From Balanoglossus misakiensis (lineage: Eukaryota > Animalia > Hemichordata), in assembly GCA_040954595.2 (NCBI GenBank), contig CM082576.2, forward strand, positions 9,613,129-9,677,128: DNA of 64,000 bases. Direction: 5' to 3'. Below the pieces are notes generated by a model that had not been told where the DNA came from, searched no databases, and was given only the letters and a program-made list of their open reading frames with translations. Within the stretch, counting starts at the first letter, position 1, and each line of letters begins with the position of its first letter. A program made the position numbers and the translations under genes. Shown here one piece after another: positions 1 through 64,000 of this stretch.

Positions 1-3000
1 GCTTCCGCAATCAAAGCTCCTCTGTGGTTTATACTTTTAGGCCACTTTTCGGGCTGGTGTCACTTCACGGTGGTCTGGTATGATAGATGTGGCCAATAAA
101 AAATTCTCGAGTCTGATATATACATCAGGTGTAAAGGCTCCAGATTATTATTGCTTTATTACGTCCCTTTGGTGGGAAACAAATTCGCCAAACAGACGAT
201 GGAAGAGCTAAGGGGTTGTAGAGCCAAATTTGGAACTTCAAGATTCACCTGTTGACGGATTGTGGCGACATACTTGCCAAATTTACGGATAATTCAGTCG
301 TGTGGGGGCGCTCGTGGCGCAGAATGGAGGTAAACCACCACAATGAAAGTGTCACCGGGGGGGGGGGGGGTCATGAATGGTGGACAATTATCTGGCATAA
401 TCTCAAAGCTAGAACGACCTCCTTTAATGCTGTTCAAGTTAGAGCACGATTTCAGTCAAATTGTTGTTCCATGGTTACAGTGATTGAAAGCTCCAGGAAC
501 TTTCAAAGATTCGCTATTTTACCCAATTTCCTCAAAGCACGACTGGAATACACACAATATGCTGTAAAGGGAGTGGGAATATAAAGTGGAGCATCGCGAC
601 TCGCCTGGATGCATTTGGTTCTACGTCAAGCACACGCCGACAGTTGCGTTCTATCACGCCCTTTTGTAAAGTCCCAAATGATGCAGGGATGACGCGAGAG
701 GAAATTTCAGTGCGAGAGAGTTGTATATATATTTTGTGTCCCTGCGTCATCAGATGTTTGCAATATTTCTGACAGATTAATCGCTTCGACAACTACCGAA
801 AGACAACGACCCCCTGGGTGTGTTTTGGGTGACGCGCGCGCGGACGCCGCTGGATGAGCCGGCTGAGTCGTGTCAACGACCGGGTAGGCCTAGATGGTCG
901 GAAGCAAAGTCTCATGAAATAAAACCGAACTACACAAAAGCGGGTACAACCTAGCACATGTACTGAATTGTACAAACTCATCCGAGTGTGTCACTGTGTA
1001 AAGGTTTGAAATATATGCCGAACGTACCAACGTGATAAATAATACGCGTACAATGACCGCGCACTGAGTATAAAAATATCCTACAAATGTGAGTAATTGT
1101 TACTGTGTTCTCGGCCTGAATTCCTTTTTGTATAGCGATTACCACAGCGGTGTTTTATTCTTGTACTTTACTTTCCATGGTAAAGGATTAAACAAAATTG
1201 TCTTACAGGCCTTTTGTGAGGAGTAATGGTCTCCGGGAAAAGTGCTCTAACTTGACACGCAAACTTTCTCCCTACTTCTCAGCCTCTCTGTCAGTCGATC
1301 TGTCAGTCTGTGTGTCTATCTCTGTCTGTCTGCCTGTCTATCTGTCAACAATAAAACAATATCAAAAAAGTGCCAGGTAGGTTTTTATTCTATTTTCCGG
1401 CGCAAGAGATATAATGAGAAGCACTTTCGCATTGTTTTTGCGAAAACCCGATTGTAAACAATAAACTTTGACGGCATTCCTGGACGCTGTTTAATTTTCG
1501 AGTTTAATACCCCAGAATCATGTTGCCGACGACACGCGCCAATCATTAACCGGGGCATCAAAATGGATCTATTCCAGCTCTTTTATAAATTATTGCAGAC
1601 GGAAGTGACTAATTCGAAATGACTATACTCGCTGCCTATGCCTGGATTTTCTGCAGCGATACACAGCCGGGTTTTAAAAGAATAAGGCTTCCAAACCACG
1701 CGGGTCGGTACGAGCATCTGTGGACATCAAGTAACAACCGTAAATTATATATGATTATCTTCTTTGCATAACATACTTGGAGACGTTCGGCATTTCTCAA
1801 AAGTAGGTCGGCGATGAAGTTTGTAAAGTTATGTACAAAAGTAAATGTATCGATCCGCAAGTCATCGGAAGGGTTGCTTCACGAAGGATTTGGGGACCCA
1901 ATATTTTATCATTTTTAATTTTAACGTTTAATACCTCAGAACCATGCTATTATGCCGAGGCTCAGTCACACGTGGTCGTTTCAGTGCGGGTCGGGGGCAG
2001 AAATTGCACTTACATCTAGAGCAGGCGACCAGAACACTGACGCGACAGGTTAATTGCGAGAAGCGACACATTCCTACAGATGATCAGGGAGGCGCATGAT
2101 AAATCGCCGTCGTTGCTGTCTGGTGTATGTCGTCGCGGACGGCCAGCAATTTTAGACCTTGGTTTATGACGTAGCCCTTTGACAGTTATTTCCATTGCCC
2201 ATCGCCTCGGAATATTGATTTCGTGTAAATAGCAGACACTGTGCCCCCGGTGATCTGGGTCAGCCCCCTTGAGCTCTAACTCGAATGGTGGTCCCCCGAC
2301 TTTTAATCCACGCATACTTCGAGCCTCCTCCCCGGGCCGCTTGTTGCACTTACAACTACCATATTCTTTGATTTTTATGTAAGTTTTATGGTCGGATGCC
2401 TGAAAAAGTAATACGGGGCATATCTGAAATTACGGGTCGCAACTGTAAAGTTGACAGAGGAGATTGCTGGCGTTCTTGGCGTGTCTGAAAACAGCAAGTA
2501 TTTTCGTTTATGTGTAAAGGAAATAAAGATCGGGCCGTGAAGATATTTGCAGATCCAAATGAACCAGACGAATGAGCAAATGTGTTTTTCTTTCAAAAGC
2601 CACTCCAACAGCTGAGGCCAAGATGAAGAAGATGCTTGGTGACCCCTACATGCCCGGATTTCTGGGTCTTGCGGAAACGTGTTAATTCTGGCCAGCGCGG
2701 GACAAGGTTGAGAAAAAGTGCGCGTTTTCAGGACAAACTATGGACAGACTATATACGCGGCGCGATAGCTTTTTTTTTTGTTCCCGACCCGAGCAGGACA
2801 ACTCTATACCGCACAGAACGGGGCCTGCCGCGTCTTCAGCAGACTCTGGTCGGCGCATTATCCCCAACAGGAAATCCAGCTGTTCGGGCGAGTAAATCAA
2901 GGGAATGGTCCGAATAGGAGGCATTTTCCTGAAGCCAGAATTTATGGGCGACTTATGACATAAGAGACCGATCGGAGGACGAGCTTGGCGTGCTTGGACA

Positions 3001-3981
3001 GACGGCGAACACGGCGAGAATTCGCCAGTTGTCGGTGGCGCAGTGACGTTTACTGGTCGACTCCGCGTTGCTGGCATGCCACAGACGCTATACAAGGTAT
3101 TATATACCCATTAACCCCGTGTATCTTATTCATTTAAGGTTATTCGAAACCCCACGGACGGACCATCAGCTGTTAAGGCCACATTGGGAAAGCATTTGCT
3201 GTCTTTTATTTTACTGCGCGTTTGACAAAGCTAATCTTCATTCGCATTCCAGTAGCGCCGGAGATCATCGACGAAGTGGTTCTTATCACAGCAAGAAATT
3301 ATGGCGTTCGCGTTTTTTTTATTATGCCAACTATGAGGAGTTAATTTCTAGAACCGGATTAAATCAGTGTAAAGAATGAAACATACGCACACACGTACGT
3401 ACACGGTCGGAGATGACGATAAAAAAAGAGTGAACAGTTCTGACGGGTTACATACAGTAACTCTCGACCAGCTTCAACACATTCCTGCCGCCTCCGTTCG
3501 GAAATGTTCTCGCAGTCATAGAGACGATGTCAAGCGGACAAACATCATGTAGTCCGAATTGCCAATGAAATGATAATTGAACAATAAATTTGATCTCCAA
3601 TACATTTAACGGTGCCCTTCTCCATAAAGCTGGCGTTTCAATTTAAAAGGGTAATAGCTCGGTCGAAGGTTTCCACTTGGGACGCTGTAACATTCCTTTG
3701 CCTATTTGGAAGGGCCAGGGCATTCCACAGCCAGCGCACCTGGTGTTGTCATTTAACGTCGACAATATGCAACGTTTTCCATGTGGATCTCAAGAACTGC
3801 AGGGAATATCACAGTGCACAGTTTGTGGACTTATCGTTCACGAACCCCAGAACTAAAAGCGATATGTCCCCCCAGTGACTTCCCGCGTTTGTTTATGAAT
3901 CATGCAACGAGGTTGGTGTTGGGAATGACGAAATGAGGAGAAACCTCAATGGCAGGGAAATGCTGATAGTGATTATGGTGA

Positions 3982-4046
3982 ATGATGGCGATGATGGTGA
4001 AGATGATGATGGTGAAGATGATGATGGTGATGGCGATGATGGTGAA

Positions 4047-4141
<95 letters not shown>
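3982..4141. repeat. (GAT)n trinucleotide microsatellite, imperfect 5' part then about 38 perfect units
   Basis: Directly visible; it produces the poly-D, poly-M and poly-I ORFs. Confidence 0.97.
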
Positions 4142-4142
<1 letters not shown>

Positions 4143-5198
4143 AATCACACCAAAAGTTAAGTGAAAGAAATCCTTCATGACCGTGTTGGTAAGGAGTTTA
4201 TGCTCCGAATAATGTTTACCTGCATGGTAAGCATAATCGTTATTGTTCAATTCGGCACTACGCGCGTGTCAATCTGTATTGTAAACGATCAACGTCTCCA
4301 TCTCATCTTAGTTTAATTCGAGACCTCAGGCCTCATTTTCACCTCGAGTGCGATTCACCAAGTTATCGACTGCCCACCAAGTCGTAAAGGCGGGGAGAAA
4401 TGTCGCGCATTTAACCGAAAACGGCCTACGCATTATTTTTGCCACCGAAGCGTGTTTCATAAAACGATCGTAAGCCGAAATGTCGCTAGAGATTGATTAT
4501 TATGGCCTGGTAAATGCGGCCTTTTCCTGCAAAGAATGCAGTGTCAAGTACTCAGAGCGAAACCCACACCCGCATGTGAGAGTGTCAAAGATGCGCCTAT
4601 CTCGAGTGATTCGACCGCGCGTTCAATTTTTTAAGTCTCCCCTCGCATATTCGTCAAAAGTCGGACAAAAGCTTGACTGGCGAGAGTACGATACTTGAAC
4701 CGTATGTCATAACACAAATCATTTATTCTTCTTTCAAAGTATATCGTTGTTTACATCTCAATCGTCGAATTGAAGCAGAGGCACGTGATATACTAGTAGT
4801 TTGCATATATAATATATAAAAAAGTATCTTATTGATGTTACATCACTCGAAATATCCTGAAAGTAAATGAGGTTTGAATTGACAATTTTTAAATATGGTT
4901 TGCTTTAGAAAAGTTAAACTTCAACAAATATGGAGCAATGTCATAAACACGACAGTGGAAATCGCGAACAAACTCTCCCCATCTGTCTATATGTGAGTGA
5001 CCACGTGATGTTTCGGCAATTATCGTGTTCTGTTGATCCGCCGCAGCTCTGACCGATGACGACAGGCGCAAGGAATCACGGGCGCGTGAATCTACGTAAG
5101 CAAAACGCACTCTGCGTATTGTTTCTCGCCCAATGATATTCACCCGTGGAGAGATGCGGTGTTTTGATTATGCTGTGCAACACGAAATCCATCTGTCG

Positions 5199-5218
5199 GT
5201 GTGTGTGTGTGTGTGTGT
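5199..5218. repeat. (GT)n microsatellite
   Basis: Directly visible. Confidence 0.9.
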
Positions 5219-6203
5219 ACACGGCGAAATGCCGGGGACAGTTCCAGCGGGCTGCTTCGGAGGAATGCTCACTTGCAGAGCCGCAGGAAGCCAGAAGCTG
5301 TTGCCAGGCAACCCGCATAGTTGCCATGCGTCACATAGCTACAAGATGAAACGCGACACACGGAATGTGAACCATGCTGTTGTGAAGACGACGGCTGAAT
5401 TCAGCAAATTTCATAAAAAAAATTGATAACGTGAAATTTGATAGCCACAGTGGAGACAATATGCGACGTGCACTTAGTCAGGGAATTTCAGCGCATTGAA
5501 TCAAACGGTGTCAACCCGCCACGCTCCCCTCTCCTCCTCCTCCCCCTTTCCTAGGACAAGGACAAGGGACGTATAAAGACTTCCTCATCGGTATAAATAG
5601 GGGGCAAAGTAACTTCGCACCTGTTATTTGAATGTCTAGTTCCAGCCAACACGTAGCCCACCATAACAGTCGCCCTTCAGCCATTCCCCCCCTCCCGGGT
5701 TCTGTGTTTTTAGAAAAGCTGAACATGCAAACTCCGTGTGCGCCGAATGTCATTTCTGACTCAGTGACCCGAGCGACTGCGATGCTTAGTCAACCTTTGC
5801 CTTGCTACTGGGGATCGCGGGACAGCGTCTGTCATCGACCAGCCGAGCGACGCGTTGCAAACAGGTATTATTGCGTCGCCATGGCAAACCACTCGCGCTT
5901 CATCTAATAATACATCTATTCGCATCCTGTTGCTTTCCATCCAGTTCTCAGAGCGCCTTCGCCATGGCAACGGGATTCACTTATCGTCCACGTTGATGAC
6001 GTTGCTACGTCTCTCTTGCACACATTGTGTACTATGAAATGTCATGTGCCCGGCATTTTAAAACGTGTCTCCTAAAACCTGGTGTTGTCGCCATGTGCAG
6101 GTTTGTTGACAAATTGTGTGGATTCTTTCTGCTTATTGAATCTCTGATATTCGTCTCCACACACAAAGTACAAATATACATGTGTTGCGATAACATAGTA
6201 CTT

Positions 6204-6497
6204 ATACATACATACATACATACATACATACATACATACATACATACATACATACATACATACATACATACATACATACATACATACATACATACATACA
6301 TACATACATACATACATACATACATACATACATACATACATACATACATACATACATACATACATACATACATACATACATACATACATACATACATACA
6401 TACATACATACATACATACATACATACATACATACATACATACATACATACATACATACATACATACATACATACATACATACATACATACATACAT
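6204..6497. repeat. (ATAC)n tetranucleotide microsatellite, about 73 perfect units
   Basis: Directly visible; it produces the YIHT/MYVC ORFs. Confidence 0.98.
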
Positions 6498-9400
6498 TAC
6501 TTTCTTTTAGACTTTATCGTCGGGAAAAGTTCTTTCATACAGTGGACATACCATACAGTTGCAAAATAACTCAAGCTTTCAAAGGTTGTATAGCAACTAA
6601 AACAGCTGGACACATCCTCACACCATTTTGATTTGGATGTTTTAGCTTAATTACAATATTGGGATCGTGACAGCAGTCGCCATCAGACAAAACTTCATCG
6701 TTTTCCACCATGTGGCAACGCTCACAAGTCCCAGGGTTCAGCTGTTGAGGATCGCCTACGTCATGCGCGAATGAGTTGGTGAAAAAGAGATATGACAGTG
6801 TTTTGAAACAAACAACGCCTCTTCATCACGATTCATCCGACCAGAATCAAACAACATCCTCAGCGGACGTCCTCATCTTGTCTCAGTCTTCACCGTACCG
6901 CGCGCCCACTTTCTCTCCCAAACCCAAGTAAACCCGACTACAACTGCTTTTGTCGCCGGTCTGTCCACCAACCTGTCCCCATGAATGTCCCAAGTCGTGT
7001 CTTGTCACTCTGTTTTTTACCCCCTGTCGCAACAAGAACTCGAAAGTAACCCATCAAAAAATCCGACAACATGCACTGGTTTATTGGCAAGCGTAAACGA
7101 TCACCCGTCAGCTCTGAGTTGACGCCTAAATGATCATTCTACCAGCGGTGAGGTTCTGTCGACAGCGCACGTCACAAGAGTGATTTATCTTCAGAAATGG
7201 TATTTCCATTACTGGGCACTTGGTGAAGTAAAAAAAAGAGATCCAGGCATGACCGCGATGAGAGACGATTCTTATTGAAAATTGCGCAAAAGGAGATTAT
7301 TTGGTTCTGTGGTGACCATGGCCACGAATCTCCGCCAAATTAACCCCCGTTCGCCTTTCTTAAAGGTCTTTTTTTTTATCCCTGTGTGATGTTTCTTCAT
7401 TTGAAAAGAAGGTTGGGGACAAGCCCCGCTTGTGATGATACCGTCAGCCCAGAGTCGTTAAAATGTGGATGTTTTGTACAACATCGCCATTTGCAAGCAG
7501 GATATTATATTTGCTCAATGACACCAGTTGCTGACAATCGCTCTGTTGACACGCGAGGTCAAATGTTACGCCACCGTGCCCTCCGCCGCTGTTTCCCCCT
7601 CCGCGAGAACACGAGACAGGAAAATTGCTTCCAGACCGCTGCGTCTATTTTGACGCTGCTCGCGTGTGCCAAAAGAGAAATATTTTGTTTTAGGACGTTC
7701 CGGTTGGTTATTTTGTGCGTTACCGGCTCCTGTAAAACCTCTCGACACGGACTTGCATGTTCGAGTGTTATAACAGTGAGGGCAGACATTTAACCACACA
7801 GAAAACGCCCCCATTGAACCGTGGTTAATTTACATATGTGGGTTGCCATGGCAGAGAATATCCGAGTGGTTGGCACGCATCTGTTGCTGTTCGGCGAAAT
7901 AGCCATTAAATGCAGCCAAAGACAAAGGCAAACAACGCGATTCTTTGAGAACTGTATGTTTCTTAGACACTCCAATAGGAGGTCTCCAATGACGACGTCG
8001 CGGCTTACGGCTTTGTTCGCAAGGTTTGCCCAAAATAAAGGGCTGCCGGGATATTGACAAAAACAGAGAGAGGGAGAGAGTTTACAGAAATATTTGTCTT
8101 TGTCAAGTCAAGCTAACTTTCTCAAAGGGTAACCGAGATCAAGCCTTTTTCAATGGCTATGATTTTTATGGTCACGCGTCGGCAAACAGGAGTGCAATTG
8201 GCACCGCATCGGAGAAATAAGTGGGGGGAGAGGCAGCGTCCGTGCGCAACGAAAATGGCGAATACGATATAAAACAAGGTGGCAAAAGACAAAAGCGGCT
8301 GCGAAGACGAGTTGTTCACTTTCTGAACACGTCTTGAGTGGAATGGATACTTGCTATTTCATTACAAAACCAACGTGATCATCCTTAGCCTATTGATTGG
8401 GCATTCTTTGCCGGGTCTACGAGCACAACCTGGTAACCCAAAACGAATGCTTGTGGGGACCTCATTGTCTGCCATAGCGTCCATACGTGTCTTTTTGTCT
8501 AATGAATGTCACCCGGGTTATTGTGGAAAAATAACATCTTGTAGCGCCTCTACTTTGGGCGCGAACTTAACAGTTTCTGGCGAAACTCTCGCCGCCCCTG
8601 GGCCATCTTTTAAGCGCCTACCCAAGCGTACAGGCTCGGATGCGTAAGGAAAATCGGCGAAACATGAATCATTAGAGAACGCCAAAAGGTGCGGGTTTTT
8701 GTAAAACGACCCACTCGTTTGTAAAAAAAAAAAAACACCCAGTGAGATAGAAAGACGAACAGACAGGTACTATACAATTGGTGTATATCATTTTTATGTG
8801 TTTCAAACTTTTATTGACAGCTATTGGAGTTCTATCGATGAAAAAACGTGAACTCACTTGTACATCAAAATCAACATAATTCAACACCACGCATACGTAG
8901 TCTGAATCGCCAAAGGGCGCCAGGAGAAACACACGGTGGAAATGTATACAAACATCAGTTTTTTATATAAATTTATAGAAAAAAACGCAAACTGTCTCAA
9001 CTACATGTAAAGACGAGATTCTTTTAAAAAATGTAAATCACAAGAGAAATATGATGGGTAACCAGTTTTCACTGCGTTACCCTTAGTCACACGAAGCAAA
9101 CAGCAAAGTTTTCACCAAGAAAAAAACCAACGAGGTTACCTACAACATACTTTCAGTACCATTGCGAAGTAAACCAGTTTTGGCAATTAAAAGACGCCGA
9201 GTACAAACTGTCCATTTGGTCTCCGGACTGCTCGACGGTGAGATTCTCGCAAGAATTCACCAAGGGTCAGTCAAGAATCCCTATAAGAGTGAATGGCTTC
9301 TGGCATCGCCGGGACCAAAATATTTTTGAAAACTGTTTATACCAAGTTGAAAGCTATGACACAGTGTTTTCGTAAACCCCTGACGTATGCAATCGATCGG

Positions 9401-9653
9401 GAAAGTACCAAGTGCATGATGATATAGCGTCGTGTCGACATGGCCGCCGGCTATCGGCCGACGAACTACGGAAATCCTGGCCTTGCAAACGATTTCACGG
9501 GGCACACAAAACAACGGACCCAACAAAAAATGTTGCAGTTGTTCATATACAACACCTCCATTCGATTGTTGTCCTTCGGGATGGAGGTCACGACGGGTTT
9601 GTTTTGCACTTCGGTGTCGCTCCCCCGATGCTTGAACGACTTTGATCGTGCAA

Positions 9654-10919
9654 TTACATGTGGATGGGGTGGAAACGCTGTGGGTAACTTGTTATGCTCT
9701 TGGTTGGAATGGGCTTAAAGATACGGGGCGTAGTCACGGAATTTATGGAGTCGTGTAACGCTGTGGCAGGTGGCAGTGTTAGGTTGAGCGGAGGTGGCAG
9801 AGTGGCCGCATTGCTCGCCGTCGACGTTGGTATCATGGACGTCGAGTAGAGACTCGGCCGAGGGTACAGGTTGACGGCCTCGTAGAACAGCGGGGTACAT
9901 CCGATCTGGTGCGTCGCCGACGGCGGGCCGGCCGTCGACGCCGTGTGGTGGTGCGAGTGGTGAGTGTGGCAACTGCACTGGTTACTACAACCGTTGCTAC
10001 CACTGCTACCGTTGCTGCTGCTGCTGGCGGCTGCAGCACGGTACAGAGCCGCCAGGTGGCTCGGGGTATAGTCTCCGAACGCGGCGAACGGGTAGTGGTG
10101 GAAGTGGTAATCGCCGTGGTGGTGGTGTCCGCCGTCCGCCAGTGGAATTGATGGGAAAATAAACGCACCTTTATCGTTATCTTGTTCCCGCACTTGAGGG
10201 TGGACAATCGCACTTATCGAATGTTTGATTTCCGACTGTTTGCCACCCGACGATGGAGTGTCTGTGATTGTCTTGTGAATATTCATCGAGATCGAACCTT
10301 TACCTGGCTCCTGCCAGAAAGATGCCGGAAGGCGACGCTTCCGCAGGGGCACGGGGTTATTACCCCCTCCCTTTTTGTCACTCTTTTTATTCTCGTCAAC
10401 TTCGTCCTTTTGGTAACCGCTCTCACTCTCCTTCCGATACTCGCTTCGGTACTCGCCCGAACTTCCGAGAGACATGTCCGTGTTGTAGCTGAATTCGGAG
10501 GCGCTGTCGCTGCCTTCCGACGTCAGGCTGGAGATGCTGGCCGACCGTTTCTTCAGGCACCGTATCGGCTCCACCCGACCGCCGGCGTGGACAACGGCGC
10601 GCGTGTACTCGGCGGCCCGTTCGCGGTCGGTCGGCGAAAAACGTTTCAGCTGCTTCTGCAGGTACTTTCGGTGGTCGACCGACTTCTTGCACGGGGCCGA
10701 CTTGTCGAGGGCGGCTTTGATGTCACAAGATGCAAGGTTCACGAAGTTCAGCAGCGTCTTCACATCACCTTCAGACGTCGGTTGGGTCTGGGCCATTCTA
10801 TCCGTCGAGCGGCCGGACTGGGAGCTCTCCTGCGAGTTGTCCGCCCCGCAGTTGTGTTCCGACTGTGGTCGCGAACTCGCCTCTGGTTCCCCACTGGAAT
10901 GCTGTTCGGCTTGTGTCAT
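9654..10919 (-). CDS. FAM181: FAM181 family protein (TEAD-interacting), single coding exon, ~421 aa from ATG at 10919
   Basis: The ORF contains the FAM181 N-terminal signature LLNFVNLASCDIKAALDKSAPCKKSVDHRKYLQKQLKRFS and the YAP-like TEAD-binding omega-loop motif VPLRKRRLPASFWQEPG (~10303-10353). The ORF track starts at a TTG (10976); the first in-frame ATG is at 10919. A minus-strand AATAAA lies at ~8809-8814. Confidence 0.93.
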   Translation of the reverse strand: MTQAEQHSSGEPEASSRPQSEHNCGADNSQESSQSGRSTDRMAQTQPTSEGDVKTLLNFVNLASCDIKAALDKSAPCKKSVDHRKYLQKQLKRFSPTDRERAAEYTRAVVHAGGRVEPIRCLKKRSASISSLTSEGSDSASEFSYNTDMSLGSSGEYRSEYRKESESGYQKDEVDENKKSDKKGGGNNPVPLRKRRLPASFWQEPGKGSISMNIHKTITDTPSSGGKQSEIKHSISAIVHPQVREQDNDKGAFIFPSIPLADGGHHHHGDYHFHHYPFAAFGDYTPSHLAALYRAAAASSSSNGSSGSNGCSNQCSCHTHHSHHHTASTAGPPSATHQIGCTPLFYEAVNLYPRPSLYSTSMIPTSTASNAATLPPPLNLTLPPATALHDSINSVTTPRIFKPIPTKSITSYPQRFHPIHM

Positions 10920-11421
10920 ATTTGTTGGCGCAAGAAGTAGACACAGGAGGAGACTTCGGTCCGATGTCTCTACCAATCCAGTTCGGACTAATTGACGCTC
11001 GCCTGAAACTCTTCTCTATGATTGGCGACAAGTAATACCGGAGGACTATCGGGTTGCAGGCACACACATAACAGCTGCAAAGACCAGTGGCAGGCAACTT
11101 CTCAATTTTCAAACGTTTACTGCAAGCTATTAGGGGTCGATAATGCAGGCCTCTACTTGACGTGATTCCGTCAGCCTATTGAGAAGCCCGCTTTCCCTGA
11201 CACACATTCCCCGGTAAATGTTATTGTAGTAATTGTTATTAAACTATGAACTTTACCAGCGGGATCGGTTGTATCGTGCGCCGCGTGTACATTATCAACC
11301 CCGGCGCGTTAATTGCGGCCACGCAACTGTGTTTCGCCTCTGTAAATGCCCAGCAGATTGCGTTCGGCTGACAGCGAAATAGGGGCTTTCCTCGGAAACA
11401 GCACGACGTTATGTATCTTAC

Positions 11422-11481
11422 CACTTTGACAACTGTCTCCGGTGCACGCGCGTCTCTCTCAGGCCGAACAGAGCCTTATAT
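11422..11481 (-). promoter_or_regulatory. Putative FAM181 core promoter and short non-coding first exon
   Basis: On the minus strand: ATATAAG (11475-11481), a strong donor G|GTAAGA at 11422/11421, and a plausible acceptor (CCCCTAATAG|) near 11127 upstream of the ATG. An ETS-like CAGGAAGT (~11512-11519) and an X-box (11651) lie just upstream. Confidence 0.4.
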
Positions 11482-11650
11482 CCGCCGAGAGGATGTGTTC
11501 TTTGCCAAGTGACTTCCTGTATTGCCGGGCCAACGCAATCCACGGTAAAACCCTCCAAAAATCTCAATAACCTCTGACGTCTGTCATTCATGCCAGGCCA
11601 ACCAAATTTGTCCGCCGTTTTTGTATGGCATTTTATACAAGGACATTGCC

Positions 11651-11664
11651 GTTGCCTAGGCGAC
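11651..11664. promoter_or_regulatory. RFX X-box (GTTGCCTAGGCGAC) just upstream of the putative FAM181 promoter
   Basis: Near-perfect match to the palindromic X-box consensus GTNRCC(N0-3)RGYAAC; function is inferred. Confidence 0.5.
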
Positions 11665-12249
11665 CATTGTCTGCTTATATTGTGAAATTAACTGTAGGAT
11701 CAATAGTTACCATAATCTCTCAAATTGATATTTCATTTTGAAAAATTTACAGTGGGTTGGGTGGAAATATGCCAATTGTCACAATTTTTTCGATATATAT
11801 CTGGGGGATGCCATAAAAGCGTATCTCATCGGTCCCAATTTAAACACCACGATATTACTTTCCGTTGGTTTCATTGACTCAATCACCGCCCTTCCGCGGA
11901 TGTTTACATGAGGCATTTCCTGCGAGATCGCTATGTTACTCTTTCTTTGCTCTGTATTTTTTTCCCCTCCCGAGTAAGTATTTGCTCAGCTATTACCGTT
12001 TTTCGCCAGTCGTGACGTATACGTTCTTCCCCCGTCAAGCTAACTTGCCCCAGCCCTTTTTTTGTGTGCGTAATCGACACCCAGAAAAAAAGTTTGTGTT
12101 GGCGCTCCTGGCGTTTAGAGTGAGAGTAACCGTAAGGGATGTTCAACTGGTGGTGAAGTGGCCCATTCAACCATCCCCCCCCCCGCCCCTTTTCCTCACC
12201 GCGGCCCGTGGGGCGCCAGGGAAAAAGTCCGGGAAAGAGAGAAGGGGGC

Positions 12250-12274
12250 AGAGAGAGAGAGAGAGAGAGAGAGA
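12250..12274. repeat. (AG)n microsatellite
   Basis: Directly visible. Confidence 0.9.
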
Positions 12275-15200
12275 CGTTCCCGCCGCGGCGATCTTGGGCA
12301 CACTGTGCCTCAACCGTTATAAGTTTCATGAAAGCAAACCTGTGTTATGGGGATTTAAACAGCTGCACAAGCATGCCGCATATCCAAGGTATTAATCGAG
12401 TGCTCAGCGCAAGAATCTTGTCTGGCATTGTTCGGCCGTTAAACTCCAGTGGTAAAGTATACAAAGCGGTGAAAGGCAGTCCCACTACAGAGATTAGCTT
12501 CACTATAATAACGAGTCTTTTCGCTTTTGTCTCGCCGTGCCCTAGGAGCCCACAAAGAATGCCATCACAAGTAAGGAGTGACACAATTGACTGTCACACA
12601 ACTGCCGTACTTCCATTTAGCAATAATTATAGCGCGGTTCACTCCCTCCACCTGGTCTCCATGGAAACGCCAATCATCCCTTAGTGATTCGCTGAATATC
12701 GAATTGGCGGGTTTTTATTAAGGATTAGGCCAGTTACCGTGGCGACCGCGAATGAAGACAACGCTAGAGCGGACAATGACAAATGGTAGGAAAGTGTGTA
12801 ATATAACAAGTCGCAGAATTGAAAAGGCAAGGAAGAAAACTTGTTGCAAGGCCAACAAATTGACTACACGTTCGTGAAAGGGGGATGTCGGCTGTGATTA
12901 TGGCCACAATTTTGAATTCTCGTGTCACAAAACGACAGTGTTTTATCTCCACTGTGTTCTGAGATGAATTTGTTGACAATTTAAAGTGCGTCCCCCCGAT
13001 AGGCCAATAGGCATCATCCTTTTTTTTGTCAAGGCCCTTTTACACTAATCCGTCCTTCGTGAACATCCGGCGGATCGCACCGCAGGCAGAATGACGGCTT
13101 TCGGTAAACTTGCACATTAAATTATCACAAAGTTGGCACATCGGCTCGGAGCCCATCTTCTGACAGAGGCTGACGCGCTCTTTTTTGTGTGTGGCTGTTC
13201 GCCGCTGCAGCAAGCATGGGATTTGCGGGGAATTTATTATTTTCAAATTTCACGCTTCTGTCGCCTTTCCGCGGGGATTCCTGCATCCGGGACACCATTC
13301 TGAGCCGGTTGCCAACTCTCTAGGCACGGCGCATGGCAGTTCCCCCCCCCCCGCTCTTCCTTTGTTCGTGTCCATTCCTGGCCATCTCGCCAATCTGTTG
13401 CCGCCCCCCCCCCCCACCAGCAGAGCAGCTCCACTGTACTAGTTCGAATTCACAGGTCTCCGCATTATCACTTATCTGTGACCGTCTCACCGATGCTAAT
13501 CAAACAGTGTTTTTAACGAGATGTGACATCTAACAGATTCGGTTATCAGACACAAACCCGCAGATCTTCGGGCAGTAAAGGTTATTGCGTGTGTGTACGT
13601 GTGCCGGGAGTGAGGGGGGGGGGGAGATATCATGAATATATCAAGTAGCGCCGGAGTTTGCTTTGGAAAACTGAAAGTCTCCAGGAACCTGCCTCAATAT
13701 GATATACATTTGTTTTGTCTGACATGTGTCGCTGAATTCGCTGACCCTGCGCGTGAGTCATCTGTATATGATGTATCGCAGATTTTTTTTGCGGTCTGGC
13801 AAGAATGCAGAGCCCAGCGCGGCCGAGAGGCTGGCGCTGTAATTTCTCATTTTTCTCGCGCCTCGAAAATCCCCAGAGTGGCGCGTACTGCGCTTTCACA
13901 AACAGAAACGCGTGGCTCTCGCGTGGCTCAGCGGGTCAGCCATCGTCGATTTGATATACAGTAACTAGAACTGCCTCTCTGATTTTTTTAGCGAATATTA
14001 AATTCAACTATACTGGCCGCCAGTGCCAGCTACCCGCGACTAGCACCAGCGCCCAGTCCCGTCTTGCCGTCAGTACATGCAACCTTTGAGATACTCCATC
14101 TATTGAAACTGTCTTCCTTCTTTGCCCAAACAAGTTTGTCGTCTGACACTCTCGGCTCGACACTTTAGTTTCCAAACATCTCGAAAATCCGTTATCTCGT
14201 TCTTTACCTGCACACTTAGCCTCCGGAAAGGCTTTATCTGACAAATAAAAGGGATTATTTGCTCGACAGGCCGCTTCAAAATATCTCTAAAGACCCCATA
14301 CATCTACAAAAAGACATAGACCTTGGACTAATTGAAAAAAGTCACAACGCTAGAAGACGGGATTAGAAGAAAAAAATCTGGTCAGGCCTTAATACTCAGA
14401 CCATACGTCCATTTTTTCCGGCAAAATGAAGTTTTTCTAATCCAATTCTTCTGCCTTATCTCCAAACTACATGTATAAATTAAGCAAATATACACTGTGA
14501 AAATGTGAAAATTAAAGAAAGCTTACTAGCAGTATGTGCGCAGCCCTGAAAATTGATCGAAATCGCCGTAGGAGAAACGTTTCATATACTAGTATACGAC
14601 GATCTGGTTTTTGATACCAACAGTTAATCGCCGTTTAATAATATATCTTGCATCATAAACAGTTGATGTTATCACTGACAACTGATTACCGTATATCTCA
14701 CTTCCCGCAGGAATATCCATACATTAGGTTTCAGTTGTTATAATAGCGTGGGCCGGGGAAATGAGGTATGCTGTATGCCGGAGTTACTTCGAGGCGCTTA
14801 GGTCTCATCAGATGGGTAGTTTACGCAGTATATAGTACGAGGAAATATAATATAATCAAACTAGGCACAGGGGTCGACCGGGGATCTCGGGAGTTTGCAG
14901 AGCGGTGGCATCAACAATGTGAGTGTCCTCAAGTGTGTGCTCCTTTACTTTTTGTCACATGCAGGTGGTTGGAACTAGTACCTAGGCTGTATTGACTGGC
15001 GGGGTCCAACGGTGTTCAGTGAAGCGTGCGAACCCGGGTCTTTTGATTTTGAACAGTTTGCGTGAATGAATCGGTGGACGGGCACCTGAAATGATTCAAG
15101 TGTAAAATCAAACTTTTTTTTTGAATTCTGGTTTTGAAAGATACAATATTTTCATAGTGAACGGTCACAATGAGAAACATCACATCATCCATTTTGCCAC

Positions 15201-17911
15201 TACCGTCCCGAGCGGAGACAGGCCCATCCAGATGTAATCATAGTTGTTTTTCACCATGTGCAGCTATTTCTTTGCATTCATATATTGTGCAGCCCAAAGT
15301 GGTGTCATTTCAAAGGATGAAAATCGGGCTTGTTAGCTTGTTGATTTTTTTTGAATGGGAATGGATGTCGGACCATGCAAATCAACCAGACACGCTTTAT
15401 CGCGCAGTTGTCCAGTGATATCACAGTTATGCAAATCTACGAAAATGTATAATTTTTTTAAAACGTCTCAGCTCCTATAAATGTGCATCACATTTTCTGA
15501 AATTTCAGTGCCTGGCGCCCGGGCATGTAGGTACATGTACACACCGAATGATTTCTTAATGATATAGAAAAATATATTTTGGGGGTTTCTTGGACAGGTT
15601 TGTCGGTTTTTGGGACAATGTCACCGCATCACACTTTAGTCGCTCTGACGTCACTCATACCAAGCCACGGGGTTACCAATGTTCACGCATCATGATTTTG
15701 CTGTGATTCGATTTCAAATTAATATTCACTTTATTGAGGCTGCATATCAGAAATGTTGAAAAGGGAAGAATTTTAAGTGAGCAAAACAAGGAATTCTTTC
15801 ACGCAGGGAAAACCGAATGCCTTACACGTCATTACAAGCGAGGCGATCACTCTGGAGCAGAACCCGAGAACGGTTCGGCACCAAAGGTCGCCCATCCAGG
15901 GATTCGAAGTATTTAAGATTCGCCTCGGACAGTGATTTCTGACCTGTAAACAATTTTCCCCCGCGAGGCGTTTCTATTATAATGTGACACAAACATTTAA
16001 TGAATAGTCCTGTAAATATAATACCGGAGTATGAATACAAGAACAAATATTTTCCTACATCCTCTCCATTTTTGTGCTGGACTTAATTAGAAAACAATTC
16101 GGTGACGAGGGAGACAGGGTATGTCTTCATTAATGTTCCGCGCAGGCTTCGCGTTTCGTGTGAAGCCTTTAAAGACAAGGGTCCTTCCTAGTCAGTGAAC
16201 TGCAGTCGGCTATACGCAGAATGTCGAGCTATGATATTTTTGTTTACCCCGAGAGCATAATAATTCGGGCTCACTGAAAAAGAAATTCGAAAGCTGACGA
16301 AGATCCTAGCGAAAGAGTGCGAGAAAAACGATTGGCGAAAGTGCAGCGAGATTTGCTTAGCTGAGTGGCGTTTCTGTTTTGCACGGATTGATTTGATTCG
16401 TTGTATTGCGAGTAAAGATGACGGATGAAGTTGACATAGTATCGGATGATTCGTTTTGTAAATAGCCAACACGGACATCAAAAGAAGAAGAAGGAAAAAA
16501 AACTGTGCATCCGGTGTGCTGACATTCTAATGCCCCAGTCTCCACAACAACGGCACAAGAACCATTTGCAATGCAAAGGGTTCCCGTTTTCAAAAGGCAG
16601 GGGTGGCGTCTACGAGACAGGCCAGGTTCGCCTGGCATTCTCCGTTTTCCCCCTTTCCGCTCTTTGCCTACAGACAAATTGACCCCTATGGTGCTGTGAT
16701 TGAAAGGGTAAAAAGAGAGATTTTGTTCTGTAACGTCAGTGAAAGTCACCTGACGACTCCCCGAGCAGACTGTAAAATATGTTATTTGACAGATGCATAT
16801 GTAAATACGACAGTAAAATATTATGCCGGTAAACAGCCATGAATACAGAAACACGCATAGCTCTTCCCCGAACAACTCGATGGGTGGTTACCCCGGCAAC
16901 ACTCTGTCATGTCAGCGGGACACAGAGCGTTGCTACGAGATGCCGCAACTGGAAATGAAGTATGGGTAAAGGATATTCAGTACCCGCTGAAATAACCCCA
17001 TAAACATCTCCACAACGCGGCTATTTCGTTTCATTTCACTTTCCACGGAAATTGCAGGATTAGTTTCGGTTGCCATGTGAACAAGAATGTTGAAATTAAT
17101 TTGGAATATCTGTTTGTGCAAGACGACCAGCGTCGGAGACGTCAAACGTTGCACGCACCGGTGTAAAGATACGGTTTGCTTCGGTGAAGAATGTCATGGT
17201 TTTGATGACATCCTCGCAAGACTGCAAGTTCCATGCCGTCGAAAATCGGTTTCCTAGCTGCGGCCCTCTCGGGCACTTCCCCCGGCGTATACTTGCCGTG
17301 CCCGTCGAGACAGCGAAGGTGCGCTTTTAAAACAACTGCGCGACGCGTCACAGCCAGTTATATTAGATAGATGGCTCGCTGGTATATAGCATGTAACATG
17401 CTGTAGCCATGATACGCAGGACGTGTACATCTCATTTTGAGTGTGATCATAATGTACCGGGTGTACACAATAAAGATAAAACCGACTGACGTTACAGAGA
17501 ACGAATAGAAAAGAGCCACAGAATATAAGTTGGCAGAGTTTCGCTGCTACTCGAAGCTTAATCTGATTAGCATATCGTCCATGGGATGTGATTGTCCAGT
17601 TCTAATCCCCAAAAATAATGCCCCAATGGTTAGTTTTCTTTCGAGTTCGTTAAAAAATCCACCTTCATCAACCCACCTGGCTTCAAGTGGATCGGCAGTT
17701 GTCGACAGTTTTCTTTATGCGACAATCACGAAATGAGAGATATCGAATCAGAGAATGCGTAAAACCTTGCAAATTCCATGGACTTGTTTTATGTGTTCGA
17801 CACGCAAGAGACAAATTCATTGTCCGCCTTCAGCACCTTCAGCCATATGATATTTCGCTTGTTTTATGCGTATAATATACATGGTGGGTTAGAGGTGAGA
17901 GAGGGGATGAG

Positions 17912-17935
17912 GAGAGAGAGAGAGAGAGAGAGAGA
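17912..17935. repeat. (GA)n microsatellite
   Basis: Directly visible. Confidence 0.9.
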
Positions 17936-20900
17936 CCAGCACCGTACGTGACGAAATCGGTGCTGAAGCCAACAGGATTCACACGGAGTCTCGGCCTCAA
18001 CCTCATCAGGGAGAAAACGACGGAAAGGTTATGAAAACTCTAAGAGTCATGGATTCCAGCACACCATGGTCTGGATCGCCGGCTGGGACAGAAGCGAAGT
18101 TTGTGAAATAAGCCACGCTTCGCTCCTAATCGATTATCATCATCATAAATCTGAGGTTGATTATTAGGTGTTAATGATAATCATTACCTGGAAATCGAAT
18201 CCGTATCCCGTTTTTGCTTTACGCGTATAGAAATCAACCGCCAACAATGTGCTAAACAATTAACCCTGACTGTATGTCTGGATACGGTCATTCTTTCCCC
18301 CTGCAGCTGTTTTGTGTCGACTGTTTCGGAGCGCGCTGGCAGCCTGGATGTCATCTGAGGTCACTCTCAGACATCTATTCTGCAATGGCGGAGTCGTTTG
18401 ACGGACGTCGCGTAATACAGTAGCACCTGCATGGCCGGCAAATTCTTTTTGCTCGATACATTGTTCTGCTTCGTGTAAAATCGCCCCCCCCCCCCGAAAA
18501 CGAAACCATCTTGTAGAAAAATAGAAGAAGACGCACTTTTTGATGTCAATTATTGAAATGTCAATTTAATAAGGTGGATGCCCAAACATTATGCTTAACG
18601 CCATCGCTTTGCCAAATATACACAGTCACTGTTGCCCCCCCCCTCCCCCTTGAACCAGGGAGTAAGTGACTCGGCGTATAGGTATGTGGAATAGTGGTGA
18701 CACATGGAGTCCATGTTCCTGTCAGGTTTTAACAAATCATACCACTTTATTATGGGATGACGTATTTATAGCCACCGACTGCTAGTCATAGACACTAGGA
18801 ACAGGTGTGGTTATAGCAGTGCACTATTCGACATTGAGTGTTATTTTATATTGTATACAAACACAAACTCATATATGAGTCAGAGAGAAAAATGGAAATT
18901 GGGTTTATTTATTTGACATTTTCAGCTTATGCACGGAATAATTTTCAACGGAAACGCGTTCATGTTAATAAGGGGATATGGATGAAATGGAGCAAAACTA
19001 AAACGAAATATGTTAAATAGACGTGGGTCTAATTTTTTCGATACCTTCCTAGATAGCAAAATCCTGTCAAAACTTAACAAGCGTTGATAAATATGAATAT
19101 TGGGTGAGGCTGTCAATGAGAATAGTGAGATAGTGCACAGGGCTTTTCCGAATTAAAGTGTGCTAATGATATGTATCTATACAACTTCACAACTTTTACT
19201 CCCTCCTTTTAATCTTTCACGTTCCGATTACGCGAAGGGACACTCTTCATGATCGCCATCGCTATCGTTCTTGTTGTTGTTGCTTTTTTTCTGTTATATA
19301 GTGAGGTATTTCGACTTCGTGATCAATTTTGCTCGTGCAAGCTGTACAGCACATTTTCCTTCAAACACGGACTTTTACCGACTCGAACACGTTCTGGCGT
19401 GACGATTGAAATAACAAGATCGAGATATTATTACAAATCGGTCACTGATGGGGATGGCATGAAAAGTGAGTTTGAAGACAAATCTATTCGTTCTCTCCGA
19501 TTCTACACAAAAGGTGTTTGAAAACTGTCAAGACGGGTTTCATGAATTTGAATTGATGCATACAACGACTAAATCCCGTTGTCACTGTCTATATTAAAAC
19601 ACAAGGCATGGTAACTGTAGCTTTTATAGTTCAGACGATGGTGGCATGGGCTTGGGGAGAACATAACGATTGTTTGTGTCGATCATCGCAAGATAATCAT
19701 GACTGGACTGCGATGTCTCAGACATCAACCAAACAATACCGCAGACATTTAACATTTTTCGAACATTTGACGACCACGTGGTGAATCTATTCAGATTCTA
19801 GTTTCATCGGATTGACAACGTCCGTGTATTTGGAGTTTCATCAAACCAAGGTTAAATGCAAATGCTATGCAAACGGTCAGTGAAATGTGGCCTTTATAGG
19901 ACGCAAGAATCTCAGAAGCCATTCGCTCGTTACCCCCACGACTCCATAACAACATGTTCTGTCATAGACTTGTCCGTCACCCGACGACATTGATCGTAGA
20001 ACAACTGTCCCCGCTGACGACACATCGCCTGCATATAACCTGCACGACGCATCCGGTAATTTAATTACAATCATCCGTCCCTCACTCGTCACAAACGATG
20101 TGAGCATTCCCCAACACCCAATTCAGGTTGTTATGCCACCAAACCCTGATTTTTCTCCGCGTTTTCTTTCGCCGACGTGATCACATAATATCTTTCACTT
20201 GTACGCAGAAGGCCTCCCCTTTCAACGACAAACAATAGCGGCTGACGCTAATTGGCGACGATTATTCATTCTCGACTGAGTTTCACCACTTCTGTCGCAA
20301 GGTGGCGCTTCTGGCGCGGCGCTGGCATGACTTCGCCATCCCCTCCACTCCGCTGTATCCGGACTGCAACCACATGAGTTGACTTTGACAATTTGCTGAG
20401 TTGCGGACAGAGACAGAAATTTTCGGAGAGTCTGGACTCGAGTCACCACGAAAAGAATTTTGTTCGCACCCTGAAGCGTAATTTGTCTGTTTGTTTTTTT
20501 ATTGTGAAAAGAGGGCAAGGGCTTACATTCTGGGAGGGGGTCGTAAAACTGTTGTTTCTTGCAAACTATAAATTGCGCATCATCTGACATGCTTCAACGA
20601 CAAAACAGAAAGTCTGGGAGACGGAAGAAACCCTTGAAACTCAGACAAAGCGTGGTGGCCGATCACGAACCACAGCCATGTAGGGTATGAATAAATAACA
20701 GACTTTATTTGGCGCATGAATGGTTTCTGGAACTATGATTGCGCGCAAAACGCGAAATCGTACTTGTTCTATTTTTCACTAAATGCTGTTATTACCCACC
20801 CCAAAAAAATATTTTAAAAGGGTGTCTGGCGAAGAAATGGATAAGAATCAACACGAAGGAGGTCATTGCGTAAACACGCTGTTCGCATAACGCGTTCTGT

Positions 20901-21145
20901 GAGCACACTTTTTAGAACGCGCGCGCGTAAAGCAACGGTTAGAACTAGCCAACCAAGCGGAATATTAGACAAATTTCCGACCGCACCTTTCCGACGAAAA
21001 TCTAGAGAATACGGAAAAAAATGTAGAGGTATCACTCAACTCGCAAAAGCAACATCAAACCTCGTATTTATGACTTCGGAAACGGAATCCTGCAGATCTG
21101 AAGTGCTAAAAAAGTTCTTTTTTACGTGCATGCAATCAAACCGCG

Positions 21146-24100
21146 ATGAAGCTCGGCGCAGTATCATCTGAAACAGCAGTGAGATCGACAGCTGATGTCT
21201 TTGAGCACCGCTTGCGCACAAAGAGAGGAACTGAAAACGGGAGACGCAAACAGCTGGGGCAACCGTTCCGAAACGAGGCAAGTTCTGACAACCCGGTGCA
21301 CAAATGCGGCCGTTGCAGGACAATTGCCAAGGACGACGACGATCCCAGGTACCGACACGACAGCCGGCAACTGGAGAACGTGGCATTCCTTCGGCCGGGT
21401 TCGCCGGCGTTGCCCGGGCGAAGTCACGCAGATAAGTCGACCGGCACTGATGATTTGTACAGTGATAATAACGCGAGAGTAACCGAGAACTCGGAGTCAC
21501 CACGGAGATGCCACTCTGCCAATGACACCCGGCGACACCACAAGGAGCCGCCATTGGCGACCTCAGGTGCGCGAGGTCAGCAACATCACGATCGCCAAAA
21601 TCGGGGGAAACAGGGCCAAGAGAGCGAATACGGAGGCCACCTGGTGCCGGAAGACATGATAACAAAGAAGATCACGAGAAAAAATGTGACCACCAGCGTC
21701 AGAAATATGAAAAATGAAACAGAGAAAGAAAGGAAAAGTCATTGTTACGGGTTGCCTGGATACACCCACTACCATGACTACGAGGTGCCGGAAAGAGACC
21801 AACCACGTGACACAGTTCGAGCTGTCAATCATGGCGTAGAATCAGAATATGAGGCTCCAGCGACGATAATTCCCCGTGGAAACGAAATCGGCCATATTTC
21901 GTTAACGCAAGAGAAAGAAAGTATAGTCGTCAAGACACTCAAGAGAGGTGAAGTTGGCGGCGCACACAAACCGGATCCATGTTCTCAATTTCACCAAAAA
22001 CAAACGCCCATAAAAGCGAAGAGGCGTGGGAGTGACGGCATTGGAAGTAATGACGTCAGAGAAGCCGCATCCTCTCAACGCGTAAGGCTTCAAACCCGGT
22101 CATCGATGACTTCTTTGGCTCAAAATATCTCTAGATTATTATTCCCGTATTTTCTCTTAGGCTCTAATTAGGATCTACGCCCACTAATCGGCAAACATTT
22201 TACAACAACATTTATGCCTACTGGCAATCGTGGGCAAAGTCAACATTTAATCCACCAGGCGATGAAATTCTATTTCCCATTCATGTTTGCCTGTAAGTGC
22301 ATCTTCAAGTCCAAAGACACAATCAGAGCTCGAAAATCTATAGTAGTGTTATACGAAATAGAATACTGCCCCATTCGCATTTGCTGTCAGTCACAAACAA
22401 CTGATTTAAACTTGAACTCGAATTGCTTTTTGTGTCGTTCTTTGAATCCAACAGGTTGCAGGAAAAAGAGCAAACCGTGACAGATGTAGACCAGCGAACA
22501 AAGTCAACGTTAGCATAAAGCCGGATATCGAACCAACGGCCGACAGATTTCGTTCAATTGACAGTGGCCTTCAATGTCTTTCAATGGATTGTCCCGGTGT
22601 CTGTGGCTCACCCAGGGTGAGCGATTTGCATCAAGCAGACGACAACTGGAAGACCACGGTAAGGTTTGGTAAAGTTGTTTTATGTATTTATTAGTTTGGG
22701 GAGGGGGGGGGGAATCAGCCTACATAGATAATATGCCTTCATTAACTGAATGGTCATACACATTTCAGGTGAACGCTCACGATATCGCGGGACGAACCTC
22801 GAGTGCAAGATTCAAGACCCAGGAGTCGAGTGTGATGCGAGGCGAGACAACAGCAGGTCAGTATAGCCCCGTTTCAAGTTCCACAATGCATTGCGCGCTA
22901 CCCATAGGTTTAGAGCAGGCGACATCCTCAACGCCTCAAAGTTCCGGCGTTATTTTGCCACATTCTCATCTCTTACGTAAAATCGGGAGAGATGTGACCA
23001 AAACGACCTAAGGCGTTGGTTAAAACAAGTTGATGTTGGCAATGCAAGAAGTATAGAGAGAAAACAAACAAAGGTCGGGAAATGATATGATGATCCCTTT
23101 TACAACAGGATCGGTTAATCGCGATGGATTGGTGCACTTTCGCCTCTTCAAACAGACGGCAGATGAAGTCAAGTCTAGTGAGTTTCTTTCTTGGTTTATT
23201 TCAAAGGAAAATTTTGACAAAAGGTGATCCAGTGTCGAGGAAGGGAATGGAAAACTGAAACAATCAGTGAATGTTAGTGTTTAACATGATTTGGGTTGTA
23301 GTGAGTGGACCAAGAAAACGGTTTTTGATACCCGAAACAAAAATGCACGCAAAGTTATCAAAAGTGACAGCTGGTATATGGCAGATCACAAACAATGATT
23401 GAGTATCACAAGTATTTTTTATTCGTCTCTAGTGATAGATCAAATTCAACAGTACGTCTCAAAAAGGCGAAGTTGGCGTGATATAGCGAGTTTTACAGGT
23501 AAGGATAGTGTACACTTTCTTTTTTATCAATAAAATTGCATGCACGTATGGTAAACTCATAAAATAATACACACACACCTTCATTCATTGATCAAGCGAT
23601 AATAAACGTCTCAAGCTAAAAGTGTACATTCAAGTAATAATTTGTTCTTCGTGTCGGATTTACACTGTTCTCAGATGGGAGAGACTCAGATAATAACCAG
23701 GGCGACGTCTCAACTCAACGGAGCGGCCACAGACGTTCTCGGTCTGAGGGAGCAGTCGGGCCGAATAGCAATAACCCATGCGTTCTATTGAACGCAAGGA
23801 GATCTCGTGGTAGGTATGGACTGGCTTTGAACTTGCCTATGGACTGGTCAGTTAACTAACGTTGGTAACATTTTGGCGTTGTAAGTATGCCCTCATTTCA
23901 AGGGATACTTCTTCGTCTCAACAATACTGGCGATATCGGTAGCATAGTTGACCATAAAGTCGCAGATATATTCGAATTTTTCACAAGTATATAAAATTTG
24001 ATGATTTTGGTCACTTACATTTTCTATTTCTTTTTTTCCCTATCTAGCGGTTCATGGAGCCGATGTAATTTCCAGTTTGAGCGCACTTCCTGACATAGTC

Positions 24101-24878
24101 GCCGAGATGAAAAACATCGGAGACAAACTAGAAAGGTTTCTTTGCTATCAGTCTACGTTGGCCGCGAGGAACTCGACGCCGAGTCCTACTCCTTGTCCCC
24201 CTCCGCCACCGCCCAGGAAACCCGTAACTTTGCTAACTTCAAGTTGGACGAAGGGTGAACGGAGAGCGAGGCGAGAAAATGCGCCCAGTCTCCACTCGAT
24301 GTTATTACTGGAACTGAAACACTTTTTCGATATAGGTATATACAGAGTGTAAATCAAAGATTTATTTTATTCGTATGATTTTTTAAAGACAACACTTGTC
24401 AATTTATGAGGGTAATTTTTTTTAATTTGTTGGCTATACGGAACTGCGTACATGAAAATGTGGTGGGTTGAAAAGGGCCAACGTACACTGTTGCTATATA
24501 TACGTGTGTTCCAGCTTATTATTATTTTGAAATAGATGTGCCTGCCAGATAGACATTTTTCGAAGTTAGCACAGGGTGCATGAGCTCATAGTTACGAGTT
24601 AGATGTAGCACTAGAAGCGAGATTACTTTCTGAGTATGTAGGCGTATAAGCTTTGGTGTCTACATATTCTACATGTTTGTACATATCTTCAACCATAGAC
24701 TGTCTACTATGCTTCAACAGGTAGGCCGCTGCGCAGTGTTGTCGAGGGAACTACGAGTCCTGCTGAAGTTGCCAAGAAGTCGTCCTCCTTGGAGGCAGTT
24801 CTCGAGAAACGTCGAGCGTCCATTCAAGGGATCAACACTACTGCAAGTGGAGAAGAAGACGACGGAGCCTGGAATTGA
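21146..24878 (+). CDS. Uncharacterised 7-exon gene (~624 aa): disordered N-terminus, C-terminal poly-Pro + WH2 + Central + Acidic(W) module; candidate Arp2/3 nucleation-promoting factor
   Basis: Exons 21146-22081, 22455-22658, 22769-22856, 23433-23498, 23675-23809, 24048-24335, 24721-24878. All introns are GT-AG, phases 0,0,1,1,1,1 are consistent, there is no internal stop, and the total is 1875 nt. Spliced C-terminus: CPPPPPPRK...APSLHSMLLLELKHFFDIGRPLRSV...SSLEAVLEKRRASIQGINTTASGEEDDGAWN*. AATAAA at ~25175. Confidence 0.75.
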
Positions 24879-25550
24879 TTCCTGGAAGTAGGCTAGGAAT
24901 CGGCGCGGATAATGCGCACACAGGCCTGAAGAATTCGTCAATTACATGAAAAGTGATATAGGACATTCATTATATATCGGCATGGGGTACACTGCAATTT
25001 GATCATTTAATGTCAGTCGGAAGATCGATGATCTTTGCTTTCAATTTTTCGTGAATCTTTATTTCAAAAAACGTTCTGCAGTATATTTTAGGCCTATAGA
25101 CTGACTTCAATAAGCTTCATGCTTACAATTTTGGAAGTGTATTTTCCTGTGAATGGTATTATAATATCATTGGTAAATAAATGTTACGGAGTTTTTCCTT
25201 GCATCGTATGCATATTTCTTCAATGTCAACCAGAAAGTTATAAGCAGACTGTACGAGGACGGGGCTACGATGGAACTCCATAGGCCTAGGCTTATCAGCA
25301 AACTTTGTGCCCGGTATATCGATAACTGTCTAATCTCTGTACCCGAGATCAAAGAACAAGTGGATTTCAACTGAGTTTATTGTAAGACAAACCCACTGTA
25401 TTTAATAGGGGAAACCCAATGCTCACCAGAATTTCCCGCTGTAATATAAAATCGCTTCACGTTTATAATGTAAACATTTTCACCGAAACACTGTAGTTTC
25501 ACTTATTACCCAGAATGCCGCACGACGCAATCGTTTCATTCATAACGAAA

Positions 25551-28500
25551 ATGGCGGTGATGCTATCGTTGTTGTGGGGACTGCTGGCCTTAGCTGACTC
25601 GGTGCTGGCTTCCCAGCCGTGCTCGCCGGAAACGTTACAACTGAACCTCAGCTTCAAGATACAGGAAGGCGGCGCGGGGAGGAGATCGGGGAATAGGTGT
25701 TCGCGGGAAACCAAAGTTACCGTGGAGATCCCCGTCTCCGGCGGTTACAAGGAGAGCAACTGTGCCCACTGCGGCGGCTTCGAATCACTTCCCAAATTGA
25801 ACATCGGAGAGCTCGTTCCACAGTGCGGTAGGTGTTCTCCCGGACGTCCCCCATAATAATCCATACTTTCACCGAGGCTGCTCGCATCCTCGCCGTGTTG
25901 TTTACCTTGTTGGGTCCCTCATTTCCGGGTTGTCCCTCACGTTCCTTGACATTCACTGAGGTCACCCTTCAGGTCACATTGAAAGCGATCATCGGAGCGC
26001 GGAGATAGGGACGCACCCGCGATCAGCTGACTACCTGTCACAGAATTCCCTATGATGACATCGACACGGCAGACTTTTCATCTAGAGTTTCGATGACTGC
26101 ACTTAATTAAAAAAACAGTTTCCAGTTGTTCTCGTACATGCATCTCGACGTTTAAAAACTCGATGGTCATTATTGTTTTCTAATAATAATTTTTAATGTT
26201 TGTACTATATTTTGGTCGATTAGAATGCAGTTTTTAATATGCTCATCATTATCAAATCACAGTGTGTGCATAGAGCCACATAGTATGTGCTACCATTGCC
26301 AGTCTCTCTAGGGATTAAAAGTGGGATATAAAATCATTACTGCCATAATCTCCAGAGTAATAAGAAATACAGAGAGACCTAGCTGAATTCTACTATAATC
26401 CCCACATCACTATTATAACTTCAATAAACATGTCTGGAAATGTGTATCGCATTCCGCAGCTGCAGTGACAAGCACCTGCATTTGAAATGTCAAAATGCTG
26501 AATGTCCAAAACAAAACATGTAGGCAGCCAAAAGAAAAGAAAAGGAAACAAACATATCAACAACAACTGATGTTGATTTAAATTGACCTTGACCTTGTGG
26601 TGAAAGGTCAATGACCTCACAGTCACCATCTCCACAAAGAACATTCGCACCATTTTGACTTTTGCTGTTTACAAATGTCCTAAAATAAAAATTCCTCATC
26701 TTTGCCAGTCACATTCTATTTATTTTGCTACATGCACTGTGAGGGGCAGTTTTTATAAATAGTACATGTATACTCTGGGTTTACAGACGAACAAAGAGAA
26801 ACTATTTCTCTTTGTCTATGGCTTACATTAATCCATCCAATGCCCATATGCTGTCAGATGATACTAATGCCATTTAAATTGTTGCAAGGGTGTACATTAC
26901 TGTCAAATAATATCAGAGATTTTTGGTGTGTCGTCGTTTCACGGTCCCTTTGTGGAGAGGGACCATGGTTATTTTTCAAAACACTGAAATCTGTTGATGT
27001 GTCTTATTATTTGATAACCGCAGTGTTCTGAGTGTTTGACAGGTTTTATACTTTACAATGATTATTATGAATAATCGAATATGGCAATTGCTGTGTGTAA
27101 TTAATGTGCATAATTTGAGGTCATCTGGAGCATAGACCCTGTTGCTCTAGGGTCTAAGTTGGCTGGAGCTTGCGTTGCTTGGGTTTTGCTCTTCGACTAT
27201 CATCAGGTGGTTCTAGAATTGTTTAGGTGAAACTAAATAAAGGCTAAAGCATTATCCTACCTGCTCCCAGGAGAATGGCACCTGTACTGTCATCGTTGCA
27301 TGGCGCCTTTTACTTGAGTCACAGCTCACTGCTTTTATATATGTGTAAGTATTGTCATCCCAGAGATGGTGTAATACATGTGACAATACTACTTACTTGT
27401 ATCTATATACAAACAATAAAAAAACTTATACACCTAATGACTCTCAAGTGTAGTAATAAAGTTCATCATCAGATTCATTAATGTAACTGCTGGGATGTTG
27501 GAATTTGCCCGATGACGGGAACTTATGCCTTGATGGAGGGGAGGGGGCTGGGGGTGATTGATGATGGAGAAAGCTCTTAATGAGATTACTAAGCCCTGCA
27601 GCGCTGCACATCATCGTACAGAATGGGGTCAATTCTCTTGCAAATCTATAATTCATTTCTCCAAGTAATGAGCAAACAGGCGGCTATATTTATCTTGAAC
27701 CAAAGAATGTCAGGAGACAGGGAATGGATTCTCGGCTTATTCCAAGTACCGCACTTGCAGACATTTTAGAGATGCCTGTAGCATCTGACTACTAGTGTTT
27801 ATTGTCTGTCACTAATTACATTAACAGGACCAGGAGGAATTTTTTCACAAAATTTGGCAGTGTGTGTGTCTGTCTTTTTTGTGCTCGTACAGAAGATGAC
27901 AGAAGAAGTGCTCTTCTCTGACTAAAAATTTCATTAGCTACTTGCCACATCGCTTGCGTAGTCTGTACTGTTGTATATAGCCTGTTATGAATTTAAAATG
28001 CAGCTATTGCTGTTGCTTACATAGCCTTATTTAGCTCTCCTATCGTTTACGTGAATGTACGTGTATGCTATAAGATGTGTGAGAATGAGGTTCTAAATTA
28101 GCTACATGTATTTGTGACTCATGGTGAAAAGAAATAAGACTTTGGCGTGCGGTTTTGTCATTTTCGCCCAGTTTTTCTTTCTACAACTTGATTTATTATT
28201 CCTCCTTAATAAAAACACCAGGAATACAAAAGTGGCAGATGACATCCGCTCCCTGATCCTGGCGCATCCACATGTTACCATGTATCACAGAGTCCGACTT
28301 GCTAATGACAGTCATTGGGAATTGCTCATAAATTTCTCCCCACACCACCATGCGGGTCACGGCCATCAAAATTCCAAATTAAAGCTATTAAACTGAAAAT
28401 TTCACTCTCGAATTGACATCATGCCTCACACACAAGCAGTAAATGTGTCAAAGTAATGACCCCCTCCCCCCCCCCCCCCCATTACTGGCAGCATATGTTG

Positions 28501-31500
28501 GTCTATTCAATGGTAGATGTACATGGTCATAAATAATAAAAAAAACACTTTGTGTGTTATTTTTAAAAAAATAAAAAGGTAGTATTCTCAAGTCAAAGTA
28601 TAGTTCACATGATACATGTAACTTTCAATTGCCGTAATTGACGCAATAAAAAGAAATTAGTTTCTATGATAAACTCATCAAGGTCTCCCGGGAAAATGCT
28701 TTTAATTTGCATAAAGCACTTTGCGTAAATGAAGGTCTTTGTTTGAAGTTTAGAATGTGCGCACCAGTGTTATCCTATGGCATTATAGCACATGCTCAAA
28801 TACAACTGGTGTCAACCAGGCAGCAATGGTTGGGGAGGGTGGTGGTGGGGGGGGGGGGGGGGCGCTGATAAATCAGGAGAGTATGGAGAGTTCAGGCATG
28901 GCGTGTTACCCCCTCAAAGGCACAGTAACCAATAATGAAGGCAGTTTCTATTTTTATGACCTGTTGTACACTGCATTTTTTTAATCTATGATGCATCGTT
29001 CAGTACAATATGGTAATGACATGATTTGGGATGTTCTGAATCAAAAGTTGTGAATTATCTGGTCACATATGTAAGTGAACATGTAGGTGATTAACAATTT
29101 AATATGGTCACAGGTTGTGTCTGATGAAACAAATATAACTGTTTGAGCACAGCGGAAAATGTGACATTTCATATCATAAATTTTGCTCAAAATTATAATT
29201 TCGCAGATGCAATTTTCCAAATTTTGTGCAATTAAAAAACAAAGTCACAAAAATTTCAATTTTATGGGAAGGATTTGTAGTAATCGCTATATCAGATTAC
29301 ATGTATATATCCATTCTACAGCGTCCCAGTTCCCGAGTCATACCTTTCTCTTGATTTACAGTACACCTGAAAGGTGACTGTGTTTTTATGTTGACTCTAG
29401 ATTTGTGCGTGTGTTGAATTCATTTTCTTTTGATTCCCTTGACTATTCATAGAGATCAGTGGTGTTGATACAAGTATTCCGGGATTGTGTTCCGAAGGCA
29501 TCGTCAAACTCAGTGACGACGATGACGACGACGACGATGCCTGCAGTCAAACAGTGGTAGACCCTGAACTATTAAAAGTGAGTATCAAGAAATCTGTACA
29601 TGTAGGCCACACGGATGCCGCCTTTTGTTGGATGTGACGTGCGATGACAAAATTGAAACTAGAACTAGACTACAGCATGCAAGCTGGGGGCAGTTCCGTT
29701 GTTACTTGTCTCTCTCTCCCTCTCTGCCTCCACTAACCTCCCTCCCCTCTGCTGTATTCTGTTTGACGGACTCCAACCTCTCTGTTGTCGACACCTGGGT
29801 TTCTCCATCTTCCACTCACTGTTCCCCATTTTCACCACGTTCACTGTCACACATGCAAGTATGGCTTCCATGTTTACTACACATTTTTAAGAGCATGGCT
29901 AAAAAGTGCTTTCTCACGTCCCTTGAGTTTTATCCTCTTGCTGCAAACTCTCATTATTATATCCATGGCCATTGTCACAGCAACCCCTGTCATGCATGCA
30001 TGCACCACACTTACTGGCAACAGATGTACAGACATGATTACCCCTTTGGACAGAAAATTTGATTGTTTTGAGGGGGGAAGCACATTGTAAGCTGATACAC
30101 ACTAGGTAGGATTAATTTCGGCTTTGAGAAGCAGTTTTTAGTCCTCGGCTCTTGCATGAGTTCTTGTTGACATTGTGAATGCATATGTCGTTTGCGTAGC
30201 CTTTGTCACCCCTCCTCCCTGAAATATTTATCAAGTTAATCTATTTGCTATTAGATAAAACATGTCAAATGTGTTAATTTGTCAATTGCAATTAGCAATG
30301 TCGCCCTAGCATTGCTCGATCAGTTCGGGGTCGACAGAGATGCTGGGATCGTTTTGTTTTCATTTTTACCCGAGCCCAGGTGCCTGTTGATCTCCCCATT
30401 TCGTTTGGGATGCACATGCAGGGAATTTTACCTGCAGCACATGCAGCTTTACATATTTCACATCTTTTAACGAGGTTGCAACGGGTCAGTGGTTTATCAT
30501 AATTTGTTGATGACGTCATGTGCGCACAGACACACGTATTCCATGGTAATTGGATAATCCTCATCTATTGTTTGCGTTTTGAGTCTCATCACCATTCTTG
30601 CAGGCAACCATCAAATGTTCCTTAATGGTGGAACATAAAGAGAACTGTTACCTGTTGGTGTCTCCCCCCATAAATTTGGCACCGCGTGTAGTCACATAAA
30701 TATATTTATGCAGAGCTAGTCACTTCTCTCTCCCCCCTCTACTCCCCCAAGATGAGATTTTGGGTGTCTTGGATATTTTTGCTTATAAACCCACCGTTCT
30801 TTGTTTTGCACGCATTTTTCTGCAACCAGCAATATGCGTCGACGATTGTGGACCGGAAAATGGTGCCTTTTGCAACCGGAGATGTGAAGTTGGATCTCAA
30901 GATGGGTAAGTTCAATGTTTGTTTGTTTTTTCGCTGCCGAATTACTTCTAATTATTTTTTTTCTTTGCAAACAGTAAGAAGTGAACATTGAAAAGTGTTA
31001 TGCTGTTTGAAATGATTGGGTAATTTTTAGCTTGCTCAGACAGAACCATTGTTCCATTTAATACTCAGGAACAGAGATAGTTCTGGGTAATATTTCTCAT
31101 AAATTTATTTGATTTCCCCCAAACTGTGAAGAAATTATTCGTTCCTAGCTAATTTACGGTCAGGATTCAGGAAATATATTTCGTCATTCTTTTTTCTCAC
31201 TTGCGATATATATCTGTCTCTTTGCTTCTTGATTTAAAATAAAAAGCCTACGGCATCGTGTTGCTCAACACCGGAAACCTGGATAAGTGCATTGAGGAGT
31301 TAACAGATCTGATCCAAGAAAATCCACGAGTCGTCGGCGCTTACCACGTACGAGGTGCTGCGTACGCCAAGAAGGGCTTCCAGGTGGGTGGTCACCATGG
31401 CGACACTGCTTTCACAGTGTGGCACGCTGCAATGTTTTCAGCGTCGCACCCGTAAAGGGCCACTTTGTGACGGTGAACATCTTATGCAGACTTCTAAAAG

Positions 31501-34500
31501 TTAACGAGCTGATCTCGTCGATTGTAGATGTCACCTTCATTGTGCGGTCCCACCTTGTCACCATTTTAATTGCTTCCTGAAACATCGTTCAATTAGAACC
31601 TGGGATTCACTTGACAATTGTGTCTGTTCACACATCTTGACCTTCATTGGAATAATTAGATAAAAGCTGTGAAAAAAGGTTGGGCAGTGGGTAACGTTTG
31701 ACGTAATATAGAGATCTTTTAATGAAATTTCCATCTTTTTTGAGCAATATATAGTACTTACACTAGTGCCGCATCTTTCCTTGCTTATACATGTATTGTT
31801 CTGAGGTCTGCAATACTGTTCCTTGTACAAATTTACCATGCTTTGTATGTGTATCCTGAAAGACTTGTACAAATCTATGAAATACCTAGTGAGACTGTCA
31901 GGTTTATACTTTTAAGGTGATATGTCAGTTTGATTTGGTGGTCGATTGACAGACCTTTGTAACCCGGAGGGAGGGCACTTGTATCACAGATACTATACAA
32001 GTTTGTCCAGTACAAACATGTTATATTTGTCATTGATAGCTTGGAGATCAACTCATTATTGTCAATGATCTTTTGCATTATTTCTGCTGGCAACCAGCAA
32101 AATTTGTGCTGAGCATAAACAGTCTAATTTTATTTGTTGATACATGTATTTACAAAACAGGAGCGGTCATGTGAATAATAGTATGCTGGAGTTTGGGCAA
32201 AACAGTTTCAGCTGTGTTGCTTGTTGTAATTAGTTGTATAGTGGAGCCAGAGCTGTCTAAACAGATTTCATTCAGACCTGAGCATAGTACACAAGTGCAC
32301 CTGGATTGCTTTCCCAGTTTCCCAATACAGCCATTCCCATCACTTTGTTTTACCATGTGCCCCTGCACTGCCGTCTCGTTGCCAATTTACAGTGAATAAA
32401 TTGCTTATCTGGTCTGACATCGCTGAACTGACTACATTCAAAATTGTCACTGGGACAAAGTATCGGTATTATGTCATACTCGTGATGCACATCAAATGGT
32501 CACATGTACACGGTTGCCAGGTGGCCATTGATGAAATCCTTGTCCTGTCTGGAGCAATTACCCAGACATGACTCCACAGGTTGGGATCATGCTGTGGCGC
32601 ACGAGGGCAGTGTGTGGTGGTGTCATTTATGTGAATTTATTCATGTTATCACTCGGTTTGCCTGTGCCTGACTGTCATTTTTTAGAGACATTCTGGTTAG
32701 CCTCATCAGTGTGTTGATCCTGCGGAGACTGTGTCATTGACAATGACTTCTTACTTTGATATTAACCAGTACCCAGTGTGTACTTTTATTGGGGAGAAAA
32801 TACTTGAAAATAATTCATAACTGTATTAATAATGCCTTGTAAAACTAGCGAATAGATGGACTGTGAAACTACATGTACACAAGATAACAGTGTATTCAGT
32901 CTCTGTCTCTCCATACATACATGACCATGTATACAGTGGCCAATTTCACTTTCATTTTCATGGGAGGCTGTAATTTCGCATTGATATTCCACAGAAAACA
33001 CTCAAATTACACCGGTGTTGTGAAAATTGCACCATTTCGCCCAAATAACTGTCCTGACCATGCTCATTGCTGCTTTTATCAGCCAGAAGTGGAACGTGAG
33101 AGCTTGTACTTTTGTGCAGTTATTTGGGAAATTAACATTGAAAGTGGGGGTATCAGTTTCCAGTCGACGGAAAAGACACAGTGGTAGCTGAGCTAGTATC
33201 ATGGAATTTTGAGTGACATGTTTGCGGAGTTGCTTCCGTAGACACGAGTTGAATGTTGCAGTCCTGGAGTGGTAAGGGATCAGAGTGTCGTGTAATTGAA
33301 ATGAGAATGAGAATCAACTCGATATGTTTTTGAGGTGCTGAATGTTGATGCTGTCCATTTGACGCGAAGATTGCTCCATTAAAGAGTGCTTTCCCCCCGG
33401 TTTAAGATCGCAGGAGACCCCTTGTATCCCGGCCTCTTTCAAGTCTCGGTGATTTTAGTTTCAAAGTAAAAGTCTGGTCATGTCATTGGCCTCCCTGGCA
33501 GATGTCAGCTTGTTACTGCACTTCTACGAAAGATGTAAGGGAAGTTTTTAAAGTGTAGAAATCATATCTTAGGCTGCTCCCCTAAAATTTGGCTCCGTAC
33601 ATGATTCTCACTCAGTGAAAATAATGCAAAAGTGATATCGTTAATTGCCCCTTCCACATTCATTCACCATAGTGCAGTTCTTGTTTTAGGGTTAATTATC
33701 TTCACTCACGTGGAAAGAAATGGACTATCTCTGGTGTGTAATAATTATTACCCTGGGCATCTGACCGATTTAATTGAAGATATTTATGCAGGTAGAACAG
33801 GAACACCCTCCAATGAGGAGATAGTGTGTCAAACAGCGTCACTGAATATCGTGAATGGTGTTATTTTTAGTCTCAGCGTACGAGTTTCAACAAATATCTA
33901 GCATGCTGTTCGTTTTAAAATTAGCACTTACTTATACGAAAGGCCAGAGTTTAAAATAATGACTTTTCAGACAGTTAAAAGTCTGGCAGTCTCTGGGGGT
34001 GAAAAGCTTTTATGTATGCTAAATCACTGTGGGATTATTTTTCTAACTTGAATTTCTCAATAAAAATAGTTTGAGTTTTAAAATAACTTTCAAACAATTT
34101 TTAATTTTTAAGATAACACTGAGATAAAGTAGCACCTCTGTTTGGATCCTTTTAGAATGCCGACTTGGCGACAGGAGATCTGAGCAAAGCCATCCAGCTG
34201 CAGCCCAATGCTCCGGAAGGTTGGGAAAGAAGAGCAGAGGTAGGTTTCCGTGGCAACCCCATCCACAGCGAAAAGATGCAATACGTCAAAAAGACGTTGC
34301 GTTGTCAAATCTAGCTCATTTGAAGATGATGCGAGTACAAATATCACATTTTGTCTCCAAGTCTACTGGTGTGATGACGCCAGCATGTTGGCGAAATGAA
34401 TAAAAAAGTTTTCAAAAGAAACATTGGGTGGTAATGGGAGAAAGCTTGACTTTCTGTTCCATGGTGTCGTCGTGGAGAATTCACGGAAGGAAAAAATTTC

Positions 34501-37500
34501 ATCATCACGTTCACCATCTCAGTGGTGTGTCTCCGTGGTTACTTTAATGTCTGTGCGTCTAGCGATCGCTTGTTTCATTTGTTGTTTCTTCTTCTTCTTT
34601 AGATCTACATGTCGGTTGGGAGAACCAATGAGGCGTTGGCAGACTTGACAACGGCACTGACGCTGCAGGCATCGGCCAAGGCCTACGCTTACAGAGGAAC
34701 CGTCCACTTCAAAGAGGAGGTGAGCCCAAACAAACAAACAAATATTGCGGGTGGGATGTGGGGCGTCAAGTCTAAGTGGGTGGTTGGCTTCAAAAAAGAT
34801 TGTATATCTCCAGCAATACAACATATAAATTTGCCACCTTGAATTTTTAGCTGTTGTGTTAATTTGATTTTCCGACGACATAACCTAAAAGGCAGACAGT
34901 GCTGTGCTTGCTACTTTTCTCTTGCCCTCTCTCAAAAACGGTGAGGGACAGAGGCTTGTGTTGACATCAGAATACCAAGATAACGCAGAAATCAAGCGAA
35001 ATCTGCCTAAGTTTGCTTGTGATTGGTATTAAAACGACTGGACTGAGCCCTGGAATATAGAGATGCGCAAATTGTCCATTCCTCGAAAAATCTCATTAAG
35101 AACTGATTAAACTCAGGTGCAACTTTATGAGTCATGACGTGTTTTGCCGCTTACACAGTACAAAACATCTGGTCAACTTGTACCCCTGCGGATAGTTTCC
35201 TTAACCCACGCCAACCCAGCATACCATGTGGTATGGCCCAGCTGTACCCTACGGCATACTTCACTTGTTTCAGCTCACATACAAGTACTCAGGGAAGACT
35301 AATATATGACTAGAATGAGCAACACAGGAGGTACAATTTTTGCCAGTTGATATTCACAGCCTTGACCACAGAAATATGAAAATTGACAGCATGGCATTCC
35401 ACTAATTCCTGTTTTGAACAGTGATTAATTTACGGTGCACACCAGAAATTATATCACTGAACAGTTTTTGCCAGTGTATCTGCGATGATTGATAATGTAG
35501 CTTCAGTAAGCAGAACAACAAAAATATTTTATCGCCTGAGACAAAAAAAAAGCATCAGAAGGTAATGACCTTGTCCCCCTAATAGGATGATAATGCTTGG
35601 TTTATCCTCAGACAGATTGCCCGCAGGCAAATCAACAAGTGGGCTGCGATCAGAACCAACAAACAGATCTATTAATTAATGAGGTCACTCTATCTCTGAG
35701 CTTTGGCTTGTACTTTCTGCCTGGTAGGCAAATGTTCTCAATAATCGCTCGGTGGAGTTTGAGACACCAGGGGTTTGTGTGTGATGTGTCCTTACTCCGT
35801 CTGCCAGATGGCGTTCATGCCCTTCATAACGATGATTTTTTTGTGCAGTTGCTTCTGCATGGTTACTCCCAAGAAATGGGCAACAACAAGCCATAGGAAT
35901 TGGCCCTTGCTCTCATTAGAAGGATGCCTCGCCCCGCCAACGCGAAAAATGTCGAAAAAATGACAGTAATGCCTGTTGCACCCGGTAATTAAATTCTTTG
36001 AGTTCGGCAAGACTCATAGTTTCAGAAATGAGGATTTTTGACATGATACAAGGGAATGTATTATATTTGTTTCACCTTTTTTTAATAATCTGCTGTCGCA
36101 TTCCCATTCATTCAACCCCAGTGGTCATGACATTCTGCGCGCCAAACATGCGGTTAAAACTCTCGCTTGATTTAACTTCTGGGGAGCTCATGCACGCACT
36201 GACCGAGTGGCCAGCCATGTAACTATAAGTGAAGGTCCAGCTATGTGAGAAACTATTCTGGCAGATATCGTAGCCGCGTGGATGGTTTCTGTAGATGTGC
36301 AAGCTACTCTGTCATGAAAGATTGTTTGCTGTTGGTGGCAGTGTCAGCCCAACCAGTAATCTGTCAACAACATTCCCAGCAAGTTCAGTTACCGCCACCA
36401 CTACCGTCACAAAAAGAAACAACGTAAACTGGTGTTAGAATCATATTTGACACTGAGACTCCAGTGACTTGATATCCTCATGGGCAAAGAATTCTGCAAA
36501 TTCGTTTCATTCTGCGTGCTTTTGTGAACACCAGAATGAAACGCAAACCAGATGCTGCAATGCAGGTTGCCATTTGGAAAGTGAAAATGTGATTTTACAC
36601 TTGACCCCTATGATCGTCATTAAAATAAGCATGTTGCTGCACAATTCCCAAATGAAAGGAGAATTCAGGTTTGTATATGTGCAGCTCCATTTGACCATTT
36701 CCAGAAATTGCAGTATTATCAGCCTTATTTTTTAACGCTGTGAGTTTAGGCTGCTCTAATTTCATTCAGCAAAACACACAAAGCACACAGCAGTCGGTAT
36801 AGGAACTACAGACATGGTTAGTGTCACTGTCCATCGTTAGTTAACTTGTCACAAGCCTTCACCAGTATCCCCTCTGCAGACGTTCTGAACAACCCAAGCA
36901 TAAAAAGAAACACAGGCATTAGCTTCTCGGTACAGTAGCTGAAGTGTGTGTGTCGATCAGGCCAATCTACATGCTGCGATGGGTCAATTAAAAATATTGG
37001 GACACAACCGGGACATGTACCTCTTTAGCAGAAACATTGTTTTGTAACAACTGTTTCGGACTCCCCGCTGCTGTCGCTGGGGTGAATGTTGTTATGGCTG
37101 GGCGGGGGGAAGTGTGATATACATGTAGCATACCATCCGTACATACCTGACTTGTTACTGCGTTGCTGTTTTGTTGCGTGATTGCATGGCTGTTCATAGG
37201 ACCGATGTAATTGCAGACGGGCAGAGTGTTCTCCCTGCTTGAACATTTTACTAGCCACCCCTGGCCAATTTGCTTTTGGAAATTTGTATCGGCCACCATG
37301 TACATGTATATGCCATATGCCTGAGAAGAGGTGCGTGATCAAGATCATGTCAAGTTGCTGATAAAAGTTGTAGCCACAATGTAAAACCCAGGAAAAGAAG
37401 TGAAAATCGTTTGTTGCAAATGAAAGTTTAACCCTACATCGACTATTCACTATACGCATAGATACTTTCATGCTAGACTATGTGTGCAAGATGACAGAAT

Positions 37501-40500
37501 GATTGAAGATAATCGCAGTTTGACTTAGAAATGTTTTACAGGCTTTTTGTGCCCACAACAGTAGATGACATATTGTAATTGCCATGTCCTCATGGGTATG
37601 CTGTAGTCCGTGGCATTTATATACTTTGTTGATGGATTTGGAGGGGGGCTGTTAAGTCTCATGCAGTGATTCATATTTGTATTTCAAAGATGGTGGTCAT
37701 CGCGTTCCATTGTGTACCACGTATTTCTCCCTTGAACTGATGACAGGTGCCAATGTCGTCGGCGTTGCAGGCCGCATTCTGACACCACGGGGAATCTCGC
37801 CACTTCAGAGCCCAACCGTCGGATTCCACCAATGCTAGCAATTCGCCTTTTTATCCACGCAGAATTACCTTGCCGCTGAGGAGGACTTCAAGAAATCCCT
37901 GGAACTCGACAAGAACCAGTCGGAGATCATGCACTTTCACGGGCTGGGGCTCTACCACCAGGGGAAAATTAAGGTGAGTGGTGCCCTCTAGAGTTGGACT
38001 GAGACGAAAGAAAAGAGTCAGAACAGGTGTTATGTTTCAGAGAAAAAGAAACTGCAGTTTTTGTTTGCTGTGGCTTTTTTTCTCAAGTCAGTAAAAACTG
38101 ATCATTTTAAAGTTAACTTTTCATTCAAGCTAGGGTAGGGAACAGTACACAACTATGTTACTTCCTGAGCTAACAAACAGATTATGCCAGTTCAACATAC
38201 TGTAATATCTTACTCGAATGGACTGTCAAGAGTAAACACCCTTGCATATCAGGGAAATTTTTCATCCTTCGTTTCTGATACAGATTTAGTGTGATCACTT
38301 CACCAATCGTAATGAGATATTCCAGTGATATTAGGCGGTTGAATTCCCCAACAAATTCATAGTAACCATAGGCGGCATTCTTGTCTGCACTCTTCGGATG
38401 ACAATTGTTATTAAGGCCGTGTTCGCTCGACGGGAGTTCTTGACGTCAAAAAAAGATCGCACTATTTCCGTCAGACTGAGGGGTAAAAATAGCCCTGGCA
38501 TGCCTGGTGAAGTACTCGTAAATAAGTCACTGATTGCAGCTGTTTCCGCCGTTGATGTCATGCAACTTGAAAGCAGTTAGAGGGAAATTGAAAAGAAATT
38601 ATTGTATTTTTAGACGGAAGGGAGAGTAATTTGTTTTTGAAAATGATCGTCTGGAAGCAGAAACAAGACAAGGACTTCTAGACGTGTTCTGTTTCTGATA
38701 CAGGGATGTGAACAGAAGTCAAAAGTGTTCTGCCCGAAGAGAGGCTGGATCAGCAAAACTTTTTCCCACTGCCTGTGATTTTGAATAAAATTTGAAAGGA
38801 CGTAGGATACTGCCAGTTTAAAAATCACTTTGCATCAAGAAGGAACTTCTCAACTTTTTAACATAAAGTTTAAAGCTTTCAAGGGGAAAGTAATGAATGT
38901 ACATGTATACATGTATTGCACAAACCAACTTGACCATGGTACAGAGCTTTATTTCTGTCATCATTTTCTGTGAGAATTTATGACGTCACCACTTTTTAAT
39001 GTGATGTCTTGCTGCCCAATGATAATGTTAGTGTGTTGGCCATTCCTTTTCCTGTAGGAGTCAATTGAAGTATTTCACAAAACCATAGAATTGCAGCCAG
39101 AGTGCGTTGATTGCATTAGGAGTCTTGGACATGCCTACAGGTGAGTTTGATACAACCTGAATCCAAGATGGCTGCCACGGTTACCAAGATGGCTGCCGTT
39201 ACCGTCAAGTTGGTCTTTCTTGCTTTGCAAGCATACTAGTACATTCAAAAGTGTGAAACTTGTAACAGCATATTACTTTTGAGTGCAACCTAACTACACA
39301 TCATTTGGCTTCACTGGGAATTTCTTGAAGAATTTGACAGTAACTATTTTTTCATGTTGTGATACGCAATAACTCTGGGACGGTGTTATAATCTGCTTGT
39401 AGTCGTCGTCATTTAATGGGAGACAGAATTCCAGACATAAACAGCGTTGCAACATAGGCATGGTAATTGTTCTTGTCAACACAGTGAGGATTCTTAAAAA
39501 CATCAAGAAAACACAGACCATCTCTTTGACATTTCAGTAGGCATGTTATTTTCTTTAAGATTCCATCACATACACATATAATGTACCCCTCTTCTGCTAG
39601 TCACAACTGCCTTGGTCTCATAAAAAGAAAAAAAAATGGGTCGATCTTTAAGCCTGGTGACGTCACTTCACTGATTCTCCCCAACTTGTTTATTTTTCAC
39701 TGTCAATTTATTATTCGCATCTTTTTTCCCGCCAGAGAGTTGGGTGACTTTGAATCAGCCATGGCACATTTTAACTCAGCGTTAAGTCTGCAAGAAGATC
39801 ACATCCAGTCCTTGCAACTCAGAGGCTCGCTGCTCTACCAGAGTGGAAGACCTTTAGAGGCCTTAGAAAATTTCAAAGTAAATTTCCAAAGATTTTTTCT
39901 TATATCTTCCAAAAAATTAAAGATGACACTGCTCAACAAATTTTGTTCTCAAGTATTCGGTGCCATCACCGATAATCTCAGTTGATTGATTGAACTCTTG
40001 CTATTTCCATCCCTTTCTCTTTCAGAGCTGCACTGTGTTAGATCCAAACAACGAAGCCTGCGAATACATGCGTGGTCTTTCCCACGCAGCCATCGGCCAG
40101 TTCTACGAGGCCGTCAAATCCAACACAAAAGTTGTGCTCAACCCACCGTCTCCACGACAGAAACACACAAATGAATTTGGCAGGGTGCTTTATCTCAGAG
40201 GTTGGTGGAATTCTTTTCATATTGTTCGCTGTTATGAAACACTTAAAGAGAGCCCAGATTTGGAAAGAAATGTCTTGCAGACAACTCATTTCTTCCACCA
40301 AGTCAGCATGACGTGAATTAACCATGACTGTTATCCTGCAGTAGAGAGAGCTTCAAAGTTCATTTCAACCTCAGAAATTAAAAAAGAAGGAGATATTTCT
40401 GAATGATTGTTTTAAACGTTAAGGCCATGAAGAAGGGTAATTGTCTATCTACTAGGTTTAATTCAACAATCAAATCTTTGTTTTCCAGTTTCATTAAATT

Positions 40501-43500
40501 GCAGTGTTGTCAAATCCATTTTCTGTCCCCCCCCCTCCCATAGTTGTTCAAATCGATCACCCTGTGTATGTTCACATGAGTGACAGGTTTTCTCCAGAGG
40601 AGAAGAGTTTAATCTGCACAGTTTGCAGTTTGACATATTCCTGCCATAATTCCCAGGCAGCTGAGATGTGGACCCCTGACCTTTCCAGTTTTTGACTCTG
40701 GTCCAAACGTTGTTCAACGCAGCCAGATAAGAAATGCTGGCAAGAAATTGGCATCGTGAGTGGCCGGGGATTTGAGGCGAGAGTGAACTCAGTGACATTT
40801 CTTGCACCGAAAGTCAGGAGTTGTACATGTACATGCAGGCGTGTGTATCTGTTTGCGTCTAGATTGCTAATGAGTGGCCGGCATGTTCTGCGCAAACGAT
40901 CATTTTTCATTTTGGCATCAGACAAGCCAGCTTCCCTATAAGTGGCCCGGCTGTCAGTCATGATTGCTGTGTGGAGAGATTTCAAGGGTTGCGCAGTTTA
41001 GAGTCTGCGAAGTCCATGCCAGAATTGGTCACCATTATTGTGGTTTGTTTATCAGCCTATTGAATGTAAAAGCAATTCGAATAACTTTCATATCAATATT
41101 TTAATCGATAAGATTGCAAAAGACTTATATTAATAAACACCATGGAAATATATTTATTTTCAAGAACAATAACTAATGTGAGGACCAGGGATTAATGACA
41201 CAGTGTCTTTCATTTGAAAGATGCACTATCAGCCCAGTCCGATGCTGGTAGAACTATTGAACATGCTATGAGCTCACAATTTGGGGTTTTCTCTCTCTCT
41301 CTCTCTCTCTTGTACAGAATATTCCAGATATTTACATGCAAGACTGGACACACCGGTCGCAGAGTTTAATATGGACATGGAACTACAGGGTAATTTTAAA
41401 GACAACTGGGCGAAAGGCGTCCCGTTCAAATTCCCAGGTTATGAGGAGCAACCGGGTTTAGCACCTGAAATCAGGTGAGGAGATATGACCATGTGGCCTT
41501 TTTTTACATCAAAAAGTAACAAAACATCCCTGAGCAAAAGTCTATAACTTATTTTTCTCTTTCTTCAGTGTTTACAGTGTTTATCTCAATTTTTTGTGTC
41601 TGTACATTTTATTTTCAGTGATATAGATCCAGTGACGTTTGATGACCTTTCACCAGATGCGCAGACATTAATATGCAAAGCGGCCAAAATAGGGCCACTG
41701 ATGCAGTACAGTGCAGATGGTTTCCTTCCCAACATACGCAGTCATCTGGCCATGGGGCTGGCGGTCCTGGAGATCGCCCAGACGATGCAGCAGTATTGGA
41801 GAGCGCCAAAAATATTAAAAGCCCTCATTGGGCGGAGATGGCGGGAAGTTTTTGACATTGCTGTGAAATGGAGAAGGTGAGGACAACTTGTGTGCCTACA
41901 TGCAAGTGAAACAAAGAGCAGAGAAACCAAGCCAGTACATTGTATCTGGTCAGAAAGAGTGAAGTAGCCATGCAGATATTTTTTGCCAGCCTCTCAATCT
42001 GCACCACCCCTGACGTCTATCTCTCCCTCCCTTTTTCCACACAGGTTGGTCGATCCGGATCAGCCGGTACTCTGGCTGGACATGATGCCGTCGAAAAGCA
42101 TTCAGGCCGGATTCAACAGCCACATGCACCTGATACGGGGTCAGGTCAGCAACATCCGATACACTAAATACTTTGATGTCGTGTTCAACATGACCAAGAG
42201 GATGGTGGGACAGTACGGGTAAGTGTTCAGATTGTTCAGGGCCATCAGAGTGAAAAATCACTGGGTTTTTTCACTCGGAAAATTTTGTCTCCCAGAGGTT
42301 GTGGCCATTGACGATGACTTATTTATATGTATTTCAGTATTTGGTTGAGATTGGCCACACATAAATTTCACTTAACTGTTCTGCATTGCCAAGGCGATAT
42401 TGAAGGATCAAATTGATATTGGAAAGCATTGAGCAACAACGCCCTCTACAGGCCACATTTAGATCAGGACGGTGGGGGTCATTGCCATCCGGGCATGCGG
42501 CGATGAATTACGAAGTACAGTGAACCTTTCCAAGCCATGAAATTCTAACTGCACGCGTGTCCACTTGGTTGACTTGTTAAAATTATGAAGTTATAGCTTT
42601 TGACATCTTGCTTAACACGGTGTGAATGTGTTAAACTGGCAAATAAAATGACACGCTAGACTCTGTACCGTCCGCCAATGGGCGCCACCTGCTTGACTTT
42701 TTGGCCCGTTAATTTTCCTCAGTGGAGAAAACACCAGGTGGTCTGGATTTGATTGCCAAAAACAAAACGGTGCAAAGTATGTAGGGCGATTAACCGTCTG
42801 AGAAAAGGTCAGGTGGTTAAATTATGAAATGGAATGTTTGTTTTGGTTCTGCCGCAAATCTGAAAATGAATCTTGTGATTGATTTTTTTTTTTTTTTTGA
42901 TATCTGTGTTCATTCTCAGGGTAAACGGTAAGAGGACGGAGAGAGACATTTCAAACGCTCTGGAAAAAATTACAACCTGCGAGGAGCTGCTGAAATTTGT
43001 CAAGAAAATAAAAGGCAATAAAAATGGCGGTCCGGGTTTCATGGTCGCCACCAAAGTCAACAGTATCAAGGATAAAAATGCCAGATATGATGGTGTGATG
43101 TTTACCATGACCGGGGATGGGTGAGTGGTTTTGTCTAGAATTCCAATGGGGGGGGGGGGGGGTGTCACCATATGACATATTGCCTGTGGCAAAGATTGCA
43201 GGATCACTTTCATGAGCTCTCTTTTTTCTAACTTTACTGCTAAAAAGGAATTGAATTTATTGAAAAAATGCTCTTTGAATTTTATTTCCTGAAATTTATT
43301 TTCAACTTCAAACACATCTGTTAAACATCATATGTGCTCTTTCAGAAATGGATATTTATTTTCAATCGATACTGCCACGACCAAGAAACGTACAGAGCAG
43401 TACCATGCGGAGTTGGAGTATATTTGGAATCTGCTGACAGAGGAGGCCAGAAAAGGCCAAACGAGAGATATGGTAAGATTATTACATCATCTCTGGTAGG

Positions 43501-44682
43501 CTGCATAAATTTGTGCATCGGTCTTTTATCAAAATAATCTTTGTGACCAGTTAGCTAATTCTAAAAACAGCATCTACACTGCAGCATATGCTGGTAACAA
43601 CAAAATGGCCAGTCAAATGATGTCATATATCTTATCTTCGATACACAAAATTGTGCTACAAAAATTTATGTAACAACTGCTTTTTCTCTCTTTTTCAGGA
43701 TGTAGACTCAGTGATTAACTTAATATTATCTCTGGTCTATTATTTTTATAATTTAATGCCTCTTTCGAGAGGTTCAAGGTTAGTAAAAATTCTGATAGTT
43801 TTATAGTAAAATGTGAAGTGTGGATCTACAGGATACATTTTATTCTTGTGTGATTCAGAACTATTAAACTCTGAGAGTTTTTTTTTATAAAATAGGAAAG
43901 TGTGTCTCATGTAAACTCTTAAGGTGGTTGTGTGAAAAAAAATAATTTAAATACAAGAAGTACATGTATTGGGCTATAACAAGAAAGCTATGATGTCGTT
44001 TGGTAGTTTTCTGAGCTGGGTTAAAAGGGACTTATAAATGTTGACTGTTTGGTTGAAGGTTAACCTCACATACATAGTGCTGATAACTTGAAATGACAGA
44101 ACGTTTTCGTTGACTCGATTGCAGTGTGGTGGCGTACTCTGTGGCCATGGGTCTGTTCATGGCAATGGGCAGGGAAGTCACTGGAAAGATTCCAAAGGGG
44201 AAATTAGTGGACATGGAAGCCATGCTGACGGGCAATCCAGACGCGTTTACGGCACTGGTGAAAAGTTGGATGAGCGTTCACAGGTTTGTGTGTTTAGTGG
44301 AGAATGTCAGCTGCCGATGTAATCAGTGCAGTCTCTGCGAATACATGCATCTTTTACATGCTCAACTCCATACTTGTTAGTTACATGTACATTGTACTTC
44401 AGTGACTGTGAAAATCAAATGAACATGGTTCTCTTATGAGACAAGTTGTAAAGCAATAAAATGAGTTTTTTGTTGCATGCGCCTAAGATAACTGATTTGT
44501 TTGGTAACAAAACTCCAATCTGCCATTATTGTTTAATATTTTCCAAACTCTAACTTCAGGATATCTCTGATTCCTCCAACAGGTCATCGACGAACATTTC
44601 CGTTCAGCCAAAAGTTTCAGACACATTCCCGACACTGAGGGCGATGTTTGAGGCTCTGATTGTGGGTGCGGATGCTTGCTAA
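25551..44682 (+). CDS. TTC13: Tetratricopeptide repeat protein 13 (signal peptide, TPRs, conserved C-terminal domain), 18 exons, ~860 aa
   Basis: Exons 25551-25827, 29453-29577, 30830-30905, 31247-31383, 34156-34239, 34603-34719, 37863-37973, 39058-39140, 39736-39877, 40026-40200, 41318-41474, 41619-41876, 42045-42218, 42920-43120, 43346-43472, 43699-43778, 44125-44283, 44583-44682 are phase-consistent (2583 nt). TTC13-typical peptides: VPFATGD, EYSRYLHARLDTP, WREVFDIAVKWRR, GFNSHMHLIRGQ, YYFYNLMPLSRGS, GKIPKGKLVDMEAM, VSDTFPTLRAM. Confidence 0.93.
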
Positions 44683-46682
44683 TCGACAAGTCTTATGTGC
44701 TCCAGCAGACTTCAGCTCATCGTGCGTTTTAATCTGACAACAAAAGAAGTGGCTTTTATGTATTATATATTGTATTTTAACAAAAAAGTTACTGAACATT
44801 TTTTTATTGATGCCATCTCTGAGGATATCTAATCAGAATGAGCAAAACGGTGCAAATCTCTGAGGTTTCAGAAATAGAAGCATGACGTGTGGTTTACTTG
44901 GACCTTTAAAAATCACTATGGTGCATGCCTTGTTTTTTTATTATCGTCATCATACCTGAATGTACAGATATTTTCAACTTGTCTTTTGAATGTGGGATCA
45001 AAGTCGCTACTAGTCTGGAATCACCAAGGAACCAGTGCCAAGCATCCATAAAAAATGTTTTGCCGTCCTCCTCTTCTGCTAACAACAAACACCTGATCGT
45101 TGTGGAATGTCCTTCACTACTACCAAACATTTATCCATTCCATTCTTCGGCCATGGAAGATTGAATTACAAACTCCAAGGTTTGAAACGGTGTCTGATTA
45201 TCATTGTTGGGTAAAATTCATTTCTGTTTGTAAAGAGTCTGCAGCCATGTCAGTCATGTGTCTCTCCAGCGTTCACTCAGTGAAGTCAGTAAGTATTTGC
45301 AGTTGTCCATTTTCCACATCCATTTTCCCCCCAAGTTCATTTTTTTTACTGCAGAAAGAATCTAACTCACTGCCGTGTTGCCTTCTGTGAAGACGTCAGT
45401 AACGCAACTCAAAGTGTTATTAATTTGCTCTCCATATTGTTAACGGTTGACAGGTGATATGTTATGTTTTAGGCATGTTATGCATTTTGCCATGGCTGGA
45501 TTTGACACTCTGTTTGCACTTTAAAAATCTATTTATAACAGTTTTTTCCAGCAATTTTTTTGCAATCTATACTTGTGGTGACCCTGCAGGAAATGCATGC
45601 GTCTCTGGGTCAAAGGTCATAGTTTTGGGGAAGCCATGGTTTGCTCACATGGACGTTGGCTCTACTACAGCCTCATTTTGAAGAGAGCAAAGAGACCTTG
45701 GGCAGGCGAAGATGTCTCCAAGCACATTATGCAATATGTAGCTACAGAAAAAGGAGTATACAACTTCCAGCACACGACCCACCTTTCCATTGACCAGATT
45801 ACGTGCCCACAAACACTGCCGGGATGCTTATACAAATAAAATCCTCCATTCAACACACCAACTACCATTCCATTCCCTAAACCTGCTAGAGTGCAATTGC
45901 AAAAAAAACAAGGAATTGTTTTGTCTTTTAATACTTTTGAATTAAAAAAAAATCAGGAATATTTAGAATATGCAATTTATTTAATATGAATAGCCAATTT
46001 TATTTGGTGAGAATCCTTCCCTCCTCAAGGCTATACAGCGAGATATTGTAAGCCATAGAAAGTAAAGAACATAACATTGTGTACCAGAGAAATCATGTCT
46101 AGTAGTTGTAATGGCATAAAAGTTTCACGCTTGATTTCATTTTTAGTCTTGCAAAAAGTGTGTAAGAATTGACTGTCATTGGCATAAAATGATGTTCTGA
46201 AATTGAGAAGTCATTGACATTGACAGTTTTCGTGCTGGACTCCAAACTGCCAAAAGACTTTTGTGTACTTCATATTGAGAAACATTCCTCCCCATTTTTG
46301 AAAGACAAGTGTTTGTACATTTTTAATCCAGGTGCTAATAAAACATCCTGAAAAACAGACTATTTGTAGTTTTTTTCTAGTAATTTTCGAAAATTAGATC
46401 TAGGGGTCAGTTGTACACTTCAGTTATTCAACAAATTAGTGCAGTTCACCGAAAATGAGTTCAAACATCCTGTTTTAAAACAAAATTTCAATTTCGAAAC
46501 GTGTGTTCTTAAAGAATCAAGGAAAAATAAAACCAAAACATACAATGATAGGTTGATATAAAATCTTTATTTTCTCTACAAAATCTAGCCATCCTACAAA
46601 CAAAAGGCTTCAAACGACGAAAAACAAAGAACAACAGTGTATAAGGATAATGTACAGTTCTTTCTCATGACTGCTGTTTTCC

Positions 46683-49600
46683 CTATCTGAAGAATGGCTG
46701 ACTTTTCCCAGTGCTGCTTCTCCTTTGATCAGTCCTTCCTGTGATTCGCACCATGGCTAGTCCCGTGGCCGCAGCAGAGGGGGGCAGCCCTGCCACCCCT
46801 GGAGACGTCGGCGGTGGTGGGCCCCTAGGGGCGCCTGGCATCGGCCCCCTGGGGGCCCAAGACTGGGTGGCCGCCGCGCCAACTGCACCCATGAAACTAG
46901 AGTGTTCTCCGATACCCGAACCCGTGGTGCCCGCCGGGTACTGTTCGGGGTTGTTGTACTGCTGGGGCTGTGTGGGGTACGTCGGGGGTGGGTAGTTCTT
47001 GGTCGGCGTCAACGAGTACGAGCTGGTGTTGGTGGCGCCGGCCCGGCTGTAGGACTGGGCCGACGCTTGCGGCTGCAGGGTCATGTCTTGAGTCGCAGCG
47101 GGGGGCATGTTGTGCTGCGACAAGCTTTGCTGCACCTGCTGCTGCTGCTGCTGCGGTGGCAGTGGTGGTGGTGGGCCTTGGTACGTCTGTCCTGTGGTGT
47201 GTTGCTGGGCAGCTGCATACTGGTTGGATTGATACTGGCCGGAATACTGCGGCGGTGGTGGCTGCGACTGCGGTGCTGCTGCTGCCGGAGTGCTGTACTG
47301 TCCGCTGGGCGCAACATACCCGGCGCTGGACTGACTGGTGCTCTGCTGCCCGTAGGATGCTCTGTACGCCGCCGAGTAATCCTGCGCCGTGTAGTTCTGC
47401 GAGTATTGCTCCTGCGTTCCGTAACCCTGCTGGGTTGGTGGCTGGCTCTGGGCGTAGCTGTACGCCTCGCCCTGGCCGTAGCTCGCGCTGGTTGCAGACT
47501 GGGTCGTCTGCGTGGGCGGAGCGCTGGAATACTGGTAGCCGGCGCTCGGCTGCTGCTGGTAGTCCTGAGGGGTGCCGTAGGCCGCGCCGCCGCTCCCGGC
47601 CTGCTGGTACGTCGCAGGCTGATAGGCGCCGGTGAGGGGCGCGGTGGGTTGCGGCGGTACGTCGTACGCTGGGGGCTGCGGCGCCTGTGGGACTGGTGGC
47701 AGTGTAGGTGCTGGGGCGAAACTGGTCGCAGGAGCGGCAGGCTGCTGCGAGTACTGCGGCGGTTGGCCGGCCGGTGGTGCTGCGGCGGTCTCCTGTGTTG
47801 GTTGCAGCTGAGCGTGAGTTGGTGGCTGAGCGGGCAGCGGAGGTTTCTCCAAGGGCGGGAGTGGTTGTTGTGGTATGGGCGCTGTGCTGGAAGGTGGCAT
47901 GGGATGTTCTTGTTTCATTCTCTTCATAGCAGGGTCATCTGGATGGGATAAACAACAACAAAGCTGATGACAACTTGAATGTTTAGGCATAAAAAGCATG
48001 TTTTCTACACCCTACTGCACCTTACAAGTTATAGTCATTGAAAGTTAATTATCATATAACTACATGTACTTCAGTAGAAAACAGTTATGAGACTGTACAG
48101 CAAAACCTGTCATTAGGGCCTACACACACCTCTCTATCAGAACACCTACATAAGGCTACATAAGAGAGGAAAATGTTGTCATATATAGAGTCAAGCATGA
48201 TTATTATGACAGCCTCTCACCTGGTGGTGGTGTCGGAGGAGCAGGCTCTGGTGGTGTCTTCTAAAATGTAAAAATTTTCAATAGTTTAGCACGTGCCAGG
48301 ATTCTGACAATAGTCAACAAATACTGTAAAACGGAGAATTTTCACAGCAGGAAATGTTTGTGTCACTTAAAACCCCCAACTGATCTGCCACGCTAGACTT
48401 GTACCTATGACTCTGCAGAAAATGATTGCTGGTTTTGGCACAAGATGAAAAAGCTGGCATCAGAGAACCCAGGCCAGGTTGAATCATCACTGAATGTGTG
48501 CACTTCTTTCGGCGAGCCACTCTCACCAATTTCCCTTTCAGTGGAGTTTCACTGAATAATGAATTCACTGAAGTCTGATTGGAGGCCACACTTACTGGTC
48601 GTTTCGGCTTTACACTGGGGCTGACAGCTGCCTCAGGCGGCGTTTTCGGTCTCTGCTGACCGGGCTCCTGTCCTGGCGTGTATAGATCCAATACCTGATG
48701 GCAAATATCTGAAAAAGAACCATGATTGAATAAAGTGATCATCTCGAAGTATTTTTTTCAGTTCATAAAGTTTTTTTAATGGAAGTAGTGTAAACTGTAG
48801 CAAAACCACAATTCCATGTATCAAATATTCATCATCTGTGGCATTGTTTCTTTATCATAAAGCTGTCACTTGGCTGCAGAAAAACTACAGCTAAATACCA
48901 ACAGTTCTTCATACCTTCTAGCATTTCCAGAGTGACGTCCTCAATGAACGGATCCCACCACTTTGTTCGACTGCTCTTACACTGCCAGTCAAGGACGTCG
49001 CTCTTGGACAGTCTCCCGGCCAGGTACATCACGGCCACTGCCAGTACCTGTGGCTCCCACTGCAGGCACAGAGTGGTGCACAGACTGATGCAAAGGAAGA
49101 GAAGTGCACAACATTCATGATTCTGAGAGAACAATGATTAATTAAACATGTACACTGTATTCAGATGTCAAAGAGATGTGTGAGAATCCACATTTTCAGT
49201 GGGGATGATAAAATAGCTGTTACTCACCTGTCATTGATGAATGTCCAGCCCATCTGCACAAGTTTCTGGATCTTGGTAATGTCTCCCTTGATTCGCTTGG
49301 CATACTTCAGCAAGTAGCTGTACGGGTGGTCCACCTGAAGATCAAACTTGATGGTCTGAAGAAGAATCCTCTCAAACGTCATGATTTCCTCCTGCAAACA
49401 CACACAGATGAAATGAGGGATTAAAAGAAGCAATATACCCGTACATGTAAATGTCACTTCAGAGATACGTTTCCTGCTTTGGTATTGCATACATGTATCA
49501 CATTTGCCAGGAGTGTTTTAGACATGCTACATGTATGCTCCACTACGATAGGTGAAATGTGTAGTTAAAAATGCGCAGTTAATGCTCAATTTGTAACTGA

Positions 49601-50373
49601 CACAAATATGCCATCATACCTTTGGATCCTCTCCAAACGTGACAAAGTAATGGTCTGGAAGAAGTGTCTTGGCTGCTCTCACTATGTCTTTGCACTTCTT
49701 GGGTGTTTCTTCTACTTTACCAGCAAGGAACAGACACGCAGCACCTGTGACCTGCAAAGAATCACACAGGACCGTGAAATACATAACTTGCTGCTGCTGC
49801 TGAACTTTCAGATATGGATTAGTAACAAATATATGAGTATTGGGGAATGCATGTCTTTCAGAAATTAACCCAGTAGTGTACAACTGTAGCCTGGAGAAGT
49901 GTTTAAGCCATACATGTACTTACATATCTTGGAAAAGACTTAAATGAATGGAACATGTAAAATCTATGGAAGTACACCACTCCTGTAGCAAGTGTGTCGT
50001 ATCTCCTGTTGTAGAGCAGTGGGGTCAAGGAAAAGTACATTTCAACAGATCCAATATTACAGGAGATATAAAGTCAAGGGGTTGTTTTGCAGGCAGTCTC
50101 CGCAGATATCCATTGATTAATACTAATTCTTTGCTAGTATGTTTTCAAGGTTCCATTTGCTGATGATTGCATCAACTTGGTCGAAATGTTATACATTACA
50201 TGTACATTTTTCTACAAGGTTAGTTTGAAAGGATACAGTCCTAGACTGGTTCCAGCATCGATGATAAACCTGGCCCCTTCTTTCCTGTATCTTGCCTCTA
50301 TGGAGAAATCTATCCCATCCTCCTTGCTTGGGGTCTTTTTCAGTTCACTCTTCTCATAATACCAGATCGGCAT
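46683..50373 (-). CDS. CCNK: Cyclin K, 8 coding exons, ~720 aa, with a long P/Q/Y-rich C-terminal tail
   Basis: Exons (5'->3') 50373-50237, 50005-49924, 49751-49620, 49391-49228, 49084-48915, 48708-48527, 48260-48221, 47938-46683 are phase-consistent. Cyclin K peptides: [97 protein letters not shown]. Confidence 0.96.
50006..50236 (-). other. U12-type (minor spliceosome) GT-AG intron in CCNK
   Basis: 5' splice site GTATCCTTT; branch sequence TTTTCCTTGAC (50024-50034) about 18 nt from the intron end; the flanking exons join in frame (LGL|RYDTL). Confidence 0.9.
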
Positions 50374-50601
50374 CTTTCAATATTTATATTATTACTGCTT
50401 CAAGATATCCAAATTCCTGCAGACAATTAGAAGGTAACATGTTATTTCGGCACTTGTCGTTTTCGGCCCAGTTGTTTCGCACGTCCATACGTTGTGTGTA
50501 CACATGCCACCGGTCCACGGTATGTTTCTCGACGGCATGATTGTTAGATATTTGATCCCAGGCAGATATTTCAAAACGATCACCTAAGTATGGTCTCTTA
50601 C

Positions 50602-50863
50602 CTTTCACAGTATGTCCCCTCAATGTAACTAGCGCCAATGAATTCAGTGAACGGTGTTACTTTCACGAAATCACGACAAAAGGGCACTTGGTTCTCTCAT
50701 TCACGGGGACGCCATGTTTGTTGTGCTGCTGATGCAGAGAGCATTGTGGGTAGTGGGGCGAGTCCACGACTTCCTCTTCCGGGGTTTGCTGAGGGACTGG
50801 GGCGGGCTCGTACAAGTTAGATCGGGTTTCATAAAAAATATGAAAACGTCGTCGTCATAATAG
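50602..50863. promoter_or_regulatory. Bidirectional CpG-rich promoter shared by CCNK (-) and SETD3 (+), with putative non-coding first exons
   Basis: The genes are head-to-head with locally high CpG. Motifs: GC boxes (GGGGCG ~50755, GGGGCGGG ~50799), ETS/GABP-like CTTCCGG (~50776), YY1-like AACATGGCG on the minus strand (~50710-50718). Outward-facing donors: AG|GTAAGA (-, 50602/50601) and AG|GTAGGT (+, 50863/50864). Confidence 0.65.
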
Positions 50864-51454
50864 GTAGGTCTGCTTTTCTGTATTGGGATAAGTCAAATAA
50901 TTTATATTTTGTTGGAAACAGTAATTGCAATATCACACAGAAACATAGTCTGCCCGTGACAACATGTGTAATCCGACCGATGTAAATTGTAAACATTCAT
51001 CACTTATATTGCCAAGTTGGAATGTAGATGTCGTGGCCTTAGTGTCAGACCCAGCTTGATCTGTGGCGTCTCGGCATCATCGCTGCCATAGAGACAGTGG
51101 TATACGGTTACTCCATGCATGCTCGGAAAGACTAGAAGCGATACATTCGCGTGATCGGGAGAGCAACATGTTGTGTGCCTTGTCACTTGTGTTGACGCTG
51201 CGCTTTGCAGAACACATGATCCGGAAAAGATATTTGTGAATTGTGTGTGTCCTATTCATTTACATGTACTTCTCTTTAGTTAGTGCCTTCAGATAAAGAG
51301 ATTGAAGGAAAGGAAGGGGAAGTTTCGTTTCCCGTTCTCCGCAAAGGTTTACCCACTTGAATGATATATGTAAACAACTTTCATTGATTAAGTATCATCA
51401 TCATCATTATTATTAATTATCATTCATTATTAGATTCCACTAGTTAAATGCAAA

Positions 51455-54400
51455 ATGGGGAGAAAAAGCAGAAGAAAACAAGGCCGAAATGCAGACTCAG
51501 ACACATACCGAAGAGAAATGATGACACTTGCAAGTCGTTTACTGGAGAGTAAGTTCGTCGTGTCTGATCATGCATCAAATCATCACCTATTTTTATATAT
51601 CATCATTATTTTCATATTTTCACCAGATCAAATTGCAGGTCACACTACGCTGCTAAGCACAGTCAACTTGGAGCATTGGTGACCCTTTGCCTTTGTTTCC
51701 GTCTATATATTTATATATTTGCTAAAACAAAACACTTCCTTAACAGTTGATACATAGACAAATGAGAAGTACTTTATAAATTATAACTACTTCAACTTCC
51801 TTGTATTTAATGTACAACGACCCTCTCTTTTATGGAAAATATTCAGGGAAAATGACAGAACCAGGAAAGTTAAAAGACTGCAGCAGGAAAATTCATATTA
51901 CATGTATTAAACATGTAGGATGAACTTTGTATTTTTACTGTACATTGTATTTAGTCTAGGTCAAAGGTCAAAGATTAAATATAGAATGACTTTTCACTAT
52001 ATACAGCTTGCCAGGGATGATGAAATATTTAAATACATTTGCTCTTTAGATTTGTAAATTTATTTATTTCAGAGTGTGAGGTTAAGTGAATCAAATTAAG
52101 TCTAACCGGTCCCTGTAGCCCTCTATGTTTACAGACATTAATGTAATCAGTGAAAAAGATTAAAAGTATATTTTGGGAAACTTATATATTCTTGGATGAG
52201 ATGTTGACTGCATTGAAATCATACCTTCTTTTATTGCATTGTACAGAAACAAGTGGTCCCTCATTGTCAGGTGCTAAACAGTGGGAAGAATTCTTGGAAA
52301 TTCACAAACTGGTAGAAAATATCAGAGAAAAGCAAGCTGGTAAGTGAATGAGGCTGAGGATGCCAAGATAAATGGCGCTGCCTGGCAATTTCACCAACGC
52401 AAAATATCTTTCATAAAATAAACCATTTCTCTGCTTGCTAAAAGTAAAAAAGATTTGCTAGCATTTACATGTACTATTTTTTTTTTTTATCTTTTTTGGT
52501 ACCATGTGAAGACATGGGCAGGGAGGAAACCCCAAGAGAAGACGAAATAGAAGTTTTTATGTCCTGGTTAAAAGCCAACAAAGTTGAAATAGACCATGTG
52601 AAGATAGAACAATATCCAAATGAAGGCTTTGGCTTGAAAGCCCTCCGTGAAATCAAGGTGAGGTGTTCAACATTTTGTTGATATGTTTTGGGGGCCGGGG
52701 CTGGTTTATGGTTGACTTTTCTGTAGTCCAATGACCAAGAGCTAAAGACTGGGAGGAACTAGAAAACAGAGTAAATGAACAGTATTTTAGTAGCCTCTGG
52801 TTGGTTTTCTTGGTCATGGCCATGTCTACATGTAGCTGCATCTGTCCATCCTGATTTATCACTCAAAAATGCCTGAACAGATGCAGCAAATCTTTCAGTT
52901 TGCTTTCACATCTTCATGATAGGATCCAATATGGCTGCTTCTTAATGATTTGGACTTGTCCAGGGCTGTTATTCAGACATTCCAGACCTGATCTTCGTAC
53001 AAAGCCTTTAACATCTTACTGCAGATACAAGTGGCAACTGTGTCATCACGGATGACTTGACATGTTCAACTGTTTTTTTTTTTTTTTGTCCATCAGCTTC
53101 ATCAGGACATGTTGGCCATACCTCGGAAAGTAATGCTGACAACAGATACTGCTCGAGCATCTGTGCTAGGTAAGTTGTCAAACTACGGTATAATGAATAT
53201 CTTTTGATGAAATAAAATAACTGAGGGTTCTTGATAGTCCAGCTGAGAATAGTAGCTGCATCCTAAACTATTTCATTGGGTTTTATTTTCTTATAAACCC
53301 ACCATGCTGAGAAATAATTCTCATGTCTCTCAAATCCCAATCCTTCTGCCGCCCTCAGTGACGAATAGTTAGTGATCTCTATGATGCCGTATGGAAGCAG
53401 CCCCTGTTTTAATACCTCCATGACTGTCTTGGCGAAGACAATCTTTGCCAAGCCCTGTCCCCGGTATTCAGGCTCCGTGAAGCCGACACCGATGTCGCCG
53501 TACTCCTTGAACATACACCAAGAAACGGGGCGGCCACTGGAGTCGAACAGCGCGTTCGCATGGCCGTACTTGAGCGACTGTGTGAAGTTTGGCGGTGGTG
53601 TGTCGTTGGCGGCCCACCATCGATTCTCGAGCAGTGGCGCTTGGTTGGCCGGTACTCTTCCCGCGGTCAAACCATCAGGGACGGGTTTGCCGGCAGTCTT
53701 CTCGACCGTGTCCGTATTCTGAAGCAGAAACAGACAGCATTTCTCTTCGCACGCCCGCCTGTATCCTCTCTCGCGACAGACCTCCTCGATGACCTCCGAG
53801 CTCGAGTATGGAACCGTCTCGAACATGATCTCAGCTCTGTCCCAGTCGATCACGCCGGGCTGTCGCAGCAGCCGTCGCAGTTTGGCATTGTCGGTGGTGT
53901 GAAAGAAATACGACCGGTCTGCGGGTGGGCTGTGGTACTGATTTGCCGCGCACACAACAGTGGTCGGACGTGGGCTGTTACGATCGTCTGTGTAGACACT
54001 GATGTTTGGCCAGGCATTCTTGGTCTTGTAGCTGTTCAGGAGCATGTAGTATACGGGATAGCTGGCGGGTGACAGCTTCAGCAGATTTGTTAGCAGTGCT
54101 GCTATTCGCTGTCTCGGCAGGGGCAGTGTCATCGTGAATCATCTGCCGAAAAAAAATAGTCTGATCTCACATACAAGGGCAAGAACTGCATGTACAGATG
54201 TTATGATTTTTACATGGAATATCCTCAACATTACACATGAGCATAACAAATCTCTGTGCTATGTGCTTCTATACTTACCACATATGCAAATGAAATGAAA
54301 ATGGCATGAGTGAGATACTAGTATGTAAATCAGGTATTTTGGGGGGCTCCTGTTTGATGTCTAGCGGCTAGAATGTTCCTGGGGAACACTGGGGTCAACA

Positions 54401-57400
54401 CCCTGTAGTTTGTTTTTTCCAGCTACACGTATATCTCTGACACGTGATGTGCATCCTTACTAGTGCTTGCTACACATAAATGCTTTGTTATCCCAATAAA
54501 ATTGTCCAAGAAATGAAACAAAACACTTACAAGGCAATCTCAATTCCTCCAATGTCCATGCTTTCTTACCATACTTACAAAGCTTTTACTGTTACACTGT
54601 CCTGACTGTTGACCCGTGACCTCTCGGAATATATACTGGTGAGGCCCTTTATCTTTGCAAGATTTGTATGCAGCTCATGGAGAGCAGACTGTTTCAGGTC
54701 AAACTGTTCTGCTTTTATCATGACTGTTGTAAATAAGCGTATCATATGGTCAAAAGGGCATTGATATTTGCATTTGGAACATGACATATTTGTATTTTTG
54801 AGACAGTGTCTTCATTGTTCCTTCAAGAAATTCACGATGTCTTCAGTAAATTTAAACATTAACAGCATTTTTGGAACAAAAATTATGCCTTTGCCAGATA
54901 ATATTCACTGGAGTGTCGACAGGTGTCACACAGCGTTTGTTCAATAGTGATCACACTCTGCTATTTGTGCCATATGGTACAACTGATTGACAGAATTCTG
55001 GTTTTTTTTTTTCTCCCTATTTCACAGGCACTCTGATAGCTAAGGACCGAGTTTTACAGGGGATGCCAAATATTCTTCTGTCCGTCCACCTACTGTGTGA
55101 AAAACTCACCCCAGACTCTTTCTGGCAACCTTACATCAGTATCCTTTGAATTTGTAGTAAAATCAAAACCCCGCCCCAACCCTATGCTAGGTCACCTTGG
55201 TTCGTTCCTATCATGATCTGTGCGGGTCATTCCATTCATGTTTGGGTTGATGCTGTTGCAAAATGAACTGTGCAAAACAGGGGGTAACTAGTTATGACAG
55301 TAACTTGTAATCCATGACTGAAACTCCCAGAAATGCTTCCAAGGAAATACACAACTCCGCTGTATTTCAATGTGGAAGAGTTGGAGATGATGAAAGACTC
55401 GCCCGCACTGGGTAAGTAACTTGAGATTCCTCACAGTTAAAGATGGATTTTCATTATTCTTTAAACTTCTGAATATCTTTTCATATATTACTATCACTTT
55501 GCCTGTTCATGCACTCTGAAGGCTGTGGTGCCTGTCTTGGTTCCTACGACATTATGCAGATTTGGTCTCAAATTTCTTTCATGTCTGAACCTGTGAACTA
55601 AAGTACATATATTCTGCTTCATGTGTCCATAATGTCAAAGAAGACATGTGTATATTACTTTTATCAGGGCTCGCATTCAGGTCACTCTATTTCTTGCGTT
55701 TTCACGCAAAACTTCAATGTGTACACGCAAGCCTTTTTAACTCTTTACCTGCACTGCACGTAAAAAATAAAATATCGAACGCTAGCCCTGTTTTATCCCT
55801 GTTTTTCATTGCACAATCAAGAGGACACCTTGAAACAATACAAGAATATTGCACGACAGTACGCTTACTTCTTCAAACTCTTCCAGGTGAGACACAGGCA
55901 TCCATTGTACAACGCTTACAGATGTGAGTTGTTTCAGTGATAACTTAAAAATGCAAATTTCCACGCGAACAGAAAGGCAGCCAAGATTTACAGAATAAGT
56001 GGAAACGGTCAATATATGTGTGCTTCTAAAGTTAAGATAGATTTTATGCATAATCTCAGTAGGAACAGTGGTCGGGAACGGTGGAATATTTGCAAGGGAA
56101 AAATGGCAGGAGTTGACAACCCTCTTGCACCAGCAGTAACTTTTTTTGTGGGTGTTTGCAGCAAGCCACAAATGACACCAAAACTTAGTAAACGTTCCTC
56201 AAGCAAGCCTTTTGACTGCACACTCATCCATCAGAAGGGTTGAGTTTTGCAGAGCTATGCATGTGAAGTGTCTGAGCATGTTATGAGAGTTTAGAGCTAT
56301 ATTCTTCAAATATGTATATATACCCAACTTTACAGGCAAACCATTTGTTTTCTTCCGCAGAACCTAGCAGGTGAATCTGCAAAGATTCCACTGAAGGATC
56401 ATTTCATTTATGATGAGTACAGGTACTCAGCTCACTTGATATCAGTGTCGTGTGGTGCTGTGTAGTAGTATTGAAATGTAGTGCTGTGTGTGTGGGTGTG
56501 TAGAATTACTACTAGGAAAAATGTTCTATTAGTACTGTAGGTGTTCATAAGTCAGGTGATGAATATGCCAATGTTAATAAGTTTAACACCATTCACGGTA
56601 TCTGGTGTGGATTTGGATTATGGTGCCACTGAGATGAATATCTGTCCTGCTGATATTGCATTTGCAAGCGTTGTTATTGTGGAATTAAAATGAAGTGTAC
56701 TGGTTTTATAACCACCAGATGGGCAGTATCAACAGTGATGACCAGGCAGAACCAGATCCCGACCAAAGACTGTTCGCAGCGGATCACCGCCCTCATCCCC
56801 CTGTGGGATCTGTGTAACCATGCCGATGGCTTTGTGAGTAACCATCATGCATTTTCGTAGCATCAGAGATTTCTTCCTGTAAATCAGCAAACATGTGTTC
56901 ATTTACTCTACAGGTGCCTCGCAGGCTAACAAAATAGTTTGAATGTGTGTCAGTGATGTGGACAGTCAAATGACACTTTGCTAGTTACATGGAAAATAGC
57001 ATTTTCAAAATTTACCCAAAATTTGTCTCTTGATTGTCTCAAAATGCCTGATAACCCTTTAAACAAACCCAAAGCATTGATGACCCCCCCCCCCCCTCCT
57101 ATTGGATCTACTCCTGTGATATGTGCTCTGTGAAGTGCGTGAAACAAGTATGGTGGTGTGCTTCTTCGACAGTTGGCATCGGGGTTTGACATGGGGAGTG
57201 ATGCACTCCACTGTCTGGCCATCAGTGACTTCCACGTGGGCGACCAGCTCCACATCTTCTACGGCGCAAGACCCAACTCGGAAATGCTGATACACGACGG
57301 CTTCGTCATTCCCGACAACAAACACGACAAAATCTCAGTGAAGCTGGGCATCAGCAAGAACGATTCGTTGTTTGCGATGAAGGTAGAAGTCTTGGCAAGA

Positions 57401-58992
57401 CTGAAATTGTCTGCGTAAGTTATTTCAGATGCTCTGGGCTATTTCTCTGGTTTTGTACCCTATTCTTTGCATAATTTGATGGATGATTTTGCATACTACT
57501 ATAAAATATGTCATCAGGGTTACAGCACAGTTGCCTGGAAAAGTAGTATTTTAGTACAGAGTCTTATTATAAACAGCTGAAAAACCCACGGAAGGTTCTG
57601 GAATCTGACATGCGAGTGGAATTGCAATTGTGATTACACTGAATGGATAAAAATGCAAATGTTTGGAATTATAGATCTGGAAGTTTTTCGCTGTTGAATT
57701 CTGAGAACCCTGTGTCCCAGGACCTGCTAGCCTTTCTCCGAGTCTTCTCTATGAATGAAGGTAAAGTGTTAGCAATATATTTTTATGGATGGATTACCCA
57801 GTGTGAACACTGCGTAACAGTTTTAAATGCACTTGATTCACAGAATACATCACACTGACTGGAAAAAAAATGATTTCTTTGAAAAAGATGAAACTTGATT
57901 GGTTGTTTCTTCGCAGTTGAACTGAAGGCAATATTAGCCACTGAAAACACTGACAAATTGCAGTCGCTGTTTGCTGCCGACTCCATTGTGAGTGTGGAGA
58001 ATGAAACCAGAGTGTGGACTTTTCTGGATGCGAGACTAAATCTTCTGATGAAGATGTACAAATCAAGTATCCAGGTAGGGGAAACGTCAATCTTGCTTGG
58101 AAAAAAAAAACAGATATAGAAATTTAATGAGGATTGATTTGGATCATATTTCTACCACATAAGTTTTCTTCGTACTGACATACAAAGTATACATTTATTT
58201 CTTTGGAAGAAGTGTCTTAAGTTGGTAACTTCCATTAACCAGTGTTGACTGCATCATCAAAAATGACTTTTATTTTACTTGCTCGTGTAGGAAGACAAGG
58301 CCTCTCTTCTGAGGACTGACATCTCGGAGCACATCAGGCTTGTTACACAGCTGAAACTGGAAGAAAAGAAAATCCTTCAAAGAGCCAGGGATTATGTGAA
58401 TCTCAGAAAGGAGGCACCAATGCAGAAGATAGTAACAGTTGCGCAGGAGGAAGTGAACGATGGTGGCGTCTCCGAGCAAGAGGCTAACGGCGCCACGGAA
58501 ACCAAGGCTGCCGACGACACTGCCCTCGGAGTTGAAGAGACCGCGGGGAATGGCGGTGGATCAGAGGAGGCGAGACTGTCGCAAATGAACTTGGAAGCTG
58601 AGCTCGCCGGAGACGCCGCGAGCACCGAGCAAGATGGTGTTGATGATGTTTCTCGCCAAAATGTCAGTTCTGCGGAATCTTGTGAAAGAGCAGAGGCGAC
58701 GGTGCCAAACGGGGCTGCCAAGGACCTTGATCCAAGAAACGACGTAACACAGCGAGATGCCGAAACAAAAGAGGCTATCGCGGGTAACGGAGTCCAAACT
58801 GATGGGACCCCTCAAGATACCGAAACACACCAAAACAACTCCCCCCAGGACTCAGGGCGAAACGATGACGAGACTCCCCAAGTTAATGGAACGAAAGTAA
58901 CAGAGTCCCCCCAAGGAGCCGGAAACTGTCAAGGGAAGCTTCTTGGCCGTGAACACAACGGTGACGCTCCAGTTGAGGTTGCTGGAAATTGA
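51455..58992 (+). CDS. SETD3: SETD3 actin-histidine N-methyltransferase, 13 coding exons, ~675 aa
   Basis: Exons 51455-51548, 52247-52339, 52512-52657, 53097-53169, 55028-55138, 55331-55411, 55822-55886, 56361-56422, 56719-56833, 57173-57414, 57675-57760, 57917-58074, 58291-58992 are phase-consistent. Peptides: MGRKSR, EGFGLKALREIK, SFWQPYI, KNIARQYAYF, WAVSTVMTRQNQIP, ALIPLWDLCNH, IFYGARPNSE, LLAFLRVF. Confidence 0.95.
53263..54132 (-). CDS. Glycine N-acyltransferase-like (GLYAT/GLYATL-type) GNAT protein, 289 aa, nested antisense in a SETD3 intron
   Basis: Intact single-exon ORF with the acyl-CoA-binding GNAT motif GVGFTEPEYRGQGLAK, the GLYAT-typical G-R-PVSW segment, N-terminal PASYPVY/WPN and C-terminal NYSSLRAAEGLGF. 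It lies wholly within SETD3 intron 53170-55027. An acceptor TTTTTTTCGGCAG| sits 10 nt before the ATG. Confidence 0.85.
   Translation of the reverse strand: MTLPLPRQRIAALLTNLLKLSPASYPVYYMLLNSYKTKNAWPNISVYTDDRNSPRPTTVVCAANQYHSPPADRSYFFHTTDNAKLRRLLRQPGVIDWDRAEIMFETVPYSSSEVIEEVCRERGYRRACEEKCCLFLLQNTDTVEKTAGKPVPDGLTAGRVPANQAPLLENRWWAANDTPPPNFTQSLKYGHANALFDSSGRPVSWCMFKEYGDIGVGFTEPEYRGQGLAKIVFAKTVMEVLKQGLLPYGIIEITNYSSLRAAEGLGFERHENYFSAWWVYKKIKPNEIV
55139..55330 (+). other. U12-type GT-AG intron in SETD3
   Basis: 5' splice site GTATCCTTT; branch-like TCCATGAC (55311-55318) ~12 nt from the intron end with no polypyrimidine tract; the exons join in frame (WQPYI|KMLP). Confidence 0.8.
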
Positions 58993-59606
58993 TGGTGTGA
59001 CTACCAGGCAAGATTAGAATGGAAAGTGCGACGACAGAAAATAATCAAGATGTGATGCGCGGTCATCGTTCAGAACTTCCATACTACTTGTAACAGTGTG
59101 GGTATAATGAGTAGAATTTATTAAGTTCGCTGATGTCATATTTGAAGAAATTGTTGTTTTTAAAATGACTCTGACTGCAGTGTGTTCACTTTTCAATAGC
59201 TTTATTTTGAAAATTTTACAAATTCCCAAGGAGTTTTCCTTCTTCCATGAATGGTCTTATCTTCCAATTCTTTCTGAATCGTGTTTTGGCTCAGGATAAA
59301 TTGTATTTTTCAATTTACAAAACCCCAAAAGTTCACTGCAGTGCAAATCAAAGGCCCAGCCCAGACACACAACTATGAAGTGTGTCAGGTCGCCTGTGGT
59401 ATATCCAGTCTTTACAGATTGAAATGTATCAAGAATGACAGATTTTGTTTGTTTTTTAAACTGAGACTGAGAGCCCAGTAGATATATATAGGACAGTTTT
59501 CTATAGCATCGAATTCAAGATTGGTATTCGTATAGCTACAGTGAGTTAGTGTCAAATGTTGAATGCACTTCAATGAATACAGACATTTTTCCATTGGATT
59601 CTAGGT

Positions 59607-59625
59607 ACACACACACACACACACA
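59607..59625. repeat. (AC)n microsatellite in the SETD3 3' region
   Basis: Directly visible. Confidence 0.9.
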
Positions 59626-62600
59626 GGGAACCCTGAATAGTATAGTAAACAAGTTTATCTGAAATTCAGGATAAAACATTTAGAATTTACTGTCATTGTG
59701 TGAAGATCTTAGGACCATTTTCTTACTTTTACAAATGATTTGGATATTTACTGATTAAGTCTTTCCTTCACACAAAAAAAAAACTTATTGCGGGTTTATG
59801 AGGTTTCTGTATTAATATGTTTCTGGGTAATTTTATGGATTTGTATATATTTTCATGATGTGATACAAGGAATGCTTTGATTTTACTATGAAAACTTTAC
59901 AGCTTCACCGTGCACTTCCAAGTTTACTGAACGGGTTTCTGTGATTTTTTTCAACAAAACTTCCGGAATTTTCTTTTTTTACCATTTAAGCATTGGTTTA
60001 AGAAATCTTACATTACTTAACAGTTATTTTTTAACTTGACCAGTTTCCAGCATGTCACCACTGTACATAGTAACACCATTGATTGATTGATGCTAATTTA
60101 CATAAATTACATGAATAACTCGAAGCCCCGAATGTTACCTTCCATGTAAACCAACTCATGCTGCATCAACAGAAGCCACGTCTCAGTCAGTCTACTGACT
60201 TTACTGTCTCACAACAGGTACACCAAGCTTCAAATAAAATCACCATCCCCACAGCAGTGCTTTAATTCACACAGGTTTTATCCACCCTGCATCACGCCCA
60301 AGTTACTCTTCACCAACCCACCCGTTTCAAGCCGTTTGATAAACCCACCCACCCAGACATATATCTGATACATTCCCCTCGTAACATCCCACCACACACA
60401 CTCAATAGGTATCTGCATCCCTAACATCCCAGACATTGCCCACCCATACATGCTTTGCAAGCAAAGTCTCCATGCATGTCAACCGTTGAACTGATCCACT
60501 GGAGATTTTAGTTCCCGGCACCTTGAACAAATTGTTCAAATTCAACTGTTTTATGTTCATGATTTTTCTCAGTTTCTGTATAAAAATTACATTTTACATA
60601 TCAAAGAATACATAATGTCCTTCTTTTCTGCCTGTATCAAACCTTGATGTGAAACAAAGATATAATATCTATGGTGAAGTCTTTTACTTTTTGATCAGAA
60701 AAATGATGTCTATATTTTACTTGTACCTGTTCAGTACATATACATGTATATGTTTTTCTGGGCGAGAATAACAAAAAAATCATTCCACCTTGATTTTATG
60801 TTTTGCCCAAAAGAAGTTATCTTATTTGTAAGAGTACAACTGTATCTTGTATATCTGTGTTCAATTTTTTGTTGATTACATCCATTGATGTGTTTCGACT
60901 TCTCATCTAATTTGATGGTGAAAGATTTTAAGTGTACAAGTATATGTTTGTAGTTTAGAGGAAGACTCTGAAAATATGACAAGTGCAACATTAAATCTAT
61001 GCATGTTACGTGAAAACAATTTATCCAGTTTAGTGTTTGTCTTGAGAAAACTCTCGTCTTTTGTACTCAGCTGTTGTTTCTTCTTAATACTCAGAATTGT
61101 GCATATTACAGAAAAGAGAAATCTCTTGTCAATATGGCAACATTGAAATCCGACTTAGCATTTTGTGATCAGCAATTTTTGGGGCTTGTTGACTGAAAAA
61201 AAGGTAAATGTGTAATGATGTGGCAATTAAAAAAAATGATTCTGTTCATATCTGCCGCAATAGGGTCTTTGTGCCTTTGTGATTTCGTAGCTGATGTCAA
61301 CTTGACCAAAAATAAAAAATTTCATTGATGTAATGCAAAATGTGTGGCAATTATAATTCATGTATACACAATAACTGCATGCACGCGTGTGCATGTCATC
61401 ACTCACTCTAATAAATCAGATCGAAGCTCTGTTCGAATATGTTTCTCACTGAGGCACAATGGCATATGTACAACAGTATGATTAGCGCAGAATTGTGGTG
61501 TAAGACGCCACCTGTGTTCCAAACACTCATACACTTTTGTTTTTAATAGTACATAGTGGTTGACATTATCAATGATCTTTTTCTGATAAGTTGTTTCCTT
61601 TGAAGGCCCTTTATAAATCATTGTAGAATAAATATTTGAGGACTGCCATCCATCAAAATCGTTGAATGGAATGATGTAATACTCTCACCTGAAGTAACTC
61701 CATGGTACAAATCAGAGTGAATCATGGGATATTCCTAGTACTGTACAATCCTCCTTGTACATCGACTATGATGTAAGAGGCGAGGGGGGGGGGAGAGAAA
61801 AGTCAAAACAAATTGATTACTGCTTTTCAAGGATGTTTATTCAAAATAGCGCACTAAGTACACCGCTTTGAAAGCTATAAATGCACCCAACATATCGCTG
61901 CACGTTTTGTTTCAGTGGTTTCATGGACAGTGTCAAAATTCAAGACGTTATAACGACAATTTAACATACAGCTCTCTGCCAAAGGAAGTCGTATATTGAC
62001 GACTGTCCAAAACAACGGGATATCATAAAAACAAACATAGGCAAGTGGTAAACAAGAATGGATGTGCCCGTAGGTAAAAATAATTCAGTGAAACTAAACA
62101 GAACACAGTGCAGTGCAATATTCATATTTGTTTGCATAAATTACCAGTAATAACTCCAGCTAATTTTCACAGTAACCCGAGCCCATTCATAAGGTTGAAA
62201 GATAACATTACATGTGTATTACATAAAATGTATTCCACTTTGTACTTTTGCCCTGTTACACATAAAACGTTTTTTTTAAAAATAAATTTTGATCAAATTC
62301 AACTTGACAAAAACACATCTATTTCAAGAAGTATCCATAAAAACAACATGTAGACACGTGTACTTGCGTTTTCTACATTCAAATAAATGTGACAACCTCA
62401 TCTCCTGTGGCTTTGCATCCAACATGGCAGTGTGTTCAACTGTATTATAAATAATGGGTTGGAAATCACTGGGTTAAACAAATCCCCCTGGCTTTCATTT
62501 TGCTGCAGGCGCTGAAAAGCGATGTAAATTCGCACATACATTCGATAAGACCTCATTATGTCAAGACAGCGCCCTCTGTACTGAACCATCCATTCCATAT

Positions 62601-62794
62601 CCCCATTCCCACCAAACCCCCTTCCCTCCTGCATCTTTTTTTCATACTACCACCACCACCACCCACACCAACACCATCACCAATATCCAACTTTGTGACA
62701 TGATCTCGTGACCTTCACAAAAGGTCATTCTAAATCACGGCATACAAGATATCGCCTGTGCGCGATCCAATCGCCACAATCTTTCGCTGTGGCT

Positions 62795-64000
62795 TCAGCG
62801 ACAGAAATACTGAAACTGTGGTCCAGAGTCGACCCTCTGTCGTTTCCTCGCTTGCATGGTTTCAAAGAACTCGGCAATGTCTTCCTGTTTCACGACCTGC
62901 AAGATTGACAACCAAAACAAAAACACACAAAGGGTTACACAATGACCCAGAAGCTTCTGCAAAATCATGCGAAGAATCTCAACACCCCATTTGGCTCTCC
63001 CACTAACCAATACCCCTCCCTCCCCATCGTTCAGCCCGTTCACAATGTGGAACCAAAGCCCCACTAACTAGGAAAGGTGTAGGTTACCATTTTTTTTTCA
63101 AAAACAAATTGCTACATACCCTTCCTTGCTGCGCAAATGACTGCAAGTAATTCTTCAGTTCTGTTTTCATGTCATTGTAACCTATAAAAGGAAAAATCAG
63201 AATAATCTTGACTTTCTGGCGAGCAACAAGTTTGATCAAATCAGGCATTCGTCATGGCAGATTTTAATAGATTTGAGCAGACTCTGACAACTTTCAACAA
63301 CGTCTCAACTTGACACACCACCTCCAGAGGCAAGAAATCTTAACACTTACCATGTAAGACTTCCACTTGTTGCACACGATCCATACCCGAGAAAACCCTC
63401 ATACCCTGTTCGTACTGGGACCCTGCAGCCTGGTTTGATTTGCCCTTCTCTTCGTAGAAACACACTGTGTCCGATTCCTCCAGCAGGAATGTGATGCACC
63501 TGTCTGTGTACATTTTCTGGGAGAGACAATGTGAAGTTAAAGTAGTGTCATTTGCGAGAATCGGTCCTGGCTGCACATTTCATTTGAAATTAATGCAAGA
63601 TAATGATTCACACTGATCTAACTGGGAAACGTACTTTGACAAAGATCATGATCTAAACTAATTTGACATCACAAATTTAACACACATGTACTTGGGACGT
63701 GATGACCAACTCAAAGACAGTCTTTGCTTAAGAAACTAAGATTCAAAGAGAAATCAACAAGAAACCTACCTGACAATTTGTACAAGTACACAATTTCTTC
63801 CTCCACCCTTGTGGCCAGAACGTTGCGTGATTCCCAACTTTGACGTCTCTCTTTCTCAGCTCCTCTAATTTACATACACTGGACCCCCTAGCACAGCCAT
63901 CTGCAGTTTGAGCTGAGGTACCAGCTTCTTGGTTGTTTTCTCCCGTCTTCTCTGACGATTCCGCGTTTTGAGTTGAGTCACCCGCCTCCCTGCTTGGCTT
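62795..64000 (-). CDS. UBR7: UBR7 E3 ubiquitin ligase, last four coding exons (gene continues beyond the window)
   Basis: Exons 64000-63770, 63516-63351, 63181-63120, 62896-62795 splice to ...ATFWPQGWRKKLCTCTNCQKMY...FLLEESDTVCFYEEKGK...MDRVQQVEVLHGYNDMKTELKNYLQSFAQQGRVVKQEDIAEFFETMQARKRQRVDSGPQFQYFCR*, matching the UBR7 C-terminus. Confidence 0.93.

What the first reader, a model, noticed from the sequence alone, without database searches (positions are those of the whole stretch)
21146..24878. Hidden orphan gene encoding a WCA/VCA-type Arp2/3 activator with no WASP/WAVE/WASH N-terminal domain
Seen: the ORF track shows only fragments, but seven GT-AG exons join with consistent phases into ~624 aa. 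The last junction (24335/24721) creates a WH2-like motif, PSLHSMLLLELKHFFDIG|RPLRSV. It is preceded by PPPPPPRK and followed by an amphipathic Central helix SLEAVLEKRRASI and an acidic tail GEEDDGAWN* with a penultimate Trp. Established: proline-rich/WH2/C/A-Trp at the extreme C-terminus is the architecture of class I nucleation-promoting factors (WASP, WAVE, WASH, WHAMM, JMY, Las17). The SLH..L..[IL] helix plus L[RK]xV resembles Cobl/Spire WH2s as I recall them. I see no WH1/EVH1, CRIB, WHD/SHD or WAHD domain; the first ~480 aa look disordered and basic. Inference: a lineage-specific, possibly undescribed Arp2/3 activator regulated by linear motifs rather than folded domains.
Basis: partly seen in the sequence, partly recalled or inferred. 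Interest (0 to 1): 0.85.

Follow-up and report, generated by a model that had tools for sequence, protein, structure and literature searches.

The report
Acorn-worm-type WH2 actin-binding scaffold gene
A predicted eight-exon gene with one found relative, in an acorn worm, encodes a mostly unfolded protein predicted to grip actin through a conserved WH2 motif; that relative lacks the tryptophan tip typical of Arp2/3 activators, so the protein is more likely an actin-holding scaffold than a branching trigger.

Summary
The gene is real but not an orphan. HMMER over 1.84 billion representatives found one relative, an uncharacterized Ptychodera flava protein (659 aa; 234 of 647 residues identical). 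That protein reads through the 24335/24721 junction in the proposed frame and reveals a missed exon (23433-23498): eight exons, 647 aa.

The WH2-like helix (13/16 identical), its LR[S/K]V anchor (6/7), the basic C-like helix (11/13) and an upstream heptad helix (17/23) are conserved. The tail is not (4/19), and the relative has no aromatic residue there. Both copies lack one of the three hydrophobic residues of the published C motif.

A complex prediction docks the relative's WH2 on actin in the WH2 orientation (0.89, best control 0.42), possibly from memory of solved pairs. No folded domain and no significant Pfam match were found.

Best reading (0.45): a disordered scaffold that binds actin monomers by WH2, with Arp2/3 activation not its conserved job. 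Main rival (0.3): a weak or decaying WCA activator. No RNA evidence was obtained. The scan holds no look-alike on other DNA.

The parts
21146..22081 (+). Exon 1 (312 aa), disordered and charged. The start codon is uncertain: the relative has about 35 more N-terminal residues.
   Evidence: 113 of 312 residues identical to P0001; tblastn E 7e-35; no upstream match found
21161..21229 (+). Conserved N-terminal block with a loose Lifeact/ITPKA-type (SFM) pattern, VRSTADVFE
   Evidence: 15/23 identical; loose pattern shared by both copies, but 8% of column shuffles give that too
21428..21493 (+). Conserved acidic-Tyr block (DDLY); a conserved YxxP lies at 21848. Possible phosphotyrosine docking sites (inference).
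   Evidence: 14/22 identical; both Tyr align in the two copies; such patterns are common by chance
22455..22658 (+). Exon 2 (68 aa), predicted from splice signals and frame only
   Evidence: no significant homology
22769..22856 (+). Exon 3, predicted from splice signals and frame only
   Evidence: no significant homology
23109..23177 (+). Exon 4, start of a predicted helix
   Evidence: 11/23 identical; helix 412-445 in the model of P0001
23433..23498 (+). It completes a second WH2-like helix that keeps an LRSV anchor in P. flava and has RRSW here.
   Evidence: the WH2 helix pattern is shared by both copies, 0.2% of column shuffles
23675..23809 (+). Exon 6 (alternative donor 23806), with a conserved HRRSxSE motif, possibly a basophilic-kinase/14-3-3 site (motif label recalled)
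   Evidence: 13/45 identical; 20 of 2000 shuffles reach its score
24048..24335 (+). Exon 7: heptad helix, polyproline, basic linker, WH2 helix
   Evidence: 46/96 identical; phmmer E 7.4e-17 to P0001
24080..24148 (+). Strongly conserved internal helix with a 3-4 hydrophobic repeat over three heptads; likely a self-association element (inference, untested)
   Evidence: 17/23 identical; hydrophobic moment 0.52-0.54; helix with pLDDT about 70-78
24197..24214 (+). Polyproline run (6 Pro here, 5 in the relative); the following RK is not conserved
   Evidence: sequence; alignment
24284..24740 (+). WH2 motif split by the last intron (helix 24284-24331, anchor LRSV 24729-24740). The helix also fits the SFM pattern LxxLxxxFD.
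   Evidence: 13/16 and 6/7 identical; WH2 anchors shared in 0.05% and SFM pattern in 0.65% of column shuffles; complex prediction on the relative's copy
24721..24878 (+). Exon 8 coding part, ending in TGA
   Evidence: 24/52 identical; tblastn E 1.8e-5
24783..24824 (+). Conserved basic amphipathic C-like helix; two of the three hydrophobic positions of the WASP-family C motif
   Evidence: 11/13 identical; weak DUF1151 resemblance, E 0.18 here and 0.028 in the relative, under the cut-off
24825..24875 (+). Short tail with four acidic residues and a penultimate Trp; the Trp is absent in the relative
   Evidence: 4/19 identical counting from 24822
25176..25181 (+). AATAAA, candidate polyadenylation signal 300 nt after the stop
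   Evidence: not tested further

Best explanation
A predicted eight-exon gene, conserved with a Ptychodera flava gene, encodes a mostly disordered protein that likely binds actin monomers through a C-terminal WH2 motif and likely works as an actin-holding scaffold rather than a conserved Arp2/3 activator. Shown: the sequence blocks and their conservation. Predicted: WH2 docking in the cleft between actin subdomains 1 and 3. Inferred: the heptad helix makes the protein self-associate, so that several polyproline-WH2-basic-helix modules are clustered, as in the PRR-WH2-FAB module of Shootin-1 or the GAB-FAB module of Ena/VASP. Inferred: polyproline recruits profilin-actin or an SH3 partner, WH2 holds or hands over the monomer, and the basic helix tethers to actin. 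Inferred: Tyr and Ser motifs in the disordered part set place and timing.
For: One relative, 234/647 identical, with identity concentrated in the heptad helix (17/23), WH2 helix (13/16), anchor (6/7) and C-like helix (11/13), and low in the linker (3/16) and tail (4/19). The WH2 anchors align in both copies; 0.05% of 2000 column shuffles give that. Complex prediction with an Act5C-like actin: 0.89 in three runs, best of three controls 0.42, contacts agreeing at least 82%, partner pLDDT at least 70. The mark was reached by 51 of 78 solved and 2 of 108 mismatched microbial pairs, and by 71 of 105 solved and 2 of 126 unrelated eukaryotic pairs. L594, E597, L598 and F601 touch actin 144 and 346-356, and L608 touches actin 24-26, which is the WH2 polarity (polarity read from established knowledge and PMC3298513 section 11). 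No Trp or other aromatic residue in the relative's last 20 residues. No folded domain: 534 of 659 residues below pLDDT 50. A second WH2-like motif in the relative (431-445) fits a protein built on actin-binding linear motifs.
Against: The order polyproline-WH2-C-like helix-acidic end-stop is the WCA order, and both tails keep four acidic residues. Trp in the last 3 plus at least 4 acidic residues in the last 10 occurs in 1 of 863 reading frames of the window, this one. Only two sequences are known, and the relative's end is an annotation whose reads I did not see. Neither copy matches Pfam WH2 or the exact published WH2 pattern. The complex was folded for the relative's peptide; peptides lie outside the tool's calibration, and a WH2-actin pair may pass from memory. 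The C-like helix weakly resembles the part of DUF1151 that roughly maps to the DRR1 middle coiled coil, which did not bind actin alone, so a filament-tethering role for it is unproven.
Confidence: 0.45

Rival explanations
1. A lineage-restricted, weak or decaying class I nucleation-promoting factor. The WCA activates Arp2/3; this copy keeps the Trp, and P. flava has lost it or works without it.
For: WCA order at the extreme C-terminus. The C-like helix is 11/13 conserved and fits the basic cluster and two hydrophobic positions of the C motif. The acidic-Trp end is found in 1 of 863 frames. WASH homologues with no hydrophobic residue in the A region are reported (PMC3298513 section 11). WHIMP is a lineage-restricted weak activator (PMC7112243 passages).
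Against: Trp absent and tail 4/19 identical in the only relative. The full C pattern is matched by neither copy. Only four acidic residues. Given an acidic tail, a Trp in the last three residues is not rare (45 of 863 frames).
Confidence: 0.3
2. A very diverged member of a described family with a similar tail (PRR11/MTFR, Cobl-like, Shootin-1, FAM107).
For: The Atlas's nearest clusters for the C-terminal 155 aa are PRR11 (0.77), Mito_fiss_reg (0.76) and a WH2-containing cluster (0.75). Weak DUF1151 hits in both copies. At 36% identity between the two copies, more distant orthologues could be invisible.
Against: The Atlas scores are below what a third of shuffled proteins reach (0.8). No Pfam match at cut-off for any part. 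The exhaustive phmmer search with exon 7 gave 1 hit at E up to 0.001. None of these families' folded or long coiled-coil parts is present.
Confidence: 0.1
3. The FFD helix is a Lifeact/ITPKA-type filament-binding motif (SFM), and the protein is an F-actin side-binder or bundler.
For: LxxLxxxFD is aligned in both copies (0.65% of column shuffles), and a looser VxxxxxxFE lies near the N-terminus (8%). Leu at P1 and Asp at P9 each occur in the published SFM list (PMC13364712 supplement 2, parts 1-2 of 5).
Against: The model chose the WH2 polarity and used the LRKV anchor; that anchor is 6/7 conserved. The pattern was chosen after seeing the sequence. The prediction used monomeric actin, so it cannot exclude a filament mode.
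Confidence: 0.08
4. The conserved helices serve a non-actin partner and the WH2 likeness is accidental.
For: No Pfam WH2 match, no match to the exact published pattern, no match to a solved chain. One unrelated control peptide scored 0.42 on actin.
Against: The conserved anchors span an intron, a second WH2-like motif is present, and the score is 0.47 above the best control with canonical contacts.
Confidence: 0.07

Closest known systems
XP_070579216.1, uncharacterized protein, Ptychodera flava (P0001)
   Same: Colinear over the whole length, 234/647 identical; same heptad helix, polyproline, WH2 and C-like helix. Probable orthologue.
   Different: About 35 extra N-terminal residues; an intact second WH2-like motif; no Trp in the tail.
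WASP-family class I nucleation-promoting factors (WASP, WAVE, WASH, WHAMM/JMY, WHIMP, WAWH, WAML)
   Same: Order of proline run, WH2, basic amphipathic helix and acidic end at the C-terminus.
   Different: No family N-terminal domain (WAWH keeps a GBD, PMC3298513 section 10); C motif incomplete; Trp not conserved; very short proline run.
Shootin-1 long isoform (coiled coils, PRR, WH2, FAB) and Ena/VASP (proline-rich, GAB, FAB, tetramer coil)
   Same: Proline run, WH2-like monomer site, then a basic helix about 17 residues on, with a candidate self-association helix; no acidic-Trp requirement (PMC12768439 and PMC3034019 passages).
   Different: No EVH1 domain, no C-terminal tetramer coil, no long N-terminal coiled coils, no detectable sequence homology. 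A works-like comparison only.
Cobl-like
   Same: Mostly disordered protein using one C-terminal WH2 plus a proline-rich SH3 site (PMC5748978 passages).
   Different: No Cobl homology domain; extra C-like helix after the WH2.
SFM (Lifeact/ITPKA-type VxxLxxxFE) proteins
   Same: The WH2 helix fits the pattern in both copies.
   Different: It is followed by a conserved LR[S/K]V anchor, and the model docks it in WH2 polarity.

Membership tests
WASP-family class I NPF | WH2 motif (hydrophobic helix plus LKKT/V anchor) | tested here: met
   Anchors conserved in both copies and predicted WH2-mode docking. The exact PMC3298513 pattern and Pfam WH2 are not matched.
WASP-family class I NPF | C motif: three hydrophobic residues spaced by three, a basic cluster, a closing hydrophobic residue | tested here: not met
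   Full pattern absent in both copies; the first hydrophobic position is Lys here and Ser in P0001; the rest fits (pattern).
WASP-family class I NPF | Acidic tail with a conserved Trp near the end | tested here: not met
   Present in the window copy, absent in the only relative; tail 4/19 identical.
WASP-family class I NPF | Proline-rich region before the WH2 | tested here: met
   6 and 5 consecutive Pro only.
WASP-family class I NPF | Family N-terminal domain (WH1, GBD, WHD, WAHD, WMD, IMD) | tested here: not met
   No Pfam match; residues 1-411 of P0001 without secondary structure in a shallow-alignment model.
WASP-family class I NPF | Arp2/3-dependent actin nucleation | not testable with these tools
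   Needs a pyrene-actin or TIRF assay; no Arp2/3 complex prediction was run.
WAWH | GBD/CRIB before the proline-rich region | tested here: not met
   No Pfam match; definition from PMC3298513 section 10.
Ena/VASP | N-terminal EVH1 domain and C-terminal tetramerisation coil | tested here: not met
   No folded N-terminal domain; the protein ends 17 residues after the basic helix.
Shootin-1 | Three consecutive N-terminal coiled coils | tested here: not met
   Only short helices at 412-445 and 512-553 of P0001; definition.
SFM filament-binding motif | P1/P4/P8/P9 pattern with helix polarity opposite to WH2 | tested here: inconclusive
   Pattern met in both copies; the predicted polarity on monomeric actin is WH2-type; filament binding untested.
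PRR11 / MTFR (PF05308) | Family profile match | tested here: inconclusive
   Atlas leads 0.77 and 0.76, below the chance bar; no PF05308 hit. The PRR11 families named by the Atlas (Pfam 38.1) may be newer than the scanned Pfam copy.
FAM107/DRR1 (DUF1151) | Family profile match at cut-off | tested here: not met
   14.9 and 12.3 bits against a cut-off of 25, over about 40 of 109 positions.

The most novel reading that the evidence does not exclude
An undescribed, acorn-worm-type family of Arp2/3 activators with no folded regulatory domain, caught in transition: one species keeps a working WCA with Trp and one full WH2, the other has no Trp and carries two WH2 motifs. The pair would be a natural switch between Arp2/3-dependent and Arp2/3-independent actin assembly, with a helix that may serve both monomer (WH2) and filament (SFM) modes.
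Probability: 0.15. Interest if true: 0.8.

Novelty: new variant of a known kind. Interest (0 to 1): 0.48.

Why it matters
It adds a WH2 protein family that Pfam and sequence searches do not recognise, with a layout not among the WASP-family types in the survey I read. Two natural versions differ at the disputed points (tail Trp, second WH2). That gives a simple paired test of whether a WCA needs its Trp, a question PMC3298513 (2012) called open, and of how WCA modules arise or decay from linear motifs. If it only holds actin monomers, it is a modest lineage-restricted addition.

Tried and rejected
No whole genome is held for this window, so paralogues and synteny were not examined. No RNA holder was listed; this says nothing on expression. 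Word-index searches with exon 7 and exon 8 against longer proteins gave 0 of 283 and 0 of 63 candidates; both missed P0001, so they are weak blanks. P0001 residues 500-659 found only itself among 1225 candidates. Exact look-ups of three neighbouring ORF translations: 0 of 3 in the collection. The Atlas search with exon 7 gave unnamed clusters and a DUF7212 cluster under 0.9. PDB sequence searches with P0001 whole and with its C-terminal part gave 0 matches at E up to 10. Foldseek with the low-confidence model gave 0 of 11 matches at E up to 0.001. Alternative last junctions (acceptors 24725 and 24699, read-through to 24352) were rejected on homology or loss of the conserved motifs. Cassette exons in the other five introns: 29 in-phase candidates, none with both positional homology and strong splice sites among the top four inspected per intron. 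A BH3-like look of the heptad helix (label recalled) was rejected because the Asp is Gly in the relative. No upstream exon matching the relative's first 42 residues in 17000-21400 (best score 29, next 26). Literature: hemichordate + WH2 domain + actin gave 1 paper, unrelated by listing; PRR11 or MTFR1 + WH2 + actin gave 0; two Shootin/VASP queries gave 0. The accession itself was not searched. One earlier scan note on a viral WCA look-alike did not bear on this gene.
Full report
Observation. No genome is held for the window and no RNA run was listed, so the gene model had to be tested by homology.

A relative. phmmer of exon 7 against 1,835,955,588 representatives gave one hit at E up to 0.001: P0001, E 7.4e-17, 52% identity. 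It is XP_070579216.1, an uncharacterized Ptychodera flava protein of 659 aa, from the acorn worms (Enteropneusta; placement of the genus recalled, class listed). tblastn places it on exon 1 (E 7e-35), exon 7 (2e-20) and exon 8 (2e-5) in order. The window is therefore probably from a relative of P. flava; this rests on one hit. The gene is lineage-restricted or fast-evolving as far as these searches see. Two word-index searches missed even P0001, a third found only P0001 itself among 1225 candidates, and at 36% identity between the two copies more distant orthologues could be missed.

Corrected model. P0001 has a segment after the exon 4 match that the seven-exon model lacks. Of 21 in-phase candidates in that intron, 23433-23498 has a 14/17 pyrimidine acceptor and a GTAAGG donor. 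It is 9/21 identical at the expected position (16 of 100000 shuffles). The eight-exon model is 647 aa and scores 717 against P0001, versus 662. The last junction is supported because P0001 continues FFDKG-RPLRKV; acceptor 24725 (637) and read-through (632) score lower. P0001 is itself an annotation whose exon structure and read support I did not see. Exons 2 and 3 have no significant homology.

What is conserved. Overall identity is 234/647. By block: N-terminal block 15/23, DDLY block 14/22, second WH2-like motif 7/16, heptad helix 17/23, proline linker 13/45, WH2 helix 13/16, anchor 6/7, linker 3/16, C-like helix 11/13, tail 4/19. P0001 ends without Trp or any aromatic residue in its last 20 residues, though both tails hold four acidic residues. 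An AlphaFold2 model of P0001 from a three-row alignment has pTM 0.26, 534 of 659 residues under pLDDT 50, and helices at 412-445, 512-553, 590-604, 610-617 and 629-645. Pfam finds nothing at cut-off in P0001 or in the window pieces scanned.

WH2. The exact pattern of PMC3298513 (section 11) matches neither copy. Its anchor positions match both at aligned sites (0.05% of 2000 column shuffles), and P0001 has a second such motif at 431-445 whose helix half is kept in the missed exon. These relaxed patterns were written after seeing the sequences, so the shuffle figures are optimistic. P0001 582-622 was folded with an animal-type cytoplasmic actin (L064; top PDB match Actin-5C) and ATP. The score was 0.89 in three runs against controls of 0.42, 0.01 and 0.00, with contacts agreeing at least 82% and partner pLDDT 70-72. 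The mark was reached by 51 of 78 solved and 2 of 108 mismatched microbial pairs, and by 71 of 105 and 2 of 126 eukaryotic pairs. The helix sits on actin 144 and 346-356, and L608 on 24-26, which by established knowledge is the WH2 mode. Limits: peptides and ligands are outside the calibration, WH2-actin structures exist so the pass may be from memory, and the window's own peptide was not the one folded.

SFM. The same helix fits the filament-binding motif of PMC13364712 (abstract, sections 6, 7, 8, 11, 12, passages, supplement 2 parts 1-2 of 5 seen; the other listed supplements were not read). It reads LLELKHFFD here and LKELNNFFD in P0001 (0.65% of column shuffles). That paper gives SFM and WH2 opposite polarity, and the model chose WH2. 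I keep SFM as a minor rival.

C and A. The published C motif needs three hydrophobic residues spaced by three; both copies have two, plus the basic triplet and the closing Ile. The partial pattern is common (about 47% of shuffled proteins hold one), so the evidence that this helix matters is its 11/13 conservation. Its only profile likeness is DUF1151, under cut-off in both copies. That stretch roughly maps to the DRR1 middle coiled coil, which did not bind actin alone (PMC6321462 passages). [quoted passage not shown] In the window, the acidic-Trp end is found in 1 of 863 frames of 40 aa or more, and Trp alone in 45 of 863. So the tail here is unusual but is not conserved in the one place it can be checked.

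Mechanism. Most likely (0.45) the protein is a disordered scaffold whose WH2 binds G-actin (predicted). Its heptad helix, with six hydrophobic positions in 3-4 spacing identical in both copies (alignment), would cluster copies (inferred). Its polyproline and basic helix would load and tether actin as the PRR-WH2-FAB parts of Shootin-1 and the GAB-FAB parts of Ena/VASP do (inferred; PMC12768439 and PMC3034019 passages). A single WH2 with a proline-rich partner site suffices in Cobl-like (PMC5748978 passages). The main rival (0.3) is a weak or decaying WCA. A diverged known family (0.1; Atlas leads PRR11 and Mito_fiss_reg under 0.8; PRR11 recruits Arp2/3 through a proline-rich region, PMC8720695 passages), an SFM binder (0.08) and a non-actin role (0.07) remain.

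Membership and novelty. It should not be filed as a WASP-family member: the C pattern, the conserved Trp and the N-terminal domain were tested and not met (definition also in PMC10330494, one passage). It may still work like a weak one. I found no paper on the gene in the searches; the accession was not searched, and most subscription journals are outside the library. The scan's own notes hold no look-alike. Verdict: a real, uncharacterized WH2 protein family of restricted range, a new variant of a known kind, interest 0.48.

Noticed in passing
window 9657-10919 (-): Single-exon FAM181-like ORF (family name recalled) with a TEAD-binding omega loop, Pfam TEADIR3 E 6.9e-8.
   Followed up: partly
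window 25515-25828 (+), continuing to about 41880: An ORF with a signal-peptide-like start only about 640 nt after the stop; probably exon 1 of a TTC13-like TPR gene (resemblance recalled). TPR matches under cut-off at 39530-39982.
   Followed up: partly
window 46683-49919 (-): Cyclin K-like gene (name recalled) with a long Pro/Gln/Tyr-rich last exon; Pfam CycT2-like_C E 8.5e-4.
   Followed up: partly
window 53266-54132 (-): Single-exon glycine N-acyltransferase-like GNAT gene, Pfam Gly_acyl_tr_C E 8.2e-8.
   Followed up: partly
window 21070-21146 (+): An upstream ATG in another frame lies before A6 and T6 runs. The relative has about 35 more N-terminal residues, so the true start may be upstream or a homopolymer indel may hide it; no significant match was found.
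   Followed up: partly
window 19238-19287 (+): Short ATG-initiated hydrophobic stretch ending at a donor-like site; no Pfam match. Possibly the first exon of another gene.
   Followed up: no
window about 6200-6500 and about 4000-4100: Long tetranucleotide and trinucleotide microsatellites that give repeat ORFs.
   Followed up: no
window 58291-58992 (+): 233-aa acidic low-complexity exon with no Pfam match.
   Followed up: no
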